A DNA stretch of 64,000 bases, taken from Chloroflexota bacterium. GTDB taxonomy: Bacteria; Chloroflexota; Limnocylindria; Limnocylindrales; CSP1-4. Made by a program: the position numbers and the translations under genes. The notes under the pieces were generated by a model. That model saw nothing but the letters and a program-made list of their open reading frames with translations, was not told the origin of the DNA and searched no databases. The stretch lies in NCBI GenBank assembly GCA_003158675.1, contig PMKN01000089.1, forward strand, positions 77,932-141,931, written 5' to 3'. This document shows, piece by piece, positions 1 through 64,000 of this stretch; positions within the stretch are counted from its first letter, which is position 1, and every line of letters begins with the position of its first letter.

Positions 1-749
1 TCGCGCAGCGACGTGACCAGGTAAGAGACAAGGGTCAATACGGCCGGACCGAAAAGGCGCGGCAGCGCCAGGACCCGCACCAGGACGCCGGCCGGAGCCA
101 GGATCATCGAGTACTGGTACAGCGCGACGGCCGCGTAGCCCCGCTTGTGGGGCCTCAGAGCGGCGATGCGGTAACCCGACAGGCCACCGATTGCGACGTC
201 CAGGGCGACCGTGGCTAGGAATGCTGCGACAGTGAGCGGGTGGCCATCGCCGGCCACTCCGCCGGGCACGATGCCCCCGATCGCGGCGAAGCCCAGGAAT
301 GCCAGGCCGAACCCGCCCAGGCGGGCAGAGGTGGGCCGGGCATGTGGGGCGTCGGACGACGCGTCTGAAGCGCCTGCGGGCGCCTCGGACGCCGCATCGG
401 CCGAGGCCGCGTCCGGCGTCTCGTCACCGGCGACCGTAGGCATCTCGACCCGGACCGCCCAAGTGACGACCAGCCATGCGCCGGCGAAGACAAAGGCGAC
501 CCACGGCACCGGGTCGAGAAGCCGGGCAGTCCCCACAGATGCGAACGCGGCGACGCCGGGGAGGACGACGCGGTCCAGTGGCCAGCGCCACGGCCTTGTC
601 TCGCCCAGGATGCCTGCGGTTCCGGCGACCGCGACGACGACGGCCAGCACAGTCACGACCCACAACGGCACATCGGACACGAAACGGCCGAGGGCGGCCA
701 GGGTGGCCACGGTCAGCCCCAGCTCGAGGGCGCCCTTGCGTTGCTGCAT
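1..749 (-). CDS. membrane protein, partial (runs off window start)
   Basis: Manual translation of the minus frame from ATG at 749: MQQRKGALELGLTVATLAALG... It has several hydrophobic helices (LGGFGLAFLGFAAIGGIV; LTVAAFLATVALDVAIGG; YAAVALYQYSMILAPAGVLV; LFGPAVLTLVSYLVTSL) and an acidic Ala/Ser/Asp-rich loop. It is absent from the ORF track because no stop lies inside the window. Confidence 0.35.
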   Translation of the reverse strand, partial: MQQRKGALELGLTVATLAALGRFVSDVPLWVVTVLAVVVAVAGTAGILGETRPWRWPLDRVVLPGVAAFASVGTARLLDPVPWVAFVFAGAWLVVTWAVRVEMPTVAGDETPDAASADAASEAPAGASDASSDAPHARPTSARLGGFGLAFLGFAAIGGIVPGGVAGDGHPLTVAAFLATVALDVAIGGLSGYRIAALRPHKRGYAAVALYQYSMILAPAGVLVRVLALPRLFGPAVLTLVSYLVTSLR

Positions 750-811
750 TCGGGCATGGTACGCAACCTCACCCGACTTCGTCCGGTTTGGCCAACCGGC
801 GAACGCCCCGT

Positions 812-2668
812 CTAGGTGCGCGCCCTGGCGGGCTTGCAGCCCGCCCACTCCAGAAGTTGGGCGCGTGAGCGGGTGTTCATGATCTGGCTGGCGCTCAGCC
901 AGGCTCGGCGTGCCATGGCTGTACCCCAGCGAACGTTGTCCAACTCCTCGATCCGGTGGGCGTCCGAGTCGATCGTGAAGACGCACCCGAATTCGGAAGC
1001 GCGGCGAGCCCGGACGTCCGAGAGGTCGAGCCGCTCGTCCGAGCCGTTGAGCTCGAGGGCGGTGCCGGTCCGGGCGGCCTCCGCGAAGACGACGTCCCAG
1101 TCGAGGTCGAGGTCGTCGCGGCCGCCGATGTAGCGACCCGCAGGGTGAGCGATGACGTCAACGTGCGGGTTTCCTATGGCGGCTAGAGTCCGGCCCGTCA
1201 GCTGATCGCGAGTCTGGCGCCGAGCGACATGGACGGAGGCAACGACCAGGTCGTAACCAGCCAGTACCTCGTCCGGATAGTCCAGAGTTGCGTCGGCGCG
1301 GACCTCCAGCTCGCAGCCGTGCAGCAGCCGGAAGCCCTCGCCCGACGTTTCCGGAGGAGCGGTCCCGCTGGCCTCCTCGTCAGCGAACCGCTGATTGAGA
1401 GCCGCCACGATCCGCCGCTGCCGCCCCACACGCTCGAGATCGAGCCCGCGAGCTATGGCGAGGCTGGCGGTGTGGTCGGTCAACGCCAGGTAAGAGTAGC
1501 CGCGCCGCCGCGCCTCCAGGGCCATCTGCTCGATCGAATGCACCCCATCAGACCAGTCGGAGTGGCTGTGGCAATCGCCGCGCAAATCGCTGCGGCGGAC
1601 GAGCGCCGGCAACTTCCCGGCGACCGCCGCCTCGATCTCGCCGCGGTCCTCGCGCAGCTCGGGCTCGATGAACGGCAAGCCGAGGAATTCGTAGGCCGCC
1701 TCCTCCGTCGGGAAGGTTCGAAGCTCAGTCGCCTCGCCCGCCTCCCCGACAGCCGGTTCGCCGTCCTCGCCAAGTCGCAGGTAGCCCTTCTCCGAGAGGC
1801 TCCAGCCACGGTCTCGAGCCATACCGCGCAGCCGGACGTTGTGCTCCTTGGACCCCGTGAAATGGATGCGATAGGTACCCGCTTCGCCGGGCGGCATGAT
1901 CATCAGATCCACTTGCGGCCCGCGCAGCAGGCGAACCGCGGCCTTGTGTGGTCCCTTCGCCAGCACGGACTCGACCGATCCGAGCGACGTGAAGCGCTCC
2001 ACCAGCGCCTCCGGGCGATGAGTCTCCGCCAGCAGGTCGATGTCCCCGATCGTCTCGCGCCTCCGGCGGTACGACCCGGCTGGCTCGATGGACGACAATC
2101 CCGGCACGCCGGACAGCTCGGCCAGCAACGCCTCGACGATCGCCTCGGCCTGGCCGAGTCGCATCCGCTCCTGGCGACTCTCGAGGGCTTCGATCCCAGC
2201 CAGGATCTGTCGCTCGGTCTTCTCAGACATGCCCCGCAGCCCACGAAGCGTCCCGCCCTCCGCAGCTCGCCGCAGATCCTCGAGGCTTTCGACACCCAGC
2301 TCGTCGTGGAGTTGCCTGACCGTCCGCGGCCCGACACCGGGGATGGCCAGCAGCGCAACCAGGCTCGGCGGGATCTCATCGCGGAGCCGGTCGTAGAAGG
2401 CCAGGCGCCCCGTGCGGGCAAGCTCCTCGATCTTCTTCGCAATCGCCTCACCCACTCCGGCGATGCGAGGCGGCCGACCCTCGATGTAGGCGCGGGCAAC
2501 CTCGACCGGCGAGTGGGCGATCGCGTCGGCGGCCCGATGGTAGGCAACTGTCTTGAAGACGAGCTCGCCCTTGACCTCGAGCATGTCGCCGATCTCGTGG
2601 AAGACGCGGGCCAGCTCTCCGTTCGAAAGGGCGGCCGCGGGCCCCGCGGGCGGGGAAGGCTCCATCAC
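812..2668 (-). CDS. polX: DNA polymerase/3'-5' exonuclease PolX (Pol-beta-like N-terminal domain + C-terminal PHP phosphoesterase domain)
   Basis: 618 aa. N-terminal HhH/Pol-beta fingers and palm (GVGPRTVRQL..., GSYRRRRETIGDIDLL); C-terminal PHP domain with His/Asp metal ligands (GDCHSHSDWSDG..., LTDHT..., HPAGRY..., IDSDAH). Confidence 0.9.
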   Translation of the reverse strand: MMEPSPPAGPAAALSNGELARVFHEIGDMLEVKGELVFKTVAYHRAADAIAHSPVEVARAYIEGRPPRIAGVGEAIAKKIEELARTGRLAFYDRLRDEIPPSLVALLAIPGVGPRTVRQLHDELGVESLEDLRRAAEGGTLRGLRGMSEKTERQILAGIEALESRQERMRLGQAEAIVEALLAELSGVPGLSSIEPAGSYRRRRETIGDIDLLAETHRPEALVERFTSLGSVESVLAKGPHKAAVRLLRGPQVDLMIMPPGEAGTYRIHFTGSKEHNVRLRGMARDRGWSLSEKGYLRLGEDGEPAVGEAGEATELRTFPTEEAAYEFLGLPFIEPELREDRGEIEAAVAGKLPALVRRSDLRGDCHSHSDWSDGVHSIEQMALEARRRGYSYLALTDHTASLAIARGLDLERVGRQRRIVAALNQRFADEEASGTAPPETSGEGFRLLHGCELEVRADATLDYPDEVLAGYDLVVASVHVARRQTRDQLTGRTLAAIGNPHVDVIAHPAGRYIGGRDDLDLDWDVVFAEAARTGTALELNGSDERLDLSDVRARRASEFGCVFTIDSDAHRIEELDNVRWGTAMARRAWLSASQIMNTRSRAQLLEWAGCKPARART

Positions 2669-2693
2669 CGAATCTTAGTCCGCGCCGAGCTGG

Positions 2694-4112
2694 TTAGACC
2701 TCCCAGAGCCAGGACTCCACCACCCGGTCTCGGCCCGTGCGCTTGGCCGCGTAGAGAGCGCGATCGGCCCGCTCCACGATCTCCGATATGGGCTCGTCAG
2801 CCGTCTGGCCGCTGGCCACGCCCACCGATACCGTGACCCGATCCGTCACCCCGGCCTCGATCAGATTCGTATCCCGGACGCTCTGGCGAATCCGCTCTCC
2901 GACCTCGAGCGCCACGCCCGCAGAAGGGTTGCGGAGCAGGACCATGAACTCCTCGCCGCCATATCGAGCGGGAAGGTCCTCTTCCCGGACCGACACCTGG
3001 ATGGCGTTGGCAATCGCCCGTAGAACCTGGTCGCCGACGTGATGGCCGTACATGTCGTTCAAGCGCTTGAAGTGATCGACGTCCACTGCGAGGATTGCGG
3101 CCCTATCTGAGGCGCGCCGGCGGCTGGCCACCAGGGCGCAGTACTCGTCGAAGTAGCGCCGGTTCGGCAGCTGGGTGAGCTGGTCGGTTCGCGCCTCGGT
3201 CTCCGCCGCCTGGTGCGCGTAGACCCTGGCCAAGGCCGCGGTGGTCTCGACCGCCGCGCTGTTGAGCAGCCGGACGGTCGAATCGGTCCACGGGTCACTG
3301 GTCCGTCGCGACAGCACAATCGCGCCCACGATCGAATCGCCGTCCACAAGCGGGGCGGCCAGCGTGTTGCGCAAGCCGTACGCGTCGCGGAGGCGGTAAG
3401 CGATCTGGTCGGCCACGTCTCGGGCGTTGACTTTTGTGCTGACCTGACGGTCGATCCCAGCGACGGACGAACGAAGCAGCTGCGGGTCGTCGAAGGCGGA
3501 GTTGGCGTCCATCACGGCGGCGTCCGGGCGTCCGGTGGCTGCTGCGCCGTCGGCTTCGCGCCAGCGGTCGCCCGCTTCGGTAGGGGCAGCCCGCAACCTG
3601 CGCGTCTCGATGGGCTCCAGCTGCCGGATCGGCATGACCGTGTTCGAGGGCTGCGCGCCGGCCGTCATCGAGACGAAACTCACGTCCAGGACGCCACCGC
3701 CGGGTCGCATTTGCACTACGGCCACGTGGTCCGCGCCGGTCGCAGCGCCCAGCTCGTGGACGATTGCCTGGATCACGGCACCCGGCGAAACAGACCGCGA
3801 CAGCGCCTGGAGCAAGCGTCCGAAGCTTTGAGCCTCCGAATGGCGCCTTTCCACCAGGATGCCCGAAGCGCGGGCATTCATTACCGCCGAGGCGACGAGA
3901 AACGCCGTCGCAACCGCGAGCGCCAGGTCACCGAAGCCATTTCGACCCGCCACGAAACCCACGACCGCCTGCCCAACGAGCAGCGTGATCGCAATGCCGA
4001 GCAGGGTCCAGGTCAGGGCAATCGACTGGGGACCGAGTCTGGGCGATCGGCCATCGCCTTCGTAATGAATCGTCTGGCTCACGATGCAAGCATGCCTCAA
4101 AGGTGAGGTCAC
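2694..4112 (-). CDS. membrane-anchored GAF-GGDEF diguanylate cyclase
   Basis: 472 aa. N-terminal TM helices, a central GAF-like region, and a C-terminal GGDEF domain with intact active site RYGGEEF plus the I-site-like RxxD (DVDHFKRLND). Confidence 0.85.
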   Translation of the reverse strand: MTSPLRHACIVSQTIHYEGDGRSPRLGPQSIALTWTLLGIAITLLVGQAVVGFVAGRNGFGDLALAVATAFLVASAVMNARASGILVERRHSEAQSFGRLLQALSRSVSPGAVIQAIVHELGAATGADHVAVVQMRPGGGVLDVSFVSMTAGAQPSNTVMPIRQLEPIETRRLRAAPTEAGDRWREADGAAATGRPDAAVMDANSAFDDPQLLRSSVAGIDRQVSTKVNARDVADQIAYRLRDAYGLRNTLAAPLVDGDSIVGAIVLSRRTSDPWTDSTVRLLNSAAVETTAALARVYAHQAAETEARTDQLTQLPNRRYFDEYCALVASRRRASDRAAILAVDVDHFKRLNDMYGHHVGDQVLRAIANAIQVSVREEDLPARYGGEEFMVLLRNPSAGVALEVGERIRQSVRDTNLIEAGVTDRVTVSVGVASGQTADEPISEIVERADRALYAAKRTGRDRVVESWLWEV

Positions 4113-4423
4113 GAACCCGTCCTCACGTGAGTACGTGCAGACTAGCGCGAACCGTACTTCCGTTTTCGCCTCTCTCGCGTCGTTGACCGCGCCCGACCCG
4201 TCGGGCTACACTCCGGATGGTCTGGAGGGGCAATAAACCGTGCCTCCCGACCAGCATCACCCCGCTTTCGGAGGATCTCTCCCTCTGTGGAGACCGGACC
4301 AAGTACCCCCGGCGCGTTAGACGCCGACATCCGCTCAATGGTTCGCTCCGCCCTCTAAGGGGCTCGCGCCGCCGCAGGCGCGTGCCACCACGAGGCGGCG
4401 CGACCCCGCCGTCGAGGTGGCAG
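4113..4423 (+). promoter_or_regulatory. ~310-nt divergent intergenic/5' leader upstream of the MgtE-like/Nramp operon; possible structured leader
   Basis: Unusually long non-coding leader before a metal-transport operon. It contains an AGGTGAGG element followed by the inverted repeat GTGAGG...CCTCAC. No confident riboswitch assignment is possible by eye. Confidence 0.2.
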
Positions 4424-5701
4424 ATGCTCTATCTGAGCCAGGCGATTGGCCGACCCGTGCGTGACAAGCTGGGCGAGCCGATCGGGGCCGTCGCCGACCT
4501 GATCGTCGCCATCGGCGATCGCTATCCCCCGGTGACCGGCATCGTGGTCAAGACCAACGGCCGCGAAATCTTCCTCCACTGGCAGTCGGTGGGCTCCCTG
4601 GACGCCGGCGGCGCGACCCTGCGCACGACCGCCATCGATATCAGCAAGTTCCACCAGCGGCCCAACGAGATACGCCTCAAGCGCGACCTGATGGACCGCC
4701 AGATCGTGGACATCGACGGCCGCAAGGTCGTGCGCGTGAACGACCTGCGCCTCGACGAGGTCGAAGGCGCCCTCCACCTGGTGGCAGTGGACGTCGGCGC
4801 TTCGGGGCTGCTTCGCCGGCTCGGCATCGAAGGTCCGTGGCGGACCATCGCGCGGGGCTTTCGGCGCGGCGTGGCGGAACGCTACATCGACTGGGAGGAC
4901 GTCGATCCACTGGAGCGCACGATCGCCAGTGTCAAGCTCCGCGTACCCCACAAGGGTCTGGCGGAACTCCATCCCGCGGACCTGGCCACCATCATCGACC
5001 AGCTTGGGCGCGACGACCGCGTCGGCCTCATAACGTCGCTAGACGACGAGGCTGCCGCCGACGCCATCGGCGAGATGGAGCCCGAGACCCAGGTCGACAT
5101 CCTCGAGGACCTGGAGCCGGGTCGCGCGGCGGACATCCTCGAGGAGATGGACCCGGATGAGGCAGCAGACCTGGTCGCAGACCTGTCCGACGAGAGCCGG
5201 GTCGAGATCCTGGGCCTCATGGAGAAGGACGAAGCGGAAGAGGTCAAGGAGTTGATGACGTACGGCGAGGACACAGCCGGCGGCATCATGACCACGGAGT
5301 TCGTGGCCGTCCCGGCCAGCCTCACCGCGGGACAAACGATCGACCGATTGCGGGAACTCGAACCCGAGGCCGAGACGATCTACTACGTGTACGTCACCGA
5401 CGACGCGGGCAAGCTCGTCGGCGTCCTGTCGCTGCGGGACCTGATCGTCGCCAAGCCGGACACGTGTATCTCCACGTTCATGTTCGACGAGCCCGTGGCG
5501 GTCCACACCGATGCCAGCCAGGAGCAGGTGACCGATGCGGTGGCCCGGTACAACCTGCTGGCCCTGCCTGTCGTGGACGGCGAAGGCCACCTTGAAGGAA
5601 TCGTCACGGTCGACGACGCCATCGACACGCTCCTGCCCCAGCCGACCAAGCGCCACCTGCCCCGTCTCTTCGGCCGCGGCTCCGGATCTTCGGATCGATG
5701 A
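4424..5701 (+). CDS. soluble MgtE-like regulatory protein (PRC-barrel + MgtE N-domain + tandem CBS), no transmembrane domain
   Basis: ATG at 4424 preceded by GAGGTGG. It has an acidic MgtE_N helical region (DDEAAADAIGEMEPETQVDILEDLEP...) and a CBS pair (TTEFVAVPASLTAGQTIDRLRE...; VLSLRDLIVA...ALPVVDGEGHLEGIVTVDD). It ends without the MgtE membrane pore. Its stop overlaps the next start (ATGA at 5698-5701). Confidence 0.8.
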   Translation: MLYLSQAIGRPVRDKLGEPIGAVADLIVAIGDRYPPVTGIVVKTNGREIFLHWQSVGSLDAGGATLRTTAIDISKFHQRPNEIRLKRDLMDRQIVDIDGRKVVRVNDLRLDEVEGALHLVAVDVGASGLLRRLGIEGPWRTIARGFRRGVAERYIDWEDVDPLERTIASVKLRVPHKGLAELHPADLATIIDQLGRDDRVGLITSLDDEAAADAIGEMEPETQVDILEDLEPGRAADILEEMDPDEAADLVADLSDESRVEILGLMEKDEAEEVKELMTYGEDTAGGIMTTEFVAVPASLTAGQTIDRLRELEPEAETIYYVYVTDDAGKLVGVLSLRDLIVAKPDTCISTFMFDEPVAVHTDASQEQVTDAVARYNLLALPVVDGEGHLEGIVTVDDAIDTLLPQPTKRHLPRLFGRGSGSSDR

Positions 5702-6990
5702 AGGGGCCGAGCCTGTCCATAAGCCCGAGGGCTGCCAATCGGGTCCGCTTCGCCGCCATTCTGGGCGTCCTCGGTCCGGGCCTCGTGAGTGGCTTCGCCG
5801 ACAACGACGCCGGCGGTATTACCACCTACTCCGTTGCCGGCGTGAAGTACGGCTACGAGTTGCTATGGGTCCTGCTGGCCAGCCAGATCGTCCTCTTCTT
5901 CACTCAGGAAGTTGGGGCGCGGCTGGGGCTGGCCACCGGGCAGGGCCTCACCGGGCTTGTGCGCGAACGGTTCGGCGTGCGCTGGGTCACGTTTCTCACG
6001 ATCACCATGCTCATCGCCAACATCGGCTCGATCGTGGCCGAGTTCGCGGGCACCGCGGCTGCCCTGAGCCTGTTCGGTGTGGCGCCGGCAATCAGCGGTG
6101 TCATTGCGGCTACGGTCGTCATCCTGCTCATCACCCGCGGCAGCTTCAGCAAGGTCCAGTACCTGTTCGTTGCCGTGGGCATCGGCGTTTCACTCTCCTA
6201 CCTCGCGTCGGCGCTGATGTCACATCCGGATTGGGGCGCCGCCTTCCACTCGCTCGTGGTGCCCAGCGTGGCTCACAGCGGCTCCAGCACGGGCGCGTAC
6301 TGGCTGGCGGTGGTGGCGACGGTCGGCACCACGATTACTCCCTGGGGCCAGGCCTTCATCCAGTCCTATTGCGCGGACAAGCGCCTCGGGCCCGAGGATC
6401 TCGTCGGCGAACGTCTGGACGTTGGGCTCGGCGCTCTCCTCACGAATCTGATCGCCGCTTTCATCGTGATCGCGTGCGCCGCCGCCCTCTGGTCGAATCA
6501 CAAGGTGATCGACACGAACAGTCCACAGGCCGTGGCTGACATCGCCAAGGCTCTCGCGCCGCTCGCCGGCGAGGGAGCGAAGTACCTGTTTGCCATTGGC
6601 CTGCTCGCCGCCTCTTTCCTGGGACTGGGAGTTGTGCCGCTGACGAGTGCGTACGCCGCCTGCGAAGCGTTCGGATGGGAAACGGGGGTGGACTGGCGTT
6701 TCCGCGAGGCTCCCGCCTTCTACGGGCTGATCGTCTTCTTCATCGTCATCGCGGCGGTCTTCGTCCTGATCCCCGGGCTGCCGCTGGTTCAGGTGATGCT
6801 CATGGCCCAGGTCCTCAACGCGCTGCTTCTGCCGTTCGTCCTGGTATTCGTGATGCTCCTCGCGTCGGACAAGAAGCTGATGGGGCCGCTCGTAAGCGGG
6901 CGCCTCGTATCGGCGATCGGCTGGGCTGGGACCGTCCTGCTGGTGGTGCTGTCGCTGACCCTCGTGGCGAGTTCGTTCGTGGCGGTGTAG
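5698..6990 (+). CDS. Nramp-family divalent metal (Mn/Mg-type) transporter
   Basis: 430 aa polytopic membrane protein. It has an Nramp-like TM1 motif (GFADNDAGGITTYSVAGVKYGYELLWVLL) and is translationally coupled to the MgtE-like protein upstream. Confidence 0.75.
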   Translation: MKGPSLSISPRAANRVRFAAILGVLGPGLVSGFADNDAGGITTYSVAGVKYGYELLWVLLASQIVLFFTQEVGARLGLATGQGLTGLVRERFGVRWVTFLTITMLIANIGSIVAEFAGTAAALSLFGVAPAISGVIAATVVILLITRGSFSKVQYLFVAVGIGVSLSYLASALMSHPDWGAAFHSLVVPSVAHSGSSTGAYWLAVVATVGTTITPWGQAFIQSYCADKRLGPEDLVGERLDVGLGALLTNLIAAFIVIACAAALWSNHKVIDTNSPQAVADIAKALAPLAGEGAKYLFAIGLLAASFLGLGVVPLTSAYAACEAFGWETGVDWRFREAPAFYGLIVFFIVIAAVFVLIPGLPLVQVMLMAQVLNALLLPFVLVFVMLLASDKKLMGPLVSGRLVSAIGWAGTVLLVVLSLTLVASSFVAV

Positions 6991-7277
6991 GCGCCGCTCG
7001 TGCGGGCGGACGGCCCGCTTCGCAGGCATCCGCCCGCACGCTCGATGCCCCACGGCTAACATGAGGCGATGCCGCGTCTGATCCCGTGTGTCGTCGGCGC
7101 ACGACCCACTTCCATGAAGATGGCGCCGTCGCCGGACGCGTTTCGGCGGTGGCTCGGCCCATCCAGGCGGGGTGGTCTCCCGATCCATGCGCCCATTCCG
7201 CTCCCGTTCGAGGGCGCACCGCGTCCCTTGCGCGCCGTTCCCGAACCGACCGAACCATCGAACCGGAAGGAGAAAGG

Positions 7278-8624
7278 GTGAAGGACGACCGAAGCGTCGG
7301 TGTAATTGGCTTGGGCTATGTCGGGCTGCCGCTGGCGCTCGGATTCCAGGAAGCAGGGCTGACCGTTGTCGGCGTGGATGCAAGTCCGAGCCGCGTGGCC
7401 GAACTGAACGCCGGACACTCACCCATCGACGACGTCGACGACACGCGCCTGGCCGGCGCGCTCCAGGGCGGCATCAAGTTCATCGGCAACAGCGAGGCCC
7501 AGGGCCCGCTGACCGAGATCGACGCCATCGTGGTCTGCGTCCCTACCCCGATCACCCAGTCCAAGGATCCGGACCTGGCCCCGGTTCTCGCCTCTGCCCG
7601 GATGCTCAGCGGGTCGCTGCGAGCCGGTCAGCTGGTCGTACTCCAATCGACCACCTTCCCCGGAACCACGACAGGTCCATTTCGAGCTGAGCTAGAGCTG
7701 TCGGGCCTGGCCGCCGGCCGCGACTTCGACCTCGCTTTCGCCCCGGAGCGGATCAACCCGGGCGATCCATTGAGCGCCGGACGAGACGTCCCACGCCTGG
7801 TCGGTGGCTCGACGCCTCAAGCCACGCAACGCGCCAAGCGACTCTTCGAGAACATCAACAGGCGTGTGGTCCCACTCTCCTCGCCGGATGCCGCTGAGCT
7901 GGCGAAACTCCTGGAGAACGTCTTCCGAAGCGTCAACATCGCCTTCGTCAATCAACTCGCGCTCCTGTGCGAGCGGATGGGTCTCGATGTCTGGGAAGTC
8001 GTCGACGCCGCCGCGACCAAACCGTTCGGATTCATGGCATTCCGCCCCGGGCCTGGCGTAGGCGGCCATTGCATTCCGGTGGATCCCTACTACCTGGCCT
8101 GGCGTACCCGCGAGTTCGACTTCGTGGAGCGCTTCATCGAGCTGGCCGGCGACATCAACCTGGCCATGCCTCGTCACGTCGTGGAGCTCGCCATCGAGGC
8201 CCTCAACCGGCGAGGCAAGCCACTCATGGGAACTCGCGTCGGGGTCATGGGCGTGGCCTTCAAACCCGACGTTCAGGACGCCCGCAACGCGCCTGCAGCG
8301 AGCGTGATGACCATCCTGCGCCAGGGTGGCGCAGTCGTTTCATATCACGACCCGCACGTGCCCAAGTTCTGCGACACCGAGGGGGTGGAATACGCCTCCG
8401 TCCCGCTCGATCGGTTGCTCGGAGACTCCGCTCTGATCGTCGTCGTCACGGCGCACAAAGCTCACGACTGGGCGGACGTCTATGCGCGGGCGGACCTTGT
8501 CGTGGACACCGTCAACAGCTCGAGGGGCATGGTGCGAAGAGCGGACCAGGTATTGCGGCTCGGTGCCGGCTGGGCGGTTTCGGACGCGGCCGACGCGGCC
8601 ACGATCGATCGGCCTCCGGCTTAG
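7278..8624 (+). CDS. nucleotide-sugar 6-dehydrogenase (UDP-glucose/UDP-N-acetyl-hexosamine dehydrogenase family)
   Basis: GTG at 7278 after GGAGAAAGG; the track's 7086 start is an upstream in-frame extension. It has the N-terminal Rossmann motif VGVIGLGYVGLPLA and the catalytic-cysteine motif GPGVGGHCIPVDPYYL. Confidence 0.85.
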   Translation: MKDDRSVGVIGLGYVGLPLALGFQEAGLTVVGVDASPSRVAELNAGHSPIDDVDDTRLAGALQGGIKFIGNSEAQGPLTEIDAIVVCVPTPITQSKDPDLAPVLASARMLSGSLRAGQLVVLQSTTFPGTTTGPFRAELELSGLAAGRDFDLAFAPERINPGDPLSAGRDVPRLVGGSTPQATQRAKRLFENINRRVVPLSSPDAAELAKLLENVFRSVNIAFVNQLALLCERMGLDVWEVVDAAATKPFGFMAFRPGPGVGGHCIPVDPYYLAWRTREFDFVERFIELAGDINLAMPRHVVELAIEALNRRGKPLMGTRVGVMGVAFKPDVQDARNAPAASVMTILRQGGAVVSYHDPHVPKFCDTEGVEYASVPLDRLLGDSALIVVVTAHKAHDWADVYARADLVVDTVNSSRGMVRRADQVLRLGAGWAVSDAADAATIDRPPA

Positions 8625-9997
8625 CCGCCGGCGACTCCATCCAGCTCGCGGGCGAGCTCGCCGGCCAGGTTGATCCGGTCGAACCGACCGGCCGGGTCCG
8701 CCGGCGCGGGCGCAGGGGTGTGGTCCAGCAGCCGCTCCAGGGCATCGGCGACGCTGCCCGGCTCGACGTCCGCAGCAATGCCGGTCGGAAGGCTCTCCAC
8801 CAGCGCCCGTCCCTCGCCGCGCGGCATTACGGCCAGGATCGGGCGGTCGAACGCGAGGTACTCGCTCAGCTTTCCACCGACGAAGATCTCCGCTCCGGCT
8901 ATGTCCGGCATGAGCTGCAGCAGCGCGTCCGCACCGGCCATCCTGGCGAGAGCCTTCGACCGTGGCATGAAGCCTTCGAAGCCGATTACCCCGCCCAGAC
9001 GCTCCGGTGTGTCGAACTCGGCCGCCGCCCTTGCGTTGGCGTCGTTGACGCGGCCGACGAAGTCCACCCGGAGGCGCGCTCGAAGGTCCGGCCGGCGCGC
9101 GAGCAGGCGTTCGACCCCCAGAAGGAACGTCTCCAGCTCCTTGGGGCGGTACAGGCTGCCCGCGTAAAGAAGGTGGAAGCCGCCCGGCTGGGGCGGCGGC
9201 GCCGGTTCAACACCGATGAGGTCCGACCGGTCGTAACCGTTGGGGATGTGCACGAATTTGCCGGCCAGCTCCGGGTAGCGCTCCTCGAACTGGACCCGCA
9301 TCGCGTCCACGGCCACGATCACCCGATCAGCCCGGGTCACGATCCAGCGCTCCATTCGGCGCTGCAGCCAGCGCTTGGGACGTGACATCGGCGCGGCGAA
9401 GGCATTGCCGATCCACGGATCGCGGAAGTCCGCCACCCAGGGTTTGTGAATGCGGCGCCGGATCAGGCCGGCCGCCAGATGAGTGGAGATTGGCGCCGCG
9501 CTCGAGTAGATGACGTCGCACCCATTGCCCCTGCCGGCCCGAACGCCGGCGCGCAGCGCAAAAGGCATCCAGGCGACCGAGCCGTCTGGGAAGAGCAACA
9601 CCGCCCAAACGCGGTTCCACACGACCGAAAGCTTGCGCAGGACACGCAGCGGCACGCTGCCCCGGGCCGAACTGGCCGTGAGGTCGCCGGTCACGGCCGT
9701 CGAACCGGCTGAGCGGAGCGAGCCCGCCGAGGTCCCTGTGCGCCGACTGAGCAGCCTCGCGGCCACGCTGGGCAGGCGTCCCGGCTCGAGGCTTGCCGTG
9801 CGATGGACCTCCAGCCCGGGAGCGAGCGTCGCCAGGAGCGAAGGGTCGCGGACGGGGAAGGCTGGGTCTCGCGGCGCGACCACGACCGGCTCCCACCCCC
9901 AGCGCGGCAGGTAGGTGACGTACTTGAGCGTCCGCTGAACGCCCACGCCGCCGACAGGCGGGAAGAAATACGTCACCACGAGGACGCGGCGGTTCAC
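8621..9997 (-). CDS. glycosyltransferase family 4 (GT-B fold)
   Basis: The 808-aa track ORF is an over-extension. The real start is GTG 9997, overlapping the upstream stop as GTGA. N-terminus VVTYFFPPVGGVGVQR...; C-terminal GT4 nucleotide-binding half (FVGGKLSEYLAFDRPILAV...). Confidence 0.75.
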   Translation of the reverse strand: MNRRVLVVTYFFPPVGGVGVQRTLKYVTYLPRWGWEPVVVAPRDPAFPVRDPSLLATLAPGLEVHRTASLEPGRLPSVAARLLSRRTGTSAGSLRSAGSTAVTGDLTASSARGSVPLRVLRKLSVVWNRVWAVLLFPDGSVAWMPFALRAGVRAGRGNGCDVIYSSAAPISTHLAAGLIRRRIHKPWVADFRDPWIGNAFAAPMSRPKRWLQRRMERWIVTRADRVIVAVDAMRVQFEERYPELAGKFVHIPNGYDRSDLIGVEPAPPPQPGGFHLLYAGSLYRPKELETFLLGVERLLARRPDLRARLRVDFVGRVNDANARAAAEFDTPERLGGVIGFEGFMPRSKALARMAGADALLQLMPDIAGAEIFVGGKLSEYLAFDRPILAVMPRGEGRALVESLPTGIAADVEPGSVADALERLLDHTPAPAPADPAGRFDRINLAGELARELDGVAGG

Positions 9998-11367
9998 GTC
10001 GGAGTGCCAGCTTCGACACCCGACTTGCGGCGGCGGGCCTGTCGTGCCGCGCGTCGCACGCCTGCGGCCAGGGTGCGTGCCTCCTCGCGGCCCGGAACGA
10101 TCATCGAGAGGATCGAGTTCCTCGACAGGCGGCTCGAGGCGGACACGAGGATTGCCGCAGAGACGGTGTAGGAGATCAGTGACGCGATCGAGGCGCCCTC
10201 GATTCCCAGGCGGGGAATCAGAATCACGTTCGCGGCGATGTTCGCGGCAACCGCACTTGCCGAGCCCACGGAAACAAGACCGGGCCGGCCGCGCCCGGCA
10301 ATGTAGCTCGTCATCACCTTGGACAGGCTCAAGGACATGACTGCCGGGAGCAGGATGTAGAAGGCTGGCAGGCACTCGCTGAAGCCGGGCAGAACGAGAT
10401 GTATTCCAACCCAGGCGGCGGGGATCAAGGCGAGAGCGGCCAAGCCCGTGAGCAAGACGGTGAGTCGAGAGACGCGAGGAACGAGCTCGTCCGCGTCCTC
10501 CTTCGACAGACCGGCGATGCGTGGAAGGAAGATCATCGTCACAGAATCGGGAATGTAGAAGACCAGCTCCGCCATCGTCACGGCCATGCTGTAGAGGCCA
10601 AGCGCCCCGGCGTTTCCAACCAGGAGCACGGGCATCAGGATGACGTCGATTCGGTAGTTGAAATACCCGGTGACGCTCGCCGGGTAGATTCGGAATCCGT
10701 ATCCGGCCAGGCCGCGGAACGAAACACGCTTGCCTCCCGGCTCGCGCATGGCGAGCCGTCCGACGGCCACGACATCTGCGATGGCGAGCAGCCAGGTGAC
10801 GGCGACGCTCGAGACGACCGCACCCGGAACGCCCAAGCGGAAGACCGCGACCAGAATCGTCGAGAGCATGAATGTGATCAGACCCTGTCCGATCAAGATG
10901 GCGCTGTAGGTGCGAACCTGCTGGCGGCCGAAGAGGACGGCCATCCCGAAGCTCGACAGCAGGGCGGCCGGAATGACCAGCAGGACGATCCTGAGCTCGT
11001 CCGGATAGGCTTTGGCCGCGTCCGAGAAGATGGTCGTCTGCGTCCAAGGCAGCGAGAGCCAGAGGAGCGGAATCAGGATCGCGCTCAGGATCGCCGTGAA
11101 CGCGATCCCTGCGCCGAGAAGGCCACGCAGAGACGTGCCGCGGGCGCTGAAGTAGTTGATCGCGTTTGGCAGGCCGAAGACGCCGATGGCACCGAGGAGC
11201 CCCGGCACCAGCATGACGTTCACGTAGGCGCCCTTGCCCTCTTTGCCGAGGATTCGCGAGATGACGATCGTGGTGGCAAAGGCGAGCGCGAAGGCGACGA
11301 CCTTGGTCGAGAAGACGGCCGCGACTCTTCGGCCGAAGGTGCCGCTCTGACCCGATGAGGCTGTCAT
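9994..11367 (-). CDS. polysaccharide biosynthesis protein / Wzx-like (MOP superfamily) flippase
   Basis: ATG 11367 (MTASSGQSG...). About 12 TM helices with Polysacc_synt-type N-terminal motifs (KVVAFALAFATTIVISRILGKEGKGAYV). The upstream part of the track ORF is rejected. Confidence 0.7.
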   Translation of the reverse strand: MTASSGQSGTFGRRVAAVFSTKVVAFALAFATTIVISRILGKEGKGAYVNVMLVPGLLGAIGVFGLPNAINYFSARGTSLRGLLGAGIAFTAILSAILIPLLWLSLPWTQTTIFSDAAKAYPDELRIVLLVIPAALLSSFGMAVLFGRQQVRTYSAILIGQGLITFMLSTILVAVFRLGVPGAVVSSVAVTWLLAIADVVAVGRLAMREPGGKRVSFRGLAGYGFRIYPASVTGYFNYRIDVILMPVLLVGNAGALGLYSMAVTMAELVFYIPDSVTMIFLPRIAGLSKEDADELVPRVSRLTVLLTGLAALALIPAAWVGIHLVLPGFSECLPAFYILLPAVMSLSLSKVMTSYIAGRGRPGLVSVGSASAVAANIAANVILIPRLGIEGASIASLISYTVSAAILVSASSRLSRNSILSMIVPGREEARTLAAGVRRAARQARRRKSGVEAGTPT

Positions 11368-11380
11368 CGCCGCGAGTCTA

Positions 11381-12559
11381 TCAACCGCGCCGGGCGGAGA
11401 GCCGCCGGTACAGCGATTCGACGTTGGCAAGGCTCCTGGCCTGATCCGCCCGCGCCTCGACGATGGCGCGCGCCCGGCGGCCGACCTCGGCGCGCTCCTC
11501 CGGCGATCGGTTGAGAGCGCGAGCAAGCGCTGCGGCGGTGGCGTCCACGTCGTCGATCGGCACCAGTGCGGCAGGGTCGAGGTCCCACAGCCACTCGCGC
11601 ACGCTCGGCAGGTCGCCGGCGACGATCTGCCTCTCGCAGGCCATCGACTCGAGAATCGTCACGGCGGTCGAGTCCGACGCCGGGATCGAGACAACGACGT
11701 CGGCCAGCCGGTAGAAATCGACCATCTCCGAATGCGCGATCTCGGGCACGATCACCACCCGGTCCGCGATCCCCAGCGCCTCGACCCGCCCCTGAACCGC
11801 AGCCAGTTCGTCCGCCTGCGCGCGGTGGCGGGAGAGGACCACGGCCACATCCGGCGGCAGCTTTGCGACCGCCTCCACGACTATCTGATGACGGTATAGC
11901 GGCGTGATGTTGCGGGGCGAGAAGACGACTCGGCGTCCCTGCAGACCGAGGCTGGCACGCAGCTCCGCCGGCCCGGGTCCTGGCGTGAAGCGCGTGAGAT
12001 CCACCCCGAACTGGATCATCTCAGTCCGCTCCGGCCGGGCCCCGACCGCCAGCGCGGCCCGCAAGAGAGCGTCGGAGTTCACCATCACCATGTCGGCGGC
12101 CCTCAGGGTGACCCGCGCCACCAGCGCGGCGAGCCGCGACGTGCGTGGCGTGATGAACACGTCGGAGCCCCACAGCGTGGTCACGTAGGGATGAAAGCCC
12201 GACATCCAGGCATGGTAGCCGTGGACCGTCAGGTAGTGAGCGTTCAGCACGTCCGGCCGGACCCTGGCGAGGACCTGGCGCAGAGAACGCCGCGCCATCA
12301 ACACCCCGAGCGGTCGGAAGCGGCGGCTGGTGAAGGGCGCGAAACGCTCGATCGCGATTGCCTCGGGCAGGCCCGGCTCGATCTGCTTCCCGTCCGCGAC
12401 CAGCAGCGTCACGCAGTCCCCGCGCTCGGCCATGAACGTCACCCAGCGCCGGAAGTGGATGCTGTTGGGATCGCCGAGATAGGCGATGCGCAGCGGTTCG
12501 GGCGGCGCCGGCATCTCCGGCTGAGCCTCAGCCCGGGGCCTCGTCGGTAGGGGCGACAT
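11381..12559 (-). CDS. glycosyltransferase family 4
   Basis: GT-B fold; C-terminal E-x7-E-like region (VVSIPASDSTAVTILESMACERQIVAGDLPSVREW). Start assigned to the internal ATG (MSPLPTRP...). Confidence 0.7.
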   Translation of the reverse strand: MSPLPTRPRAEAQPEMPAPPEPLRIAYLGDPNSIHFRRWVTFMAERGDCVTLLVADGKQIEPGLPEAIAIERFAPFTSRRFRPLGVLMARRSLRQVLARVRPDVLNAHYLTVHGYHAWMSGFHPYVTTLWGSDVFITPRTSRLAALVARVTLRAADMVMVNSDALLRAALAVGARPERTEMIQFGVDLTRFTPGPGPAELRASLGLQGRRVVFSPRNITPLYRHQIVVEAVAKLPPDVAVVLSRHRAQADELAAVQGRVEALGIADRVVIVPEIAHSEMVDFYRLADVVVSIPASDSTAVTILESMACERQIVAGDLPSVREWLWDLDPAALVPIDDVDATAAALARALNRSPEERAEVGRRARAIVEARADQARSLANVESLYRRLSARRG

Positions 12560-12684
12560 CGCGGGCGATTGTAGCCGACGCCGATGACCTCCGCGGGCCC
12601 GCACAAGCCCAGCGCGACACCGTAGACTCCACCAGGACCCGGATCGAGCCCACGGCGGGCGGCGGGCGGCGCAGGAGAGGCTCC

Positions 12685-13638
12685 TTGACCATCGCGAACG
12701 ATTCGATAGTCGTCGTCACCGGCGGCTGCGGCTTCATCGGCAGCCACCTGGTTCGACATCTTGTCGCCGATGGGCGTCCGGTGAGAGTTCTCGACGACCT
12801 GTCCAGTGGCGACGTGTCGCGCTTGCCGGCGGGAGTGGAGTTCCGTCAAGGCGACGTCGCCGATCCCGGTTTCATCCGGCCCGGAGTTGCCGGCGCCGCG
12901 GTCGTGTATCACCTGGCCGCAATCGCCTCGGTCGCGCAGTCGAACGATCGCTGGCTGACCAGCCACGTCACCAACAGCTGCGGAGCGGTGGCGGTCATGG
13001 AAGCGGTCCGGGACAAGGCACCAGAGGCCGGCTTCGTCTACGCCTCCTCGGCCGCCGTCTACGGCGATCTGCCACTGGAGCCGGGCCAGAGGATCGCGGA
13101 GTCCGCGCCCATCCGGCCGCTCGGGCCATACGGCGTGGACAAGCTGAACGTGGAGCTCCACGCGGGCGTCGCGGGGCCGCTGTTTGGGCTGCGGTCGTTC
13201 GGGCTGCGTTTCTTCAACGTATTCGGTCCCGGGCAGGATCCCGACTCGCAATACTCCGGGGTGATCAGCCGCTTCGTAGCCCTGGCCCGCTCGGGCGGTC
13301 CGATCACGATCTTCGGCGACGGAGAGCAGACCCGCGACTTTGTCCACGTCGACGACGTCGTCAGGGCGCTGCTTCTCGCGGAGCGCTCGGCGGGCGTTGC
13401 GGCACCCGTGGCCAACGTCTGCACGGGGCTGCCCACGTCCGTCAACCAGCTTGCTTCCGCAATCGCGGATCGGTTCGCTCCCGCGCCTGCCATCGTCCAT
13501 ACCGAGGCCCGGCGCGGCGAAATCAGGCGCTCGCTGGGCGATCCGTCGCTGGCCGGCCGATTGCTCGGCTGGGAACCGGCCGTGACGTTGAACGCGGGGC
13601 TCCGCGCCGTGATCGCCTCCGAAGCCGCGGAAGCCTAG
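12685..13638 (+). CDS. NAD-dependent sugar epimerase/dehydratase (SDR family, GalE/WbpP-like)
   Basis: TTG start after GGAGAGG. Rossmann motif VVVTGGCGFIGSHLVRHL and catalytic Y-x3-K (PYGVDKL). Confidence 0.8.
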   Translation: MTIANDSIVVVTGGCGFIGSHLVRHLVADGRPVRVLDDLSSGDVSRLPAGVEFRQGDVADPGFIRPGVAGAAVVYHLAAIASVAQSNDRWLTSHVTNSCGAVAVMEAVRDKAPEAGFVYASSAAVYGDLPLEPGQRIAESAPIRPLGPYGVDKLNVELHAGVAGPLFGLRSFGLRFFNVFGPGQDPDSQYSGVISRFVALARSGGPITIFGDGEQTRDFVHVDDVVRALLLAERSAGVAAPVANVCTGLPTSVNQLASAIADRFAPAPAIVHTEARRGEIRRSLGDPSLAGRLLGWEPAVTLNAGLRAVIASEAAEA

Positions 13639-14609
13639 CTCGGGGCGAGGTCGCGGGCGAGGTCGCGGGCGATTTCGGCGATCGTCTCCTCCAGCGGCGT
13701 CGTGGGCACGAAGCCGATCAGGCTCCGCAGCAGACTCACGTCCGGCACGCGACGGCGCATATCCTCGAAGCCGGCGCCGTACGCCGCCTGGTAGTCCACG
13801 AGCTGCACAGGCGACTTCGAGCCGACGATCCTGCATACCAGTGCGGCCAGATCCGAGATTGAGGTCTCGCGCGGATTACCGACGTTGACCACCTCGCCAA
13901 CCGCGGCCGGCGTGGCGGCCAGAGCCATCATCGCTGCGACGACATCGTGGACGTTGGCGAAGCAGCGCAGCTGGCTGCCGTCGCCGAATACGGTGAGTGG
14001 CTGGCCTTCGAGGGCCTGGCGGACGAACCGCGGAACCACCATGCCGTAGGCGCCTGTCTGTCGCGGACCGGTCGTGTTGAAGAGTCGCACGATCGTCACC
14101 GGCAGCCCCGACTCCTGACACTGAGCGAGCGCCAGGAACTCGTCGGTGGCCTTTGAGACCGCGTACAGCCAGCGGTGGACCTTCGTGGCTCCGTAGATCG
14201 TGTCGTCGGACTCTTTCAGGGCATCGGAGGCGTTCTTGCCGTAGACCTCGCTGGTGGACGTGAAGAGGGTCCGGATGCCCCGTGCGGCGGCCAGCTCGAA
14301 GACGGCCGAGGAGGCGTCGAGGTTCGTCCGGATAGACGCGAGAGGATGCGCCAGGATGCGGAAGACGCCCACCGCCGCAGCCAGGTGATAGACGAGCTCA
14401 ACGCCTTCGAAAGCCGGGTAGAGGACGGCAGGGTCCTCTGCGAGGCCCTGGCAGAACCGGACCCGACCCGCCTGGACATGAGCCTCGATGTTGTCCAGTC
14501 GCCCGGTCGAGAGGTCGTCGACGACCACCACGTCGTCGCCCCGAGCCACGTGGGCATCGACCAGATGCGAGCCGACGAAGCCCGCCCCGCCGGTGACCAG
14601 AACCCTCAT
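13635..14609 (-). CDS. NAD-dependent sugar epimerase/dehydratase (SDR family, UXS/RmlB-like)
   Basis: MRVLVTGGAGFVGSHLVDAHV...; catalytic YAVSKATDE. The start overlaps the upstream gene's stop (14606-14609). Confidence 0.8.
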   Translation of the reverse strand: MRVLVTGGAGFVGSHLVDAHVARGDDVVVVDDLSTGRLDNIEAHVQAGRVRFCQGLAEDPAVLYPAFEGVELVYHLAAAVGVFRILAHPLASIRTNLDASSAVFELAAARGIRTLFTSTSEVYGKNASDALKESDDTIYGATKVHRWLYAVSKATDEFLALAQCQESGLPVTIVRLFNTTGPRQTGAYGMVVPRFVRQALEGQPLTVFGDGSQLRCFANVHDVVAAMMALAATPAAVGEVVNVGNPRETSISDLAALVCRIVGSKSPVQLVDYQAAYGAGFEDMRRRVPDVSLLRSLIGFVPTTPLEETIAEIARDLARDLAPS

Positions 14610-15694
14610 CGACGGCTGCGCGAATCGGCGGCAACCGCGGCCGTCGCCAACGGCAAAGCCGTGGTCGCGACCGGGGTCTCGAACGGAATCCGGAGAGCGA
14701 CGATCGTCTCCAGTCCGAGCACGACCACCCCGGCGACGACAACCGCCACGAGTTCGACGAGGGGTGCCGGAGCGAACCAGGCCAGCAGGATCGCCAGACC
14801 GCCGCAGGCGCCGCTCGCGAGTCCGACGACCACGAGCATCTCCGACGGCTGAAGACCGGCCCGGACCAGTCGATGAGAGGTGTGGTCGGTTCCGCCGGTG
14901 AAGGGCGAGACCCCCCGCCGGATGCGCGTGACGGAGACCATAGCCACGTCCCCGAACTGGACAAACGCGGCCAGTGGAACGGCCAGGGCGGCAGCGGTCG
15001 CGTGCTGACTCCCGTGAATCTCCGCGTCATGGATGAGCAGCACGCCGGCCCCGGCCAGCGCGAAGCCGAGCATGAGGCTGCCCGCGTCGCCCATGAAGAC
15101 CCGGGCCGGCGGGCGGTTGTGGACGAGGAAGCCGAGGCATGCGCCGCCGACGACCAGACCGAGGCCGATCTCGTTGCCCTTCATGCCCGCCACGATCGCT
15201 GTCAATGCGATCGTTAGTGCAGTCTCCGCGGACAGCGAACTGGCCAACCCATCGGAGTTGTCGACCAGATTCGTGGCGTTGGTCATCACCGGAATGGCGA
15301 TGGCGCCGGCCAGACCGACCGCCACCCTGGGCAACGTGTCGAGATCGTCGAAGACGACCACCAGGAAGCCGGCGCCGAGCAGCGCCTCGGCGATCAGGCG
15401 GTAGCGCGGATGCACATCCCAGAGGTCATCCATGAGACCGATGGCCGTCAGGCCGACCAGGCCGGCAAACCAGGCATAGAGAGTGGTCCCTTCGTCCAGG
15501 GCCATCCAGGCGACAGCCCCGACGGCGATTGCCACCGCCAGCCCGCCCAGGATGGGCACGACCTGGCGAGACCAGCGATCGGCTCTTGGGTGAACTACGG
15601 CACCGAAGCGAAAGGCAAGTCGGTTGGTCAGGGGAACCATCAGCACCGCCACGGCGAAGGCGGCCATTCCGAGGGCCAGCGGACCAGAGATCAC
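14606..15694 (-). CDS. polyprenyl-phosphate N-acetylhexosamine-1-phosphate transferase (WecA/MraY family)
   Basis: GTG 15694, 7 nt after AAGGTG. Eleven-TM protein with the MraY/WecA signature (VMTNATNLVDNSDGLAS), DD motifs and a cytoplasmic-loop HHH-like region (VFMGDAGSLMLGF). Confidence 0.8.
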   Translation of the reverse strand: MISGPLALGMAAFAVAVLMVPLTNRLAFRFGAVVHPRADRWSRQVVPILGGLAVAIAVGAVAWMALDEGTTLYAWFAGLVGLTAIGLMDDLWDVHPRYRLIAEALLGAGFLVVVFDDLDTLPRVAVGLAGAIAIPVMTNATNLVDNSDGLASSLSAETALTIALTAIVAGMKGNEIGLGLVVGGACLGFLVHNRPPARVFMGDAGSLMLGFALAGAGVLLIHDAEIHGSQHATAAALAVPLAAFVQFGDVAMVSVTRIRRGVSPFTGGTDHTSHRLVRAGLQPSEMLVVVGLASGACGGLAILLAWFAPAPLVELVAVVVAGVVVLGLETIVALRIPFETPVATTALPLATAAVAADSRSRR

Positions 15695-16113
15695 TAATTC
15701 ACACCTTGCTCTGCCGGGACCTGACGATTTCGGCGGGCACGACTGCCACCTCGACGGCCGCAGCAGGCTGGGACGACCCGAGACCGGCGGTTGGGTGCCT
15801 GGAGGAGGCGGCGGCGATCGCCGTGCAAAGCCCCGCGAAGCCGGGTCCCAGGAAGGAGACCCGCCTGGATGGAGCGGGGCTGACGGCCCTCCGCTCGATC
15901 TCAGCGTCGAACAACGTAACCTCGACAAGCCCCCTCTGTGGCGCGGAGCCGCTTAGACCGCGTGCCCGAGCGGATGACCGCATTTTCCGGTGGCGACTCG
16001 CGGAGTCAGATCGAGTATCCCACACTGGCCCCGGTCTCGTTTCGAGTCCGGCGCCTATCGCACGGCTGTCATTCGACTGCGGCGGGCGGGGGACGAGCGG
16101 CGAGTCGAACGGC

Positions 16114-17634
16114 TCAGGGTACCGCCGTGCCCGGGGCAACTGTGGGCGGCGGCGCGGCCGTTGTGGGCTTTGGCGTCGCCACGGGGGCCGGCGCCGGAGC
16201 CGGACACGTGTCCGCTTGCTTCAGGCCGGAATAGCGGCTGTCGTCGGCGAACAGCTGCACCGACAGCGCGGCGATCTTGTCGAGGCGGAGGCAACTCGTC
16301 GCGACACCGTAGGCCCACCCTATGCCGGTGTCTCCGTAGTCGGGCGGCTGCAGAACGACCTGGGTGATGTTCGAGGAGGGGATGCCGCCTGCAAGAGCGA
16401 CCATGTCGGCCACCTTGCCAGCCGGGAAGTTGGTCCTCACCGCGGACCCGAGCGTCTGCATCAGCGTCGGCAGCTGAGCCAGCATGCTGGGGTTGGCCAT
16501 CTTGTGCCCCAGCGCGACCATCACCTCCTGCTGCCTGGACTCTCTCCGATAGTCGCTGTTGTTGTAGCCGTGCCGGGATCGCACATAGGCCAGCGCATGG
16601 ATGCCATCCAGGTGGTGCGGCCCGGCCGAGAGGTAGAAGCCAAGGTTCTTGCCGTTGAGCCAGTCGTAACTGGGGTCGTTTATGTCGCTGGGGTTGTTGA
16701 TATCGATGCCGCCAACGAGGTCGATCATCTTCATGAAACTGGCCAGATCCATCGCCGCGTAGTAGTCGATCGGGATGCCCACCAGATAGCCGATCTCTCT
16801 GACGAAGGTCGTCATCGCGTCGTCCGGGGACTTGATCCAGCCATGCTGCACGTACGAAACGAGGGCGTTGATGCGCGTAGCCGGCCCGACGGTTCCACCG
16901 AAATACAGCGGGTATGCGGCGCTGTCGCGCGGAACGCTCACCATGGCCACTTGGTTCGTCCGTGTATCGAGGCTGATGACCATGATCGAGTCGTACAGAC
17001 GCTCGCCGCGGCCGACGTACGAATCCACTCCTGTGAGCAAGATCGTCATCCTGTCTGGAAGCGCCTTCGGCGTCGGGGTCGGTTCGAAGCTCGCCGGCGG
17101 CGGGGAGCCCGCCTCGAAGACGTCCGGGGGCGGTGTCTCGCCTGGGTCGGGCGATTCCGGAGGAGCCGGGTTGTCCTGGACGAACACCTGGGTGAACGTG
17201 GAGTAGTCCATGTAGGCCACGGCCCCGCCCACGCCATGGGTCGCCACGATCACGGCGATCAGGACCGCCAGGACTGCCCGCCCGTTGCGCCGGGCTTTGG
17301 CGGATCGGTCTGAATCACGGCCGGTAGTCACGTAGGCGTGGGCCACAGCGGCGATCCGCAGCGCTCCCACGGCAACGATGATCAACAGAGCGGCCATCGC
17401 GAAAGCGGGATCCACGAAACGCGCCACGAGAACGGCGAGCCCCTGCCTGGCCTGATACACAACGATCAGGAGGACGACGATTGCGGGCACCGCGAAGGCC
17501 GCCGCTTGGCGCCGCCGGCCGGCATATAGCTGCCCGAGGCCAGGCCAAAGGAAGGAAAGCAGGGCCGCCAACCACGGCAGATCCCGTCGTCGGCCCCCGC
17601 TAGGCGTTTCGGAAGAATCCCTCTTGGTCTCCAA
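16114..17634 (-). CDS. LytR-CpsA-Psr (LCP) family glycopolymer-to-peptidoglycan ligase, copy 1
   Basis: N-terminal TM anchor plus LCP catalytic domain (TILLTGVDSYVG...DSIMVISLD...VSVPRDSAAYPL...AYVRSRHGYNNSDYRRESRQQEV). TTG start (LETKRDSS) chosen by homology to copy 2 (METKQTAAKS). Confidence 0.8.
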   Translation of the reverse strand: METKRDSSETPSGGRRRDLPWLAALLSFLWPGLGQLYAGRRRQAAAFAVPAIVVLLIVVYQARQGLAVLVARFVDPAFAMAALLIIVAVGALRIAAVAHAYVTTGRDSDRSAKARRNGRAVLAVLIAVIVATHGVGGAVAYMDYSTFTQVFVQDNPAPPESPDPGETPPPDVFEAGSPPPASFEPTPTPKALPDRMTILLTGVDSYVGRGERLYDSIMVISLDTRTNQVAMVSVPRDSAAYPLYFGGTVGPATRINALVSYVQHGWIKSPDDAMTTFVREIGYLVGIPIDYYAAMDLASFMKMIDLVGGIDINNPSDINDPSYDWLNGKNLGFYLSAGPHHLDGIHALAYVRSRHGYNNSDYRRESRQQEVMVALGHKMANPSMLAQLPTLMQTLGSAVRTNFPAGKVADMVALAGGIPSSNITQVVLQPPDYGDTGIGWAYGVATSCLRLDKIAALSVQLFADDSRYSGLKQADTCPAPAPAPVATPKPTTAAPPPTVAPGTAVP

Positions 17635-17791
17635 AGCGGAGGGACTGTACCACAACCTAGATCCAGGTCGCGGCGGGCCGCCTGCAGGCTTAATTTGGAC
17701 GTTTCGCTTACTTGCGCGACGGGGTACAATTTGCGGTCAGTGCCAGGCGTCTGGAGGGCGCCGGCAGGGGAGGAGACGCAGGGGCTCGCGC
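17635..17791 (+). promoter_or_regulatory. divergent intergenic region between LCP-1 and PGT-1; candidate -10 TACAAT (17725-17730) for the + strand gene
   Basis: 157-bp divergent gap. TACAAT lies 62 bp upstream of ATG 17792; a GGGGAGGAG RBS sits at 17767-17775. Confidence 0.25.
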
Positions 17792-19207
17792 ATGATACGT
17801 CGCTATGCCGCCCTGTTCCATGCTGTCTTGATGGCCGCGGACGCGCTCGTCGCGCTTGCCGTCGTCGTGGCTGCGGCCAGCTTCCGGTTCGGGCCGGCTT
17901 CGGAGTGGAGTTCCGCCCTGGATTCGTCTCTGCCAGATCCCCGCTTCGCCGTGGGCGTCTTCATCGCGACATGGATCGGGCTGCTGTGGATGCGAGGCCT
18001 GTACAGGGGCCGGTCGCACTGGACGATGCGGGGCGAACTGCGCGACGTCATCGGCGCCGGCCTGATGCTGCTGATGGCCACGCTGAGCGCGCTCTTCCTC
18101 TTCAAGCTGCCGGACGTCAGCCGCCTTCTCTTGGTCGTGATCTTCCCGGCGCTGGTCGCGGCCGCGTTTGCCCTGAGAGTGATCATGCGGCTGGTTCTGA
18201 TCTACCTGCGCAACAACGGTCGGAACGCACGCTACATGCTGGTCGTCGGCGCCAACGCGCGCGCGAAGGCCTTCGCCAACACAGTGGAAAGCCATCCCGA
18301 ACTCGGCCTGGTGGTGATCGGGCACCTCAAGGCCGGCCCGACGGACAACGGCGTGTACCTGCGCCGGCCCCTGCTCGGCTCGATCGACGACCTCGAGACC
18401 GTCCTCCACGGCCAGATCGTGGACGAGGTCGCCATATGTCTGCCCTTCGCCATGGAGGACCTCATCGAGCAAGCCGCTCTCCTGTGCCAGCAGGAAGGCA
18501 AGGTAGTGAGGATTCCGGCCGCTCCGGTGGAGCGGATCCTGTCGCTCGGTCACCTCGAGAGCATCGACGGGATGGGCGTCTACTCGCTGGCCAACGGGCC
18601 AGATCGCGCCGCCGGCCTGCTCGCCAAGCGTCTTGTGGACCTTATCGCAGCGGCGGTTCTGATGCTGGTTCTGGCGCCCGTGATGGCACTGCTTGCTCTG
18701 CTGATCAGGTTCGATTCCAGCGGGCCGATCTTGTTCCGCCAGGAGCGCGTCGGCCTGCACGGTCGGCCGTTCTACCTGGTCAAGTTCCGCAGCATGTGTC
18801 GCGGCGCCGAGGACCAGCTGGAGGACCTGAAGGCGCACAACGTGATCCAGGGCCACGCCTTCAAGCTTGAGTTCGACCCTCGGGTCACGCGTATGGGCCG
18901 GTTCCTGCGCCGGACATCGCTCGACGAGTTGCCTCAGCTGTGGAACGTGCTGAGCGGGCAGATGAGCCTTGTGGGACCTCGGCCGCCGCTGCCGAGCGAG
19001 GTCGCCCGGTACGACGTCTGGCACCGCCGCCGGCTCTCGATGAAGCCAGGGATGACCGGCTTGTGGCAGATCGGCGCGCGCCGATGCCCGGAATTCGACC
19101 GCTGGGTCGAAAAGGATCTCGAGTACATCGACAACTGGTCGCTCTGGCTCGACCTCAAGATCATGGCCCGCACGGTGCCGGCGATGCTGGCCGCCGAAGG
19201 CCGATAG
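17792..19207 (+). CDS. polyprenyl glycosylphosphotransferase (WbaP/CpsE/WcaJ bacterial sugar transferase family), copy 1
   Basis: ATG 17792 (MIRRYAALF). N-terminal TM region and C-terminal sugar-transferase catalytic domain (PRPPLPSEVARYDVWHRRRLSMKPGMTGLWQIGARR...DLEYIDNWSLWLDLKI). Confidence 0.85.
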   Translation: MIRRYAALFHAVLMAADALVALAVVVAAASFRFGPASEWSSALDSSLPDPRFAVGVFIATWIGLLWMRGLYRGRSHWTMRGELRDVIGAGLMLLMATLSALFLFKLPDVSRLLLVVIFPALVAAAFALRVIMRLVLIYLRNNGRNARYMLVVGANARAKAFANTVESHPELGLVVIGHLKAGPTDNGVYLRRPLLGSIDDLETVLHGQIVDEVAICLPFAMEDLIEQAALLCQQEGKVVRIPAAPVERILSLGHLESIDGMGVYSLANGPDRAAGLLAKRLVDLIAAAVLMLVLAPVMALLALLIRFDSSGPILFRQERVGLHGRPFYLVKFRSMCRGAEDQLEDLKAHNVIQGHAFKLEFDPRVTRMGRFLRRTSLDELPQLWNVLSGQMSLVGPRPPLPSEVARYDVWHRRRLSMKPGMTGLWQIGARRCPEFDRWVEKDLEYIDNWSLWLDLKIMARTVPAMLAAEGR

Positions 19208-19213
19208 CGCTAC

Positions 19214-20617
19214 CTACGGACAGGTGTTGGCGGGCGCGGGCTTGCCGAACCAAGTGCTGTCGCTGCCGAACCACTGCACCGACAGGGCTGCGACCTTGGC
19301 ATTGATGAGACAGGTCGTCGAGGCCGAGTTCACGTTGTTCACATTGGTGAGCGTGTACGGCGGCCCGAGCACCACCTGCTTGAAGTTGCCGCTCGGGACG
19401 GCCTGGCCCTTCGTCACGAAGTCGGCCAGCTGATCGGCCGGGAAGTTCGTGGCCACACTCGATCCGACCGTCGAAATGAGATCCGGCAAGGCCAGGATCT
19501 GGCTCGGCTGAGCCATCTTGTGCAGGAGATCGACCAGGACCTGTTGCTGCCGCGAGGCTCTGGCCCAGTCGCTGTTTTCGGCGCCGTGGCGAGACCTCAC
19601 GTAGGCGAGGGCGTGAATGCCGTCCAGGTGCGCGGGTCCTGCGGGCAGGTAGAAGCCCAAGGGCTTGCCGTTCATCCAGTCGTACACGCCGTCGTTGATC
19701 ACGCTGGGGTTGACAACGTCTATGCCCCCGACCTTGTCGATCATCTTCACGAATCCGCCCAGATCCATGACCGCGTAGTAGTTGATGGGGAGGCCGACCA
19801 GGTAACCGATCTCTTTGACGAGCGTCATGTACGGGCTGTCGGGCGACTTGATCCAGCCGTTCCGAACGTAGGTCGGCACGGCGTTGATCCTGGTCGTGAC
19901 GGGGACCTGGCCGCCGAAATAGAGCGGGAAGCTGGCGCTATCGCGCGGCACGCTGACCATCTGCACCGAATTTGTCTTGGGGTCGTAGCTGACGACCATG
20001 ATCGAATCGTAGAGATGCTCGCTTCGGGTCGGATCGGAATCCACTCCGGTGAACAGGATGGTGACGCGGCTGCCAGGCGGCGGGGGCGTTGCCGGAATCA
20101 CCTCGGCAGACGGATACGGCGTCTGACCGGGAGCCAGGCTGGCGGTCGAGCCGGCGCCCGAATCGTCGATGAGCGAGCTGTTTGGATTGAACACCTGTGC
20201 ACCGGCGTTGGAGTAGACGAGCAGGTAGTAGCCCGCGGTGGCATGGCTGGCGACGATGACCGCAACCAGCACGGCCGCGGCCAGTCTGTTGAGAGGCTTC
20301 GCAGCCTTACTCGGTTCGCCGCTCAGGTAAGCGTGAGCGACGGCAGCCAGCCGCAGGATGCCCACGAGCACCACGATGACGACGGCCGCCAGGCCGAGGC
20401 TGCGCTCGGCGAACAGGCTGACCGCAAAGGCGACCGGTCCCTGCCAGAGCTGGTAGACCACGACCAGCGTGACCAGTACGGCGGGCAGCGCAAGAATCGC
20501 CGCGGCGCGGCGCTTTCCGAGGTACAACTGGCCCAATCCGGGCCACACGAAAGAGAGCAGAGCGGCCAGTGTCGGCGACCGCATCCGGCTTTTCGCGGCG
20601 GTTTGTTTCGTTTCCAA
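19214..20617 (-). CDS. LytR-CpsA-Psr (LCP) family protein, copy 2
   Basis: Paralog of 16114-17634, e.g. SPDSPYMTLVKEIGYLVGLPINYYAVMDL versus SPDDAMTTFVREIGYLVGIPIDYYAAMDL. TTG start. Confidence 0.8.
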   Translation of the reverse strand: METKQTAAKSRMRSPTLAALLSFVWPGLGQLYLGKRRAAAILALPAVLVTLVVVYQLWQGPVAFAVSLFAERSLGLAAVVIVVLVGILRLAAVAHAYLSGEPSKAAKPLNRLAAAVLVAVIVASHATAGYYLLVYSNAGAQVFNPNSSLIDDSGAGSTASLAPGQTPYPSAEVIPATPPPPGSRVTILFTGVDSDPTRSEHLYDSIMVVSYDPKTNSVQMVSVPRDSASFPLYFGGQVPVTTRINAVPTYVRNGWIKSPDSPYMTLVKEIGYLVGLPINYYAVMDLGGFVKMIDKVGGIDVVNPSVINDGVYDWMNGKPLGFYLPAGPAHLDGIHALAYVRSRHGAENSDWARASRQQQVLVDLLHKMAQPSQILALPDLISTVGSSVATNFPADQLADFVTKGQAVPSGNFKQVVLGPPYTLTNVNNVNSASTTCLINAKVAALSVQWFGSDSTWFGKPAPANTCP

Positions 20618-20801
20618 ATCCCCAAGACCCTAGCACATCTTCGGCTCGGACCCCTTCTCCGAGCTGGAGGGCGTGGTTAGAATTGCTCGCGACGCCCGGC
20701 GGGCAATGCCTCGTTGAGCGTTATGCTGTGCTACAGAACGATCAAGCGACGGCGGGTTCGACGCCACGGAGCTGCCCGCGAGCAACTTGGAGGCGGGGGA
20801 A

Positions 20802-22214
20802 ATGATTCGACGTCACGCCCTCGCGTTTCGCACCACGCTGATGCTGGCAGACGCGAGCCTGGCCATTGGTCTGGCTTACCTGCTTTCGGTCCTGCGGTTT
20901 GGCCGCCACGGGGCGCTTCCAGCGCTGGACGCCTCCTTGCCAGACATGCGAGCAGTGGTCCTGTTCTTTGCCTGCGCGTGGGTCGCGGCGCTGTGGATGC
21001 ACGGCCTCTACCGCTCGCGTGCGCGATGGACGATCCGCAGCGAGGCTGGTGACATCCTGCGCGCCACCGTGACATTTGCCGTGGCAACGCTGGCCTTCCT
21101 CTACGTCTTCAAGCTCCCGGACGTGAGCCGCTCACTGCTGCTCTTGCTCTTCCCCTCGATGGCGGCGATGGCGCTCGCCACGCGGATCGGCCTGCGACTG
21201 CTGCTCGAGCGAATTCGAGACAGCGGCCACAACACCCGCTTCATGATCGTGATCGGCGTCAACCAGCACGCACAGCAGTTCGCGGATCTCGTCGAGACCC
21301 ACCACGAGCTGGGCATCAAGGTGATCGGTCACGTCAAGGGCTCGGCCAGGGACAAGAGCCAGGCCCTCACCCGGCGACAGCTCGGGACCATGGAGGAACT
21401 GGTGTCGATCCTCCACTCGGAAGTCGTCGACGAGGTGGCAATCTGCCTTCCGTTCTCCGAACAGGAGGCGATCGACGAAACCGCCCGACTGTGCGAAGAA
21501 GAAGGCAAGATCGTCCGGATCCCGGTGGCGGTTCTGGAGAGGACGCTGAACAGCGGGCGGATTGAGCAGATCGACGGCATGCCCGTCCTGTCCCTCGTGA
21601 GCGGGACGGACCGGGTGATCGGTCTGGCCGCCAAGCGCGCTCTCGACATCGCCGCCAGCACCTTCCTGCTCGTCGCCCTGTCGCCGCTGTTTGCGCTGCT
21701 GGCTGTGCTCATCAAGCTGGACTCGCCCGGGAGAGTGTTCTTCCGGCAGGAGAGAATCGGGCTGCACGGGCGGTCGTTCAGCGTGGTCAAGTTCCGCAGC
21801 ATGTGCTTGGACGCAGAAGAACGCCTTGAGGAGTTGCAAGGGCTCAACGCGATCCGCGGTCACGCCTTCAAGATCGAGAGCGACCCCCGCGTGACCCGCA
21901 TTGGACGGTTCTTGCGCCGCACGTCGCTCGATGAATTCCCGCAACTCTGGAATGTGCTGCGTGGCGAAATGAGCCTCGTTGGTCCTCGGCCACCACTGGG
22001 CCGCGAGGTGGCCAAGTACGCCATCTGGCATCGCCGCCGGCTATCCATGAAGCCGGGCATGACCGGCCTCTGGCAAATCGGCGCCCGCCGCCACCCCGAG
22101 TTCGATCGCTGGGTCGAGAAGGACCTCGAGTACATCGACACATGGTCCCTGTGGCTCGACCTCAAGATCATCGCCCGCACCGTCCCGGCCATGTTCAGCG
22201 GCGAAGGCCGCTAG
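20802..22214 (+). CDS. polyprenyl glycosylphosphotransferase (WbaP/CpsE family), copy 2
   Basis: ATG 20802 after GGAGG. Paralog of 17792-19207 with a near-identical catalytic C-terminus (…MSLVGPRPPLGREVAKYAIWHRRRLSMKPGMTGLWQIGARR…). Confidence 0.85.
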   Translation: MIRRHALAFRTTLMLADASLAIGLAYLLSVLRFGRHGALPALDASLPDMRAVVLFFACAWVAALWMHGLYRSRARWTIRSEAGDILRATVTFAVATLAFLYVFKLPDVSRSLLLLLFPSMAAMALATRIGLRLLLERIRDSGHNTRFMIVIGVNQHAQQFADLVETHHELGIKVIGHVKGSARDKSQALTRRQLGTMEELVSILHSEVVDEVAICLPFSEQEAIDETARLCEEEGKIVRIPVAVLERTLNSGRIEQIDGMPVLSLVSGTDRVIGLAAKRALDIAASTFLLVALSPLFALLAVLIKLDSPGRVFFRQERIGLHGRSFSVVKFRSMCLDAEERLEELQGLNAIRGHAFKIESDPRVTRIGRFLRRTSLDEFPQLWNVLRGEMSLVGPRPPLGREVAKYAIWHRRRLSMKPGMTGLWQIGARRHPEFDRWVEKDLEYIDTWSLWLDLKIIARTVPAMFSGEGR

Positions 22215-22278
22215 GGCGATTGAGAGGGGTCGCCACACACGATCGCGCGCCGCGCGGCGTCTTGACTCAAACGTTCAT

Positions 22279-23937
22279 TTGAGACGCGCAGATCCGGGCG
22301 CAAGCCCAATCGTCGCCAAGGTCAGCGACCAGATTGCGGCGCATTGGCTGGAGGCCCTAGGTCTCGCGGCGATCATGCTGGTGGCTGCCTTCGCGCGGTT
22401 CCACGACCTCGAAACTCGCGCGGGCTGGGACTCCGACCAGGGCGCCGAGATGCTGGCGCTCTGGAACGCGCTCCACACCGGCGCGATCCCACAGCTTGGC
22501 CCAATCGCGTCTGCCGGTACTTTCCACCACGGTGCCCTCTACTACGACGTCTTGCTTCCCGGCGCCTGGCTCGGCGGGGGCGATCCCACGTGGGCGCTGG
22601 CGCAGATCGCGGCCGGCGGCCTGTTGGTCGTGCCGATGGTGTGGTGGGTGGCACGGTCGATCGGTGGGCCTGCCGCGGGGCTCGCGGCGGCCGTGCTTGC
22701 GGCCACTTCGGGTGGGCTGGTCGTCTTCGCCACGCTCATCTGGAACCCGACGCTGATCGAGCCCGGCGCGGCCCTGGCCTTGCTTGGGGCGTGGCAAGCC
22801 TGGTCCAGTCGAAACCCGGCATGGCTGCTGGCTGCCGCCGCGGGGACTGCAGTTGCAATGCAGGCCGAGATGGCGGCCGGCGCGATCGTCTTTCCGATGA
22901 GCCTGGTGCTCGTATCACTGCTGTGGCGTGGTCCGGCAGGCCAGCGGCGTCGGATCGCATTCTGGGGAGCTGCGGCCGTGGCGGTGATCGTCGCCACGTA
23001 CGTGCCATTCATCCTGTACGAAGTCGGTCACGACTTCGCGGAGACGCGCGCCATCCTGGCCTTCCTGACGGCTCCCGGCCAGCAGGCGTCGCATAGCCTT
23101 GCATACCGTCTCGCAGTGACCGGGCTACGTTCAGTGGCCTGGCCGCTGACCGGCTGGCCGCGCTGGGCTTCCGACCTTCCCCTGGCCATCGGAGTTGTCG
23201 GAGCCCTTGCCGCGGGCCTCGCATGGCGCCTCGTCGCTACAGTCATGCCGCGCCGTCGGCAAGCCCCCGGAGCTGCGGACGGCGCAGCCGTGGCATCGAC
23301 GACCTCCGCCAGTCCACAGTTGAGGGAGCGAGACGGCACATGGCTCGTTGTCGGCTGCCTTGGGGCCTTGATCCTCGCCCTGGGCCTCGGCATGAGCAAC
23401 ACCTCGGCGATCGTGCCGGAGTTCACCGAGCAGTACCACAGCGTCGCCGACCCGTTTGTCATCGTGGCGGCTGGCCTTGTGCTGGGCTCCGTGTGGCGAC
23501 TGTCGAGCCACGGCAGGCTGGCGGGAGTGCTTGGCCGAGTCGTGTGGGTTGCGGCCCTGGTAGCGGCGGTGCACTACGGGTCCGCGCAGTGGCCGCCCGG
23601 TCCGAATGCCTCGAGTTGGTCCTCCGCCCAGACAGCTGCCAACCGCCTCGAGCGGGATGCCAGCGGGAAGTCGATCGCGCTCGTTGGCCTGCCGAACGAC
23701 AGGAGCACCGATGCCTACGGGTACCCGCTCGTGCTCGACGGCATCGCCATGGTGACGCCCGACCGGGCGTCAGTCCTGGTCGTGTTGTGCGACTCGTCGT
23801 CGTCCGGCAGTTGCGGCGGTCCGGCGGAGGATGCCTGGCTCGCTACCCAATCGAACGCCACGGGCTTCGACCTACTGGATCGCTTCACCGCCGCGCCGGA
23901 TCGGCTGCTGTCCGTGTACGGCAGACGCGCGGGCTGA
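22279..23937 (+). CDS. polytopic membrane protein, probable GT-C-type (ArnT/PMT-like) glycosyltransferase
   Basis: 552 aa with ~11 TM helices. The N-terminal region (FARFHDLETRAGWDSDQGAEMLALWN, first periplasmic loop with D/E) resembles the GT39/GT83 family; the C-terminus is a soluble periplasmic domain. Confidence 0.4.
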   Translation: MRRADPGASPIVAKVSDQIAAHWLEALGLAAIMLVAAFARFHDLETRAGWDSDQGAEMLALWNALHTGAIPQLGPIASAGTFHHGALYYDVLLPGAWLGGGDPTWALAQIAAGGLLVVPMVWWVARSIGGPAAGLAAAVLAATSGGLVVFATLIWNPTLIEPGAALALLGAWQAWSSRNPAWLLAAAAGTAVAMQAEMAAGAIVFPMSLVLVSLLWRGPAGQRRRIAFWGAAAVAVIVATYVPFILYEVGHDFAETRAILAFLTAPGQQASHSLAYRLAVTGLRSVAWPLTGWPRWASDLPLAIGVVGALAAGLAWRLVATVMPRRRQAPGAADGAAVASTTSASPQLRERDGTWLVVGCLGALILALGLGMSNTSAIVPEFTEQYHSVADPFVIVAAGLVLGSVWRLSSHGRLAGVLGRVVWVAALVAAVHYGSAQWPPGPNASSWSSAQTAANRLERDASGKSIALVGLPNDRSTDAYGYPLVLDGIAMVTPDRASVLVVLCDSSSSGSCGGPAEDAWLATQSNATGFDLLDRFTAAPDRLLSVYGRRAG

Positions 23938-24043
23938 GGGACCGGCATCTCCGCTACCATAGCCGACAAATCAGACGGTCCGCACGCGAGTCGAGGTATA
24001 TGAAGCCCAATCGGCGACCATCCGGTCCAGGAGCGCCTCGGAG

Positions 24044-25321
24044 GTGAACCTGGAGTCGACCGGAGTTCCGGCAGCCTCGGCAACGAGCGGCGCAATCCCC
24101 CGCCAGACCTCTGTTCGGACTGCGGCTGAGCCGACTCGGCCCACCGTCGGCGGCGCCGCGGTCAAACTCACCCGGCTGGGCTACCTGGACGCCCTGCGCG
24201 GGTTCGCCGTCCTGGGCGTGATCCTCGTTCATGCTTCGCAGCAGGCGCCGGGCCCGGTCGGGCAGGTCGCCTCCACGCAGCAGTTCCCGGACCTGCCCGG
24301 TGCGGTTGCGACACTTGCGGCCCAGGGCCGCCACGGCGTCCAGCTCTTCTTTGTCGTGAGCGCCTTGACGCTCACGCTGTCCGCCAGGGCGCGGTTCGGT
24401 CGTGAGAGCCACCCGACGCTGGACTTCTTCGTCCGCCGGTTCTTCCGCATCGCTCCGATGTTCTGGCTCGGGACCCTCTTCTACGCCTGGCTCTACGGCT
24501 TTGCGCCCAGATTCTGGGCACCGGAGGGAACGACACCGGTGATGGTGGCGAGCACCTTCGCCTTCCTGCATGGCTTCACGCCCGGAACCATCGATAGCGT
24601 TGTGCCGGGCGGTTGGTCTATCGCCGTCGAGACCACCTTCTACGTGGCCCTGCCCCTGCTGCTGCTTTTACTTACGAGCCTGACACGAGCGCTTTGGGCG
24701 GTGTGCCTGTCGGTTGCGGCGTCGGTCTTGCTCGGGATCGTCGCCACGGGACTGCTCGCCCCGTACTTCCCGGGCGCGGACTCATACCTCGTCCAGAACT
24801 TCACCGTTCTCTGGTTCCCGGCCCAGCTGCCGGTCTTCTGCATCGGCATCGCTCTGGCTTTCCTCGTCGGTCGCCCGGTCGAGGATGCGCGGGCGCGCTC
24901 GGCGCTGGCGGTCCTTGGCGGCCTGGCGGCGATGGTCGCTCTCGCCTTTGGCGCATACACGTATTTGACGCCCGATGTGCTCTACGCCCTGGCCTTCGCG
25001 GCGCTCGTCTGGGGCCTCTCGATCGTCCCCTGGCGAATCCTCGTCAACCCCGTCACGCGATATCTCGGAGCGGTGAGCTTTAGTGCGTATCTCGTCCAGT
25101 TCTGGGTGCTCGATGAAATCCGCCCGTGGATCGTCTCGACCGGCACCAGGGGAACTCTGCGGTTCGGCCTCACCTTTGCCGTCGCCACGGTTCTCACGAT
25201 TGCTGCGGCCAGCGTGACCTACCGGCTCGTGGAGAAGCCTGGGATGGCCCTCGGCAAGAGGGTCGTGGAGCGGATCGAGCGGTCCCGCGCGCCGTCGATC
25301 GCGGCCAAAAGCCCGGCGTAA
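24044..25321 (+). CDS. acyltransferase family 3 (OafA/WecH-like integral membrane O-acyltransferase)
   Basis: GTG start. N-terminus LDALRGFAVLGVILVHA, ten TM helices, and conserved Arg/His motifs typical of Acyl_transf_3. Confidence 0.7.
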   Translation: MNLESTGVPAASATSGAIPRQTSVRTAAEPTRPTVGGAAVKLTRLGYLDALRGFAVLGVILVHASQQAPGPVGQVASTQQFPDLPGAVATLAAQGRHGVQLFFVVSALTLTLSARARFGRESHPTLDFFVRRFFRIAPMFWLGTLFYAWLYGFAPRFWAPEGTTPVMVASTFAFLHGFTPGTIDSVVPGGWSIAVETTFYVALPLLLLLLTSLTRALWAVCLSVAASVLLGIVATGLLAPYFPGADSYLVQNFTVLWFPAQLPVFCIGIALAFLVGRPVEDARARSALAVLGGLAAMVALAFGAYTYLTPDVLYALAFAALVWGLSIVPWRILVNPVTRYLGAVSFSAYLVQFWVLDEIRPWIVSTGTRGTLRFGLTFAVATVLTIAAASVTYRLVEKPGMALGKRVVERIERSRAPSIAAKSPA

Positions 25322-25411
25322 TTCAGCCCGTCCGAATCGAAGGCGCTCCTGCGGTACCATGCTGGAGCGTCTTTAGGACCAACAGGAAGGAGCCGGACCC
25401 TGTCAGCGGTT

Positions 25412-25504
25412 GTGGCTGTCACCGGACGCGAGGGCTTCATCGGGTCCCACCTGGTCGAGGCGCTCGTCCGACGTGGCAATCGGGTCAGGGCGATGGTCCC
25501 GTGA
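25412..25504 (+). pseudogene. remnant of the N-terminus of an NAD-dependent epimerase/dehydratase (Rossmann GxxGxxG only), truncated after ~30 codons
   Basis: Manual translation, in the same frame as the preceding gene: (GTG)AVTGREGFIGSHLVEALVRRGNRVRAMVP*. This is the canonical SDR N-terminus, preceded by GGAAGGAG (25385-25392). Its stop TGA 25502-25504 overlaps GTG 25501 of the next gene. Confidence 0.45.
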
Positions 25505-26250
25505 GCCGACTTGGCCACAAGTGGCTGCTGCTTCGGAGCTTGCCGAAGACAATCAGGTTCAACTTCACCTACCTCCCGCTGGCCGACGCCCTTCGGCTCC
25601 CCGTGCTGGTCTGCCATCGAGTCCATTTCGAGCGCCTTGGCGGCAAGGTCCGGGTCGCACCTCACAGCCGGAGGGGGACAGTCCACATCGGCTTCGGCGA
25701 AGTGGGGATATTCGACCGCGAACGTCGACGGAGCATCTGGCAGGTCGACGGGGAAGTTGTATTCCAGGGCCGAGCCGAGTTGGGCCATGGCACGAAGGTG
25801 TCGGTCGGACCGGGCGGGGTCCTGACGTTCGGAGACGGGTTCGAGATAACCGCCGAGACCGCCATCGTCTGCCGCAAGGAGATCACGTTCGGCAAGGACG
25901 TGTTGATTTCATGGGACGTGCAGGTGATGGACACCGACCTCCATTCCATCGTCGATGCGGACGGCGCGGTTCTCAACCCGGACGGCAGGATCGTCATTGA
26001 CGATCACGTTTGGATCGGTAGCCGAGTACTCGTGCTGAAGGGCGTCCACGTCGCCAGGGACTCGGTTGTTGCCGCTGGTTCCATCCTCACCCGCGGGACC
26101 TACGCGGCCAACGCTATCGTCGCCGGGTCTCCTGCCCGAGAGATCCGACACGGGATCTCGTGGTCCTCAGAGCCTGCGGGGGACGTCGCGAGCGACGAAG
26201 AGGCCGATGGCAAACAAAGCCGTCGAGGTGCACCCGATCTCGCCGGCTAG
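25501..26250 (+). CDS. hexapeptide-repeat (left-handed beta-helix) sugar O-acetyltransferase (WcaF/WbbJ-like)
   Basis: GTG 25501; the track's 25126 start is a rejected upstream extension. Hexapeptide repeats (AIVCRKEITFGKDVLISWDVQVMDTD...IVIDDHVWIGSRVLVLKGVHVARDSVVAAGSIL). Confidence 0.7.
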   Translation: MSRLGHKWLLLRSLPKTIRFNFTYLPLADALRLPVLVCHRVHFERLGGKVRVAPHSRRGTVHIGFGEVGIFDRERRRSIWQVDGEVVFQGRAELGHGTKVSVGPGGVLTFGDGFEITAETAIVCRKEITFGKDVLISWDVQVMDTDLHSIVDADGAVLNPDGRIVIDDHVWIGSRVLVLKGVHVARDSVVAAGSILTRGTYAANAIVAGSPAREIRHGISWSSEPAGDVASDEEADGKQSRRGAPDLAG

Positions 26251-26442
26251 CCTTTGGTCCGCGTCTCGAGACCGCCCAACGATGGGCCGGCCGCTGCATA
26301 ATGCGGACATCAGCAGGATGTTCAGTCGCCGTCATGGCCCGACGAATCCTCCGGGCCACCCAGGAGTTGTCCCACCTTGGACCCACATAGGGTGCGAGGC
26401 GACGGACGGTGCTGCAACCTAACGGAGAGCACGGAGATCAGA

Positions 26443-27312
26443 TTGGCACTCAGCACCGGCCTCGGGCCGACTGCCACCGGGCAGGCCGATCACCAAGAAC
26501 CGACTGTGGTGATCGAAGCCAGCCACGGGTGGCGAGAGCTCGGGCTTTCCGAACTGTGGTCTCACCGAGAGCTCATGTTCTTCTTCGTCTGGCGGGACCT
26601 GAAGGTTCGATACCGCCAGACGGCCTTCGGCGCGGCATGGGCGGTCATGCAACCGGTCCTCCTGATGATCGTGTTCAGCGTCTCGGTGGGCCGCATATCC
26701 GGTGTGGGGCCCAAGAACCTTCCTTATCCCCTGTTTGCGTTCGCGGGCCTGGTGCCGTGGACGCTGTTCGCGTCGAGCCTCACCAGCGCATCCAACAGCC
26801 TGGTCAGCTCAGAGGCCATCATCACGAAGGTCTACTTCCCACGCCTGTTGCTTCCCTTCGCAGCCGTCGGCTCGTTCATCATCGACTTCCTGGTCGCGAT
26901 GGTTGTACTCCTGGTCTTGATGCTGTACTACGGCACCGTGCCAACGATCGCAGTCGTCTGGCTCCCGCTCTTCACGCTCTTCGCCCTCGTCACCGCTTTG
27001 GGGGTTGGCACGTGGCTGGCGGCGATCAACGTGCGCTACCGCGACGTGAAGTACGTTGTGCCATTTCTGGTGCAGACGTGGATGTTCGCCTCGCCGGTCA
27101 TCTACGTGAGCACTTTGATACCCGACAACTGGCGATGGTTGTATGCGTTGAACCCCATGACCGGTGTCCTTGATGGCTTCCGCTGGGCGCTCATCGGGGG
27201 CTCGAGGCCGGACTCACTCATTCTGGTCTCGGCGGCTGCCTCTGTGCTGGTCTTCACTAGCTCCCTGGTCTACTTCAAACACACCGAGCAAACGTTCGCG
27301 GACGTGATCTGA
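26443..27312 (+). CDS. wzm: ABC-2 type polysaccharide export permease (Wzm/TagG/KpsM family)
   Basis: TTG 26443, 5 nt after GGAGA. Six TM helices with the ABC-2 signature (FFFVWRDLKVRYRQTAFGAAWAVMQP). Its stop overlaps the Wzt start (TGATG at 27310-27314). Confidence 0.8.
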   Translation: MALSTGLGPTATGQADHQEPTVVIEASHGWRELGLSELWSHRELMFFFVWRDLKVRYRQTAFGAAWAVMQPVLLMIVFSVSVGRISGVGPKNLPYPLFAFAGLVPWTLFASSLTSASNSLVSSEAIITKVYFPRLLLPFAAVGSFIIDFLVAMVVLLVLMLYYGTVPTIAVVWLPLFTLFALVTALGVGTWLAAINVRYRDVKYVVPFLVQTWMFASPVIYVSTLIPDNWRWLYALNPMTGVLDGFRWALIGGSRPDSLILVSAAASVLVFTSSLVYFKHTEQTFADVI

Positions 27313-28571
27313 TGACCGACGTCGCGATCAGCGCACGAGGCCTGGCCAAGAGATACACGATTGGGGTCCAGCGAGACCCGTACGGCCGTCTGACCGAGGT
27401 CCTCTGGTCCTCGCTGGCACGGCCGTTCAGGCGCAAGAGCGCGGCTCAGCGCGGCGCCGAGTTCTGGGCCCTTCGCGACCTCTCCTTCGACGTTCAGCGC
27501 GGCACCGCAATCGGGGTAATTGGGAGGAACGGTGCCGGCAAGTCAACCCTTCTGAAGATCCTGTCGCGGATCACTGAGCCCACGCTCGGTCGCGCAGAGC
27601 TCCAGGGTCGCGTCGGGTCGCTGCTGGAGGTTGGAACCGGGTTTCACAACGAACTGACTGGCCGCGAGAACATCTCGCTGAGTGGCGCAATCCTCGGGAT
27701 GAAACGGACGGACATCACCCGACGATTTGACGAAATCGTGGCGTTCGCCGATATCGGTCCCTTCATCGATACGCCGGTGAAGCGCTATTCGAGTGGCATG
27801 AAGGTCAGACTCGGTTTCGCGGTGGCGGCATTCCTAGAGCCCGAGATCCTCTTGATCGACGAGGTTCTGGCGGTCGGCGACGCCGCGTTCCAGAGGAAAT
27901 CCATCGGCCGAATCGAGGATGTCACGAACGAAGGTCGGACGGTCATGTTCGTCAGCCACGATCTGGGGGCTGTGGCGAACCTGACCCAGACCTGCCTGTA
28001 TCTCGAATCTGGGCGCCTGAAGCAACTCGGCCCCACCAGGGAGGTCGTACACGCCTACCAGATGGATGGGCTACTCGCACGCGACGACCCGGGTCGCGGG
28101 TTGTCTTTCTACCGACGTTCGGAGGTGCCGGGCGCACCCGTCCGGATCACCAGCATCGCCGCGGTCTCGACACGGCCAGAGCGCGCGACCATCGATCTGG
28201 GCAGCCCTCTGGAGATCGACATCGGAATCGACGTGACGACGCCGATCGAGAGGCTGCCCATAGACGTAACGATCAAAGACCAGCGCGGCCGGACCGTGGC
28301 GATCCTGTTCTCCCCGGATCAAGGCTTCACGCTCACTTCATCCCGTGGCACCGCGTCGATCCATTTGCGCATCGAGGACCTGCCCCTGGCTCCGGGAACC
28401 TACTTCGTCGACGTTGGATTGAACCAGAGCCCGCCCCACACGACGGCATTCGACGTGATCCTCGATTTCCCGATTGTCGAGGTTGAGAACTCGGGACAAG
28501 TCGTCCAGTGGCTGGAGCGACCGTGGGGTTCTCTGCAGCCGCAGCGAGTGGACTGGCGGCGGTCAGCTTGA
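27312..28571 (+). CDS. wzt: polysaccharide ABC exporter ATP-binding protein Wzt with C-terminal glycan-binding (Wzt_C-like) domain
   Basis: Walker A GRNGAGKST, signature YSSGMKVRLGF, Walker B ILLIDEVLAVGD, H-loop FVSHD. An extra ~170-aa C-terminal beta-rich domain follows the NBD, as in O-antigen Wzt proteins that read a terminal modification. Confidence 0.85.
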   Translation: MTDVAISARGLAKRYTIGVQRDPYGRLTEVLWSSLARPFRRKSAAQRGAEFWALRDLSFDVQRGTAIGVIGRNGAGKSTLLKILSRITEPTLGRAELQGRVGSLLEVGTGFHNELTGRENISLSGAILGMKRTDITRRFDEIVAFADIGPFIDTPVKRYSSGMKVRLGFAVAAFLEPEILLIDEVLAVGDAAFQRKSIGRIEDVTNEGRTVMFVSHDLGAVANLTQTCLYLESGRLKQLGPTREVVHAYQMDGLLARDDPGRGLSFYRRSEVPGAPVRITSIAAVSTRPERATIDLGSPLEIDIGIDVTTPIERLPIDVTIKDQRGRTVAILFSPDQGFTLTSSRGTASIHLRIEDLPLAPGTYFVDVGLNQSPPHTTAFDVILDFPIVEVENSGQVVQWLERPWGSLQPQRVDWRRSA

Positions 28572-28595
28572 CTGCCAAGCCGTGGTAGTTCACTT

Positions 28596-30461
28596 ATGAC
28601 GACGCGCTACGGTGACGCAGAGCGCGAGCAGCTTGCCGAATTGGTCCATGGTCACGCCGGCTTCGAATGGGCGATCGCCCGAGCCGTTTCGGCGCTGCCA
28701 ACAGACGCCACCCATATCGTCCACTTCGGGTGCGGCATCGGCTGGTTGACCGCCGAGATCAGCCGGAGTCGGCGCAAGGCGTCGGTGACTGGGATCGATC
28801 CGAGCCTGTCTGCGATCCAAACTGCCCGCGCACTGTTCGCGAACGACCGGCTCCGCTTCGAAATCGGCGATCTGGCGACCAGCGAACCGGGGCCGGGGCT
28901 GCTGGCGGAGGTCCTGGTCCTGTCGAGCACCCAGGCGATACTCTTGAGTCAGGCGCGATCCGAGGTGGTTCGGGCCGCCTCCGCCTCGACCGCCGACCGG
29001 GCCGCGGTCTTGCTCCATCTTCGGGACCCAAGGAAGAGCCCGCGGGCGTCCACATCCGCGAGCGCCGAACCCTCCGCGGACCTGAAGTCTGGACTGCGCG
29101 AACTGGCCGAGGCACTTGGCGGGAAGATCGCCTTCCAGGCCACTTCGGACCGCGGCAACGACACCCAGAGCATCGTGCTCATCCAGCGCGGGTATGCGAG
29201 CCAGCCCGCGAGCGCCGGGCACGCGAGAGACTTCGCCATCGAAGGCAAGAGCCGCCGCCGAGCCCGAGTGTCGTCGCGGCTGGGGCTACGCGTCGCACCG
29301 GCCGGCACGCTGATTCCGAACCGCACCGGACCGGCTGTGCTCGTGGTCTCTCCGAACCCGAACTCCGTGGTCGAGACGTTCATCAACGCCATAGTCGAGG
29401 GATTGCCCGTCCGCGTCGAAGTCTTGTTCGGCATCCCGCCAGACGCCCGAGACGTGGACAATCGAAGGCTCATCCCGAAATGGGCGCGCGTCCTCAAGAG
29501 GGTGCTACGGAAGGTACGCATGCGGAGCGTCGCGTCCCAAATCGATGGCTTCTTCATTGGCCGCTTCTTCAGGCAGAGGCATATCCGAGTACTGCTCGCC
29601 GAATACGGCCCCACCGGCACGCACCTACTTGAGACATGCCGGCGGCATTCCATGCCTTTGGTGACGCAGTTCAATGGGTACGATGCATACGACCGGCCAA
29701 CCGTCGACAGTCTCCGGGCGGATTACCGGTGCCTCCTGGCCGAGGAGTCCGCGACGGTCGCCGTGTCCCAGGACATGCGGGCCCGCCTCTACGAACTTGG
29801 CGCCCGCCCCGGCAGCGTGCACTGGATCCCCTGCGGCGCCGATCCAGATCGCTTCAACGCAACTCGTGCCGAACTCAACCCACCGATCTTCCTGGCGGCC
29901 GGGCGGTTCGTGGAGAAGAAGGCTCCGCATCTGACCCTGTTGGCGTTCAGCCGGGTCGTGAAAGACGTTCCCACCGCCCGACTCCAGATGGTGGGCGACG
30001 GCCCCCTCCTCGACGCCTGTCGCCAACTGGCCGAGGCGCTCGGCATTGCGGGCTCTGTGGAGTTCCTCGGTTTCAAGCCGCACGAGGATCTGGCTGAACT
30101 CATGCAGAATGCCCGAGCGTTCGTCCAGCACTCGGTGACGGCTCCGTCCGGCGACAGCGAAGGGACGCCGGTAGCCATCCTTGAAGCCGGCGCCTCAGGT
30201 CTTCCCGTCGTGTCCACACGGCATGGCGGGATACCCGAGATCGTGGTCGACGGGGAGACCGGATATCTCGTGCAGGAAGGTGACGTGGAATCGATGGCAG
30301 ACCGGATGCGCGAGCTTGCGCTCGATCCTTCACTAGCCGGACGGCTCGGGGCCCAGGCTCGTGTACATGTCCTTGAGCACTTCAGCCAGTCGACCTTGCT
30401 TGCTCAATTCGGGCAGGTTCTGCGGGACGCGATGGCCGATGATCGGCGTATGAGGACGTGA
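28596..30461 (+). CDS. bifunctional SAM-dependent methyltransferase (N-terminal) / GT4 glycosyltransferase (C-terminal)
   Basis: N-terminus: class I methyltransferase motifs I (IVHFGCGIGWLTAEI), post-I (VTGIDPS) and II (RLRFEIGDLA). C-terminus: GT4 (FLAAGRFVEKKAPHLTL...EGTPVAILEAGASGLPVVSTRHGGIPEIVVDGETGYLV). Confidence 0.75.
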   Translation: MTTRYGDAEREQLAELVHGHAGFEWAIARAVSALPTDATHIVHFGCGIGWLTAEISRSRRKASVTGIDPSLSAIQTARALFANDRLRFEIGDLATSEPGPGLLAEVLVLSSTQAILLSQARSEVVRAASASTADRAAVLLHLRDPRKSPRASTSASAEPSADLKSGLRELAEALGGKIAFQATSDRGNDTQSIVLIQRGYASQPASAGHARDFAIEGKSRRRARVSSRLGLRVAPAGTLIPNRTGPAVLVVSPNPNSVVETFINAIVEGLPVRVEVLFGIPPDARDVDNRRLIPKWARVLKRVLRKVRMRSVASQIDGFFIGRFFRQRHIRVLLAEYGPTGTHLLETCRRHSMPLVTQFNGYDAYDRPTVDSLRADYRCLLAEESATVAVSQDMRARLYELGARPGSVHWIPCGADPDRFNATRAELNPPIFLAAGRFVEKKAPHLTLLAFSRVVKDVPTARLQMVGDGPLLDACRQLAEALGIAGSVEFLGFKPHEDLAELMQNARAFVQHSVTAPSGDSEGTPVAILEAGASGLPVVSTRHGGIPEIVVDGETGYLVQEGDVESMADRMRELALDPSLAGRLGAQARVHVLEHFSQSTLLAQFGQVLRDAMADDRRMRT

Positions 30462-30546
30462 GCGCTTCCCTGCATCATTGCACCCGGGCATTGGTCCAGC
30501 CCGCACGCGAAGCACCACAGCACTCGCAGGAGTGGACAAACCATCC

Positions 30547-31302
30547 ATGAGGATCATCGGAGACGGTCTCATCGCGCGAAGCCTGCAGCCTTTCGCGGGA
30601 GCCCACGATCGCGTCTTGGCCTTCGCCACCGGGGTCTCCGATTCAGCTTGTACGAGCGATACCGAGTTTGCTCGAGAGTGCGCCCTTCTCTACGAGGTCC
30701 TGGAGGATGCGAGGTCGGCGCACGCAAAGATCGTCTACTTCTCCGGCGGAGGAGCCCTGTATGGACGATGGGATCGGCCGGCGATCGAATCCGGCCCGCT
30801 TGAGCCGCGCTCGCAATACGGTCGCCACCAGCTGTTCTGTGAGGGCGTCGTGGCCGCCGCCGGGGTCTCGTACCTCGTCGTGCGATTGCCGAACGTGGTG
30901 AGCGGCGGAGCCAACCCTCATCAGCTCATTCCCAACATCGTCGCGCAGGTCCTTGAGGGGCAGGTGCACGTTCAATCCCGCGCGCAGCGCGACCTCATCG
31001 ATGCCGCCGATCTGGGCCCGGTGGTCGTCGAACTCCTCGGGTCCGCCGCGGATCGAGATGTCGTCAACGTCGCGACGGGCATCTCAGTGGACGCCCCGAC
31101 CATAGTGAGCGAGATCTGCGCGATCCTCGGCGCGAGCCCCTCGATCATCGCCGAAGATCGAGGGGAGTCTCAGCATTTCGATACAGCTCACCTTCGGCAA
31201 ATCCTGGGTCGCGATCCATTCGCCAATGGGAGTACCTACCGGGAGCTACTACGCCGGTATGTCCCGCAGCTCGCCGAGGGGTTGACCAAGTCGCGCGTGT
31301 GA
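30547..31302 (+). CDS. short NAD(P)-binding Rossmann protein (RmlD-substrate-binding-like / atypical SDR)
   Basis: ATG 30547 (MRIIGDGLIARSL...). Atypical glycine motif and a YGRHQ segment that may correspond to Y-x3-K; only ~250 aa. Confidence 0.4.
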   Translation: MRIIGDGLIARSLQPFAGAHDRVLAFATGVSDSACTSDTEFARECALLYEVLEDARSAHAKIVYFSGGGALYGRWDRPAIESGPLEPRSQYGRHQLFCEGVVAAAGVSYLVVRLPNVVSGGANPHQLIPNIVAQVLEGQVHVQSRAQRDLIDAADLGPVVVELLGSAADRDVVNVATGISVDAPTIVSEICAILGASPSIIAEDRGESQHFDTAHLRQILGRDPFANGSTYRELLRRYVPQLAEGLTKSRV

Positions 31303-31372
31303 CGCTCACCGGTCGGCAGATGCGAATGCCTGAAGGATTGGCCGCTCGGTTCAGCCCACGCGAGGCGCTCCC

Positions 31373-32491
31373 CTACAGCCGAGCTTCGACCATGCTAACG
31401 AGTTGCCCCATCCTGTTGTGCCAGGTGTGGTCCCGCAGTGTCCGCGCCTGACCGGCGGATGCGATCCTCGAGGCCTCCTCGGGGTGGCCGTGGTAATAGG
31501 AGACCAGACTTGCGCACTCCTCAGGGCTGTTGTACACGATGACTTCGGCTCCCACATCGAACAGGTCGGGCAGAGTCGACTTGGCATCTGTCACGAGCAA
31601 GGCACCCATCCCGGTCGCTTCGTAGAGCCGCAGATTCGCCGCGTAGGGACCGGCGACGGCGCCGTGTTGGTTCAGCGTTATGCGGGACCGCGAAAGCACC
31701 TCGTACATACCCCGTCCCCAGGCGGGACCCCTGACCAGCCGCCGAAGAGGCGACTCGGCGGGCAAACCCGTAGCGTCGCCGGTCCAGATCTGGATGGGAG
31801 TTACTGCCGCAACGGCCTCGACGAGTTCGCGGCGTCCGGGATGCTGCCGTCCCAATGACCCGACGAACGAAGCGGGGATGTCGCGGTCGAGGACCGGCAC
31901 CTCGGCCAGTACCGCGGGCGAGAAAGCAAGCGGCAGCCACTCGGACGCAATGCCTTCGCTGCGAAACCGCTCCACGAGCGAAGGCAGAGCCGAGACGATG
32001 AGGTTATAGGACCGGGAGTCCAGGCCGCCGGGTAGTTCCGTCGCCACCTGAGCGACCAGCAGTCGGGTCAAGGTCTGCATCCGCGCGGCTATGGCTGAGG
32101 GCATGATGCCGATGATCCCAACGTAGACCACATCGGGACGGTGGACTCGGACCTGTTCGAGCAGCAACTCCCAGCTTATCTGCGGACGGGGCCGTGACAG
32201 CCACGGCACGATGTCGCGGCGCCGCCGGAAGCTCCAGCGCCCCTTCACCAAATCCGATACGCCGTGCTCTCTAGCCCACGCCTGCTGCGCCGGATAGGCA
32301 TTGGGGACGATAACCTCGGCTTCGTGGCCGAGCTGGCGAAGGGCCTCGGCCTGGAATTCGGCCTCGCCGAACATTCCGGCGCGGATCGCAGCCTGCTGTT
32401 CCTCGTAGGACGCGGAAGCAAGTTCCGGGCGATCACGGTAGATGCCGTCGAGGAAGGCCGAGTAGTTGGTGTCGATGAACAGGTAGCGCAT
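31373..32491 (-). CDS. glycosyltransferase, GT-B fold (CgeB/DUF3880-like GT1/GT4 relative)
   Basis: 372 aa. C-terminal GT-B nucleotide-binding half (GMYEVLSRSRITLNQHGAVAGPYAANLRLYEATGMGALLVTD). Confidence 0.5.
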   Translation of the reverse strand: MRYLFIDTNYSAFLDGIYRDRPELASASYEEQQAAIRAGMFGEAEFQAEALRQLGHEAEVIVPNAYPAQQAWAREHGVSDLVKGRWSFRRRRDIVPWLSRPRPQISWELLLEQVRVHRPDVVYVGIIGIMPSAIAARMQTLTRLLVAQVATELPGGLDSRSYNLIVSALPSLVERFRSEGIASEWLPLAFSPAVLAEVPVLDRDIPASFVGSLGRQHPGRRELVEAVAAVTPIQIWTGDATGLPAESPLRRLVRGPAWGRGMYEVLSRSRITLNQHGAVAGPYAANLRLYEATGMGALLVTDAKSTLPDLFDVGAEVIVYNSPEECASLVSYYHGHPEEASRIASAGQARTLRDHTWHNRMGQLVSMVEARL

Positions 32492-32493
32492 TG

Positions 32494-33426
32494 CTAGGCG
32501 CGGGGACGAGATTGCCCGGACTCACCACCGGCCGGCTGAGGGGCGACGAACAGAAACCCGCGGTAGTCGGCCTGTTCGGGAGCGTTTGGTACCGGCGGGC
32601 GTTCCTGGATCAGGAATTCCCGAACGAGTGTGAGGCCAAGCTCCACGGCGAAACCTAGAAACTCTCCCTCGTTGAGGAACCATCCGGGGTACTCCGTCGC
32701 GTAACCGTGGCGATAGGGGTGCTGAACGACCACGAAAGAAGGGGCGTGCTGCACGAACGGCTGCCTGGTGACGTAGACGTACCCATCGCAGACGTTTGCG
32801 AGGCCGGCCAGCTTCGCCCGCCAGTCTTGTGAGTACTGCAGCGAGCTGCTCGCGACCACGAGGTCATATCGCCGGGACAACGCCGCTTCCTCGCTGGTCG
32901 GGAAACTGACCTGGGGTAGCACGCTTCGACCGCCCTCAGCCAGAGACGGCAGGTCGAAACATGTGTAGTCCAAGACCAAGTCAGGCATCAGCGCCCGGGC
33001 GTAGACGTAGTAATGGCCGATCCCTCCGCCCCAGTCCAGAACCGAGAGTCGATCCCGTTTGTAGGCCGCTCGGGCCAGTACGTATGCGAAGCTCATCACG
33101 GTGTTGTGGAGCGCGTAGTCGAGGTCGGCGACCGCGGACTCGTGGGACCGCCCGAAGGGATCTGCGCCGTTGGCCGAGTCGACGAACGCGGCCCAGCGCG
33201 ATAGCTGCGTCGACGCCACAGACTCGGAGTCCCAGCCCCGCAGGTGCTTACTTTCGTCTGGCCAACCGCCGGGAAGATACTCCCAGTCTGGCATCTCGGC
33301 GCGACGAATCCTGCGGGTCGTGGCCCGAACTAGCTTGACGACTCCTGGCGGCAGGACGTTTCGGGCGATAGATCTGGCGGTACGAGCCAGGGTCCGGCTC
33401 ATGAGGCCTCGGGGCGCGGCCGGCAT
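32494..33426 (-). CDS. SAM-dependent methyltransferase (class I; glycan-cluster-associated type)
   Basis: Motif I LSVLDWGGGIGHYYV; motif II region YDLVVASSSLQY. Confidence 0.6.
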   Translation of the reverse strand: MPAAPRGLMSRTLARTARSIARNVLPPGVVKLVRATTRRIRRAEMPDWEYLPGGWPDESKHLRGWDSESVASTQLSRWAAFVDSANGADPFGRSHESAVADLDYALHNTVMSFAYVLARAAYKRDRLSVLDWGGGIGHYYVYARALMPDLVLDYTCFDLPSLAEGGRSVLPQVSFPTSEEAALSRRYDLVVASSSLQYSQDWRAKLAGLANVCDGYVYVTRQPFVQHAPSFVVVQHPYRHGYATEYPGWFLNEGEFLGFAVELGLTLVREFLIQERPPVPNAPEQADYRGFLFVAPQPAGGESGQSRPRA

Positions 33427-33518
33427 GCGTTTCCCGGGCGGGCGTAGCGGACAACCGAATCAATCACGGTCCGATTCTCGCATACGGGGCTTTGCGAAGT
33501 GGAGTACCAGACCGCCCG

Positions 33519-34490
33519 CTACAGGCGGAACGACTTCGGCGAGACCATGATCTGGCGCCTCAGCACCCGAAGGATGACTCGGCGCCAGCCGTAGCGCGGA
33601 AACCGGAGGCTGCTGGCCCTATGAATCGCTGGCGCCCGAGCCCGAATCGCACCGGTGGCCGACCGCAGTTCTTTCAGGTAGCCACCGTAGAGCCGGGACG
33701 TGATACGGGCGCTCATGCGACCGTAGCCGTCGATACCGAGGTCCCACAGGCCTGGCCCGACAGCCTTGAACCCCTGGAAGTGATAGAAGACCAGCGGTTG
33801 ACCGTTGACGGTGGGCGGATCGGCTTTCACGTCTATGTCGTACTGCATGAAGTTCCAGGGTGCGAGGTCGACCCCGAGATGCTCGATAACCCGGACGCCG
33901 GGAAGAGCGGGCCAGCTGTCGAGATAGCCCTGGTCGGCAAACTTGCCATCCTCGACGCGGTCGTAGCACCACGCCAGGCACTGCTCGCGCCAATGGCTGA
34001 GGACTGCCCGACCGGCGGCGTCGTTGCGGAACGTCAGCAGCGCGACGTTGTAGGTGCCGTATTTGGCAAGCTCCAAAAGGTGCGGCGGGTAACGGTGAGG
34101 GACGATCACCACAGATCCCCTGGCCAGCTCATCGAAGACCGGCTGCGGGCTCGAGTAGAACAGCAGGTCCGAATCCAGATACGTGATCGAATCGATGTCA
34201 GGCATCCGGGCCAGCAGAAACCACGGCAGAGCGGGCGACAGAGTGAAGTAGTACTCCACCGTCGAACGGTTCTTCTTGGCGTCCAAGAGCGCCGGGTCCG
34301 CCTGCTCCAGATCCGTCAGACGGAGAGGACGCAGCGACTCGACGTTGAGCGCGGAAACCGCCTGGTAGGCATCTTCGTCGAGGCACAGAGCCCAGAGCGT
34401 GAAGGGCGGACTATGCCGCACGAGGGACTGGTGCAATGCCACGGCGCGAGTGAGGTAGTTGCGGTCGAAATAGGTACAGAAATGGATCAC
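33519..34490 (-). CDS. putative GT-A fold glycosyltransferase (DxD motif)
   Basis: MIHFCTYFDRNYL... N-terminus typical of GT8/GT-A 'nucleotide-diphospho-sugar transferase' proteins; DxD in YLDSDLLFY. Confidence 0.45.
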   Translation of the reverse strand: MIHFCTYFDRNYLTRAVALHQSLVRHSPPFTLWALCLDEDAYQAVSALNVESLRPLRLTDLEQADPALLDAKKNRSTVEYYFTLSPALPWFLLARMPDIDSITYLDSDLLFYSSPQPVFDELARGSVVIVPHRYPPHLLELAKYGTYNVALLTFRNDAAGRAVLSHWREQCLAWCYDRVEDGKFADQGYLDSWPALPGVRVIEHLGVDLAPWNFMQYDIDVKADPPTVNGQPLVFYHFQGFKAVGPGLWDLGIDGYGRMSARITSRLYGGYLKELRSATGAIRARAPAIHRASSLRFPRYGWRRVILRVLRRQIMVSPKSFRL

Positions 34491-35668
34491 GAAGGGCGTT
34501 CCAACCCAGCCGCCATCCTCGGAGCGCTATTTGCCCACTCGAGAACGGCCTGGATAACTCGCTCCACTTCCTCGTCCGAGAGACTCGGGAACATCGGCAG
34601 GCTGACGATCTCACTGACCACGCGTTCCGTGACCGCCAGTCCAGCTGGCTGCGGCAGCCGTCCGGCGTAGGCGGGTTGAAGGTGCACAGGCACGGGATAG
34701 TGGATGGCGGTCGAAATGTCACGGTCGCGGAGCGAGGCCATCAACGCTTCGCGATGGCTGCTTCTGACCACGTACTGATGGAAGGCGTGCTCGACACCCT
34801 GGGTGACGGCCGGTATGCCCACCGCCGATTCGCCGAGACCGGAATCGTAGCGCGCGGCGATGGTCCGCCTGCGTGCGTTATCTTCGTCGAGATATGGCAG
34901 TTTCGCTCGCAGGATGGCTGCCTGGACTTCGTCGAGCCGGCTGTTCATCCCCGGAACAGCGCTTACATAGCGGTCCCTCCACCCGTACTGACGCAGTTCC
35001 CGCACCCTGGCTGCGAGGCTCGCGTCATCCGTCGCCACCAGCCCGCCGTCGCCGAGCGCGCCCAGGTTCTTCGTCGGGTAGAAGCTGAACGCGGCAATAT
35101 CGCCCCAGGTCCCCGCGATGCGCCCGTCATGCCGCGCCCCATGGGCTTGAGCGCAGTCCTCCACGACGAGCAGTCCCGCGGCGCGGGCGATGCGCATGAT
35201 CTCGGTCATATCGGCGATCTGGCCGTAGAGATGCACGACGACCACGGCCTTGGGCCGGCTGCCCCCCGGACGAGGATCCGCCGCGATGGCCTCCGCCAGG
35301 CTGGCCGGATCCATCGTGTAGGTGGCTTCATCGACGTCCACGAGGACCGGCGTCGCCCCGGTGCGCTCGACACCCACCACTGTCGCCACCGCTGTATGCG
35401 AAACGGTGTAGACCGCGTCCCCGGGACCGACACCGAGAGCTCGCAAGGACAGCTCGACCGCATCTGTCCCGTTGCCCACCCCGACGCCCTCGCCCAGACC
35501 TAGATAGGCGGAGAACTCCGCCTCGAAAGCGCGGACCTCATTCCCCAGGATGTACCAGCCGCTGTCCAGTGTTCGCCGGACGGCGGCGTCGATCTCCGCC
35601 TGATGGCCACGGTAGTCGCGGCCGGGCGAGGACTGAGGGATTGCCGCGAACCCCCTCTTCTCAGACAT
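34487..35668 (-). CDS. PLP-dependent sugar aminotransferase (DegT/DnrJ/EryC1/StrS family)
   Basis: ATG 35668, overlapping the upstream stop by 8 bp. Conserved PLP-lysine region (AFSFYPTKNLGALGDGG) and DAV...GxGDxV motifs. Confidence 0.85.
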   Translation of the reverse strand: MSEKRGFAAIPQSSPGRDYRGHQAEIDAAVRRTLDSGWYILGNEVRAFEAEFSAYLGLGEGVGVGNGTDAVELSLRALGVGPGDAVYTVSHTAVATVVGVERTGATPVLVDVDEATYTMDPASLAEAIAADPRPGGSRPKAVVVVHLYGQIADMTEIMRIARAAGLLVVEDCAQAHGARHDGRIAGTWGDIAAFSFYPTKNLGALGDGGLVATDDASLAARVRELRQYGWRDRYVSAVPGMNSRLDEVQAAILRAKLPYLDEDNARRRTIAARYDSGLGESAVGIPAVTQGVEHAFHQYVVRSSHREALMASLRDRDISTAIHYPVPVHLQPAYAGRLPQPAGLAVTERVVSEIVSLPMFPSLSDEEVERVIQAVLEWANSAPRMAAGLERPS

Positions 35669-36662
35669 ACTTGTCGAGGTTCTGGCGGTAGAACTCGAGC
35701 GTACGAGCCAACCCGACCTCCAACGGAACGCGCGGCTCCCAGCCGATCGCCGTCCGTATCGCCGTGAAGTCCGCGTAGTAGTCCCCGATGTCGATCCGCT
35801 TGCGCTCGGGCGGGAAGCTCCGCGTTTCGGCGACGCCGCCACCGTTCACCTTGATCAGGAGGCTCGCCAGATCGTGGAGGCTGATGACTTCAAGGCCCCC
35901 CAGGTTGAACGTACGCCCGTTCGCATTCTCGTCGCTTGCGCAGGCCAGGAACGCTTCAACCGCGTCGTCCACGTAAGTGAAGTCTCGCAGCTGGGATCCC
36001 TCCCAGACCTCGAACGGCTCGCCGCGAATCACTTGCCGGATCCAGATCCCGAGGAACGTCTGGCGCGCGTCGCAGATGCGCATATGTGGTCCGTATGTGT
36101 TCGTGAGCCGGAGTGCGCAGGCCCGGATCCCATAAACGTCGTTGTAGAGAATGTGGTAGGCCTCGCCGGCGGCCTTGTTGATGCCGTTGACGTCTACGGG
36201 CCGAACCAGGTGCTTTTCGTCGACCGGGACGTATTGCGGGCGGCCGTAGATCTGACGGGTGCTCGCGAATACGATCTTTATCTCGGGATTGAACTTACGG
36301 CAGGTTTCGAGAATTGCCAGCTGAGCCCGACCGTTTATCTCCAGGTCTGTCTCCGGGTCCTTCATTGAATCCATGTGGCCCGTCTGGCCCGCGAGATTGA
36401 AGAGGAAGTCCTGGCCGCCGATGAGGTACCGGAGTCCATGTTCGTCTCGAACGTCCGAGATATTGATCCTGATCCGATCGGCGAACTTCGATACGTTGAA
36501 GAGGTTGCCGCCGTATTCGGGGATGAGGCTGTCCACGACAGTGACGTCGGCTCCCCAGTCCACGAGCCGCCCCGCAAGATGGGAGCCGATAAAGCCGAGT
36601 CCCCCGGTTATCAGCACTCGCTTGCCGGCGAAGTCGCGGTGGGAGGATTGGCCTTCGGTCAT
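35661..36662 (-). CDS. NAD-dependent sugar epimerase/4,6-dehydratase (SDR family)
   Basis: RVLITGGLGFIGSHLAGRLV; catalytic YGINKAAGE. It is coupled to the downstream aminotransferase, suggesting a 4-keto to amino-deoxy sugar branch. Confidence 0.8.
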   Translation of the reverse strand: MTEGQSSHRDFAGKRVLITGGLGFIGSHLAGRLVDWGADVTVVDSLIPEYGGNLFNVSKFADRIRINISDVRDEHGLRYLIGGQDFLFNLAGQTGHMDSMKDPETDLEINGRAQLAILETCRKFNPEIKIVFASTRQIYGRPQYVPVDEKHLVRPVDVNGINKAAGEAYHILYNDVYGIRACALRLTNTYGPHMRICDARQTFLGIWIRQVIRGEPFEVWEGSQLRDFTYVDDAVEAFLACASDENANGRTFNLGGLEVISLHDLASLLIKVNGGGVAETRSFPPERKRIDIGDYYADFTAIRTAIGWEPRVPLEVGLARTLEFYRQNLDKYV

Positions 36663-36865
36663 GAGCTAGTCGTCCAACCTGACACGGGCTGCCTGGTCCA
36701 AATCGGCGGTATCGATTGCACCGCCGCACCGAGTCTGGATTCTTGCATATCGGTCACGCCTCGCGCTTGTTGGCATCGGCGCCACGCCGACCTGGACTCG
36801 AGCGTCCCTCGGCCGACGAAACGAATCGACCGACAGCTGTCACCCGCAAGTCCTCTTAGAAGGAC

Positions 36866-37690
36866 CTAGGCCCTCGAGCTCCTGTCCTCGCTCGACCTCC
36901 CCAGCAGCGCTCGCTTGGCCAGCCTTCGGAAGACGCGTGTAACCGGCGAGACAACCGGCCCGACGAAGCCCACCTTAAACAGCGAAATCGCCGCCCGGCT
37001 ACGGAGCGGCATTCCGTGCCGTCGCCGAATCTTCAGGCTCTGTCGGGCCGCGGCGGCAGATCCCGCAACAGACTTGGCGCGCGGATGCTCCCGAAAGCGA
37101 GCCAAAACCTCGGTAGGAAGAGTCTTCATCGCGCCGACTTTCGCCAGCTTCAGCCACAGGTCGACGTCCATCGCAAGGTCATAGCCCAGTTCAAGCCCTC
37201 CACAGCGCCGGTAGGCTTCTGCGGAAAAGAAAGTAGCCGGTTGCGCCGGATTGGCCGGCAGTCGCAGGAGGCCCTGAAGGGTTGGCACCGACAGCGATCC
37301 GCCCGCTCCCACGACAGCGCCGTGGGCATCGATCACCAGACAGGCGCCCGTTACCATTGCCAGCGTCGGGTCGGCAGTGAAGACATCCACTACACGCCGG
37401 AGCGCGCGGGGCTCGAGAACGTCGTCGGCGTTGAGCCAGCCAAAGATATCGCCCGTGGCTCTGCTGAAACCTTTGATGAGGGCGTCCGTCTGGCCGGCGT
37501 CGGGGCCTATGATCGCTTCATATCCCAGGGTGCTGTGCTCACGAAGCCACTCGGCACTGCCGTCCGTGGAACCTCCGTCATACACAAGATGCTCGACTTC
37601 GACGTCGTGCCGTTGCTCGGCAACCGAGCTGATGCACTCGGGCAACCAGGGCATCCCGTTGTAGACCGGGGTCACGACCGTGACCTTCAT
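36866..37690 (-). CDS. glycosyltransferase family 2
   Basis: VTVVTPVYNGMPWLPECISSVAEQ...YDGGSTDGS...NADD. ATGA overlap with the upstream GT2 (37687-37690). Confidence 0.8.
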   Translation of the reverse strand: MKVTVVTPVYNGMPWLPECISSVAEQRHDVEVEHLVYDGGSTDGSAEWLREHSTLGYEAIIGPDAGQTDALIKGFSRATGDIFGWLNADDVLEPRALRRVVDVFTADPTLAMVTGACLVIDAHGAVVGAGGSLSVPTLQGLLRLPANPAQPATFFSAEAYRRCGGLELGYDLAMDVDLWLKLAKVGAMKTLPTEVLARFREHPRAKSVAGSAAAARQSLKIRRRHGMPLRSRAAISLFKVGFVGPVVSPVTRVFRRLAKRALLGRSSEDRSSRA

Positions 37691-38598
37691 TCAAACTCCG
37701 CTGCGTGGTGCTCGTATGCAGCAGCCACTTTCTCCGCCTCAGCCTCGTAGAACGCTTCAACGGCCCGTCGGTCACCGTTGACCTGCCATTCGCGGACCTT
37801 GGCGGCCGCGGCCAGCTTGTAGGTGGCCATCATGGCCGACAGGTAGAAGCCCCGCCAGCCGTCCCGGTAGCCCTGAAGACGCACGTATCGGCGCCAGAAT
37901 TCCCGCAAGGCTCGCAACCCAGCGCGCGGCACCGACCCAGCCTTTGCGTCCGTTCGCACCCGTTCCGACTCAATGTCCGTATAGCGATTGAGCTTCTCCA
38001 GGAAATGGCGCACATCCAGATAATTGAAGTGGACGATGGCCAGACCTTCCATATAGGGCAGCCTCATGACCCTCGCGCCTGGTTGGATCTCCAGGAAGCC
38101 GTGGATTTGGGGCGGCGTGGCCACAGACCCTCTACGGAAGAACCGCTCGTGACGGTCCTGAGTCGGACCCCAACCTGTCCGGCGAAGCGGGGCGCCCAGC
38201 AGGTAGTTGAGCCACGGTAGGACGACGACGTCGGCTTCGTCTCTCCTGACCACTTCCAAGAGCCGGGTGCTCAGTGGGAGCGGCACGAGTTCGTCGGCAT
38301 CGAGAAGCAGTATCCAGTCTCCGGTTGCCTGCGCGATGGCATACGCCCTGGCGGGATCGGCGTAGCCAAGCGGTTCATGCAGGAACACCCTGGCGCCGAA
38401 GCTGCTTGCGATTTCCCGCGTGGCGTCGCTGCTATGCATGTCAACCACAATGATCTCGTCTGCCCAGTTTCGGACGGACCGCAACGCAAACGGCAGTCGT
38501 CGCTCCTCGTTGAGCGTGTTCATGACGACGGAGATGCGCGGTCTCGACGTCGTTTGGGCCGGCAATTCCGAGTTCGACAAAGGGTGTCTACCACGCAT
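37687..38598 (-). CDS. glycosyltransferase family 2
   Basis: ATG 38598; the track ORF extends falsely to 39498. ISVVMNTLNEERRL...IVVDMHSSDAT...LLDADE. Confidence 0.75.
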   Translation of the reverse strand: MRGRHPLSNSELPAQTTSRPRISVVMNTLNEERRLPFALRSVRNWADEIIVVDMHSSDATREIASSFGARVFLHEPLGYADPARAYAIAQATGDWILLLDADELVPLPLSTRLLEVVRRDEADVVVLPWLNYLLGAPLRRTGWGPTQDRHERFFRRGSVATPPQIHGFLEIQPGARVMRLPYMEGLAIVHFNYLDVRHFLEKLNRYTDIESERVRTDAKAGSVPRAGLRALREFWRRYVRLQGYRDGWRGFYLSAMMATYKLAAAAKVREWQVNGDRRAVEAFYEAEAEKVAAAYEHHAAEFE

Positions 38599-38715
38599 TC
38601 TTGAATAGGCACTGGTCAGTCTACCCGAGTGTCCGCCGGGGCGACCATGGGTCGCCCGCTCTTCCGCCCCGTCCAAAGGGCACGCGCACACCAGGGTTTC
38701 TGCCACAATCAGCGG
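38599..38715. promoter_or_regulatory. divergent promoter region between the GT2 operon (-) and the gmd-fcl-wzx-methyltransferase operon (+)
   Basis: 117-bp gap between divergent start codons. Confidence 0.3.
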
Positions 38716-40709
<1,994 letters not shown>

Positions 40710-40810
40710 ACACCTCTCGCCGCGGCCCAACTCCACCCGGCGAGAATCCCGCCGCGGCACGGGCCGACGACTTCGCCTCCGTCAACCTGGCTTCACTCGA
40801 CTCCCCGCCC

Positions 40811-42382
40811 GTGCCCGCCGATGGGCAGACGGCGTTCCCGCCTGAAATCGATCCAGGCATCGCTGCGGAGCCCGAGCCCGGCTATGACGGCGGGGCACTC
40901 ATCACGGCATCGACGCTCACGCTGATCTCGTCGGCGACCGGCCTGGTCATCGGGTTACTCCGGTCGAAGCTGGTGGCCGTCCTGGTCGGAAGCAAGGGCG
41001 TTTCGATCCTCTCGAACCTCAACATCTACAACGCCTTCGCAGCCACCGCCGGAACCGCCTTTGCGGGCCCGGGCTCGACTCGAGCCATTGCCGCCGCGAG
41101 GGCAGAGGGACGCGACGAGCGGGTGGACTGGCTGATCCGCTACAGCTTCCTGGTTCCGCCGGCTATCGGCCTGCTGATTCTGACGGTCACCGTGGTCTTC
41201 GCTCAGCAGATCTCAGGTCTGGTGATGGGCGACACCCAGTACGCCGATCTGGTTGCCATATCTGCGGTAGCAATTCCACTGACCCTTCTCGGGGCCTCCT
41301 ACGCCGGGGTTCTCCAGGGGTTCATCCGAATCGGGTCCCTGGCCAAGGCGAGCATCGCGACGACGCTCGTCTCGCTCATCGTCACTGTGGCATTCGTGCT
41401 GGCCTTCGGCCTGAGAGGAGCAATCGTCGCCACCTCCATCGTCGCCCTGGTGCAGGTAGGCATCTTCCTGCTGCGCGAGCCCTGGGTGGTACGAGAGCGT
41501 CGCTGGCGCCGTCGACTGAGCTTCGATTGGGCCGCCTTGCACCCAGTCCTTCAGCTCGGGCTTGCCAGCGTGGCCCTGACCGTCGCAAGCACGCTGGTGG
41601 CTCTGCTGATCCGGAGCGACATCGTCCGCGTGGTGGGGCTGGAGCAGAACGGCGTCTACCAGCCCGTGGCGGCGATCTCGGACACCTACCTCGAGTTGCT
41701 GATTTCGTCGACTTCCTTCTACCTGTTCCCGCGGCTGACGGAACTTCTGAGCGCCGGCCGCCGGACCGACGCCTCTGCCGAAGTCGGGCACGGCTTGCGA
41801 GTGATCCTGGCCGTCACGGTGGTATTGCTGCTGCTCGCGATCGCCTTTGGCGAGCCGATCGTGGTCCTGTTGTACTCGGACCAGTTCCGCGGGGCTGCCG
41901 ATCCGCTGGCGATCCAGATGACGGGCAACATCCTGAAGGTGGTCATCTGGTCGGCCAGCGCGGCCCTCCTTCCGCTGGGGTACTACCGCGCCTGGCTCGT
42001 GCTCGGCCTGTGCCATCTCGCGATCAAGTATTTCGGGACGCATCTGCTTCTGCCGGGCATGGGCCTGGACGGCGTGGCCGTCGCCTATGACCTGGCCTGG
42101 GCATTCACCTTCCTGGCCGAGGGTTTCCTGGTCGTGGCCGTCATCAAAGTCGGGCCGCGCTGGCACGACTGGCAGCGCGCCATCATCGCCGCTGCGCTCG
42201 TGGTCTTCACCTTCGGTGCCCATTCCCTCAACCACGGCCTGGGCATGCTCGCGGCCGTCGCGGCGCTCCTCGCCTGGCTCGCAGTTTCGCGCGCGGATCT
42301 CGTGGATCTGGCTCGGACGCTCAGCGGACTGGCCCGGCCGCGCCTGCAGGCGCTCCGTCGTGGGGGCGGTCCCGGCGAGTAA
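40811..42382 (+). CDS. polysaccharide biosynthesis protein / Wzx-like flippase (MOP superfamily), second copy
   Basis: About 12-14 TM helices with Polysacc_synt-like topology. The start is uncertain: first in-frame GTG after the fcl stop is 40811; the track start 40556 would overlap fcl by 150 bp. Confidence 0.55.
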   Translation: MPADGQTAFPPEIDPGIAAEPEPGYDGGALITASTLTLISSATGLVIGLLRSKLVAVLVGSKGVSILSNLNIYNAFAATAGTAFAGPGSTRAIAAARAEGRDERVDWLIRYSFLVPPAIGLLILTVTVVFAQQISGLVMGDTQYADLVAISAVAIPLTLLGASYAGVLQGFIRIGSLAKASIATTLVSLIVTVAFVLAFGLRGAIVATSIVALVQVGIFLLREPWVVRERRWRRRLSFDWAALHPVLQLGLASVALTVASTLVALLIRSDIVRVVGLEQNGVYQPVAAISDTYLELLISSTSFYLFPRLTELLSAGRRTDASAEVGHGLRVILAVTVVLLLLAIAFGEPIVVLLYSDQFRGAADPLAIQMTGNILKVVIWSASAALLPLGYYRAWLVLGLCHLAIKYFGTHLLLPGMGLDGVAVAYDLAWAFTFLAEGFLVVAVIKVGPRWHDWQRAIIAAALVVFTFGAHSLNHGLGMLAAVAALLAWLAVSRADLVDLARTLSGLARPRLQALRRGGGPGE

Positions 42383-42440
42383 GCTTGTCAATCCCAGGAC
42401 GCGATCTGACGCGACTGGAGTAGTGCGAGGCTCCATGTAG

Positions 42441-43280
42441 ATGCGGACACGTGCAAGGTTCGGCAACCTCGTCGCGCACCTAAAGGGCGCCGCGCCCGGC
42501 TCGAGAGGGTCCAGCATCACCGACCGGGACGAGTACCAGTCCTTCTGCCAGCGCGCGGCGACCGACGATGCGGTCTTCGCCAGGTTTCGCCGGGCGCCCG
42601 TATACGTGGACACACTCGAGCATGTGACACGCGAGCAGGGCGCCGCCTACATAGAGGCAATTCGCAGAGATAGCCCGGACCTTCTGACGGACCCGGCGCG
42701 TCTGTACCACGTCAACGACAAGCTGGGCACGCCGCTTCTCTACGAGTACGAGGCCACGGGGCCGGTTTCGCCCGTGACCCTGCGTTACCTGAAGGTCGTG
42801 TCCGACCTGCGGCTGCTCTTCGGGGACCTCTCCAGGCTCGACATCGTCGAGATTGGCGTCGGCTATGGAGGCCAATGCCGCCTCATCACGCAGTACTGGC
42901 CCGTCGGCTCCTACACCTTGATCGACCTCGCCCCGGCGCTCGCGCTCGCGCGCAGATACCTGAGCGGGCTCGCCACAGACGCAGAACTTAGATTCGAAGC
43001 GCCCGACCAGGTCCAGGCGGGGTCGTACGACCTGTGCATCAGCAACTACGCCTTCTCGGAATTGACCAAGCCCGTGCAGCAGTCCTACGCGGATGCGGTG
43101 GTCTCCCGGTCCGAGCGAGGCTACATGACCTGCAACTTCGTCAGCGACATCTTCAAGATCGAGTCGATGGATAGAGCAGAGCTCACGGCGCTCCACGCGG
43201 GGACCCGCTGGCTGCCCGAAGAACCCCTTACCCACCCCAAGAACTCAGTCCTCGTCTGGGGAACACGCGATCCGGCATAG
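42441..43280 (+). CDS. putative sugar O-methyltransferase (class I SAM methyltransferase)
   Basis: Motif I IVEIGVGYGGQCRLI; acidic post-I LIDLAP; motif II YDLCISNYAFSE. Confidence 0.6.
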   Translation: MRTRARFGNLVAHLKGAAPGSRGSSITDRDEYQSFCQRAATDDAVFARFRRAPVYVDTLEHVTREQGAAYIEAIRRDSPDLLTDPARLYHVNDKLGTPLLYEYEATGPVSPVTLRYLKVVSDLRLLFGDLSRLDIVEIGVGYGGQCRLITQYWPVGSYTLIDLAPALALARRYLSGLATDAELRFEAPDQVQAGSYDLCISNYAFSELTKPVQQSYADAVVSRSERGYMTCNFVSDIFKIESMDRAELTALHAGTRWLPEEPLTHPKNSVLVWGTRDPA

Positions 43281-43291
43281 GAGCCGAGCGG

Positions 43292-44947
43292 CTAAGACCC
43301 CTCGGGCGCACCATCTGTCGCCCCGCGGCGCCTCGAATGAACGGCCGTCCCGATCCGCGACCGCAGGAGCCTGGCTCGAACGATCGGCCAGCGCCGGAGT
43401 CTGCGATCCCACCGATACACGGACGGGTGGTTCCGGCTCATCTGGTCCCGCAGCTCGGCATCGTGCACGAGAGCGTCCGAGTACATCGACCCTTCACGGA
43501 CGCGGTACTCGAACAGCGGCTCGGGAATGCGCCGGGCGACGTAGCCGCGTTCCACCGCCCCGACCCAGAAATCCCAGTCCTCGTAGCCGTAGACCATGTT
43601 CGGGTTGTAGCCGCCCACCGCTTCCCAGACCTCCCGCCGGTATAGCGAGCAGTAGCCCAGGTAATTGACCGCGGGCAAGATCGTCGGATTGAACTCTGCC
43701 ATCTGGATGACACCGTCGGCGCCACCGAACCTGCGGTGGTCCGCATACGCGATGGCGATGCCGGGCTGCTCTTCCAGGAGGCGGTAAGCCCGTTCCAGCA
43801 TCGTGGGAGCAATTCGATCGTCCGCGTCCAGAGGGAGGACGTAGGAGCCGCGCGTCTTCTCGATTCCGGCGTTCCTGGCGCGGGCCAGACCAGCATTGGC
43901 CTGGCGTACGACTCTGATGTGTCTCTCGGGATGGAGCCTTGCCAGCTCGTCTGCGACCTGCCCCGTGGCGTCCGGGCTGCCATCGTCGACGATGACCAGC
44001 TCCCAGTCGGTGAACGTCTGAGCGAGGACGCTTTCGACCGCCTCCGGCAGGAACTCGGCCTGCTTGTAGCAGGGAATGACGATCGAGATCGCGGGGACGT
44101 CGGATCGCTGGGTGAAGACGAACGGCAGGTCCTCATGGGCCGCGTTCGCCACGTGATCCCGATAGTGCGCGATATCGAGGCGGCGGCCTTTGCCGAACTC
44201 CCGAGCCAGCGACTCCGCACTCAGCTCAGGGCGACCGTTGGCGCGGTTGGTCCAGGCCGATTGCACGAGGTTGGCGGGCACGCTCAGGGCCACGGACTGC
44301 TCATAGCACGCAAGGTGCGGCAGGTGTTCCCGGAACTCGCCCTCCCGGGCCGCCAGGGCGGCTTCCAGAGTGTTCGGGTTTCGGTAGGGCAGGGATTCAA
44401 GGAGAGGCAGAAGGTCGGCGGTCCGATACATGGACGAAGAGACCTCGATCGGATAGCCGAAGTCGTGTTCCATGCCCGGCCAGTTGAACCGGAGGACGCC
44501 AGGGGCCGCGGACCGGAAGTCCGGCGGGTTCTGGGGCTTGTCCATGGTGTAGCAATAGGTCGTGTTGCGTCCCAGTCGGAAGGAGAAGCCGATGCAGGCC
44601 GGGTCGTCCTCCAGGATGGACGTTGCGGTCGCGAGCGAAGCGTCGCCCACGAATAGCGTGTCGTCCACCACGAACAGAGCGAATAGCGACCCGGCGACCA
44701 GCTCGACGAGATCTCTCTTGAAGTCGTCCTCTCGCCGGAACTCCACGTCGGGGTGGTCCAAGCCCACGATCCGGTACTGCGCCGCGAATAGCGGCGTCGT
44801 TGCTGCATAGAGGACGGTTACGCGGGCCAGCCCGAGGTCACTGACGTTCAGGTCGAGCGACGCCAGGGCCGCGTCAAGCTGGAGCGGCCGGTTCTTGCTG
44901 AAGACGACACAGGCGATCTGGGGATCGCCCGGCTTGCCATTGGCCAC
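43292..44947 (-). CDS. two-domain glycosyltransferase (N-terminal GT-A domain + C-terminal GT2 domain)
   Basis: N-terminal domain: IACVVFSKNRPLQL...VVDDTLFV. C-terminal domain: ISIVIPCYKQAEFL...VIVDDGSPDAT...LDADD...YGYEDWDFW. Only 12 bp separate it from the convergent methyltransferase gene. Confidence 0.7.
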   Translation of the reverse strand: MANGKPGDPQIACVVFSKNRPLQLDAALASLDLNVSDLGLARVTVLYAATTPLFAAQYRIVGLDHPDVEFRREDDFKRDLVELVAGSLFALFVVDDTLFVGDASLATATSILEDDPACIGFSFRLGRNTTYCYTMDKPQNPPDFRSAAPGVLRFNWPGMEHDFGYPIEVSSSMYRTADLLPLLESLPYRNPNTLEAALAAREGEFREHLPHLACYEQSVALSVPANLVQSAWTNRANGRPELSAESLAREFGKGRRLDIAHYRDHVANAAHEDLPFVFTQRSDVPAISIVIPCYKQAEFLPEAVESVLAQTFTDWELVIVDDGSPDATGQVADELARLHPERHIRVVRQANAGLARARNAGIEKTRGSYVLPLDADDRIAPTMLERAYRLLEEQPGIAIAYADHRRFGGADGVIQMAEFNPTILPAVNYLGYCSLYRREVWEAVGGYNPNMVYGYEDWDFWVGAVERGYVARRIPEPLFEYRVREGSMYSDALVHDAELRDQMSRNHPSVYRWDRRLRRWPIVRARLLRSRIGTAVHSRRRGATDGAPEGS

Positions 44948-45113
44948 GAGGGCGCTCCTGAAGGGCGCGAGACGGGCGCGGTGACATCAACGCTGAGGCG
45001 CTCAAGAATAGCGCACGGGTCGCCGGCCAAGTCGACGCGCGACCCACCGCGCCCGGCCAGCTCGGTGGCGTTCAGTCACGAGCGGGCCGCCCAGGTGCTA
45101 CCGTTCCCGAGCC

Positions 45114-46634
45114 ATGAGACCCGAGAGCGGCGCCCGGCCGTACCCCGAGGTGGCGGCCCTTGCCGCACGTATTGCTTCGCTCGAGGGGCTTTCCGCCATC
45201 CTGGACGTGGGCTGCTCGTGGACTCCTGAGATCGCCATCCTCCACCCAAAACTCGACGTCGTAGGCGTCGGGCAACGGGGCTCGGAGGGGCGCCGCCCGC
45301 CGGGATTCCCATTTCGATCCTACGTGGACCTAGATGCGGACTCCGGAGCCCGCCAACTCGCGCGGCTCGATCCGGCGCGGAGTGTCGTCATGCTGACCGT
45401 TCCGACGGGGTCGCTCCCCGACCCGGCCAGGGGACTGGCCGCCCTGGACCCCTTCATCCGGCACGCGCCGGTGACAATCGTCGCGACCACCACTCCGGAA
45501 CCCGTGGCTGGCCTTCTCGCGGCCGCGAAGCTGACGCCCTCGTTCGTCGGCCAGACCCGCGCAAGCGAGCAAGACGAAGACAGGACCGCGACTCTGCTCG
45601 TGGTCGATCGCTCGCTGAAGGACGCCGCTCCCGCGCCCGAGACATTCCGCGTGGTGGCGATCATGACCGCCTACAACGAGGAGGATGTCATCGGGCCGTG
45701 CATCGGCAAGCTCGTCGGCGACGGCGTGGGCGTGTACCTCATCGACAACTGGTCGAATGACGGCACATACGCCGTCGCCGAGCAGTTCCGGGGCAGAGGC
45801 CTGGTCGGCCTTGAGCGGTTCCCCGACGCCCCCACCGATCGTTACGAGTGGCGATCCCTCCTTCGGCGCGTGGAAACTGTCGCTGCCGGCCTGGACGCGG
45901 ACTGGTGCATTCACCACGACGCCGACGAGCGTCGCTGCGGGCCGTGGCCTGGCGTGGGGCTACGCGACGCCATGTGGCGGGTGGACCAGGCCGGCTTCTC
46001 TGCCGTGGATCACACGGTCCTCAACTTCCGACCGACCGACGACGGCTACGAACCCGGTGGCGACTTCGAGGCCTACTTTCGCGGCTTCGAATTCGGCCGC
46101 TCGGCGGGCCTGCTCCTGCAGATCAAGGCGTGGAAGAATTCCGGTCTGATCGACCTGACCAGCGAGGGCGGTCACGAGGCGCGGTTCCCGGGCCGCCGCG
46201 TCTTCCCCTACAAGTTCGAGCTCAAGCACTATCCGATTCGGTCTCAGTCTCACGGCGAGCAGAAGATCTTCCGCGATCGGGTCGCGCGCTGGGATCCGCA
46301 GGAGCGTGCGATCGGCTGGCACGCTCATTACAACGACGTTCGACCTCGGCAATCCTTCTTGCATTCCGGTCTGGGTCTGATCGAGGATCTCGGCCTGGAG
46401 ACTCGGGCCAGCTACATGCCGGAGTTCTTGGCCGGCGCGGGTCTGGCTCGGTCGGTTCCCCGCTGGGCGCTGGGAAGTTGGGCCGGGCGCACCCTGTACC
46501 TGTCGGCCAGCCGCTTCGGGCGGAGCCGAGCCTACGCTCACCTGCGCCGGCTCCCGCTTCTTCGGGTAGGCGTAATCCGCAGGACGCTGCGGCGGCTGCG
46601 GCGGCGGCTGGCCGGGAGCGGTGCGGAACAGTAA
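45114..46634 (+). CDS. GT2 glycosyltransferase with N-terminal Rossmann-like (degenerate methyltransferase-like) domain
   Basis: N-terminus: ILDVGCSWTPEIAIL...VVGV (motif-I-like but lacking the second Gly). C-terminus: GT2 (FRVVAIMTAYNEEDVIG...IDNWSNDGT...HHDADE). Confidence 0.55.
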   Translation: MRPESGARPYPEVAALAARIASLEGLSAILDVGCSWTPEIAILHPKLDVVGVGQRGSEGRRPPGFPFRSYVDLDADSGARQLARLDPARSVVMLTVPTGSLPDPARGLAALDPFIRHAPVTIVATTTPEPVAGLLAAAKLTPSFVGQTRASEQDEDRTATLLVVDRSLKDAAPAPETFRVVAIMTAYNEEDVIGPCIGKLVGDGVGVYLIDNWSNDGTYAVAEQFRGRGLVGLERFPDAPTDRYEWRSLLRRVETVAAGLDADWCIHHDADERRCGPWPGVGLRDAMWRVDQAGFSAVDHTVLNFRPTDDGYEPGGDFEAYFRGFEFGRSAGLLLQIKAWKNSGLIDLTSEGGHEARFPGRRVFPYKFELKHYPIRSQSHGEQKIFRDRVARWDPQERAIGWHAHYNDVRPRQSFLHSGLGLIEDLGLETRASYMPEFLAGAGLARSVPRWALGSWAGRTLYLSASRFGRSRAYAHLRRLPLLRVGVIRRTLRRLRRRLAGSGAEQ

Positions 46635-46737
46635 CTAGGCCCGCACCGGACGTCCTGCCGACGAGCGTTACGAACGAGGGATTCTCCGGAATGGCTCCTG
46701 TCGGCGATGCTAGCCACGTTCCAGCCTTGGAGGTCTC

Positions 46738-49700
46738 ATGCCCGTGTTCCGTCGCCGTTTCGCGACCATTGCCTCGCTTGCCGTGCTTGCAGCAGCGACC
46801 CTTCTGCCCGGCGGAGCCACGCGCTCCCTGGCAGCCGCCGCCTCGTACGGACCGAGCTCGATGGTTCTGTCTGAGTTCGACAAGGCGGGGGAATGGCTGT
46901 CAGGTTCGAGCAGCGGCACGCTGACCACGGTCACGTCGCCAAAGACGTCTGGCAGCGGCGCGCTCAAGATCGACTACAACCTGACCAATGCCACCAGCGT
47001 CAGCATCCAGCAATTTGGAACGCCGCCCGAGCTACCGGGGCTGGCGAGGCACGTCTCTCTCGACGTGTACGGCGACGGCAGCTGGAACGTGGTCTACTTC
47101 GAGATCCGCGACGCAACCGGAGAGATCCTTCGCTACTGGGTGGGGAACATCAGCTTCACGGGCTGGCAGACGATGTCTGTGGACATCGGGTCGGCGGTTC
47201 CCGTGTCCGGGCTCGACGGCAACGCGGACAAGGTTCTGGACCTGCCCGGATCCTTCAGCCAGCTGGTCATCTACAAGAACAACGGCGCCAAGGCACTCGT
47301 ATCGACGATCTACGTCGACAGACTGACGTATGAGTACGACCCGAACGGGGCCACCGCCGATACGCCGATCTTCGTTCCGTCCGCCGGTGGCTCTTCGGTC
47401 GTTCGAGTTTCCCTGGCAGACCAGGGCCAGTTCAACCTGCGTCTCACCGACGAGGCGGGCCGGTATCGGACGTTCGCGGGGACCGCCGGCAATGGATCCG
47501 ACTGGTCGGCTACGTGGGACGGTCTGGACGACGCCGGCAACATGATGACGGGGTCCGTCAGGGGGAGCCTGATCGTCGCCCGATCGACCAAAGCCATATA
47601 CCAGCTCCCCTACTTCGCCGGATTGCCGGCGCGACCGGCCGGCAGCAATCCCGCCTTGCGCGGAGTCAACTCCTTCCTCACGGAGATCGACACCGCCAGC
47701 CGAGCCAAAGCCGAGCAAGAGGCCCGGCTCATGGAGTCGGACTACCTTGGCATGGCGCGCGAGGAGTTCGAGTGGAAGCGCGTCGAGCCCGTCCAGAGCG
47801 ATTTCGAGTGGGCCAAGTTCGACCAGGCCGTCGCGATCGAGAGCGCTCACGGGATCGGCATCCTCGGCAAGCTGGTCTACGGATCGCCGTGGGACAACTC
47901 GGCTCCGAAGGGCACGCCGCTTGCAACCGCGCTCATGTACCCGCCGTCCGACATCTATCCGTTCGTGGACTACGCCGTCGCGACCGTCCACCGATACAAG
48001 GACAAGGTCCACTATTGGGAGATCTGGAACGAAGAGAACCAGTCCGGGTTCTGGAAGCCGCAGCCCAATGCGGCCCAATACACGCAGGTGTTGATGGCGA
48101 CCTACCGGGCCATCAAAGCCGAGGACCCGACGGCCACGGTGGTGCTGGGCGGCCTGTCGACCGGCCCCGACTCGACCTTCCTCAAAGGCATCAAAGACGC
48201 CGGCGGCTGGGACTACTTCGATGTCCTGGCCATCCACAGCTACGTCACCGGCAAGCCGGATGGAAGCGCCTACGAGCGCTGGATCACCGACGCCAAGAAC
48301 ATCGTGGCGTCATACGGTTCCAAGCCGATCTGGATCACCGAATACGGTTGGAGCAGCTATAGCGGCGGCACGACGACCGCCAACCAGAGCGCCTACTTGA
48401 TGCGGTCGTACGAGATCGCGGCAGCTGCCGGCGTAGCGGGCAACTTCTGGTTCGAGTTCGTGAATCGGGGCGCCAATACCTCGGACGTCTACCAGAACTG
48501 GGGGATCTTGAACTCCGACCTGTCCCCCAAACCCGCATACAGCGGCTTCGGGTGCGAGGCCCAGGCCATCTACGCTGGTGGATTGCCCAACTGTTCGGGC
48601 TCCGCGCCACCCACGCCTCCGGCGCCGCCCGCACCCACGCCTCCCTCGCCTCCGGCGCCCACGGATCCGCCCACGCCAAGCACCTACCCCGATAGCACGT
48701 TCACAGGGCTCAAACCGACCCGGTTGCTCGACACGAGAATCGGTCTGGGCTTGAGCGGCGCATTCACCGCCGGCACGCCGCGAACGTTCAAGGTCGCAGG
48801 CGATCTGGGCGGAAGCCTCGGAACGGTCGTTCCGAGCACGGCGATCGCCGTCACCGGCAATCTGACCGTGACTGCCGAGACTGCCCGCGGCTACGTCTTC
48901 CTCGGGCCGCAGGCGACCTCGACCCCGGGATCGTCCACCATCAACTTCCCGGCCATGGACAACCGAGCCAACGGCGTGACCGTGCCACTGGCGTCGGACG
49001 GGTCGCTGAGCGCCGTCTACATCGCCCCTGGCGGCGCCACTGTCCACGTCGTCTTCGACGTCACAGGCTATTTCGACCCGGGCACGAACGGCGCCTTCTA
49101 CGTGGCGGTTCCGCCCGTGAGACTCCTCGATAGCCGGATCGGCAACGGCCTCTCGGGTGAATTCGTCAGCAAGGTCCCGCGCACGTTTGCCGTCGCCGGC
49201 CGCCAGGATGCCAGCGGCAACGTGGTCGTGCCTGCGGACGCGCTCGCGGTGACGGGCAATCTGACGATCACCGGCCAGACGACGAACGGGTACGCCTACA
49301 TCGGGCCGGATTCGACCGGGAATCCAACCAGTTCCAGTGTGAACGCGCCCGCTCTCGACAACCGCGCCAACAACGTTGTCGTGGCCCTGGACTCGACGGG
49401 CTCCTTGAGCGTGGTATTCGTGGGCCCGAACGGGTCGAAAGCTCACCTCGTCTTCGACGTGACGGGCTACTTCACCAAGTCCGGCGGGTGGACGTACGTC
49501 CCGGCGACCCCAACCCGGTTGCTCGACTCGAGGTCGGGCAACGGCGCCAGCGGGGTCTTCACCAGCCACGTCCCGCGTGGTTTCGGCGTCATCGATCGCG
49601 GACCGGTTCCGCACGGCGCCTTGGCAGTGACCGGCAACCTCACCGTGACGAGCCAGACGGCCAAGGGGTTCGGGTTTGCGGCCCCATCCACAACGGCGAA

Positions 49701-49857
49701 CCCCGGGTCGTCGACGATCAACTTCCCCGTGGGTGACAACCGCGCCAACGGAGTCTCCCTGCAACTATCGTCGACGGGCACGCTTTCGATCGTCTACGTG
49801 GCAGGCGGCGGCGCCACAACGCACTTCATCTTCGACGTCACGGGCTACTACCACTAG
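46738..49857 (+). CDS. secreted multidomain glycoside hydrolase (clan GH-A TIM-barrel) with N-terminal beta-sandwich domains, Pro-rich linker and three C-terminal ~132-aa tandem repeats
   Basis: Signal peptide MPVFRRRFATIASLAVLAAATLLPGGATRSLAAAA. GH-A acid/base motif HYWEIWNEEN and nucleophile motif IWITEYGW. Linker PPTPPAPPAPTPPSPPAPTDPPTP. Three repeats each start xRLLD(T/S)R and end DVTGY(F/Y). Confidence 0.75.
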   Translation: MPVFRRRFATIASLAVLAAATLLPGGATRSLAAAASYGPSSMVLSEFDKAGEWLSGSSSGTLTTVTSPKTSGSGALKIDYNLTNATSVSIQQFGTPPELPGLARHVSLDVYGDGSWNVVYFEIRDATGEILRYWVGNISFTGWQTMSVDIGSAVPVSGLDGNADKVLDLPGSFSQLVIYKNNGAKALVSTIYVDRLTYEYDPNGATADTPIFVPSAGGSSVVRVSLADQGQFNLRLTDEAGRYRTFAGTAGNGSDWSATWDGLDDAGNMMTGSVRGSLIVARSTKAIYQLPYFAGLPARPAGSNPALRGVNSFLTEIDTASRAKAEQEARLMESDYLGMAREEFEWKRVEPVQSDFEWAKFDQAVAIESAHGIGILGKLVYGSPWDNSAPKGTPLATALMYPPSDIYPFVDYAVATVHRYKDKVHYWEIWNEENQSGFWKPQPNAAQYTQVLMATYRAIKAEDPTATVVLGGLSTGPDSTFLKGIKDAGGWDYFDVLAIHSYVTGKPDGSAYERWITDAKNIVASYGSKPIWITEYGWSSYSGGTTTANQSAYLMRSYEIAAAAGVAGNFWFEFVNRGANTSDVYQNWGILNSDLSPKPAYSGFGCEAQAIYAGGLPNCSGSAPPTPPAPPAPTPPSPPAPTDPPTPSTYPDSTFTGLKPTRLLDTRIGLGLSGAFTAGTPRTFKVAGDLGGSLGTVVPSTAIAVTGNLTVTAETARGYVFLGPQATSTPGSSTINFPAMDNRANGVTVPLASDGSLSAVYIAPGGATVHVVFDVTGYFDPGTNGAFYVAVPPVRLLDSRIGNGLSGEFVSKVPRTFAVAGRQDASGNVVVPADALAVTGNLTITGQTTNGYAYIGPDSTGNPTSSSVNAPALDNRANNVVVALDSTGSLSVVFVGPNGSKAHLVFDVTGYFTKSGGWTYVPATPTRLLDSRSGNGASGVFTSHVPRGFGVIDRGPVPHGALAVTGNLTVTSQTAKGFGFAAPSTTANPGSSTINFPVGDNRANGVSLQLSSTGTLSIVYVAGGGATTHFIFDVTGYYH
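48716..49857 (+). repeat. 3 x ~396-bp tandem direct repeats, in-frame and coding, within the glycoside hydrolase gene
   Basis: Repeat starts at about 48716, 49114 and 49510. Repeats 1 and 3 begin with near-identical DNA (acccggttgctcgac...). Confidence 0.7.
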
Positions 49858-49916
49858 CTCGCCCTCCTGCAACCCGTCGGCCGCCGCGCTTCCGGCGGGG
49901 GCTGCCCGCGGATGGG

Positions 49917-51161
49917 TTATCCGCGGGCGGCGAGTCCGAAGCGTTCGGCAGCTGCCTCAGCCAGCCAGCCGCCGATGGCCAGTGAGGCCGTAGCGGCGGG
50001 CGAGGGCGCGTTCTGGACCTGCAGGACATGGGCGGACCCGCCCACCGCGAAATCGTCGACCATCCGGCCCCTGGCGTCGATCGCCTGAGCCCGGACGCCC
50101 GACGGCCCGGGCAGAAGATCGTTCGAGGTCAACTCGGGCACGTATCGCCTCAGCGCGGCAGTGAACGATCGCTTCACGTAATCGCGCCACATCTCGCCCA
50201 CGCCCATCCGGGCATTGCGCATCGCGACGCGCACGAATCCGGAATAGGTCAGCGTGCCGAGCAAGTCCCGGACGTTGACGTCGCGCCGCCGATAGCCCTC
50301 GCGGGCGAACGCCAGGACGGCGTTCGGGCCGGCCCAGACCTCGCCCTCGATGCGCCTCGTGAAGTGGACGCCGAGGAACGGGAAGGCGGGATCGGGCACG
50401 GGGTACAGGAGCCCGCGGATGAGCTTTCGCGACTCGGGCCGCAACACGTAATAGTCGCCGCGAAATGGCACGATTCGAGGTCCTGGTGTGCCGGTCATAT
50501 CCGCCAATCTGTCGGCCTGAAGGCCCGCACAGACGATTACGTCGCGAGCTCGGATCGGCCCTCGAGTCGTTTCCACCACTCGATCCGACCCGGACTCGAC
50601 GATCTTGCGGACCTCGCGGCCCAGCAGGAGATCGCCGCCTCGCCGGCCGATCTCGGCGGCCAGCGCCTCGGCCACCCGGGCGAAATCGATCACGCCAGTC
50701 GTGGGCGACCAGAGGCCGAGTATGCCCGCGGAGTGGGGTTCCAGTTCGCGGATTCGGGACCGGTCCACCACCTCGATCTGAGGTACGAGGTTGGCGGTGG
50801 CCCTCCGTTCAAGCTCCCTTAGGCGCGGCACTTCGGCCTCGTTGAGGGCGACGATCAGCTTCCCGCACCGATCGAACGGGATCTCGTGTGCTTCCGCGAA
50901 TGCCTCGACCTCGGCCTTGCCGCGGCGGCACATCTCCGCCTTTTTCGAGCCGGGGGCGTAGTAGACGCCCGCATGCAGGACGCCTGAGTTGTGCCCGGTT
51001 TGGTGGATCGCGACGGCATCTTCTTTGTCGATGACCGCGAGACGCAAGGCCGGATAGGCGCCCAGCAGTTTGTACGCGGTCGCGAGCCCAACTATCCCGG
51101 CCCCGACAACGACGACGTCGTATCCGGCCGGTCGTGCCTCAACGGGATCAGTAGCTGACAT
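49917..51161 (-). CDS. FAD-dependent oxidoreductase, L-2-hydroxyglutarate oxidase/dehydrogenase (LhgO)-like
   Basis: GYDVVVVGAGIVGLATA (FAD Rossmann) and the signature HQTGHNSGVLHAGVYY. Confidence 0.75.
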   Translation of the reverse strand: MSATDPVEARPAGYDVVVVGAGIVGLATAYKLLGAYPALRLAVIDKEDAVAIHQTGHNSGVLHAGVYYAPGSKKAEMCRRGKAEVEAFAEAHEIPFDRCGKLIVALNEAEVPRLRELERRATANLVPQIEVVDRSRIRELEPHSAGILGLWSPTTGVIDFARVAEALAAEIGRRGGDLLLGREVRKIVESGSDRVVETTRGPIRARDVIVCAGLQADRLADMTGTPGPRIVPFRGDYYVLRPESRKLIRGLLYPVPDPAFPFLGVHFTRRIEGEVWAGPNAVLAFAREGYRRRDVNVRDLLGTLTYSGFVRVAMRNARMGVGEMWRDYVKRSFTAALRRYVPELTSNDLLPGPSGVRAQAIDARGRMVDDFAVGGSAHVLQVQNAPSPAATASLAIGGWLAEAAAERFGLAARG

Positions 51162-51228
51162 CCACTCCACTCCGGACCGCGCCCGCATCTTCCGGCGGCC
51201 AGCTAGCCCTGCTGATCAGCCTGGGCGG

Positions 51229-51798
51229 TCAGCGGTATCGGAAGTTCTGCGCCTCGGGCCTGGCCAGCCATTCGGCCAGAGTCTGCGCCTGGTCGTCCTT
51301 GGCAGAGAGCAAAGGCTCGCTCACCGGCCACTCGATACCGATGGCGGAGTCGTTCCACCGGATCCCCGATTCTCCGGCCTTGTTATAGACGCCAGTCGTG
51401 AGGTACTCGATTTCGGCCGTCTCGGAGAGCACGCAGAAACCTCTGCCGAAGCTCGCCGGAGCCCACAGCAGGCGGGGCTCGTCGGACGACATCTCCACCC
51501 CGACCCACCTGCCAAGCGTGGGCGACTCGACCCGCAGGTCGACGGCGACGAGGAACGCCCGACCCTGGATTACCCGCATCAGCTTGCCCATCGGCGGATC
51601 CCACTGGAAGTGCACGCCTCGAACCACGTTCCGGCTGGATCGGGAATGGTTGAGCTGGACGAACTGGGAGGGCAGGCCGAGCTGGGCGAAGAGATCCTGA
51701 CGGTAGACCTCCATGAAGAACCCTCGATCGTCCCGGAACACCTCCGGAATGACGATCAGCGGACCATCGAGTTCCGTCTTTTCGATCTCGAACTTCAT
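51229..51798 (-). CDS. rmlC: dTDP-4-dehydrorhamnose 3,5-epimerase
   Basis: 189 aa cupin. GPLIVIPEVFRDDRGFFMEVY...RGVHFQ...LWAPASFGRGFCVLSETAEIEY. Confidence 0.9.
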   Translation of the reverse strand: MKFEIEKTELDGPLIVIPEVFRDDRGFFMEVYRQDLFAQLGLPSQFVQLNHSRSSRNVVRGVHFQWDPPMGKLMRVIQGRAFLVAVDLRVESPTLGRWVGVEMSSDEPRLLWAPASFGRGFCVLSETAEIEYLTTGVYNKAGESGIRWNDSAIGIEWPVSEPLLSAKDDQAQTLAEWLARPEAQNFRYR

Positions 51799-51834
51799 CG
51801 TGTCCTCTGGATGCTGTTGGGTCAGTTCTTTCGC

Positions 51835-52977
51835 CTAGACATGCCGGCCCCTCTTGCGAGCCACCTCGCGGAAGAACGCGTCGTGCTTGTCGGCGACCGA
51901 GTCCCAGGTGTAAAACTCGCCGATCCTGGCTCGGGCGGCCTCGCCCAAGGCCCTTGCCTGGTCCGGGTTGGAGTCCGCCCATCTGATCTGCTCGGCGAGC
52001 GACCCTGGCTCCGGTGTGAAGTAGCGTCCCGTGTCAGCCAGGTTTTCCGAGTTGAACTCGGTGTCCAAAGCTATGACCAGGTTGCCGCAACCCATGGCCT
52101 TGAGAAGAGCCGGGTTGGTCCCGCCGACCTCATGCCCGTGAAGATAGCCATAGGCTCCGAGATGGAGGCTCTCGATCAGGCCCGGCCCATAGATCGGACC
52201 GAGGAACCGGACGCGGCTGCCCTTTGCTATCTCCTGCAGGTGCTCCCAGAACGGCGTCTCGTAGTTCATCCCGCCCGCGATGATCAGCTCCTTGTCGGAG
52301 CCGGAGGCGATGAACTCGCGGACGATGACGTCGATGTTGTTCTCGGGCTCGATCCGGCAGGCCACGATGTAGTACTGGCCCTCGACAACGCCATGCTCGT
52401 CGAGAACCTCCTGCTTCATGTCCGATCTATCCAGCGTGTAGGCACCGTTGGTGATGTAGCGGGAATCGCGGCCGTACGTCCGCAGGAAGTACTGACGGAT
52501 CGCCTCGGCGTCGGAGACCAGCTCCTGAGCCGCGAGCCTAGTCACTATCCACTCGGCTTTGTGGAGGTAGGCCCTACCGAACCGGCTCCACTTGCGCCGG
52601 CGCCACTCCAGCCCGTCGGTGTTGTCGATCACGAGTCGCCGAGTCAACCGCACCGGCACGTACAAGGGGGCTCCGCGGTAGCCGAGGAAGTAGTAGAGAT
52701 CGAATCTGCGGCGCATCGAGTCCACGATGGACGAGAACTCGTGCGAGAGCTGCTCGAGCGTCCTGCTCCGGAGCGCCGGCGTGTGGATCAGCCGGACCCC
52801 CTTGTACTCATGGAGCACCTGCCCGGCCGTGTAGCCCTTGCGGCAATACACGGTGACCTCGTGGCCGCGTTCGACGAGACGGGGCGCCAGCTCCTGGGCA
52901 AAAGTCTCGAATCCGCCGTAGCCCGCAGGTATGCCGCGGCTGCCGATGATGGCGATTCGGAGACCGGTCTTGGTCAA
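51835..52977 (-). CDS. GT4 glycosyltransferase with DUF1972-type N-terminal domain (RgpA/GacB-like putative rhamnosyltransferase)
   Basis: LRIAIIGSRGIPAGYGGFETFAQEL is the hallmark DUF1972 N-terminus; GT-B C-terminal half. Adjacent to rmlC and rmlD. Confidence 0.65.
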   Translation of the reverse strand: MTKTGLRIAIIGSRGIPAGYGGFETFAQELAPRLVERGHEVTVYCRKGYTAGQVLHEYKGVRLIHTPALRSRTLEQLSHEFSSIVDSMRRRFDLYYFLGYRGAPLYVPVRLTRRLVIDNTDGLEWRRRKWSRFGRAYLHKAEWIVTRLAAQELVSDAEAIRQYFLRTYGRDSRYITNGAYTLDRSDMKQEVLDEHGVVEGQYYIVACRIEPENNIDVIVREFIASGSDKELIIAGGMNYETPFWEHLQEIAKGSRVRFLGPIYGPGLIESLHLGAYGYLHGHEVGGTNPALLKAMGCGNLVIALDTEFNSENLADTGRYFTPEPGSLAEQIRWADSNPDQARALGEAARARIGEFYTWDSVADKHDAFFREVARKRGRHV

Positions 52978-53849
52978 GCCGTCTTCACCTGGGCCGGTTC
53001 GGGCCGGCTAGCGAGATACCACTGCAACGCGTCCTCCCAGCTCCGACTTGCCGGCAAGCCCAACCGGGCGGTCTTTGTGTCCAGCAGAGTAGACCACCGC
53101 GGTCGACGAACGACGCCCTCGCCCGTGGCTCTGGGCGAGACATCCGCCTGCACACCTGCCATATGGAGCGCCGTCCGTGCCAGCAGGTACCAGGAACACG
53201 ATCCGCCGTTCGCCACGTGGTAGGTGCCTGGGGGCACGCGGCGCTCCAGGAGAAGGAGGATCCGCTCGGCCATGTCGTGAGTCGAAGTGGGAGAGAAGAT
53301 CTGATCGTCGACTATCGAGAGTGGCTGGCCAGTCTTGGCCCTGGCGATCATGTTGTCGACGAAGTTGCCGCCCTTGCCGGCGCTGCCCGCGTGCCCGAAT
53401 AGCCCCGAGCCCCGAACGATGAGCGAATCGGGAGCCGCCTCTCGAACGGCTGCCTCGCCCGCCGCCTTGGATACGCCGTAGACGTTGAGGGGACGGACTT
53501 CATCGTCCTCCGCGCAACCATCCGGACGATCGCCGGCGAAGACGTAGTCGGTGCTCACGAACACGCACTGCGCACCCGCGGATCGTGCGGCCCGCGCCAC
53601 GTTGAGAGCCCCGAGGGTGTTTACCTCGAACGCCCGGCGCGGTTCTTCCTCGCACAGTTCGACTTTGTGAAAGGCCGCCGCATTGATCACCGCATCGGGC
53701 CGAGCGCCGCCGATTAGGCTTTGCGTCGCGGCACCGTCGACGACGTCGAGTTCGCCGTGACGAGGGCGGACGACCTCATGAGCGGACCCGGCGACCGCGG
53801 CAAGATCCGAGCCGAGCTGACCCCAGCCTCCGACGACAAGTACCTTCAT
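52974..53849 (-). CDS. rmlD: dTDP-4-dehydrorhamnose reductase
   Basis: ATG 53849 (MKVLVVGGWGQLGSDL...); catalytic YGVSKAAGE. The track ORF is over-extended to 54341. ATGA overlap with the upstream SDR gene. Confidence 0.85.
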   Translation of the reverse strand: MKVLVVGGWGQLGSDLAAVAGSAHEVVRPRHGELDVVDGAATQSLIGGARPDAVINAAAFHKVELCEEEPRRAFEVNTLGALNVARAARSAGAQCVFVSTDYVFAGDRPDGCAEDDEVRPLNVYGVSKAAGEAAVREAAPDSLIVRGSGLFGHAGSAGKGGNFVDNMIARAKTGQPLSIVDDQIFSPTSTHDMAERILLLLERRVPPGTYHVANGGSCSWYLLARTALHMAGVQADVSPRATGEGVVRRPRWSTLLDTKTARLGLPASRSWEDALQWYLASRPEPAQVKTA

Positions 53850-54964
53850 GACTCGGCGAGGGCAGCCGTAGGGCGATTGGCTCCGTCGTTTGGCTGGCGG
53901 CTCGAGCCGCCTTTGCCATGGGGTTTGGACAGCACGTAGCCATGCTTGCCCACGATCTCGACCGCCTCCTCGAGAAGCTTCATCCAGTCGATGTTGTAGT
54001 AGCGCGGATTGCTGTAGTCCGTGTACCCGTGCAGGTTGATCTGCTCGACCATGCGGGCGATCGACTCCTCGACCGTAACCTCCGGGTGGAAGCCGAGCAC
54101 GCGAGCGGCCTTCGCGCCGGACACGCGGTAGCTCCGGACCAGGCGATAGGTGAAGTCGACATCGACCTTGACCGGAATGCCCAGCTCCATCAGGGAAGCC
54201 TGCGCCCGCAAGGCTAGTTCGGAGATCCGGAAGTTGCCGGTGACCAGATTGAAGATCTGGCCGCTCACGACCTTCTCGGGCACCTGCAGCGCCATCACAT
54301 AAGCTCTCGCGACGTCGCGGACCTCGACGAGAGGACGCCACATCGCGCCGCCGTGATGAACCGTGATCACTCCGCGCGAGAGAGCGTCCTTGACGAAGGT
54401 ATTGAGCACGAGGTCGTAGCGCATCCGGGGCGAAAAGCCGAAGACCGTCCCCTTGCGGAACACGACGGGCGCAAACGAGTCCGTGGCCATTGGCAGGATT
54501 GCCCGTTCGGCCGCGAGCTTGGACGTGGCGTAGGCAGCTCTGGGCTCGACCGGCGATTCCTCATCCAGGAGCACGTCCTTGCTGTCGTCGCCGACGCCGC
54601 GGTCGTAGATGGAACCCGAACTTGCGAAGATCAGCCGAGGCACGCCCGCTCGCTTCGTCACTTCGGCGACGCGGATTGAGGCCTCGGTGTTCATCTCGCG
54701 GTTGGCTTTGGGATTGAACTCAGCCGTCGGGTCGTTGGAGAGGCCGCCAAGATTGATGACCGCCGTGGCGTCCTCCACGTGGGCAGCATCGAAGTCCCGC
54801 ATGTCGGCATCGATCAGCTCGACACGGTCGAGGAAGCCTCTCGCGGGCTCCCGACCGAAGAACATGCGATCCACGACTCGGACGCTGAAACCCATGGCCA
54901 GCAGTTCCTCGACGAGTACGCAACCGACGTACCCGCCACCGCCGACCACAACGACTTTGCTCAT
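53846..54964 (-). CDS. NAD-dependent sugar epimerase/dehydratase (SDR family)
   Basis: MSKVVVVGGGGYVGCVLVEEL...; catalytic YATSKLAAE. It could supply 4-epimerase or 4,6-dehydratase activity for the rhamnose branch; no rmlA or rmlB is recognisable in the window. Confidence 0.75.
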   Translation of the reverse strand: MSKVVVVGGGGYVGCVLVEELLAMGFSVRVVDRMFFGREPARGFLDRVELIDADMRDFDAAHVEDATAVINLGGLSNDPTAEFNPKANREMNTEASIRVAEVTKRAGVPRLIFASSGSIYDRGVGDDSKDVLLDEESPVEPRAAYATSKLAAERAILPMATDSFAPVVFRKGTVFGFSPRMRYDLVLNTFVKDALSRGVITVHHGGAMWRPLVEVRDVARAYVMALQVPEKVVSGQIFNLVTGNFRISELALRAQASLMELGIPVKVDVDFTYRLVRSYRVSGAKAARVLGFHPEVTVEESIARMVEQINLHGYTDYSNPRYYNIDWMKLLEEAVEIVGKHGYVLSKPHGKGGSSRQPNDGANRPTAALAES

Positions 54965-55079
54965 GCCCGCTCCGGTTCTGGCCCGCAACCGCACACACCC
55001 GCGCGGTCGACATCGGGCGCAAGACATTCTACGGCGCAGGAACGGAACGCACCGGCCCAAGTCAGCGCTGCCGAGCCCG

Positions 55080-56225
55080 TCAACGGATTCGTCCTGGGCG
55101 CTTCGGTCCGCCGCGAGGTCTCAGGTCGCTGGCACTTTGGAGGCATTCGAGCGCGGCGCGAGCTGATCTGGCCCAGGTGAATTCGGAGGCCCTGGTGTGC
55201 CCTCGCTCGACGAGCGACAGGCGCAGCCCGGCGTCGAGGACGACGCTCCGCAAGCCTTCCCGGATCGCGTCCGTGTCGAGCGGGTCCACGAGCACAGCCG
55301 CCTCGGCGGCCACCTCCCGAAGAGGCGGGATCTCCGACGCCAGCACCGGCGTGCCGGTCGCCATCGCCTCCAGAGGGGGAACCCCGAAGCCCTCTGCGAG
55401 GGAGACATAGCAGGCGCACTGTGCTCCGGCGTAGATCCCGGGGAGGATGTCGTCGGGCACCTCGCCGAGCTGGCGGACGCGGCCCGCACCCACGGCTGCG
55501 ATCGATTCCTCCAGCGCATCGTCGCGGGGGCCGTCGCTCGGACCGGCCAGGACCAGGTCGAGGTCCGCCAGGTCCGCTGCCGCGAATGCCCGAACCAGTC
55601 GCGCCAGATTCTTGCGCGGGTTCCTGCGGCCCACCGCCACCACATAGGGGCGATCGAGACCGTGGCGGCTCTTTGCCCGGGCGGCCTCGAACGCTCGCTG
55701 GTCCGGGGTCAGGAAGAAGCGCGGATCGACGCCATTCGGAACGACGCGGACCGTCTCGACGTCTCGTTTGGGGAAGCGATCGAGGACCTCCGTGCGGACG
55801 TGCTCTGAGACTGTGGCCACGATCTCCGCCCTCGACAGCAGCCTCGGGAGGAGGCCGAAGTACGCCCGTTCGAGCCTCGTGAACAGGTCCGGCCTGCTCA
55901 GGTAGATGAGGTCGTGGATGACGACCACGCGACCGGCTGCCGAAAACGGAGGGGTGAAGCTCTGGTACAGAACGGCTCCAACCGAGCGTGGCAGTGCCAG
56001 CTGGATCTCGACTCCGTTGAACAAGGGCGCCGGGCTCGACGGGAGGTGGCGGAACCGCACGCCGGCCAGTGTCCTGAGCTCATGATCGGCCCGATCGAAT
56101 ACGACGATCCCGCCACGGGGTGCCTGCGGGTCTGCGGCGAGCGCGGGCAAGAGCCCGCGCATGAATCGGCGTCCGCTCGGAGGCCCACCCGTGAGCCACC
56201 TGCCCTCTACCCCTACTGCGTCCAT
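55080..56225 (-). CDS. glycosyltransferase family 4
   Basis: GT-B C-terminal half (VAVGRRNPRKNLARLVRAF...YVSLAEGFGVPPLEAMATGTPVLASEIPPLREV). Confidence 0.7.
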   Translation of the reverse strand: MDAVGVEGRWLTGGPPSGRRFMRGLLPALAADPQAPRGGIVVFDRADHELRTLAGVRFRHLPSSPAPLFNGVEIQLALPRSVGAVLYQSFTPPFSAAGRVVVIHDLIYLSRPDLFTRLERAYFGLLPRLLSRAEIVATVSEHVRTEVLDRFPKRDVETVRVVPNGVDPRFFLTPDQRAFEAARAKSRHGLDRPYVVAVGRRNPRKNLARLVRAFAAADLADLDLVLAGPSDGPRDDALEESIAAVGAGRVRQLGEVPDDILPGIYAGAQCACYVSLAEGFGVPPLEAMATGTPVLASEIPPLREVAAEAAVLVDPLDTDAIREGLRSVVLDAGLRLSLVERGHTRASEFTWARSARAALECLQSASDLRPRGGPKRPGRIR

Positions 56226-56287
56226 CGGCCGAGATTATCACGCCCCACCGCCGAGCCGCGGACGGCTCGTCCGTCTACCCTTCCCCC

Positions 56288-57196
56288 ATGCGCATCGATT
56301 ACATCGTGGTCGCCTATCGTTCCGCGCCCGACCTTGGTGCCTGCCTGGATTCGATCAAGGCTGACTCTCCGGCCGGTGCCGGCATCATCGTGGTGGACAA
56401 CGCCTCGCCGGACGCCTCTGCCGATGTCGCCGAGTCGCATGCGTCGGCACCACGAGTCCTGCGCAGCGAACGGAACCTCGGCTTCGGGGGCGGCTGCAAT
56501 CTGGGCGCGAGCGTTTCGGAAGCGGATTCGATCTTCTTCGTCAATCCCGACGCACGCCTGGTAGCGGGCGTCTCGGTCGCGTTGACAGAGGCGCTCGCCG
56601 CGAACCAGAGAGTTGCGGTGGCAGGCCCTCGCGTCGTGGACCCCACGGGCGAGTCTCGAGCCGCATCGGCGGGCGCAGAACCTGGCATCCGCTCGACGAT
56701 CGGGCATTACCTGCTGGTCGGCCGCCTGCCGCTCCTGGGAGTGGCCTTCCCACCGTTGCACCTGGCCAGACCGGACCGACCGGCATCGCCCGACTGGGTC
56801 AGTGGCGCGGCCATGCTCGTCCGTCGCGAAGCGTTCGACGAGGTCGGCGGGTTCGACGAGCGGATCTTCATGTACATGGAAGACGTGGACCTGTGCCGCC
56901 GCCTTCGGTCCTCCGGCTGGACCGTCCGATACCTTTCGGACGTGCGGGTCGAACATCGGATCGGTGGCTCTCAGTCGGTCGACCAGCCTGCCCGGTGGTT
57001 CAACTCCTTTGCCACCTACGTGCGGCAACGGCATGGATCGCTGAACGCTCGCGCCTGCGCCATGATCGCCGGGATCGGGCTGGGCATTCGCGCCGTCGCC
57101 TATCGCACCGTGCGGCCAACGAATTCAGTTCGCGTGGGCCGTGCCGCCCGCGCCGCCTTTCGGGTGGCGTTCGGACGAGCGGCGCGCCAAACCTAG
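56288..57196 (+). CDS. glycosyltransferase family 2 (WbbL-like)
   Basis: IVVAYRSAPDLGACLDSI...IIVVDNASPDAS...RNLGFGGGCNLG...FVNPDA...MEDVDLCRR. Confidence 0.8.
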   Translation: MRIDYIVVAYRSAPDLGACLDSIKADSPAGAGIIVVDNASPDASADVAESHASAPRVLRSERNLGFGGGCNLGASVSEADSIFFVNPDARLVAGVSVALTEALAANQRVAVAGPRVVDPTGESRAASAGAEPGIRSTIGHYLLVGRLPLLGVAFPPLHLARPDRPASPDWVSGAAMLVRREAFDEVGGFDERIFMYMEDVDLCRRLRSSGWTVRYLSDVRVEHRIGGSQSVDQPARWFNSFATYVRQRHGSLNARACAMIAGIGLGIRAVAYRTVRPTNSVRVGRAARAAFRVAFGRAARQT

Positions 57197-57243
57197 CCGA
57201 ACGAGCTGCCGGGTCGCTGGGAAGTACCTTCGACTCGGCCCGA

Positions 57244-58971
57244 TCAGCCGACGGTTGGCGCCGCGTCCGTTGTCTGTGGAATTTCCTCAACTCCCAGGAG
57301 ACCGAGGGCTGCGAGCGTCCACATCGGGATCGCGACGGCAGGCTCGTCCAGGACGGGGATGAACAAGGCTCCCGCCGCAAGCCCGACCACGACCGCCAGC
57401 GCCGCCCTGGAAATGGGGATCGCGCGCCCGCGCCACAGCCTGCGGACAACCACCGCCGCGAGAGCGAACAGTGCGAAGAGGCCGAAGTAACCGGCCTGCC
57501 ACAGGTAATCCAGGTACCACATCTCGCTGTTGATGAGCACAACCGGCTCGCCGAAACGGCCCGACTTGGGGCCGACCGCGCCCAATCCCATGCCGAAGGG
57601 TTCCAGGTGGGTCCCGGTGGAAACCTCTGAACACACGTCCACGAACCGGAGGCCCTGAACGGGCGCGCTCGGTGTTGGCGCTGGGCTGGACGACGATGGC
57701 ACGCTCGACGCAGGAGGCGGGCAGGGAGCGGCGGTCGGAGCAGCAGGCGACGTTGCGGCGGGCGTCGTCGCGGCGGGCGTCGTCGCGGCGGGCGTCGTCG
57801 CGGCGGGCGTTGCAGGCGGCGCCGACGCGCCAGGCGCGGTCTTGGCAGGCGTCGCCGACGCGCCAGGCGCGGTCTTGGCAGGTGCCGTCCCGGCAGGCGT
57901 CGCCGCGGCGGGCGTTGAGGATGGCGGCGGCGTGTCGGTCGCGGCGGGATTTTCGATATTCCCGCCAGCAATCTGGCCCAGCTGGGCGAGGTGGGCTGCG
58001 GCCGACGGATCCCGTCCGCCGAGCGTCGCGCCAACGAAGTTGGCGAGCCCCGACGTGCTGACTATTGCGGTCACCAGAACCACGAACAAGGCAACCGGCA
58101 GGGCGAACGTTCGCCACCATTGGGGCCTGCGGAGCCGAGAGCCCAGCGCCACGATCTGCTCGCGCTTACGTGGCAGCGTCACTGCGAAAAGCACCAGGGC
58201 GAACATGAGCGAAACCCAGGCGCTCCGGGAGATCGAAAGCACGAGAGCCGCGCCCAGGGGCACGCTAATCAAGGCCCGCATGCGACCCCTGATTGGCACG
58301 GCCGCAGTGACACATAGAAGGCACAGGCCTATAACGAGGAACGCACCGAACTCATTGGGCGAGTTGAATGTCCCGATGGCTCGAGGCTGTGTGATCTGAG
58401 TCGCGAAGTAGGAGTCGGATAGAGAACCATCTTCTGACCGGTAGAAGGTGCCAAGAAACGAGAAGCCCCCGACGTAGACTTGCCAGAAGGAGAAGAGCGA
58501 GGCGACGACCCCCGAGATCACGATCGTCAGGGCCGCCCGGGAGGGCAAGCCCGAGGGAATGCGCCGGCCGCGTCCGAGCACGACCACCGCGACCGCGAGC
58601 GCAATCGGCTCGAAGAACGTGCGATACGCGTAGAGAGCCGTGGTCAAGTGCTCGGCGACCAGCACGGAGTCGAGGCCAAGGGCAAGGACGACCGCGGTCG
58701 TGAGCTCGAGGGCGCCAAACGCCCGAGGGCGGGTTCGAAGCCAATGGAACCCAGCCGCCACGATAACCCCGGCAGCCAGGGCGTCGTGCCATGCGGCGAG
58801 CATCGTGGCGGTGACGCCGGTAAGACCGAGTTGGGACCCGACAACGTGCAGAAAGAGGCCGTTGAAGGGAAGCCCCGCGAGCAGGACCAGTAAGCCGAGC
58901 CAGGGCCGGGCGACCGCCACGACGAACAATGCCAGAAGCGCGATCGTCAGAACTATCAGAGCAACGCTCAA
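57244..58971 (-). CDS. Wzy_C-domain membrane protein (O-antigen ligase/polymerase-like) with internal Pro/Thr/Ala repeat linker
   Basis: Ten or more TM helices. Wzy_C hallmark (FNSPNEFGAFLVIGL...LSISRSAWVSLMFALV). A ~70-aa low-complexity insert (TPAATTPAATTPAATTPAATSPAAP...AKTAPGASATPAKTAPGASAPP). Confidence 0.65.
   Translation of the reverse strand: MSVALIVLTIALLALFVVAVARPWLGLLVLLAGLPFNGLFLHVVGSQLGLTGVTATMLAAWHDALAAGVIVAAGFHWLRTRPRAFGALELTTAVVLALGLDSVLVAEHLTTALYAYRTFFEPIALAVAVVVLGRGRRIPSGLPSRAALTIVISGVVASLFSFWQVYVGGFSFLGTFYRSEDGSLSDSYFATQITQPRAIGTFNSPNEFGAFLVIGLCLLCVTAAVPIRGRMRALISVPLGAALVLSISRSAWVSLMFALVLFAVTLPRKREQIVALGSRLRRPQWWRTFALPVALFVVLVTAIVSTSGLANFVGATLGGRDPSAAAHLAQLGQIAGGNIENPAATDTPPPSSTPAAATPAGTAPAKTAPGASATPAKTAPGASAPPATPAATTPAATTPAATTPAATSPAAPTAAPCPPPASSVPSSSSPAPTPSAPVQGLRFVDVCSEVSTGTHLEPFGMGLGAVGPKSGRFGEPVVLINSEMWYLDYLWQAGYFGLFALFALAAVVVRRLWRGRAIPISRAALAVVVGLAAGALFIPVLDEPAVAIPMWTLAALGLLGVEEIPQTTDAAPTVG
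57763..57925. repeat. perfect short tandem DNA repeats (15-bp unit x4; 33-bp unit x2) encoding the TPAAT/AKTAPGASA linker of the Wzy_C protein
   Basis: gcggcgggcgtcgtc x3 plus a variant fourth unit; ggcg(g/t)cgccgacgcgccaggcgcggtcttggca x2. Confidence 0.8.
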
Positions 58972-59091
58972 GACTTGGTTCCCTCATCCTCGTGGGCGCT
59001 CGGGACGTGGCCACAGGCCACCCATGCAACCGTACCACGGACGCCCTCCAGATCGCCGCGGGGCCAGCGATCGGAACAGAGGGCCGTCTCT

Positions 59092-60072
59092 TCAGTCAGA
59101 TCGGTCCACGGATGGGTCCGCCATCGACCGTGGCCCCTTGAGCACGACGGCGACACCGACAAGAAGCCCTCGGGTCGCCGGCGTCGCCGCCGGCCCCCTC
59201 CGAAGCAGCGCCCTCGCCCATCGACGAGCAACGCCGCCCGTCAAGTAAAGGAGCCCGGAAGCGATCGTGCGTCGCGAGCCGAACTTGCGGACGATGATCA
59301 GGGCGTTTCGGAAATGGTAGTACTCCAGCGTTCTGGAGACTACGGATCCGTGGATCGCGTGGTTGATTGCCGCGCCGGAAACAACGCCCAGTTTCCAACC
59401 TGCCCTGCGCATTCGAAGGCTCAGATCTACGTCTTCCCAGAACAGAAAGAGCGGCTCCCAGAACAATCCGGTGTCCTTGAGCGACGCGCACCTGATGAAC
59501 ATCGCGCAGCCGGTGACGTACTCAGTCTCGATGACTACAGCGCCCTCGACTGGACGGACCGAATGACGCGTCTCCGCTCGTCCGAGGAGGACCCTGCCAC
59601 CGGCATACCAGATGCCGGATGGTGCTTCCGGGCCAATTGGGGCCGAGATCAGGGGGCTGACGATGCCGTACGCCGGGTTCGACTCCATCGCGTCGACGAG
59701 CAGCCGGATGCAGGTCCGGTCCACGGTCGTGTCGTTGTTCAGGACCCAGGCGTATGCCGCGTTGTGAGCCACAGCCCACCGCAGCCCGAGATTCGCGCCG
59801 CCGCCGTAGCCAAGGTTCGTGCCGGACGCGATGACTTGGACCCGATCGCCGAATTCGGCCGAGAGCCGCTCCGCGTCGCCTGCGGGTGAAGCGTTGTCGA
59901 CGACAACCACCGAATGGCGATCATAGGAGGAGGCGAGCAAGGACTGGACGCATCGCCGCGTGTCATCGAGTCCGCCATAGTTGACCACGATGGCAACGAC
60001 CAGCGGGTTGGATCGGTCCGCAAGCGCGGTAGCTTCGGAAGAAGCGGCCTCAGGATGGGGGCTGGATGTCAA
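59092..60072 (-). CDS. glycosyltransferase family 2 (WbbL-like)
   Basis: VVAIVVNYGGLDDTRRCVQSL...VVVVDNASPAGD...TNLGYGGGANLG...LNNDT...WEDVDLSLR. Confidence 0.8.
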   Translation of the reverse strand: MTSSPHPEAASSEATALADRSNPLVVAIVVNYGGLDDTRRCVQSLLASSYDRHSVVVVDNASPAGDAERLSAEFGDRVQVIASGTNLGYGGGANLGLRWAVAHNAAYAWVLNNDTTVDRTCIRLLVDAMESNPAYGIVSPLISAPIGPEAPSGIWYAGGRVLLGRAETRHSVRPVEGAVVIETEYVTGCAMFIRCASLKDTGLFWEPLFLFWEDVDLSLRMRRAGWKLGVVSGAAINHAIHGSVVSRTLEYYHFRNALIIVRKFGSRRTIASGLLYLTGGVARRWARALLRRGPAATPATRGLLVGVAVVLKGPRSMADPSVDRSD

Positions 60073-60257
60073 CGCGACGGGACCGGACTCACGGCGCAGA
60101 TGATAGCATCCGAGCCGCCGCGGACGGCCGGAGCGGCGGCGGTCCGACTCCTGCGCGACGTGGCGAGCCGCGCACCAGTGGCCCTCATGGGATGGTCCGG
60201 GACGCCGCGAGGCTGCGTGGTGGCCCCACGGCGCGAGTTGACGAAACGCGAGTGCAA

Positions 60258-61376
60258 ATGAAGATCTGTTTCATCAGCGGGGCGCTGCCAGAGGTGTCAT
60301 GCGGGGTCGGGGATTACGTGGACGCCCTTGCCCGAGCTCTCGCCCGACTGGGTCACGAGGTGGTCGTGCTGACCACCGCGTCGCCCGATCTCCGCCCCTC
60401 ATCGGGCTATCGGACAGTGCCCCTGCGAACCGCCTGGTCTTTGCGCGACACCGGGCGAATCGCGGCCGCCGCGCAACGGGAGCATCCGGACGTTCTCCAT
60501 CTGCAGTTCCCCGGCGTCGGGTTCGGCCGGGGGTTCGGCGCCTGCTTCGCGCCCTGGGCTGTCCGGCTCCGCGGAGCCCGGCCCCGTCCTCTGCTGGCGA
60601 CTACGCTGCATGAGTTCCACAGGTTTCGGCTGCGCTACAGAACGAGACTCGCCCTCGCGGTGGCGGCCTGCGACCTCGTGATTGCGCCGGACCCCACCGT
60701 GCTGGCCTCCGTCGCGCGACACCTCGAGTGGCGGCGGGGCCTGGACACGGCGATGATCCCATTGGCCGCGAACGTCTGGCCCGCCGCGCCGTCCTCCCTT
60801 CCAAACGAACCGCTCGACAGAGCCGAGCTGGTTGTTGGATATTGGGGATTCCTTCGGCAGGACAAAGGGGTCGATCTCCTGCTGGAAGCCTTCGCCCAGG
60901 TCCAACGAGTCCGACCCGCCCGGCTCGTCCTCGCGGGCGACCCTGGACCTGAGGCCGAATACATCGCCTCGATCTCGCGCAAAGCCGGGGAACTCGGACT
61001 CGGGTCCTCGATCCATACCACCGGCAGGTTGTCGGCTGAACGGCTCTCGCAGGAACTCCAGTCCTTCGACGTGTGCGTCCTGCCGTTTCGGGACGGACTT
61101 CTGAAGAACAGGGGCACCTACGCCGGAGCGGTCGCTCACGGGCTCTATGTGGTCACCACGAGCCGGGGCAATCGCGGATTCGACCCGGAGACGAATACGA
61201 CCCTGGTTCCTCCGGACGATCGCGACGCCCTGGTCGGTGCAATCCTAGAAGCGCCAGCCCATCCGCCGAACCCAAGCCCGGCTTCCACATCCGAGAAGGC
61301 ATGGGATGAGATAGCGGTCCTCCATCTGGCCGCATACGCAAGGGCTGCGGGCAACCACGGATTCGCTCTCGAATGA
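60258..61376 (+). CDS. glycosyltransferase family 4
   Basis: ATG 60258 (MKICFISGALPEVSCGVGDYV...). GT-B C-terminal half with the PFRDGLLKNRGTYAGAVAHGLYVVTT region. Confidence 0.75.
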   Translation: MKICFISGALPEVSCGVGDYVDALARALARLGHEVVVLTTASPDLRPSSGYRTVPLRTAWSLRDTGRIAAAAQREHPDVLHLQFPGVGFGRGFGACFAPWAVRLRGARPRPLLATTLHEFHRFRLRYRTRLALAVAACDLVIAPDPTVLASVARHLEWRRGLDTAMIPLAANVWPAAPSSLPNEPLDRAELVVGYWGFLRQDKGVDLLLEAFAQVQRVRPARLVLAGDPGPEAEYIASISRKAGELGLGSSIHTTGRLSAERLSQELQSFDVCVLPFRDGLLKNRGTYAGAVAHGLYVVTTSRGNRGFDPETNTTLVPPDDRDALVGAILEAPAHPPNPSPASTSEKAWDEIAVLHLAAYARAAGNHGFALE

Positions 61377-61526
61377 ACTGGATCGCGCCGGTGGACCAGC
61401 GGACCGACCGGAACGAGGGCAGACGCCGGACGAGCCCGACCGGTGAGGCTATCCTTCCATCCGCACGCGGCCAGTCGGCGCCCTGAATGGCTCCCCTAGC
61501 GTGACAAGATGGGTGCGCATGCCACG

Positions 61527-62603
61527 ATGAGTGCGCGAATCGCAGCGTTCGATCTCAGGTCTGCGGCCGGGAAGCCAACCGGGATAGGCAAGCACTTGCT
61601 CTCGATCTCGTTGGCCGCGGCGCAACTCTCCGACGTCAAGGTCCGCGTCTACACAGCCGGCGCCGACCTTGAGTTGCCTCCCTCGATCGAAATCGTGGCA
61701 GTGGCCCGGCATGGCTTGCCCTGGCACCTGGCGGTGTGGCGGCATCTTCGTCGCCACCCCGTGACGGCATACGTCTCGACGAGTCTCGTCGTCCCATCGC
61801 TACCGGGCGTGCCAGCGCTCCCGGTAGTCCTCGACATGAGCAGCTTCCGCGTTCCCGAGCACCAGACGCGTCGCACGAGGCTTTTCGAGCACGCCCTGCT
61901 GGGACGAGCCGTGAGCCACCACCCACTGATCTTCGGGTCCCAGGCCGCAGCCAGCGACTGCCGAGACCTCTTTCCCAGGGCCAGGGGAGTGGTCGTGCCG
62001 CCGTGGTTTCCGCAGCGACCGCCCGCCGCGCCGCCAGCGGCGGACTGGCTGGCTGGCCTTGGCATAAGCAAGCCCTACGTGCTGATAGTCGGCACGATAG
62101 AGCCGCGCAAGAACGTTCCGCTGGCCGCTCGGGTTGTGGCCAGTCTCCGAGAGCAAGGCCGAGACGTGCGGCTTGTCGTGGTGGGCCGAAGGGGGTGGTC
62201 GAGCGACAGCGAGATGGCAGCTCTGCAGGAGTGGCAACGGCAAGGCACTGTCGTCTGGCCCGGCTATGTGACCGACGACCAGCGTGACGCACTGTATGCC
62301 GAAGCGTCCGCGCTGCTGCTGCCTTCTGTCTACGAGGGGTTCGGCATGCCTCTGGTGGAGGCGATGGCGGCCGGGGTGCCGTGCTGCTGCTCGGCCATTC
62401 CGGCGTTCGAGGAAGTCGCGGGAGACGCCGCGATCAAGCTCGATCCGGGGCAACCCACCAGGTGGGTTGAGACGCTTGGCGCGCTTCTCGACGATCCGGA
62501 ACTGGCGGACCGGATGAGGAGGGCCGGTCTTGCCAGGGCCGCGACCTACTCGCTTGAGAGGACGGCCCACGCATTCGCTCTGGCGCTCGACCAGACGATC
62601 TAG
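61527..62603 (+). CDS. glycosyltransferase family 4
   Basis: C-terminal E-x7-E region (LLLPSVYEGFGMPLVEAMAAGVPCCCSAIPAFEEV). Confidence 0.7.
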   Translation: MSARIAAFDLRSAAGKPTGIGKHLLSISLAAAQLSDVKVRVYTAGADLELPPSIEIVAVARHGLPWHLAVWRHLRRHPVTAYVSTSLVVPSLPGVPALPVVLDMSSFRVPEHQTRRTRLFEHALLGRAVSHHPLIFGSQAAASDCRDLFPRARGVVVPPWFPQRPPAAPPAADWLAGLGISKPYVLIVGTIEPRKNVPLAARVVASLREQGRDVRLVVVGRRGWSSDSEMAALQEWQRQGTVVWPGYVTDDQRDALYAEASALLLPSVYEGFGMPLVEAMAAGVPCCCSAIPAFEEVAGDAAIKLDPGQPTRWVETLGALLDDPELADRMRRAGLARAATYSLERTAHAFALALDQTI

Positions 62604-62929
62604 CCGATCTGCCGCGGATCGGTTGGAGCGACACCACCATGCCGCGACGCCGCTCGCGAGAACAGAACCGCCAACGACGCCACCAGGAACGAAGGAGATC
62701 GCACGCAGCGGTGCGACGGCGAAGTTTCGCGCCGGAAGTACGCGGACACACTTTGGCAGCGGCAGGAATCGCGTAAGCCTGGAGTCGCTACCATAGTCGG
62801 CGAACGACGGGCCTGATTGGGGCCGCGACTGGGAGGTATCAGTGCCAGAAGGGGCGCCCCGGGCCGCTGGGGTTGCGGTGCCGGCTGCTGCAGGCAGCGC
62901 TGCCACGCTCAGCCGAACCGCCAGGCTCA

Positions 62930-64000
62930 TGACATGGGCGCTTGTGGGGCTGGTCGTATGGCTGCCGCTCCAAACGCCAGTCGCGATCGCCGTCTTTCAG
63001 TATGGAAACTCGGTAGACCTCTCTCGCGCCACACTCCTCCTCAAAGACGTCGTCGTGGCATTCCTGCTGCTTTACGCGTTGGCCGCGAACTGGCGCTCGT
63101 TGGACCTGCGCTGGTTCGACAAGGCGGCGGTTGCATATGCCGTTCTGGTGGCGGTCTACTCCACTGTCCCGTGGCTGCTGGGCTCGCACCAGACGGTGTC
63201 TGCCGTTACGGCCGCCGCGCGCATGTTCGCTCTGCCGGTTGAGGCCTACGCCCTCGGACGGTTGGCGTTCCTCGCCGGCGCCGACCTGAGAGTCGTGTTC
63301 AAGGCTTTCGTCGCCGCCTCGGCAGTCATCGCGGCCACGGCCGTGATCGAGTACTACCTTCTGCCGATCACCTTCTGGTCGTCGACGCTGGATCTCATCA
63401 CATTCGAGCGGGTCGTCCAGGGACTCCCCCAGGCCGTAAGCCTTTGGGACATCAGCCTGCTGGGCGACTACGGAGCGGGAGGGGGGGTGTTCCCACGCGC
63501 CATCGCCACCTTCACTCATCCGGTGGGTGCGGGAGGCTACTTCATCCTCCCGCTCGCACTGACTGTGGCAGCGTGGTACGGCCGCGAGGCCCACGGCAAG
63601 CGGCTGATCACGGCTGGGCTGATCGGCCTAACGATCCTCTTTGGGCTCGCCACAGTCGTGACCATTTCTCGAGGCGCGTGGATGGCGGGCGCCGTCGTGG
63701 TGGTCATGTGTGGATTGATGTTTCACCGACTGCGCATCGCCTTTGTCTGCCTGGTAGTGGTCGGTGTGTTCTTTGTGAGCGTCCCGCCCTTCAACGCTTC
63801 GATCACGTCGGCTTTCAACCGAAACGACGCGTCACTGCTGGGTCACGCGGAGGCAATCGGCCGCGATGTGCAGGCCGCAGTCGCGCATGTCTTCGGCCTC
63901 GGGATCGGCAGCACGGACCAAGGCGTGAATATCGACACCGGGCCCACGCCGAACCCGTCGGCACCGCCTACGCCGAACCCCTCGGCACCGCCTACGGCGA
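62930..64000 (+). CDS. Wzy_C-domain (O-antigen ligase-like) membrane protein, partial (runs off window end)
   Basis: Manual translation from ATG 62930: MTWALVGLVVWLPLQTPVAIAVFQYGNSVDLSR... It has multiple TM helices, the Wzy_C hallmark TVVTISRGAWMAGAVVVV, and ends in a PTPNPSAPPTPNPSAPP repeat. Absent from the ORF track (no stop in window). Confidence 0.55.
63945..64000 (+). repeat. 24-bp tandem repeat (acgccgaacccNtcggcaccgcct) encoding the PTPNPSAP linker at the window edge
   Basis: Two full units plus the start of a third, visible directly in the sequence; truncated by the window end. Confidence 0.75.

Follow-up and report, generated by a model that had tools for sequence, protein, structure and literature searches.

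A gene for a soluble protein built like the cytoplasmic part of the Mg2+ channel MgtE lies directly ahead of an Nramp-type transporter gene in an uncultured Limnocylindria (Chloroflexota) bacterium, and both stand behind a long leader. This arrangement raises the questions of which metal the transporter carries, what an MgtE module does once it is detached from its pore, and whether the leader takes part in the control of the two genes. We addressed these questions by computational analysis of a 64,000-nucleotide stretch of the genome (hereafter the window) and of related loci. Our main reading, to which we give a probability of about 0.6, is that the locus is a predicted Mg2+-uptake operon, gene 1 followed by gene 2, in which an NRMT-type transporter and a free MgtE-type sensor are placed behind a new cis-regulatory RNA for Mg2+ homeostasis acting on translation. 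The features of the locus are collected in Table 1.

Table 1. Features of the locus; positions are those of the window.
Feature	Position	Strand	Basis or remark
GAF-GGDEF diguanylate cyclase gene	2694..4112	-	Pfam GGDEF E 8e-45, GAF E 2e-10; divergent, upstream; context only
Sigma-70-like promoter TTGACC-N18-TACACT	4183..4212	+	Promoter scan
Hairpin P0 (GGUCUGGAGG...CCUCCCGACC)	4219..4252	+	Folding of the window leader; 5' end of leader
Match to covariance model R1 (core and expression platform)	4248..4426	+	136.2 bits, E 7e-28
Aptamer-like core	4262..4362	+	Invariant columns in alignments A1 and A2
Possible closing helix P1	4262-4266/4358-4362	+	
Helix P2'	4279-4282/4289-4292	+	
Helix P3	4295-4300/4340-4345	+	
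Helix P4	4310-4314/4322-4326	+	
Hairpin P6 (CGCGCC...GGCGCG)	4365..4382	+	Variable sequence and loop
RBS-sequestering hairpin	4384..4421	+	Anti-SD GCCACC 4384-4389 : GGUGGC 4416-4421
Stem P7	4394-4398/4406-4410	+	Nested within the anti-SD/SD hairpin
Gene 1, PRC-PRC-MgtE_N-CBS-CBS protein, 425 aa	4424..5701	+	Pfam, profile comparison
Gene 1, PRC1	4424-4663	+	
Gene 1, PRC2	4664-4939	+	
Gene 1, MgtE_N	4967-5272	+	
Gene 1, CBS pair	about 5285-5650	+	
ATGA stop/start overlap, gene 1/gene 2	5698..5701	+	Direct sequence reading; kept in L001-L035
Gene 2, NRMT-type Nramp-related transporter, 430 aa	5698..6990	+	Pfam Nramp, EleNRMT similarity
TM1 motif D37-A-G-G40	5806-5817	+	Alignment; NDAGG in all related loci
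TM6 motif G-T211-T-I-T214-P-W216	6325-6345	+	
UDP-glucose/GDP-mannose dehydrogenase gene	7086..8624	+	Pfam; downstream, context only; marks the syntenic locus

Gene 2 matches the Pfam Nramp profile (PF01566) at E 1.7e-84 over profile positions 1-355 of 357, which agrees with the family assignment made in a sequence-only reading of this DNA. Its best solved relative is EleNRMT from Eggerthella lenta (PDB 7QIA/7QIC; Ramanadane et al. 2022, eLife, PMC8806188), to which residues 18-424 align with 297 bits (chain 7qia, E 1.6e-87), and any MntH, DMT or NRAT chain reaches at most 98 bits (MntH about 6e-27). The binding-site signature of the NRMT branch is defined in the EleNRMT paper, according to which T224 is required for the interaction with Mg2+. 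In helix 1 of gene 2, D-x-x-G (DAGG) is found in place of D-P-G-N, an exchange of Asn for Gly. In helix 6, T211 aligns with T224 of EleNRMT, an exchange of Ala for Thr, the Met is absent, and a Trp replaces the first His of helix 6b. EleNRMT likewise carries DAGG in helix 1, the Thr at T224 and the Trp. By these motifs and profile scores, gene 2 is a member of the NRMT/NrmT clade, the Mg2+-transporting branch of the SLC11/Nramp family, and the features in common with EleNRMT suggest by analogy that it may be an uncoupled Mg2+/Mn2+ transporter like that protein. Its selectivity is less certain because a Thr (T214, in GTTITPW) occupies the position of Ala227 in EleNRMT; EleNRMT itself carries Mn2+ besides Mg2+ (PMC8806188).

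In the gene 1 product, Pfam recognizes a PRC barrel at residues 2-66, an MgtE_N domain at residues 182-283 (E 3.5e-27) and a CBS pair (E 8e-20). Residues 81-172 form a second PRC-like barrel according to profile-profile comparison (hhalign probability 94%, E 1e-7), so the plural "PRC-barrel-like segments" of the sequence-only reading was right. The nearest solved structure is the cytosolic domain of Thermus thermophilus MgtE (2yvy, E 2.4e-48, residues 172-409; family structures PDB 2YVY/2YVX/5X9G), with which gene 1 shares the N domain and the CBS pair over ~240 aligned residues. The five-helix, C-terminal membrane domain of MgtE (PF01769) has no Pfam match in the gene 1 product, the match to the NCBIfam mgtE model extends over no more than positions 25-251 of 450, with a score below the cut-off, and the protein terminates ~20 residues past the CBS pair; gene 1 is therefore a soluble paralogue rather than a channel, and the earlier description of an MgtE cytoplasmic architecture without a membrane pore holds. 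Neither a frameshift nor a hidden membrane domain was found; the 3' flank encodes the Nramp protein. In MgtE, the N domain and CBS module bind Mg2+ (and ATP) and shut the pore. Gene 1 differs from T. thermophilus MgtE in having neither the plug helix nor the membrane domain and in carrying two additional PRC barrels, and its presumed target is a LeuT-fold carrier, whereas the MgtE module acts on its own pore. PRC barrels are also found on full-length MgtE channels, which are about 600 aa long.

Because Pfam and NCBIfam return just the names "Nramp"/"MntH" and "mgtE", the pair could also be read as a standard Mn2+/Fe2+ importer of the MntH type beside a CBS protein that has no connection with it, or gene 1 as a truncated or frameshifted mgtE pseudogene. 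We give this reading almost no credence. Gene 2 falls far below the NCBIfam MntH and TIGR01197 nramp cut-offs (129 vs 430 and 88 vs 272, respectively), and the canonical DPGN and Met motifs are replaced. The gene 1 stop overlaps the next start in 35 loci, across hundreds of clusters the protein keeps a length of about 415-425 aa, and what follows is Nramp and not the MgtE helices.

The ATGA overlap between the two genes, noticed already in the sequence-only reading, is kept in the close relatives, and distant relatives have spacers of 40-240 nt instead. Nearly all of the 80 genome loci have the two genes together, as do those metagenome loci that offer sufficient sequence, and the pairing is found in archaea too. 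It had been put forward as a domain-shuffled combination of two metal-transport families; the gene pair itself is already known: Shin et al. (2014, PLoS Genet, PMC4072509) described that most nrmT genes adjoin a gene for the MgtE cytoplasmic domain and proposed feedback regulation. Their mgtE-fragment/nrmT operons resemble the present locus in gene order, in transporter clade, in the long regulatory leader ahead of the genes and in the sensor role proposed for the soluble protein. The NrmT operons of that study belong to Firmicutes or Acidobacteria, whereas the Limnocylindria pair has the ATGA overlap and a Chloroflexota host, and its partner protein carries two N-terminal PRC barrels, of which PMC4072509 does not mention any. 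The leaders differ as well, since the clostridial one is an M-box acting via a transcription terminator and the one found here has no relation to it and carries a platform that sequesters the SD. Co-expression of the MgtE-domain partner in the A. capsulatum system, the sole published trial, was without effect, and the NrmT homologue of that organism rescued a Mn2+ defect and preferred Mn2+ (PMC4072509); the EleNRMT study dealt with the transporter by itself, and no passage on a partner protein was found in PMC8806188. The pair alone thus adds little, being a further Chloroflexota case of an Nramp-family Mg2+ carrier with a detached MgtE module, whose role has been a question since 2014. What our comparison adds is that two PRC barrels are common in the partner, that the pairing spans bacteria and archaea, and that conservation is higher in the partner than in the transporter (86-90% vs 72-76% identity across many Limnocylindria genomes).

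The leader may be of greater interest. It had been given a length of 310 nt; a leader is indeed present, but this span is the divergent intergenic region beside the GAF-GGDEF gene, and the promoter-like site places the transcription start near 4219, so that ~205 nt are transcribed. An equivalent -35/-10 pair occurs 200-257 nt 5' of the ATG in 60 of the 80 related loci, and the start of gene 1 at 4424 is backed by a conserved GAGGTGGCA(C/G)ATG in about 75 of them. An in-frame ATG at 4217 was considered as the beginning of an N-terminal extension or a leader peptide and rejected, because the leader lengths are spread evenly across the three modulo-3 classes and in-frame stops are present in 48 of 63 leaders; it is thus not the gene 1 start, and on this evidence from reading frames the leader is non-coding. 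We likewise rejected AGGTGAGG as an M-box remnant. This element, at 4101-4108, lies outside the 310-nt region, 5' of the promoter and hence absent from the transcript, and lies within the opening codons of the GGDEF ORF, which runs on the opposite strand.

Even between loci that share just about 70% identity in their proteins, the DNA of the promoter and the leader is conserved. Covariance model R1 matches once per locus in 76 of the 80 Limnocylindria genome loci, with scores of 36-172 bits, and has no other match in about 700 kb; the match in the leader is the sole significant copy within the window. It also matches 53 of 80 metagenome loci, which had been retrieved with an 18-base core pattern. 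At the 5' end of the leader, hairpin P0 varies in sequence while its stem is kept in close relatives, with compensatory differences among L001-L007, and it is weaker or different in distant clades. The core contains the near-invariant blocks CGGAGGA (4270-4276), GUGGA (4287-4291) and GGACC (4296-4300). Its helices P1 and P2 compete with a local P5 and with P2', respectively, and the comparison favoured neither alternative. Downstream of the core, the 3' strand of the sequestering hairpin overlaps the Shine-Dalgarno (SD) sequence GAGGUGG (4414-4420), and the hairpin has a mean thermodynamic pair probability of about 0.6.

RNAalifold on MAFFT alignments gave poor or odd consensus structures because variable stems were misaligned, and a single-column covariation screen was swamped by GC-rich noise; both were replaced by averaged pair probabilities and covariance-model realignment. 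In the resulting alignment of 73 sequences, all from one bacterial class and fitted to R1, so that the pair counts lean to the R1 structure, 87.9% of the cells are paired compared to 82.3% in shuffles (0 of 500 shuffles reach the observed value), and the covariation score is 0.161 compared to 0.080 in shuffles and 0.03-0.06 with slid partners. Both-sided changes are found in 21 pairs, mostly in P4 (5 of 7 pairs), P6 (6 of 6) and P7 (helices 7-8; 6 of 6). P3 is conserved with one-sided changes only, and the anti-SD/SD helix has 95.9% of its cells paired; these two helices give almost no covariation evidence because they are nearly invariant. On these comparisons, the leader is a conserved structured RNA with a predicted SD-sequestering helix and covariation in three stems.

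We then compared this RNA with known families. Rfam (15), searched at E values up to 10 with 3.5 kb and with the 236-nt leader as queries, gave no family match, and at gathering score no leader family was found in the whole window and 10 related loci; only chance miRNA-like matches and tRNAs were returned. M-box (RF00380), yybP-ykoY (RF00080) and c-di-GMP classes I and II were ruled out for want of a covariance-model match. The possibility of a metal-sensing riboswitch raised in the sequence-only reading therefore survives in part: a structured RNA with an RBS-sequestering helix is conserved in the leader, but the proposed search for M-box and yybP-ykoY came back empty and AGGTGAGG is outside the transcript. 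The RNA shares with the M-box (ykoK) its 5' leader position in nrmT, corA and mgtE operons and its build as a large multi-helix RNA, and differs from it in its conserved blocks (CGGAGGA, GUGGA, GGACCCAGU, GGUCCG) and in having no intrinsic terminator, none being found in the window leader. Our literature search, whose coverage is incomplete so that a prior description is possible, returned no described Mg2+ riboswitch of Limnocylindria or Chloroflexi. The leader RNA appears to be new, a strongly conserved, folded and uncurated motif before Mg2+-transporter genes in a single group of uncultured soil bacteria.

The genes that follow the motif point in the same direction. It is seen exclusively before MgtE-like/NRMT operons or before corA-mgtE operons that begin with a short upstream ORF (uORF). 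The latter arrangement is found in two loci, L124 (72 bits) and L201 (87.6 bits), where the uORF is predicted to be coupled to corA-mgtE and a full-length mgtE follows corA. In L124, the SD-ATG of the motif opens a uORF of 26 codons, the stop of which overlaps the corA start (TGATG); in L201, the ATG of the motif, which would open the putative uORF there, sits 84 nt 5' of corA, and the UDP-glucose/GDP-mannose dehydrogenase family is again found downstream. A similar arrangement is described in PMC12810186, in which an M-box of M. tuberculosis governs a small upstream ORF via a translational platform. Together with NRMT, the corA-mgtE contexts place the motif ahead of three of the four known Mg2+ importer classes. 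All instances belong to a single bacterial class and a single syntenic locus, and the corA-mgtE cases, just two in number, may have arisen when genes were replaced behind a leader already present, and not by independent recruitment. The motif is absent from CorA paralogues elsewhere in related genomes (L202-L206) and from PRC-MgtE_N-CBS genes of other Chloroflexota and archaea (L207-L212).

Based on these results, we propose the following mechanism. Both genes would be transcribed from the conserved promoter through the ~205-nt structured leader, the 3' part of which would lock the ribosome-binding site in the long hairpin. The conserved 5' multi-helix core may sense Mg2+ or a signal of Mg2+ status and so decide whether the hairpin forms, and the state of the hairpin would set the translation of gene 1 and, via the ATGA overlap, that of gene 2. 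The gene 1 protein would in turn respond to cytoplasmic Mg2+ (possibly ATP) by gating or tuning the transporter, in the way that MgtE is controlled by its fused domain. We infer the ligand, the sense in which the switch works and the regulation of one protein by the other, whereas the protein identities, the conservation and covariation of the RNA, the sequestering helix and the exclusive link to Mg2+-transporter operons are shown by the comparisons above. A further step, which we take tentatively and at somewhat less than even odds, is that the leader at 4219-4423 is the first known example of a separate riboswitch class for Mg2+, one that has no relation to either the M-box or the mgtA leader of enterobacteria, that takes the role of the M-box in Limnocylindria and controls translation directly (gene 1 and NRMT) or via a coupled uORF (corA-mgtE).

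The sequestering hairpin itself allows a different interpretation. It is very stable and nearly invariant, and no convincing anti-anti-SD element or other pairing able to release the SD was found in the leader, as might be expected if this were a real structured 5' UTR that does not sense an ion or metabolite directly: a protein operator (for example, for autoregulation by gene 1 or for another RNA-binding factor), an sRNA target, an RNA thermometer or a stability element that keeps translation low. The unusual conservation of gene 1 would suit autoregulation, and PRC barrels are known in some RNA- or ribosome-associated proteins. Autoregulation by gene 1 does not fit L124 and L201, where the motif precedes operons without this gene, and the core, with ~100 nt, several invariant single-stranded blocks and multiple helices, exceeds most protein operators and thermometers. 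The restriction of the motif to Mg2+-transporter operons, moreover, parallels the M-box. We therefore regard a non-sensing leader as unlikely, though deserving some weight.

A riboswitch for another ligand, such as Mn2+, an adenine nucleotide, or c-di-GMP made by the GAF-GGDEF neighbour, seems to us improbable. Mn2+ transport by EleNRMT and the rescue of a Mn2+ defect by the A. capsulatum homologue (PMC4072509) would suit the first of these, and the presence of the GGDEF gene upstream in the window and, by synteny, in L001-L037, L124 and L201 would suit the last. However, the CorA and MgtE proteins behind the motif are Mg2+ channels and not Mn2+ importers, the leader has no similarity to yybP-ykoY or c-di-GMP-I/II, and more distant clades retain the motif although the GGDEF gene is not adjacent there.

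Returning to Mg2+ as the candidate ligand, few RNA classes are known as metal-ion sensors, and Mg2+ sensing by RNA is hard to tell from general folding. If the proposal is true, an independent RNA before three Mg2+ importer classes would be a second natural design to set beside the M-box, and the leader would provide a translational switch of compact size from an uncultured lineage with GC-rich DNA. For biochemistry, more than 120 naturally occurring variants of the leader are already available.

Gene 1 lies in a GC-rich window most closely related to metagenome-assembled genomes that carry the label Candidatus Limnocylindrales/Limnocylindria (Chloroflexota, CSP1-4 lineage). Its product aligns over aa 172-409 with the crystal structure of the T. 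thermophilus MgtE cytosolic domain (E 2.4e-48) and spans only positions 25-251 of the 450 in the NCBIfam mgtE model. The sequence-only reading had described a soluble MgtE_N/CBS gene overlapping an Nramp-family gene, which is confirmed by Pfam and by the TGA/ATG overlap (GAT CGA TGA / ATG AAG); Pfam found no MgtE membrane domain in the gene 1 product, the gene 1 stop overlaps the start of gene 2, and no such domain had been missed through a frameshift. A profile-profile comparison built on 90 homologues matched aa 1-80 to aa 81-172 with 94% probability (E 1e-7), which makes the latter segment another PRC-like barrel with an insertion and the architecture PRC-PRC-MgtE_N-CBS-CBS. This form is widespread, with at least 150 clusters (50% identity) aligning end to end. 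The ~600-aa versions (proteins P0141, P0148 and P0164, about 595-600 aa) also contain the PF01769 membrane domain and are complete PRC-MgtE channels. Because N-terminal PRC barrels also occur in full-length channels, the PRC extension either predates the split of the pore or is independent of it. Between the same genome pairs (window 4424-6990 against loci L001-L035), the gene 1 protein is 86-90% identical and the transporter 72-76%; a sensor-like protein more conserved than the adjacent transporter is unusual for an accessory subunit.

The closest solved relative of the gene 2 product is EleNRMT, an Nramp-related Mg2+ transporter from Eggerthella lenta (7QIA, E 1.6e-87), and all MntH, DMT, NRAMP and NRAT chains match at E 1e-27 or worse. 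The product carries the NRMT binding-site signature defined by Ramanadane et al. (PMC8806188): DAGG replaces DPGN (Asn to Gly), Thr occupies the position of EleNRMT T224, a residue required for Mg2+ interaction, helix 6 lacks Met, and Trp takes the place of the first proton-pathway His. The site of Ala227 in EleNRMT is instead occupied by Thr (T214), which is invariant across the close Limnocylindria clade. The PRC-bearing partner and this Thr are minor variants of a known system. The Nramp-family match answers the concern that gene 2 might belong elsewhere. An MntH identity was rejected, as EleNRMT is far closer and the product falls far under the cut-offs of the curated MntH and TIGR nramp models. 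We consider it highly improbable that the pair is an ordinary MntH system or a pseudogene.

The operon architecture itself is not new. Shin et al. (PMC4072509) described the pairing of an MgtE fragment with NrmT, noted frequent co-transcription downstream of an M-box riboswitch, and speculated that the MgtE-like partner gives cytoplasmic feedback regulation; in their sole trial (A. capsulatum), co-expression had no effect. The regulation in trans proposed from the sequence therefore restates a published hypothesis. Since EleNRMT is an uncoupled Mg2+ carrier (PMC8806188), a Mg2+-sensing cytoplasmic gate supplied in trans would be a sensible safeguard, which is still the 2014 hypothesis. At nearly all Limnocylindria loci an NRMT gene comes next after the gene 1 homologue. 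Two NRMT subclades with ~45% mutual identity (motifs FADNDAGG...GTTITPW versus AGNDAGG; L036-L080 among the loci) can each follow gene 1, and one locus (L016 5275-7903) holds both in tandem. In archaeal operons (L211 2520-5513, Methanobacterium; L212 2521-5514, Halobacteriota) an AsnC-type regulator gene is followed by the PRC-MgtE_N-CBS gene and then the Nramp-family gene, so the pairing spans both prokaryotic domains; the archaeal pairs are likely regulated by protein rather than RNA. Other Chloroflexota (L207-L210) carry orphan PRC-MgtE_N-CBS genes with no adjacent transporter. The intergenic regions of ~555 nt ahead of these orphans (upstream of position 3001) match neither R1, our covariance model of the leader RNA, nor any Rfam family.

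The gene 1 start codon at 4424 is secure and the DNA upstream is non-coding. The GAGGTGGCA(C/G)ATG at the start is kept in nearly all related loci; leader lengths modulo 3 are spread evenly over the three classes, and 48 of 63 leaders contain in-frame stops. A leader is indeed present, as had been proposed, but the 310-nt interval first taken for it is a divergent intergenic region beside a GAF-GGDEF gene, and the promoter sets the transcribed part at ~205 nt. The same TTGACC-N18-TACACT promoter recurs in 60/80 related loci, 200-257 nt 5' of the ATG. The AGGTGAGG element once assigned to the leader, at 4101-4108, falls outside the transcript.

Features of the operon, its leader RNA and the alternative gene set
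Feature	Position	Strand	Remark
Promoter TTGACC-N18-TACACT	4183-4212	+	promoter scan
P3 CGGACC/GGUCCG	4295-4300/4340-4345	+	averaged pair probabilities
P4	4310-4314/4322-4326	+	averaged pair probabilities
P6	4365-4370/4377-4382	+	averaged pair probabilities
Anti-SD/SD helix GCCACC/GGUGGC	4384-4389/4416-4421	+	buries ribosome-binding site; averaged pair probabilities
P7	4394-4398/4406-4410	+	averaged pair probabilities
Gene 1	4424-5701	+	425 aa; Pfam PRC aa 2-66, MgtE_N aa 182-283, two CBS
Gene 2	5698-6990	+	430 aa; Nramp family, E 1.7e-84
uORF-corA-mgtE behind leader RNA	L124 9763-12569; L201 2706-5512		in place of gene 1 and NRMT

Across the aligned upstream regions of 78 loci, DNA conservation is well above that predicted by protein divergence. 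From 5' to 3', a variable hairpin is followed by the near-invariant blocks CGGAGGA, GUGGA, GGACCCAGU and GGUCCG, two further variable hairpins, GCCACC, a GC-rich hairpin and GAGGUGGCA-N-AUG. Helices were recovered from averaged thermodynamic pair probabilities, and two pairs of mutually exclusive helices fit the data equally (long-range P1 versus local P5; GGAG/CUCC versus CUCC/GGAG). The suggested M-box or yybP-ykoY riboswitch did not materialize: no Rfam family matched the leader, even when the 236 nt were searched alone at E up to 10. R1 (176 positions, 39 pairs) has exactly one strong match per locus in 76/80 genome loci, always directly upstream of gene 1 (136 bits, E 7e-28 in the window); beyond these, nothing in 706 kb scored better than E ~0.1. 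In the 73-sequence alignment, which was fitted to the model and drawn from one class, canonical pairs fill 87.9% of pair cells, and the figure in shuffles is 82.3% (0/500 reach the observed value). The covariation score of 0.161 compares with 0.080 in shuffles and with 0.03-0.06 when partners are shifted by 1-3 columns. Both sides change in 21 pairs, with covariation in P4 (5/7 pairs), P6 (6/6) and P7 (6/6). P3 and the anti-SD/SD helix hardly vary and are therefore backed by conservation and energetics, not covariation. An SD-releasing element was sought in the leader and none was identified. Neither Rfam 15 nor the searchable literature contains a description of the leader RNA.

Scanning metagenome contigs for an exact 18-base core pattern gave >120 stretches, and R1 matched 53 of the 80 metagenome loci retrieved. 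Wherever the downstream sequence suffices, a gene 1 homologue lies directly behind the motif (L089 left out of the count), except in L124 (72 bits). There the SD-ATG of the motif opens a 26-codon ORF whose TGA overlaps the ATG of corA as TGATG (Pfam CorA, E 1e-57), followed by a canonical full-length mgtE. A second, independent contig reached via the CorA protein (L201, 87.6 bits) has the same arrangement. Both share flanks with the window, namely GAF-GGDEF upstream, and lactamase_B-rhodanese and UDP-glucose dehydrogenase downstream. Thus, at one syntenic locus the same leader precedes gene 1 and NRMT, uORF-corA-mgtE, or gene 1 alone, as in L049 (4001-7120), where the transporter gene is absent and a convergent lactamase_B-rhodanese gene follows. 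The motif is absent from CorA paralogues at other loci and from the PRC-MgtE_N-CBS genes that other Chloroflexota and archaea carry.

The genes that follow the motif all encode Mg2+ importers or the sensor module, and in Clostridia an M-box precedes this two-gene operon; on these grounds we infer that translation is tied to Mg2+ status through the leader. That the RNA senses Mg2+ directly is a more tentative reading, at a probability of about 0.4. By analogy with other Mg2+ importers, a compact core under Mg2+ sufficiency would leave GCCACC available to pair with the SD and turn translation off, and under limitation the core would rearrange and free the SD. The ATGA overlap, or TGATG after the upstream ORF, may then hand ribosomes to the transporter gene. 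The leader might instead be operated by a protein or sRNA, or act as a thermometer, which we consider rather doubtful. Less likely still, given the Mg2+-related genes behind the motif, is a riboswitch that responds to a different ligand, such as Mn2+, a nucleotide or c-di-GMP made by the neighboring GGDEF protein.

The GAF-GGDEF diguanylate cyclase gene is divergent from the leader in the window (2694-4112, minus strand), in L124 (7371-9776, minus strand), in close relatives and in the corA-mgtE variants; more distant clades lack this adjacency. Upstream of it, a 618-aa ORF (812-2668, minus strand) presumably encodes a PHP-domain DNA polymerase of family X. The region downstream of the operon (7086-12604) contains a UDP-glucose/GDP-mannose dehydrogenase gene (Pfam) and several long minus-strand ORFs, which, judging by their translations, may be glycosyltransferase or polysaccharide-export genes.

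Follow-up and report, generated by a model that had tools for sequence, protein, structure and literature searches.

The region between positions 16114 and 22214 of a 64-kb stretch of DNA (the window) from an uncultured Limnocylindria (Chloroflexota) bacterium is likely to be the junction of two, and probably at least three, cell-wall glycopolymer clusters, each headed by a standard divergent unit of an LCP gene and a phosphoglycosyl transferase (PGT) gene. Two such gene pairs lie side by side. LCP1 (16114-17634, minus strand) encodes a 506-residue LCP-family glycopolymer ligase with a TTG start ('LETKRD'), a putative N-terminal multi-TM region and a C-terminal tail rich in Pro, Ala and Thr, and PGT1 (17792-19207, plus strand) encodes a large monotopic phosphoglycosyl transferase of 471 residues ('MIRRYA') with CoA_binding_3 and Bac_transf domains. 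LCP2 (19214-20617, minus strand; 467 residues) is an LCP-family ligase gene also with a TTG start ('LETKQT'), and PGT2 (20802-22214, plus strand; 470 residues) encodes a second large monotopic phosphoglycosyl transferase ('MIRRHA'). PGT1 and LCP2 are convergent, with 6 bp separating their stop codons. A gene for a WecA/TagO-like polytopic polyprenyl-phosphate HexNAc-1-P transferase (Pfam Glycos_transf_4) occupies 14606-15694 on the minus strand and has a GTG start ('VISGPLALG'). An earlier note on this DNA had described two blocks of identical architecture, and ORF coordinates and Pfam assignments agree, with the LCP gene on the minus strand diverging from the PGT gene on the plus strand in both; the four ORFs and the WecA-like gene that it had called are confirmed at the coordinates given here, and all four LCP and PGT genes are full-length with their catalytic motifs intact.

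The two PGTs score 227.6 (PGT1) and 230.3 bits (PGT2) against Bac_transf (PF02397, cutoff 27) and 61.6 and 64.7 bits against CoA_binding_3 (PF13727, cutoff 25), and both have an N-terminal TM region along with the CoA_binding_3-like domain. Their catalytic region aligns to WbaP structures (E~4e-49), the catalytic motif being 'SLDELPQLWNVL..LVGPRPP' in PGT1 and 'SLDEFPQLWNVL..LVGPRPP' in PGT2, and in this alignment the Asp-Glu dyad of LDE[LF]PQ and the GPRP motif are kept in both proteins. The PGTs score below the cutoffs of the models for WbaP proper, the Und-P galactose-1-P transferase (TIGR03022; 291 and 298, cutoff 403), and for the glucose-1-P transferase WcaJ (TIGR03023; 338 and 357, cutoff 410.75), and the sole curated family passed among those scored is EPS_sugtrans (TIGR03025; 390 and 410, cutoff 295.55). 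The term 'WbaP-type' is therefore valid for the architecture of the PGTs only. The product of 14606-15694 is assigned by sequence to the Glycos_transf_4 family (PF00953; 92.2 bits, cutoff 27) and falls below the equivalog cutoffs for WecA (TIGR02380; 82.9, cutoff 326) and MraY (52, cutoff 192); orthologs of its gene at 83-87% identity adjoin LCP or PGT genes in the related loci L041, L048, L050, L146 and L066. Both ligases match LytR_cpsA_psr (PF03816; LCP1 114.2 and LCP2 107.2 bits, cutoff 24.6) and TIGR00350 (96.4 and 92.2 bits, cutoff 62.3). They are far under the cutoffs of the TagU, CpsA and LytR equivalog models and so are placed in the LCP family without a specific subtype. When aligned to TagV (6uf3) and Cps2A (2xxp) both are seen to keep LYDSIMV (DS..V), VPRDS (PRD), YVRSRHG (RSRH) and SRQQ, which at motif level we take to be the published Asp and Arg catalytic residues that bind lipid pyrophosphate and Mg2+. 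Their N-termini contain three to four hydrophobic segments in the first ~135 residues, with only sub-threshold domain matches (DUF5683, DUF6677, TM2). By annotation (Pfam Glycos_transf_4, two Bac_transf and two LytR_cpsA_psr) the count of three polyprenyl-phosphate initiators and two LCP ligases that had been proposed for the locus holds.

An extended -10-like motif is conserved in the LCP genes 9 nt ahead of their TTG start, which is itself conserved. At LCP1 the motif is TGTGGTACAGTC (17643-17654, minus strand), a putative near-leaderless promoter 9 nt upstream of the TTG, and at LCP2 it is TGTGCTAGGGTC (20626-20637, minus strand) at the same distance. The pattern TGTGNTASRGTC occurs twice in the whole 64 kb, both times at LCP starts (0 expected by chance), and about 28 of 64 related LCP genes share the motif with its spacing unchanged. 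On the plus strand a -10-like TACAAT (17725-17730) upstream of PGT1 would leave a 5' leader of ~55 nt with a GGAGG element; it is conserved as 'GTACAAT' in PGT1-group intergenic regions, and a generic sigma-70 scan made no call at this site. Upstream of PGT2 a -10-like TAGAAT (20678-20683, plus strand) would give a 5' leader of ~115 nt ending in a GGAGG Shine-Dalgarno sequence, and all 10 of the PGT2-group upstream regions examined, LCP-less loci included, retain TA[GCA]AAT[GT]G. These promoters and the near-leaderless LCP start are putative.

The relationships of the four genes were examined in neighbour-joining trees (200 bootstraps, with outgroups) of about 30-60 sequences from fragmentary MAGs. 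PGT1, PGT2 and PGT3 each form a clade with 100% bootstrap support. The LCP1 clade (window, L041, L048, L061 and L043) has 95.5% support, and LCP2 groups with the LCPs of L143, L147 and L144 in a subclade (88.5%) nested in an LCP2-broad clade (100%). Between the LCP and the PGT trees there are conflicts with 95-100% bootstrap support. PGT1 is partnered by LCP1-type genes (window, L041, L048) or by LCP2-type genes (L146, L004), and PGT2 by the LCP2 subclade (window, L143, L147, L144), by an LCP1-type gene (L061) or by a third LCP clade (L058, L065); PGT2 is also found adjoining WecA directly in L066 and with no LCP in L060 and L145. PGT3 is partnered by LCP2-broad genes. The frequencies of these pairings are biased because loci L004-L057 were retrieved via their LCP gene. 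The frequent partner swapping argues against a tight LCP-PGT specificity. Among 74 diverse metagenomic PGT loci an LCP match was found in only one, and there the two genes are not adjacent; the divergent LCP-PGT unit is specific to the clade. Its description as unusual is not borne out, the pairing being the common arrangement within the clade, and LCP genes at Gram-positive cps glycopolymer loci are known (PMC12220298).

The genes on either side of the two units have separate counterparts in related loci. A left conserved block (8630-14609) encodes a MOP/MATE-like membrane protein, a GT4 and two epimerases; together with the WecA-LCP1-PGT1 module it is collinear in L048, L041 and L050. The LCP1-PGT1 unit is part of a conserved set of genes that includes WecA, epimerases and a GT. 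Inside the 419-bp gap between LCP1 and the WecA-like gene there is a remnant (15780-15914, minus strand) of about 47 N-terminal codons covering the Rossmann GxGxxG region of a UDP-glucose/GDP-mannose dehydrogenase. The dehydrogenase of L146 matches this gap with 53% identity over 47 aa (tblastn, E=2e-8), and in L146 and L041 an intact dehydrogenase gene sits between the LCP and WecA genes; judged from the sequence, the remnant is a deletion scar. In its closest relatives the LCP2-PGT2 unit stands at the head of genes for a GDP-mannose dehydratase, a Wzx-like protein and a GT2. In the window the corresponding Wzx-type block (38605-44986; GDP-mannose 4,6-dehydratase, Polysacc_synt_3 flippase-like protein, unknown protein and GT2, by Pfam) is separated from PGT2 by an ABC-transporter-type glycan cluster (22279-38600, by Pfam) encoding a GT-C-like membrane protein, an acyltransferase_3, a hexapeptide transferase, Wzm, Wzt with a Wzt_C domain, a methyltransferase-GT fusion, epimerases, GTs and a DegT aminotransferase. 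L147, L144 and L066 lack this segment between PGT2 and the GMD homolog, and in L147 PGT2 is followed directly by homologs of the window's 38.7-44.9 kb block (86%, 67%, 73% and 62% identity). A further block (49917-55120, minus strand) contains genes for a FAD oxidoreductase (DAO), an RmlC-like epimerase, a DUF1972 GT4 and an epimerase (Pfam), homologs of which adjoin PGT1 in the single-module locus L048 (64-84%) and PGT2 in L060 (68-71%). L048 is collinear with the window from 8.8 to 19.2 kb and then jumps to 49.9-55.0 kb, and the ~30 kb that it lacks begins with LCP2-PGT2. In the window, the second unit and ~30 kb of glycan genes stand between PGT1 and the genes that flank it elsewhere. More than one export route is encoded, with Wzm/Wzt at 26.3-28.6 kb and the Wzx-like Polysacc_synt_3 protein at 40.4-42.4 kb, and more than one predicted route would be in keeping with two or more glycans. 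Taken together, the trees, the partner swaps and the synteny lead us to regard the locus as a mosaic in which every glycan cluster has at its head a divergent LCP-PGT unit of the type usual for the clade.

As the source is of metagenome type and paralogous repeats are able to cause misjoins, the adjacency of the units could in principle be a chimera assembled from similar loci of two genomes. This is extremely improbable, since four assemblies made independently in different projects (L001, L002, L003 and L085; Logan SRR11578828, ENA ERZ28662526, ENA ERZ27254079 and JGI Ga0182019) show the gene order, with both modules and the PGT1-LCP2 junction, at 99-100% identity, and paralogs with 66-70% DNA identity are too diverged to confuse an assembler. 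The earlier note had read the region as a tandem segmental duplication of a ~3-kb block with sub-functionalisation of the copies, and this was considered in the form of a recent, lineage-specific event followed by rapid divergence. The paralogs do resemble each other far above chance, LCP1 and LCP2 being 53% identical over 489 columns (BLASTP, E=1e-149) and PGT1 and PGT2 58% identical over 471 columns with one gap (E=0), and the members of each pair are closer to one another (53-58%) than to homologs from outside the clade (36-39% for the LCPs, at most 41% for the PGTs), so that they are not simply unrelated members of their families. The shared architecture and the similar N-termini (TTG-E-T-K and MIRR[YH]A) could also be cited in favour of a duplication; the start contexts match between the copies as had been noted, but TTG-E/D-T and MIRR[YH]A are common to the whole family and do not mark a recent copy. 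That the copies are diverged and are not recent identical repeats was correctly seen, the 66-70% DNA identity (blastn) being confined to coding sequence. Synonymous differences are saturated in both pairs (pS 0.57-0.61, dS about 1.1-1.25), blastn matches between the blocks stop at the coding edges, and the promoter gaps are unalignable apart from family-wide promoter motifs. Each of the four genes has closer orthologs in other genomes than its counterpart in the window: at least 120 database clusters match LCP2 at 55-73%, LCP1 being absent among the 120 best matches listed; about 58 clusters, all of 470 aa, form the PGT2 orthogroup at 67-82%, after which matches fall to 63% or less; and orthologs in other Limnocylindria MAGs reach 77-87% identity for PGT1 and 66-77% for LCP1. 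These orthologs are found in separate, single-module loci, and the difference between the window and the single-module loci L048 and L041 amounts to about 27-31 kb where one 3-kb unit would have been expected from such a duplication. LCP1 and LCP2, and likewise PGT1 and PGT2, are old paralogs from different orthologous lineages and not the products of a fresh local duplication. A recent 3-kb duplication, contradicted by the saturated dS, the unshared non-coding DNA and the closer orthologs in single-module loci, is very improbable, and with the conflict between the trees these data speak against a tandem segmental duplication at this site.

An older event, in which the whole unit was duplicated in tandem in an early Limnocylindria ancestor, is a more serious alternative, although still an unlikely one. 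The tandem would have been kept only in the lineage of the window, with other lineages losing one unit or recombining their paralogs by gene conversion, and the glycan genes would have been inserted later. The geometry is that expected from a tandem duplication, with two LCP-PGT units in the same orientation and a junction of 6 bp, and all LCP and PGT copies are clade-specific and nearer to each other than to outside homologs. Tandem LCP duplicates are known to arise within the LCP family (L143, L147), and recombination between paralogs could yield some swapped pairs, such as the LCP1-type gene with PGT2 in L061. Against this, PGT1 is sister to PGT3 and not to PGT2 (100% bootstrap), yet the partners of PGT3 fall in the LCP2-broad clade (100%), so that the LCP-PGT pairing is not mirrored in the trees. 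Units of the L146 type (LCP2-type with PGT1) cannot be obtained by simple deletion from the tandem order, about 17 informative loci from other populations all lack the double module, and in relatives the two units are collinear with separate downstream clusters. The junction of separately evolving clusters remains the preferred reading.

Several known systems bear comparison with the window. The head of the Streptococcus pneumoniae cps locus (cpsA/wzg to cpsE/wchA) likewise places an LCP gene and a large Bac_transf PGT gene at the start of a hypervariable, recombining locus, and the cps-type LCP joins an Und-PP-linked polymer to peptidoglycan (PMC12220298). The cps genes are however co-directional with cpsB-D between them, whereas in the window the LCP and PGT genes are adjacent and divergent and CpsBCD-type tyrosine-kinase genes were not seen among the ORFs scanned; the LCPs of the window also differ in their putative N-terminal multi-TM region, the host belongs to a Chloroflexota lineage predicted to be monoderm, and two heads abut. 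As in the wall teichoic acid (WTA) and rhamnose-polysaccharide systems of Firmicutes (TagO/RgpG, a Wzm/Wzt-type ABC exporter and TagTUV/LCP), the window encodes a WecA/TagO-family initiator, an ABC-2 exporter and LCP ligases, and the RmlC and DUF1972-GT4 genes, together with RgpF in the relative L061, point to predicted rhamnose-type polymers. Here the initiator, exporter and ligases are related by co-occurrence in the window, the WecA-like protein is under the WecA equivalog cutoff, and Wzt bears the carbohydrate-binding domain Wzt_C, a trait shared with Gram-negative O-polysaccharide systems. With Salmonella WbaP and E. coli WcaJ the PGTs share the architecture (N-terminal TM, CoA_binding_3-like and Bac_transf) and the conserved Asp-Glu dyad, but they fall under both family cutoffs and within only the broad EPS_sugtrans subfamily. 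Several LCP paralogs per genome are also found in Staphylococcus aureus (LcpA-C), Bacillus subtilis (TagTUV) and Mycobacterium tuberculosis (Lcp1), and in known monoderm systems such paralogs have partly overlapping roles (PMC12220298). Limnocylindria MAGs contain 3-5 LCP matches each; unlike those families, many of their LCPs are tied to a PGT via a shared divergent promoter region and carry the conserved TTG start and extended -10-like motif.

In the mechanism proposed for these clusters, each PGT would work on the inner side of the membrane and place a sugar-1-phosphate on polyprenyl phosphate, GTs would lengthen the glycan, a Wzx-type or Wzm/Wzt system would export it and the LCP would transfer the finished polymer from lipid pyrophosphate onto peptidoglycan with release of the carrier. 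This is in agreement with the usual location of LCP genes at glycopolymer loci (PMC12220298) and with the prediction that the lineage is monoderm and has peptidoglycan genes (bioRxiv 10.1101/2021.08.23.457424). The LCP promoter would be an extended -10-type element ~9 nt from the conserved TTG start and the PGT promoter would precede a leader of 55-125 nt. Such back-to-back promoters may drive the first and the last step on the lipid carrier together, which would limit sequestration of the carrier; blocks at late steps are known to sequester Und-P (PMC12826051). It is possible, though we put this forward tentatively, that the unit acts as a conserved and exchangeable 'head cassette' for Limnocylindria glycan loci, with a near-leaderless TTG LCP mRNA, free change of partners and a role as recombination anchor for cluster swaps.

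What appeared to be a neat 3-kb duplication is on this evidence a place where two old cluster heads with separate evolutionary histories meet, and the evolutionary account of the locus is corrected accordingly. The paired units are real but fairly ordinary, and no new kind of system is described. For this abundant, uncultured class of Chloroflexota, predicted to be monoderm, the analysis does offer a first view of wall-glycan loci at the sequence level; the loci appear to be mosaic and hypervariable, with LCP, PGT and WecA genes as their conserved anchors, much as in the capsule loci of Gram-positive pathogens. The LCP pocket fits only lipid-PP and the first sugar (PMC12220298), and the frequent swapping of partners raises the testable question of how specific an LCP ligase is for the first sugar of its substrate. 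If the units do act as head cassettes, the LCP ligases would be indifferent to which reducing-end sugar the PGT has set, and the fusion of cassettes, as in the window, would let one cell display several wall-linked polymers.

The region concerned comprises a WecA-like gene (14606-15694, minus strand), LCP1 (16114-17634, minus strand), PGT1 (17792-19207, plus strand), LCP2 (19214-20617, minus strand) and PGT2 (20802-22214, plus strand), the LCPs being LCP-family glycopolymer ligase genes and the PGTs large monotopic phosphoglycosyl transferase genes, arranged as two divergent LCP-PGT pairs. The positions, strands and start contexts given for these genes in an earlier note agree exactly with the ORF list, with both LCP genes starting at a TTG followed through as L-E-T-K and the transferases beginning MIRRYA (PGT1) and MIRRHA (PGT2). 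The domain families proposed there for all five genes are likewise backed by Pfam (LytR_cpsA_psr for both LCPs, CoA_binding_3 plus Bac_transf for both PGTs and Glycos_transf_4 for the WecA-like protein). Four independent assemblies (L001-L003 and L085) show this gene order, with the 6-bp junction between PGT1 and LCP2, at 99-100% identity, and the arrangement is therefore neither chance nor misassembly. At this junction (19207-19214) the convergent ends of PGT1 and LCP2 are separated by 6 bp with no terminator-like hairpin between them, so that transcription of the two genes would either overlap or have to end within the gene opposite. The best homologs are labelled Candidatus Limnocylindrales or Limnocylindria, or belong to Chloroflexota MAGs sampled in fen, peat and soil. 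The Limnocylindria lineage has been predicted to be monoderm with genes for peptidoglycan synthesis (preprint, bioRxiv 10.1101/2021.08.23.457424), which fits with wall-linked polymers and LCP ligases.

It had been proposed that the two LCP-PGT pairs arose by tandem segmental duplication. Pairwise protein alignment gives 53% identity between LCP1 and LCP2 (E=1e-149) and 58% between PGT1 and PGT2, end to end with one gap. Homologs outside the clade are more distant, at 36-39% for the LCPs (L054, L056) and no more than 41% for the PGTs of outside loci, so that each in-window pair shows more mutual similarity than either member does to these outside homologs. The description of the copies as clearly diverged rather than recent also holds, as synonymous sites are saturated in both comparisons (pS 0.57-0.61, dS 1.1-1.25), and dating by dS is consequently not feasible. 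The 66-70% blastn similarity between the blocks ends at the coding boundaries and alignment of the two divergent gaps revealed nothing beyond motifs found family-wide. Each copy has closer relatives elsewhere. Identity to LCP2 is 55-73% throughout its 120 best database clusters, which do not include LCP1, while the PGT2 orthogroup is sharply bounded, with approximately 58 clusters at 67-82%, all of 470 aa, followed by matches at 63% or less. Orthologs of PGT1 are found at 77-87% (L041, L048, L146, L067) and of LCP1 at 66-77% (L041, L048, L043, L050, L061).

Neighbour-joining trees with outgroups (bipartition bootstraps, 200 replicates) resolved three PGT clades, PGT1, PGT2 and a third from other loci, PGT3, each with 100% bootstrap, and placed PGT3 rather than PGT2 as the sister of PGT1, also at 100%. 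The LCP tree recovered an LCP1 clade with 95.5% support and, at 100%, the large LCP2-broad clade, in which the subclade containing the window's LCP2 (88.5%) is nested. The pairings are not mirrored between the two trees. The partner of PGT1 is of LCP1 type in L041, L048 and the window itself but of LCP2 type in L146 and L004. For PGT2 the partner comes from the LCP2 subclade (window, L143, L147 and L144), is an LCP1-type gene in L061, and belongs to a third LCP clade in L058, L064 and L065. In L066 PGT2 directly faces WecA, and at L060 and L145 it lacks an LCP partner altogether. The partners of PGT3 are LCP2-broad genes. In two loci a pair of tandem co-directional LCP2-type genes faces a single PGT2 ortholog (L143, 4343-7278; L147, 9953-12777), showing that tandem duplication of the LCP gene alone does occur in this family. 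A second module was sought in approximately 17 informative loci from other populations and no double module was seen. Age, closest relatives, congruence of the trees, this survey and synteny all speak against a tandem segmental duplication as an event in this genome, and the evolutionary claim is corrected here: judging from these comparisons, the LCP and PGT paralogs do descend from old duplications within the lineage and have been shuffled since.

The divergent LCP-PGT pair was found in approximately 20 non-redundant Limnocylindria loci, with downstream genes that vary in nearly every one, and typically heads the glycan loci of this group, rather than being the unusual arrangement it had been taken for. 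A metagenome scan with PGT2 alone, which relied on generic C-terminal peptide patterns, returned mostly unrelated PGT loci (31-60% identity); apart from L063-L067 and L085, these were used as background for how often an LCP gene lies near a PGT gene. An LCP match was present at 1 of 74 unrelated loci, 6.7 kb away, so that the pairing is clade-specific.

By synteny the window is a mosaic, with two of these heads lying directly against each other. L048, a locus with a single module, runs collinear with the window from 8.8 to 19.2 kb (MOP-like protein, GTs, two epimerases, WecA, LCP1 and PGT1) and then carries homologs of 49.9-55.0 kb (DAO, RmlC, DUF1972-GT and epimerase); relative to it, the window has approximately 30.7 kb extra, starting with LCP2 and PGT2. 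Locus L147, which holds the closest relatives of both LCP2 and PGT2, continues from PGT2 directly into homologs of window 38.7-44.9 kb, namely a GDP-mannose dehydratase (86%), a Polysacc_synt_3 Wzx-like protein (67%), an unknown protein (73%) and a GT2 (62%), and the dehydratase also follows PGT2 in L144 and L066. PGT2 of the window is separated from this block by an ABC-transporter cluster of 16 kb (22.3-38.6 kb). GC content falls to 0.61-0.66 at 26000-38000, compared with 0.68-0.70 at 9-15 kb; this dip coincides with the transporter cluster that relatives lack, a pattern to be expected where glycan genes have been exchanged. Within the cluster, a methyltransferase-GT4 fusion (28572-30461, plus strand) adjoins a Wzt with a Wzt_C carbohydrate-binding domain (27261-28571, plus strand), a layout that recalls the chain-terminator-coupled ABC export of Gram-negative O-polysaccharides, in this case in a host predicted to be monoderm. 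The 419-bp gap between LCP1 and WecA holds a remnant of approximately 47 codons (15780-15914, minus strand) with 53% identity to the N-terminus of a UDP-glucose/GDP-mannose dehydrogenase. An intact dehydrogenase gene stands between LCP and WecA in L146 and L041, and the remnant is probably a rearrangement scar left by a deletion. An intact paralog lies at 7065-8624. The glycan supercluster is flanked by an Nramp transporter gene (5596-6990, plus strand) that is also present in L058 (1-228; 81% identity over the common part), which suggests that the glycan locus may sit at a chromosomal position that is conserved while its content varies. Further out, 812-4205 (minus strand) encodes a PolX-type DNA polymerase with a PHP domain and a GAF-GGDEF diguanylate cyclase, unrelated to the glycan modules.

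Within the 64 kb, TGTGNTASRGTC is present exactly two times, both 9 nt before an LCP TTG start, with 0 occurrences expected by chance. The extended -10-like motif, GTGTGnTA[GC]AGTC, lies at 17643-17654 for LCP1 and 20626-20637 for LCP2 (minus strand); the arrangement TGnTA[GC]AGT-N9-TTG is seen in approximately 28 of 64 related LCP genes (L004-L147; fixed spacing of 9-10 nt). GTG replaces TTG in two (L043, L061), variation at third positions downstream of the start is codon-like, and no Shine-Dalgarno sequence was found between motif and start. The published mark of leaderless genes is TANNNT approximately 12 nt upstream of the start (PMC3160421). The position of the LCP signal, at -15, suggests a leader of approximately 3 nt and hence a near-leaderless, TTG-initiated mRNA. 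Database gene calls place the LCP2 start 11 codons later, at a non-conserved ATG. On the PGT side the elements TACAAT (PGT1 group), TAGAAT (PGT2 group) and GATACT (PGT3 group) are followed by leaders of 55-125 nt and GGAGG. The proposed promoters have no -35 element and conservation is their basis; a generic sigma-70 scan called no promoter, these conserved sites included, and a terminator scan gave no more hits than shuffled sequence. The PGT2-group leader (20684-20801, plus strand, in the window; also L058, L060, L063, L064, L066, L143-L145 and L147) extends 95-130 nt from a conserved TAGAATGG box and contains conserved stretches such as CACGGACCGA and CTCGCGTCGCCCGG. Structured RNA was considered for these leaders and rejected, because RNAalifold on the alignment yielded no more than a hairpin of 5 bp and no real covariation. 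Rfam on 13-24 kb returned only one sub-threshold chance match (psaA, 20 bits where the gathering score is 50).

Aligned to WbaP structures, PGT1 and PGT2 keep the Asp-Glu dyad and PRP motif. Both pass only the broad TIGR03025 subfamily cutoff and fall below those for WbaP and WcaJ, so that the earlier term 'WbaP-type' stands for architecture but not for the sugar. The WecA-like protein similarly scores under the WecA and MraY equivalog cutoffs. LCP1 and LCP2 retain the Asp/Arg motifs when aligned to TagV and Cps2A. Most characterised LCPs have a single-TM anchor, whereas the first ~135 codons of both LCPs here encode three to four hydrophobic segments, with an invariant LSF[LV]WPGLGQLY motif; Pfam gave only sub-threshold matches to this region (DUF5683, DUF6677, TM2). 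Two Cys residues are invariant in the C-terminal region.

Among known arrangements the closest is found at the head of Gram-positive cps loci, where cpsA encodes an LCP and cpsE a PGT, and the TagO, ABC-exporter and LCP logic of the wall teichoic acid and rhamnose-polysaccharide pathways is likewise close. The window departs from these in having LCP and PGT genes adjacent and divergent, in the TM region at the N-terminus of its LCPs, in its lineage and in its two abutting heads. The PGTs and the WecA-like enzyme would prime polyprenyl phosphate, GTs would extend the glycan, Wzx-type or Wzm/Wzt systems would export it, and the LCPs would move the polymer onto peptidoglycan, freeing the carrier. 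Und-P is sequestered when late steps are blocked (PMC12826051), and back-to-back promoters on the first and last carrier-dependent steps would balance carrier use. According to a review, the LCP pocket takes only the lipid-PP and first sugar (PMC12220298), which would make co-evolution of LCP and PGT plausible. The partner swaps seen between the two trees argue instead for shared first sugars or promiscuous ligases.

Follow-up and report, generated by a model that had tools for sequence, protein, structure and literature searches.

Does the methyltransferase half of a methyltransferase-glycosyltransferase fusion, encoded directly behind an ABC glycan exporter, make the cap that the exporter reads? 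This question is raised by a locus in a 64,000-nucleotide stretch of DNA (the window) from a little-studied soil lineage of Chloroflexota. The cluster is an ordinary kind of bacterial sugar-polymer export locus. Its single unusual feature is that the methyltransferase (MT) half of the fusion lacks nearly all residues that its relatives keep, and its activity is, judging from the sequence, probably gone. The features named in the original prediction were all present at or near the positions assigned to them, and are given here with their neighbours.

26443..27312, + strand: Wzm, the exporter's ABC-2 type permease (PF01061, ABC2_membrane, E 8e-19)
27312..28571, + strand: Wzt, ABC nucleotide-binding domain (NBD, residues ~1-255; PF00005, ABC_tran, E 4e-21) and Wzt_C carbohydrate-binding module (CBM, residues 277-394 = 28140-28493; PF14524)
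28596..30461, + strand: fusion of an eroded class I MT-fold domain (residues ~5-198 = 28608-29189), a disordered linker and an intact GT4 (GT-B) glycosyltransferase (residues ~231-620 = 29286-30455) (Pfam, AF2 and Foldseek)
30547..31302, + strand: short SDR-like protein, ~251 aa (PF01370, E 6e-14)
31373..32491, - strand: GT-B glycosyltransferase (Glyco_trans_1_2, PF13524, E 1e-30), final gene of a convergent glycosyltransferase operon
32494..33426, - strand: stand-alone TIGR04325-family SAM methyltransferase whose motifs are intact, possible source of methylation (91 bits, cut-off 80)
33519..34490, - strand: GT-A-like glycosyltransferase with a DSD motif, assigned by sequence reading (weak GT8 similarity; PF01501, E 0.08 only)
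34487..35842, - strand: DegT/DnrJ/EryC1-type sugar aminotransferase (PF01041, E 3e-112, match from residue 81)
35661..36662, - strand: NAD-dependent sugar epimerase/dehydratase (PF01370, E 1.5e-44)
36866..37690, - strand: GT2 glycosyltransferase (PF00535, E 7e-21)
37687..38601, - strand: GT2 glycosyltransferase, ~304 aa (PF00535 at residues 323-448 of a 603-aa ORF)
38629-39762, + strand: gmd
42441-43280: NanM-like sugar O-methyltransferase (TIGR04371, 74 bits, cut-off 44)

The wzm ORF spans 26377-27312. An in-frame TTG at 26443 was taken as the start, because the 79%-identical orthologue in the closest relative (locus L001) begins there, with identity from residue 23 on. Wzt had been predicted to carry a carbohydrate-binding C-terminal domain, and a Pfam profile search agreed: residues 277-394 matched Wzt_C with 42 bits against a gathering cut-off of 30.4 (E 1.2e-10). 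Residues 49-377, which include both NBD and CBM, aligned to the full-length Wzt of Aquifex aeolicus (8dku/7k2t; 8dku residues 33-357, E 8e-56), whose Wzm-Wzt structure has been solved (PMC9445017). The two proteins share the two-domain architecture, but the CBM region is far more divergent than the NBD. In characterised systems, a Wzt_C CBM accompanies export gated by a cap at the non-reducing end (PMC11231755, PMC9445017). We infer a cap in the window solely because a CBM is present.

The window CBM was 47.5, 42 and 39% identical to the CBMs of three loci with intact MT domains (L085, L004 and L011, respectively), and about 24% identical to those of other loci. Since CBMs with 42-48% identity are paired with intact fusions, a cap is probably still read despite the erosion of the MT half. 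The CBM of the L001 Wzt was 82-88% identical over two reading-frame pieces; the frameshift between them may be an assembly error.

The presence of an MT fold and a GT4 on one polypeptide directly after wzm-wzt was confirmed by the agreement of Pfam domains and an AF2 model. The fusion has 621 residues, with Methyltransf_25 at residues 41-96 (30.9 bits, cut-off 27) and Glyco_transf_4 plus Glycos_transf_1 in the glycosyltransferase half (E 3e-39). The model (pLDDT 87.4) comprises a 7-stranded class I MT fold (~residues 5-198), partly imposed by an alignment in which typical family members dominate, and a GT-B domain. Foldseek matched the MT domain to DnrK, TehB-like and ChlM structures, and the glycosyltransferase half, which contains an EX7E motif (E522..E530), to BshA, PimB' and MshA. 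Within the MT domain, the block at residues 151-160 had a pLDDT of 33, with values below 50 for residues 147-161. A coiled-coil ruler, for which the original prediction proposed a check, was absent.

The prediction that the N-terminal domain is a functional SAM methyltransferase was in part contradicted. The fold, GxGxG (G45xG47xG49), strand-2 Asp68 and Asp92 are kept, whereas residues for substrate and catalysis are lost, among them D43H at the motif-I Asp, the loop DVYEH, and LQPxDE and W..DY.H, all almost invariant in 56 typical relatives. Family models matched the domain over residues ~26-101 only, that is, over its first third. Of 22 near-invariant key positions, the window's fusion keeps 7, against 20-22 in the 56 typical members (21-22 in almost every one). 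Nine relatives retain 5-8, two of them with a G-to-R change in GxGxG, and what is new here is that the window's fusion falls, by its sequence, into this small clade with an eroded MT half. The losses are uneven: 26 of 48 conserved columns in the MT half vs 8 of 94 in the GT4 half, which keeps 86. Within the eroded clade, mean pairwise identity was 0.30 for MT and 0.57 for GT4, compared with 0.48 and 0.51 among typical members, and dN/dS was twofold higher in the MT half (0.34 vs 0.17). No replacement consensus was found in the MT half of the eroded clade, where only 2 columns were conserved in a clade-specific manner. Because of the lost motifs, the MT half is unlikely to be an active terminator, and most probably persists, for structural reasons, as a non-catalytic remnant. 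The retained GxGxG, Asp68 and Asp92, together with a dN/dS well below 1, nevertheless make SAM binding and a residual or altered activity conceivable.

The exact MT-GT4 architecture proved to be common in public data, with more than 55 full-length homologues (35-50% identity) in many phyla, and thus is not novel. The fusion belongs to a widespread, uncharacterised family that normally adjoins wzm and a CBM-bearing wzt. Of nine genome loci that encode the fused form, seven had a long Wzt (a stop-to-stop ORF of at least 380 aa) no more than 3 kb away, and Wzt_C was found in 9 of 10 such long Wzt tested, 5 of them over the Pfam cut-off. The order wzm, wzt with CBM, MT-GT4 and short SDR is collinear in the L001, L085, P0008 and P0009 loci. 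The short SDR, with GxGxxA at its Met24 start, invariably lies 3' of the MT-GT4 gene, and its position is also kept in L084. An ABC transporter was not found within 10 kb of the fused homologues L002/L003 and L028 or of the eroded homologue L084.

Proteins with an N-terminal MT joined to glycosyltransferase domains are also known from characterised systems, contrary to the original prediction of domains "fused differently". The S-layer glycan locus of Geobacillus stearothermophilus NRS 2004/3a reads wzm-wzt-wsaE, and WsaE consists of an N-terminal 2-O-methyltransferase and two rhamnosyltransferase domains (PMC2943079). The likeness lies in architecture and gene order, with an MT-fold domain and glycosyltransferase domain(s) encoded directly after wzm-wzt, and extends to the monoderm host and the ABC-transporter-dependent glycan. 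Unlike WsaE, the window fusion has one GT4 instead of two glycosyltransferase domains, and its MT half lacks the family-invariant residues. The acceptors would also differ: likely peptidoglycan via LCP ligases in the window, S-layer protein via an oligosaccharyltransferase in Geobacillus.

In Pseudomonas syringae, the CPA TET operon encodes Wzm, Wzt with Wzt_C, an O-methyltransferase and a GT4-GT4 WbdA-like protein, with MT and glycosyltransferase fused in some isolates (PMC7820976). Like the window, it combines a C-terminal glycan-binding domain on Wzt, a SAM methyltransferase and GT4 adjoining wzt (sometimes as one polypeptide) and the GDP-6-deoxyhexose gene gmd in the neighbourhood; the likeness is again one of architecture. 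However, its product is a Gram-negative LPS O-antigen and not a monoderm wall glycan, WbdA-like enzymes carry two GT4 modules and the window enzyme one, and the MT domain is eroded only in the window.

The capping logic proposed for the window is that of the WbdD-Wzt systems of E. coli O8/O9a and Klebsiella O3/O5, in which a terminal modification stops polymerisation and the CBM of Wzt then recognises it ahead of export (PMC3482155, PMC11231755). It is also that of Klebsiella O7 ORF6, in which terminator and polymerase form one polypeptide (MT-kinase-coiled coil-GT2-GT2) with the MT at the N-terminus (PMC11231755); its glycosyltransferases are GT2, not GT4. A search of the locus for sequence similarity to WbdD, a WbdD-like kinase domain and a coiled coil found none of the three.

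We consider the chances slightly better than even that the locus encodes the core machinery for assembling a cell-wall glycan and exporting it through an ABC transporter in a monoderm member of the Chloroflexota, probably of the class Candidatus Limnocylindria, with an eroded MT half in the fusion and a cap read by the Wzt CBM. The exporter type predicted for the locus was borne out by Wzm, Wzt with Wzt_C and the fusion, and the predicted Gram-positive (monoderm) type of the organism by two LCP ligase genes and one WecA/TagO-like gene nearby. Its PolX shares 82-86% identity with PolX proteins of Candidatus Limnocylindrales (Chloroflexota), a monoderm lineage. In the proposed pathway, the fusion's GT4 half and the convergent operon's GT-B, GT-A and GT2 enzymes would assemble a lipid-linked polymer in the cytoplasm. 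Binding of a non-reducing-end cap by the CBM would license export via Wzm/Wzt, and the product would be joined to peptidoglycan, probably by the nearby LCP ligases.

The two additional SAM methyltransferases of the original prediction were verified by family matches above the cut-offs (TIGR04325 and TIGR04371); the one at 42441-43280 may be part of a second pathway. Should the cap be a methyl group, the TIGR04325 enzyme, with the motifs VLDWGGGIGH, CFDLP and YDLVVASSSLQY, would be a more likely source than the fused MT half and is perhaps the cap maker. Its gene belongs to the convergent operon, 2 bp from the downstream glycosyltransferase gene, and a TIGR04325 gene adjoins GT4 homologues in L027. 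Two additional stand-alone MT genes in the eroded P0009 locus have no counterpart in P0008, a collinear locus of the typical kind, although very few loci stand behind the idea that a stand-alone MT displaces the fused one. The pattern is not clean, because the typical locus L085 likewise contains a further MT, situated between its wzm and wzt genes, and L001 lacks the TIGR04325 gene.

For typical family members, in which the MT domain is as well conserved as the GT4, it is very plausible that an active fused methyltransferase caps the chain of its own GT4 and the CBM reads the methyl group, as a WsaE-like terminator would have it. The window has the gene order of wzm-wzt-wsaE, and its MT domain retains the class I fold, the glycine motif and both aspartates and is under purifying selection. 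Against this stand the 15 of 22 key positions lost, the absence of shared replacement residues in the eroded clade, the missing first Gly of GxGxG in the sisters P0009 and P0010, and the short reach of the family models; for the window, we regard an active fused terminator as unlikely. An equally doubtful alternative, reached by analogy, is that the CBM reads a distinct terminal sugar, perhaps added by the GT4 from a donor supplied by the short SDR or the aminotransferase pathway, while the stand-alone methyltransferases decorate internal residues or nucleotide sugars. It is established that the Wzt CBMs of Klebsiella O12 and O4 read a sugar cap, terminal Kdo (PMC11231755). The GT4 and short SDR pair persists without a fused MT in L070 and L082, GT4-only homologues adjoin a long Wzt in 21 of 71 loci, and the DegT/SDR amino-sugar pathway is conserved within the module. 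However, a strongly conserved MT fused to GT4 is the ancestral and typical state, and the window CBM is nearest to those of loci with intact MT domains, which together argue that methylation is part of the recognised terminus.

It is very improbable that there is no end-capping checkpoint at all, with the CBM a relic or generic chain binder, length set by polymerase and exporter kinetics, and the methyltransferases unrelated decorators in an ordinary wall-polysaccharide exporter. The missing ruler and kinase, the decaying MT half and the frameshift in the L001 CBM would fit, but that frameshift is possibly an assembly artefact, and the window CBM appears conserved and not decaying, because it scores above the Pfam cut-off and keeps its high identity to the L001 pieces and 39-48% identity to distant loci.

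The convergent operon itself is partly shared with L001, where the GT-B gene has a 69%-identical orthologue in the same position and the GT2 gene at 36866..37690 a 74%-identical one directly upstream of wzm. The second GT2 (37687..38601) has an 80%-identical L001 orthologue of only 304 aa, and the 603-aa ORF was rejected as its true length, the extension being an antisense shadow of gmd. Homologues of the GT-A-like gene adjoin GT4 homologues in L021, L040 and L059. The aminotransferase, for which the nearest NCBIfam models all stayed under their cut-offs, probably starts downstream of the ORF start. Further along, the methyltransferase gene at 42441-43280 adjoins a Wzx-like flippase.

The locus formed by wzm, wzt and the downstream fusion gene is a genuine yet conventional ABC-transporter-dependent glycan module in an under-studied monoderm phylum, with a Wzt that bears a carbohydrate-binding module (CBM). 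It includes a member of an MT-GT4 family (methyltransferase fused to a GT4 glycosyltransferase) whose methyltransferase (MT) half is eroded in this lineage. Pfam and NCBIfam scans recovered all elements named in the original prediction, namely Wzm, Wzt, the fusion and two stand-alone methyltransferases:

26443-27312 (in ORF 26377-27312), Wzm, ABC2_membrane PF01061, E 8e-19 (Pfam scan)
27312-28571, Wzt, ABC_tran PF00005 (E 4e-21) and Wzt_C PF14524 (Pfam scan)
28596-30461, plus strand, fusion, 621 aa, methyltransferase match at residues 41-96, strong GT4 signature at 259-589
32494-33426, minus strand, TIGR04325 methyltransferase, 91.1 bits (NCBIfam cut-off 80)
42441-43280, TIGR04371 NanM-like sugar O-methyltransferase, above cut-off

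In this DNA of about 66% G+C, the wzm and wzt genes overlap at 27312, an ABC-2 permease gene adjoining an ABC ATPase gene. The TTG start of Wzm at 26443 agrees with the orthologue in L001, the locus of the closest relative (79% identical). The C-terminal extension of Wzt had been taken for a glycan-binding domain, and this reading held. PF14524 scored 42 bits at residues 277-394, after the NBD, which exceeds its gathering score of 30.4, and residues 49-377, spanning NBD and CBM, aligned with the full-length Aquifex Wzt of known structure (8dku/7k2t, E 8e-56). The Wzt_C match and the alignment through the CBM therefore support the assignment and speak against an unrelated extension.

The AF2 model of the fusion was confident (pLDDT 87.4, pTM 0.84). 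Its N-terminal half adopts a seven-stranded, Rossmann-like class I MT fold (strands at residues 40-44, 63-68, 86-90, 104-110, 132-144, 176-186 and 189-198), in which residues 147-161, the site of LQPxDE in relatives, are disordered; a disordered linker and the GT-B domain follow. Foldseek matched the MT half to the class I methyltransferases DnrK, a TehB-like MT and ChlM (probability 1.0), and the C-terminal half to the GT4 enzymes BshA, PimB' and MshA (E 1e-21). The GT4 half matched PF13439 and PF00534, the two Rossmann-like domains of GT-B. Its EX7E motif and donor-binding GRFVEKK region (GRFVxKK in the family) are intact, and E522/E530, R437 and K441/K442 are invariant. A coiled-coil ruler, raised as a possibility in the original prediction, was not found in the fusion: DSSP on the AF2 model revealed no long helix and no coiled coil, only short helices within the two folds.

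Conservation was compared between the window's fusion with its nearest relatives (the eroded clade) and typical members, which have an intact MT half. A 29-sequence alignment included 25 typical members, in which 48 MT columns are conserved at 85% or more. Of these 48, the window's fusion and its nearest relatives had lost 26; of the 94 conserved GT4 columns, they had kept 86. At 22 key MT positions of a 72-sequence alignment, the typical members (n = 56) read DGGGDDDVYEHRPQQPDEWDYH, with 20-22 matches each and nearly all at 21-22. The window's fusion retains 7 of the 22 (G45, G47, G49, D68, D92, R121 and P159), and 5-8 are retained in the homologues P0001, P0002, P0005, P0009, P0010, P0018, P0023, P0037 and P0057. 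In P0009 and P0010, Arg replaces the first Gly of GxGxG. Motif I of the window (IVHFGCGIG) still has G45, G47 and G49, and strand 2 has D68; the acidic residue of motif I is His43. The family-invariant DVYEH loop after strand 4, LQPxDE and W..DY.H, which constitute the putative acceptor and catalytic site of the MT domain, are replaced by STQAI, AEPSAD and R..TQ.I, respectively. In the window's domain, MT family models cover only about residues 26-101; in a typical one they align with residues 33-197. The presumption of a functional SAM site in the N-terminal domain was thus only partly borne out: despite the kept glycine loop and Asp68, the family-invariant residues are largely lost. Judged from these motifs, the window's MT domain probably no longer catalyses the ancestral reaction.

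The residues at the lost MT positions differ among the eroded sequences. Neofunctionalisation of the MT half is unsupported, since only two MT columns are conserved specifically in the eroded clade. Mean pairwise identity of the MT and GT4 halves was 0.30 and 0.57 in the eroded clade, versus 0.48 and 0.51 in typical members. Relative to the L001 orthologue (71% identical), the MT half had a dN/dS of 0.34 and the GT4 half one of 0.17, indicating that constraint on the MT half is relaxed, yet not absent. The sequence comparisons indicate that the MT half has probably decayed and not taken on another function. The eroded MT half cautions annotators that a domain match does not equal activity, and it is a small natural experiment on the loss or replacement of terminator modules.

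A protein search identified dozens of full-length homologues of the fusion, 610-680 aa long and carrying both Pfam domains (MT and GT4), at 97-99% coverage and 35-50% identity; their sources include Deltaproteobacteria, Patescibacteria and Gaiellaceae. In a scan of GTDB species genomes, the GT4 domain family was found in many phyla and the fused form in Chloroflexaceae, Planctomycetota, Flavobacteriaceae, Deltaproteobacteria and Binatia; the best full-length match to the window's fusion there was only 37% identical. A Wzt homologue, counted if a stop-to-stop ORF of 380 aa or more lay within 3 kb, was found near the fused form in 7 of 9 genome loci, and wzm adjoins it in an eighth. Nine of the ten family-linked Wzt scanned have Wzt_C (five above the gathering score). 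The metagenomic loci of the closest relatives are collinear, with wzm, wzt(Wzt_C), MT-GT4, a short SDR gene and then an opposite-strand GT-B, continuing with GT2, DegT, a 254-aa methyltransferase and epimerases. As exceptions to the linkage, no ABC transporter was found nearby at the homologue-bearing loci L002/L003, L028 and L084. Taken together, the data point to the MT-GT4 family as a widespread, uncharacterised and common partner of CBM-bearing Wzt exporters. We also observed stand-alone proteins of about 255-265 aa (P0281, P0290, P0296 and others) that are homologous along the whole fused MT domain, so the MT module circulates as a separate gene too.

The short SDR-like gene (about 250 aa) always directly adjoins the (MT-)GT4 gene, distant phyla included:

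window 30547-31302, plus strand, short SDR
L001 11860-12617, short SDR
L084 5302-6063, short SDR
L085 5582-6409, short SDR
L070 9294-10004, short SDR
L082 9303-9995, short SDR

In place of the usual SDR motif YxxxK, the Chloroflexota-like copies carry Y-x-x-x-Q; the Lys is retained in the Bacteroidota and Alteromonas copies. The gene product might act in donor-sugar synthesis or be a non-catalytic partner. The ORF at 30478-31302 is not a truncated epimerase, as six loci share the short form and translation probably starts at Met24, where a GxGxxA motif lies.

If the fused MT half no longer acts, methylation could come from other enzymes. The window's TIGR04325 enzyme is a candidate supplier: it is flanked by two GT genes and its SAM motifs are intact (DWGGGIG, FDLP and DLVVASSSLQY present). 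L001 carries other stand-alone methyltransferase genes. At the eroded P0009 locus, two extra methyltransferase genes lie directly 3' of the SDR gene, and the typical P0008 locus of the same sample, collinear in other respects, lacks both. These few loci are suggestive of a gain of stand-alone methyltransferases where the MT half is eroded, but the typical locus L085, which likewise has an extra methyltransferase, blurs the pattern. In Synechococcus sp. WH 5701 (L027, 5040-8719), two tandem GT4-domain homologues are immediately preceded by a TIGR04325 gene (140 bits), which hints at a recurrent TIGR04325-GT4 partnership. Literature searches returned nothing informative on TIGR04325 and nothing usable on O-methyl sugars in Chloroflexus wall polysaccharide.

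The window's CBM is 47.5% identical to that of L085, 42% to L004 and 39% to L011, all three loci with intact MT domains, and about 24% identical to other family-linked CBMs. In L001, too, the CBM is well conserved except for a frameshift. This likeness and conservation suggest, by inference only, that the window's CBM may still recognise a terminus similar to that of the intact-MT loci; a cap at the window locus, like its chemistry, is putative. The frameshift lies inside the CBM of the L001 wzt (8730-9990), both reading-frame pieces being 82-88% identical to the window's Wzt, and may be an assembly error or could be a recent pseudogene.

A bolder reading, to which we give a rather small chance, is that MT-GT4 proteins, as partners of CBM-bearing Wzt exporters, would be chain terminators that add a sugar and then methylate it, across many phyla (with hits in Chloroflexota, Planctomycetota, Bacteroidota, Deltaproteobacteria and Binatia), and that in the window's Limnocylindria-like clade the MT half would be a non-catalytic module, catalysis having moved to an unrelated enzyme. 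As part of the same improbable reading, the non-catalytic half might be a binding module for SAM or for the glycan end, or a docking site for a stand-alone methyltransferase. If true, this reading would make the clade a documented example of a glycan chain-length checkpoint in which a pseudoenzyme has formed and non-orthologous displacement has occurred.

What is known of cap-and-read export control through Wzt CBMs comes mainly from a few Gram-negative O-antigen systems and one Geobacillus S-layer glycan. The present locus would extend this logic to an uncultured lineage of soil Chloroflexota, in which the polymer is probably linked to peptidoglycan; it opens no new kind of system. In Geobacillus, the gene that directly follows wzm-wzt encodes WsaE, an N-terminal 2-O-methyltransferase joined to two rhamnosyltransferase domains, and Wzt was proposed to bind the methylated glycan end (PMC2943079). 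The window resembles this system by architecture, with an N-terminal MT followed by a GT, directly after wzm-wzt (26443-30461). Klebsiella O7 ORF6 is an MT-kinase-coiled coil-GT2-GT2 protein, and only terminated chains are exported, via the Wzt CBM (PMC11231755). The P. syringae TET operon comprises wzm, wzt(Wzt_C), an O-methyltransferase and a GT4-GT4 protein, the MT and GT genes being fused in some isolates (PMC7820976). With these precedents, the claim of a novel, differently fused terminator architecture is unsupported. The WbdD type (E. coli O9a / Klebsiella O3) differs, as the window's fusion has no kinase, coiled coil or detectable sequence similarity to it; PDB sequence searches with the fusion and with a typical MT domain gave no WbdD chain among their matches.

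The locus sits within a large envelope-glycan island, in which a minus-strand operon, the TIGR04325 gene included, converges on wzm-wzt-fusion-SDR:

14606-15928, WecA/TagO-like transferase, PF00953, WecA-like match
16114-17655 and 19214-20617, two LytR-CpsA-Psr (LCP) ligases, PF03816, E 1e-30 and 8e-33
31373-32491, minus strand, GT-B
33519-34490, minus strand, GT-A-like protein with DSD motif
34487-35842, minus strand, DegT aminotransferase
35661-36662, minus strand, SDR
36866-37690, minus strand, GT2
37687-38601, minus strand, GT2, real gene of about 304 aa
within 38629-43280, gmd, TIGR01472, 525 bits

Upstream of the exporter there are also two Bac_transf phosphoglycosyltransferases, a weak GT-C-like protein, an Acyl_transf_3 protein and a hexapeptide acetyltransferase. 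The cluster at 14606-22214, with the WecA/TagO-like transferase, both LCP ligases and both phosphoglycosyltransferases, implies putative peptidoglycan-linked glycopolymers with more than one initiation route, and the window's glycan would presumably be attached by the LCP ligases. A Gram-positive-type (monoderm) host is supported by these ligases and by PolX (812-2668), which is 82-86% identical to that of Candidatus Limnocylindrales, an order in the class Candidatus Limnocylindria of the phylum Chloroflexota.

Further downstream, gmd and the gene for an Fcl-like reductase (score below cut-off) are accompanied by genes for a Wzx-like flippase and the NanM-like methyltransferase and by additional GT2 genes. 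The genes at 38629-43280 look like a second, flippase-dependent pathway, possibly for a methylated glycan derived from a GDP-6-deoxyhexose. With the flippase besides Wzm/Wzt, the island thus houses a minimum of two export routes. All three methyltransferases assigned to the pathway are indeed present, but the third (42441-43280), beside the flippase, may not belong to the ABC route.

Several ORFs were discarded. The 603-aa GT2 with an unassigned N-terminal half (37687-39498, minus strand) owes its first 300 codons to an antisense shadow of gmd, the 357-aa ORF at 39471-40544 (minus strand) is an antisense shadow of the fcl-like gene, and the ORF at 33492-34670 (plus strand) has no homologues, the opposite-strand ORF 33519-34490 being the conserved gene. 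At the edge of the island, a 1039-aa protein (46738-49857, plus strand) with weak cellulase-like Glyco_hydro_cc matches may be a glycan-remodelling or glycan-degrading enzyme. Finally, the same or a near-identical genome has been sampled before, as public metagenome sets contain a 251-aa record (P0241) whose residues 1-210 are 100% identical to the fusion N-terminus (28596-29348, plus strand) and a JGI protein (P0121) 100% identical over 547 aa to PolX (minus strand).
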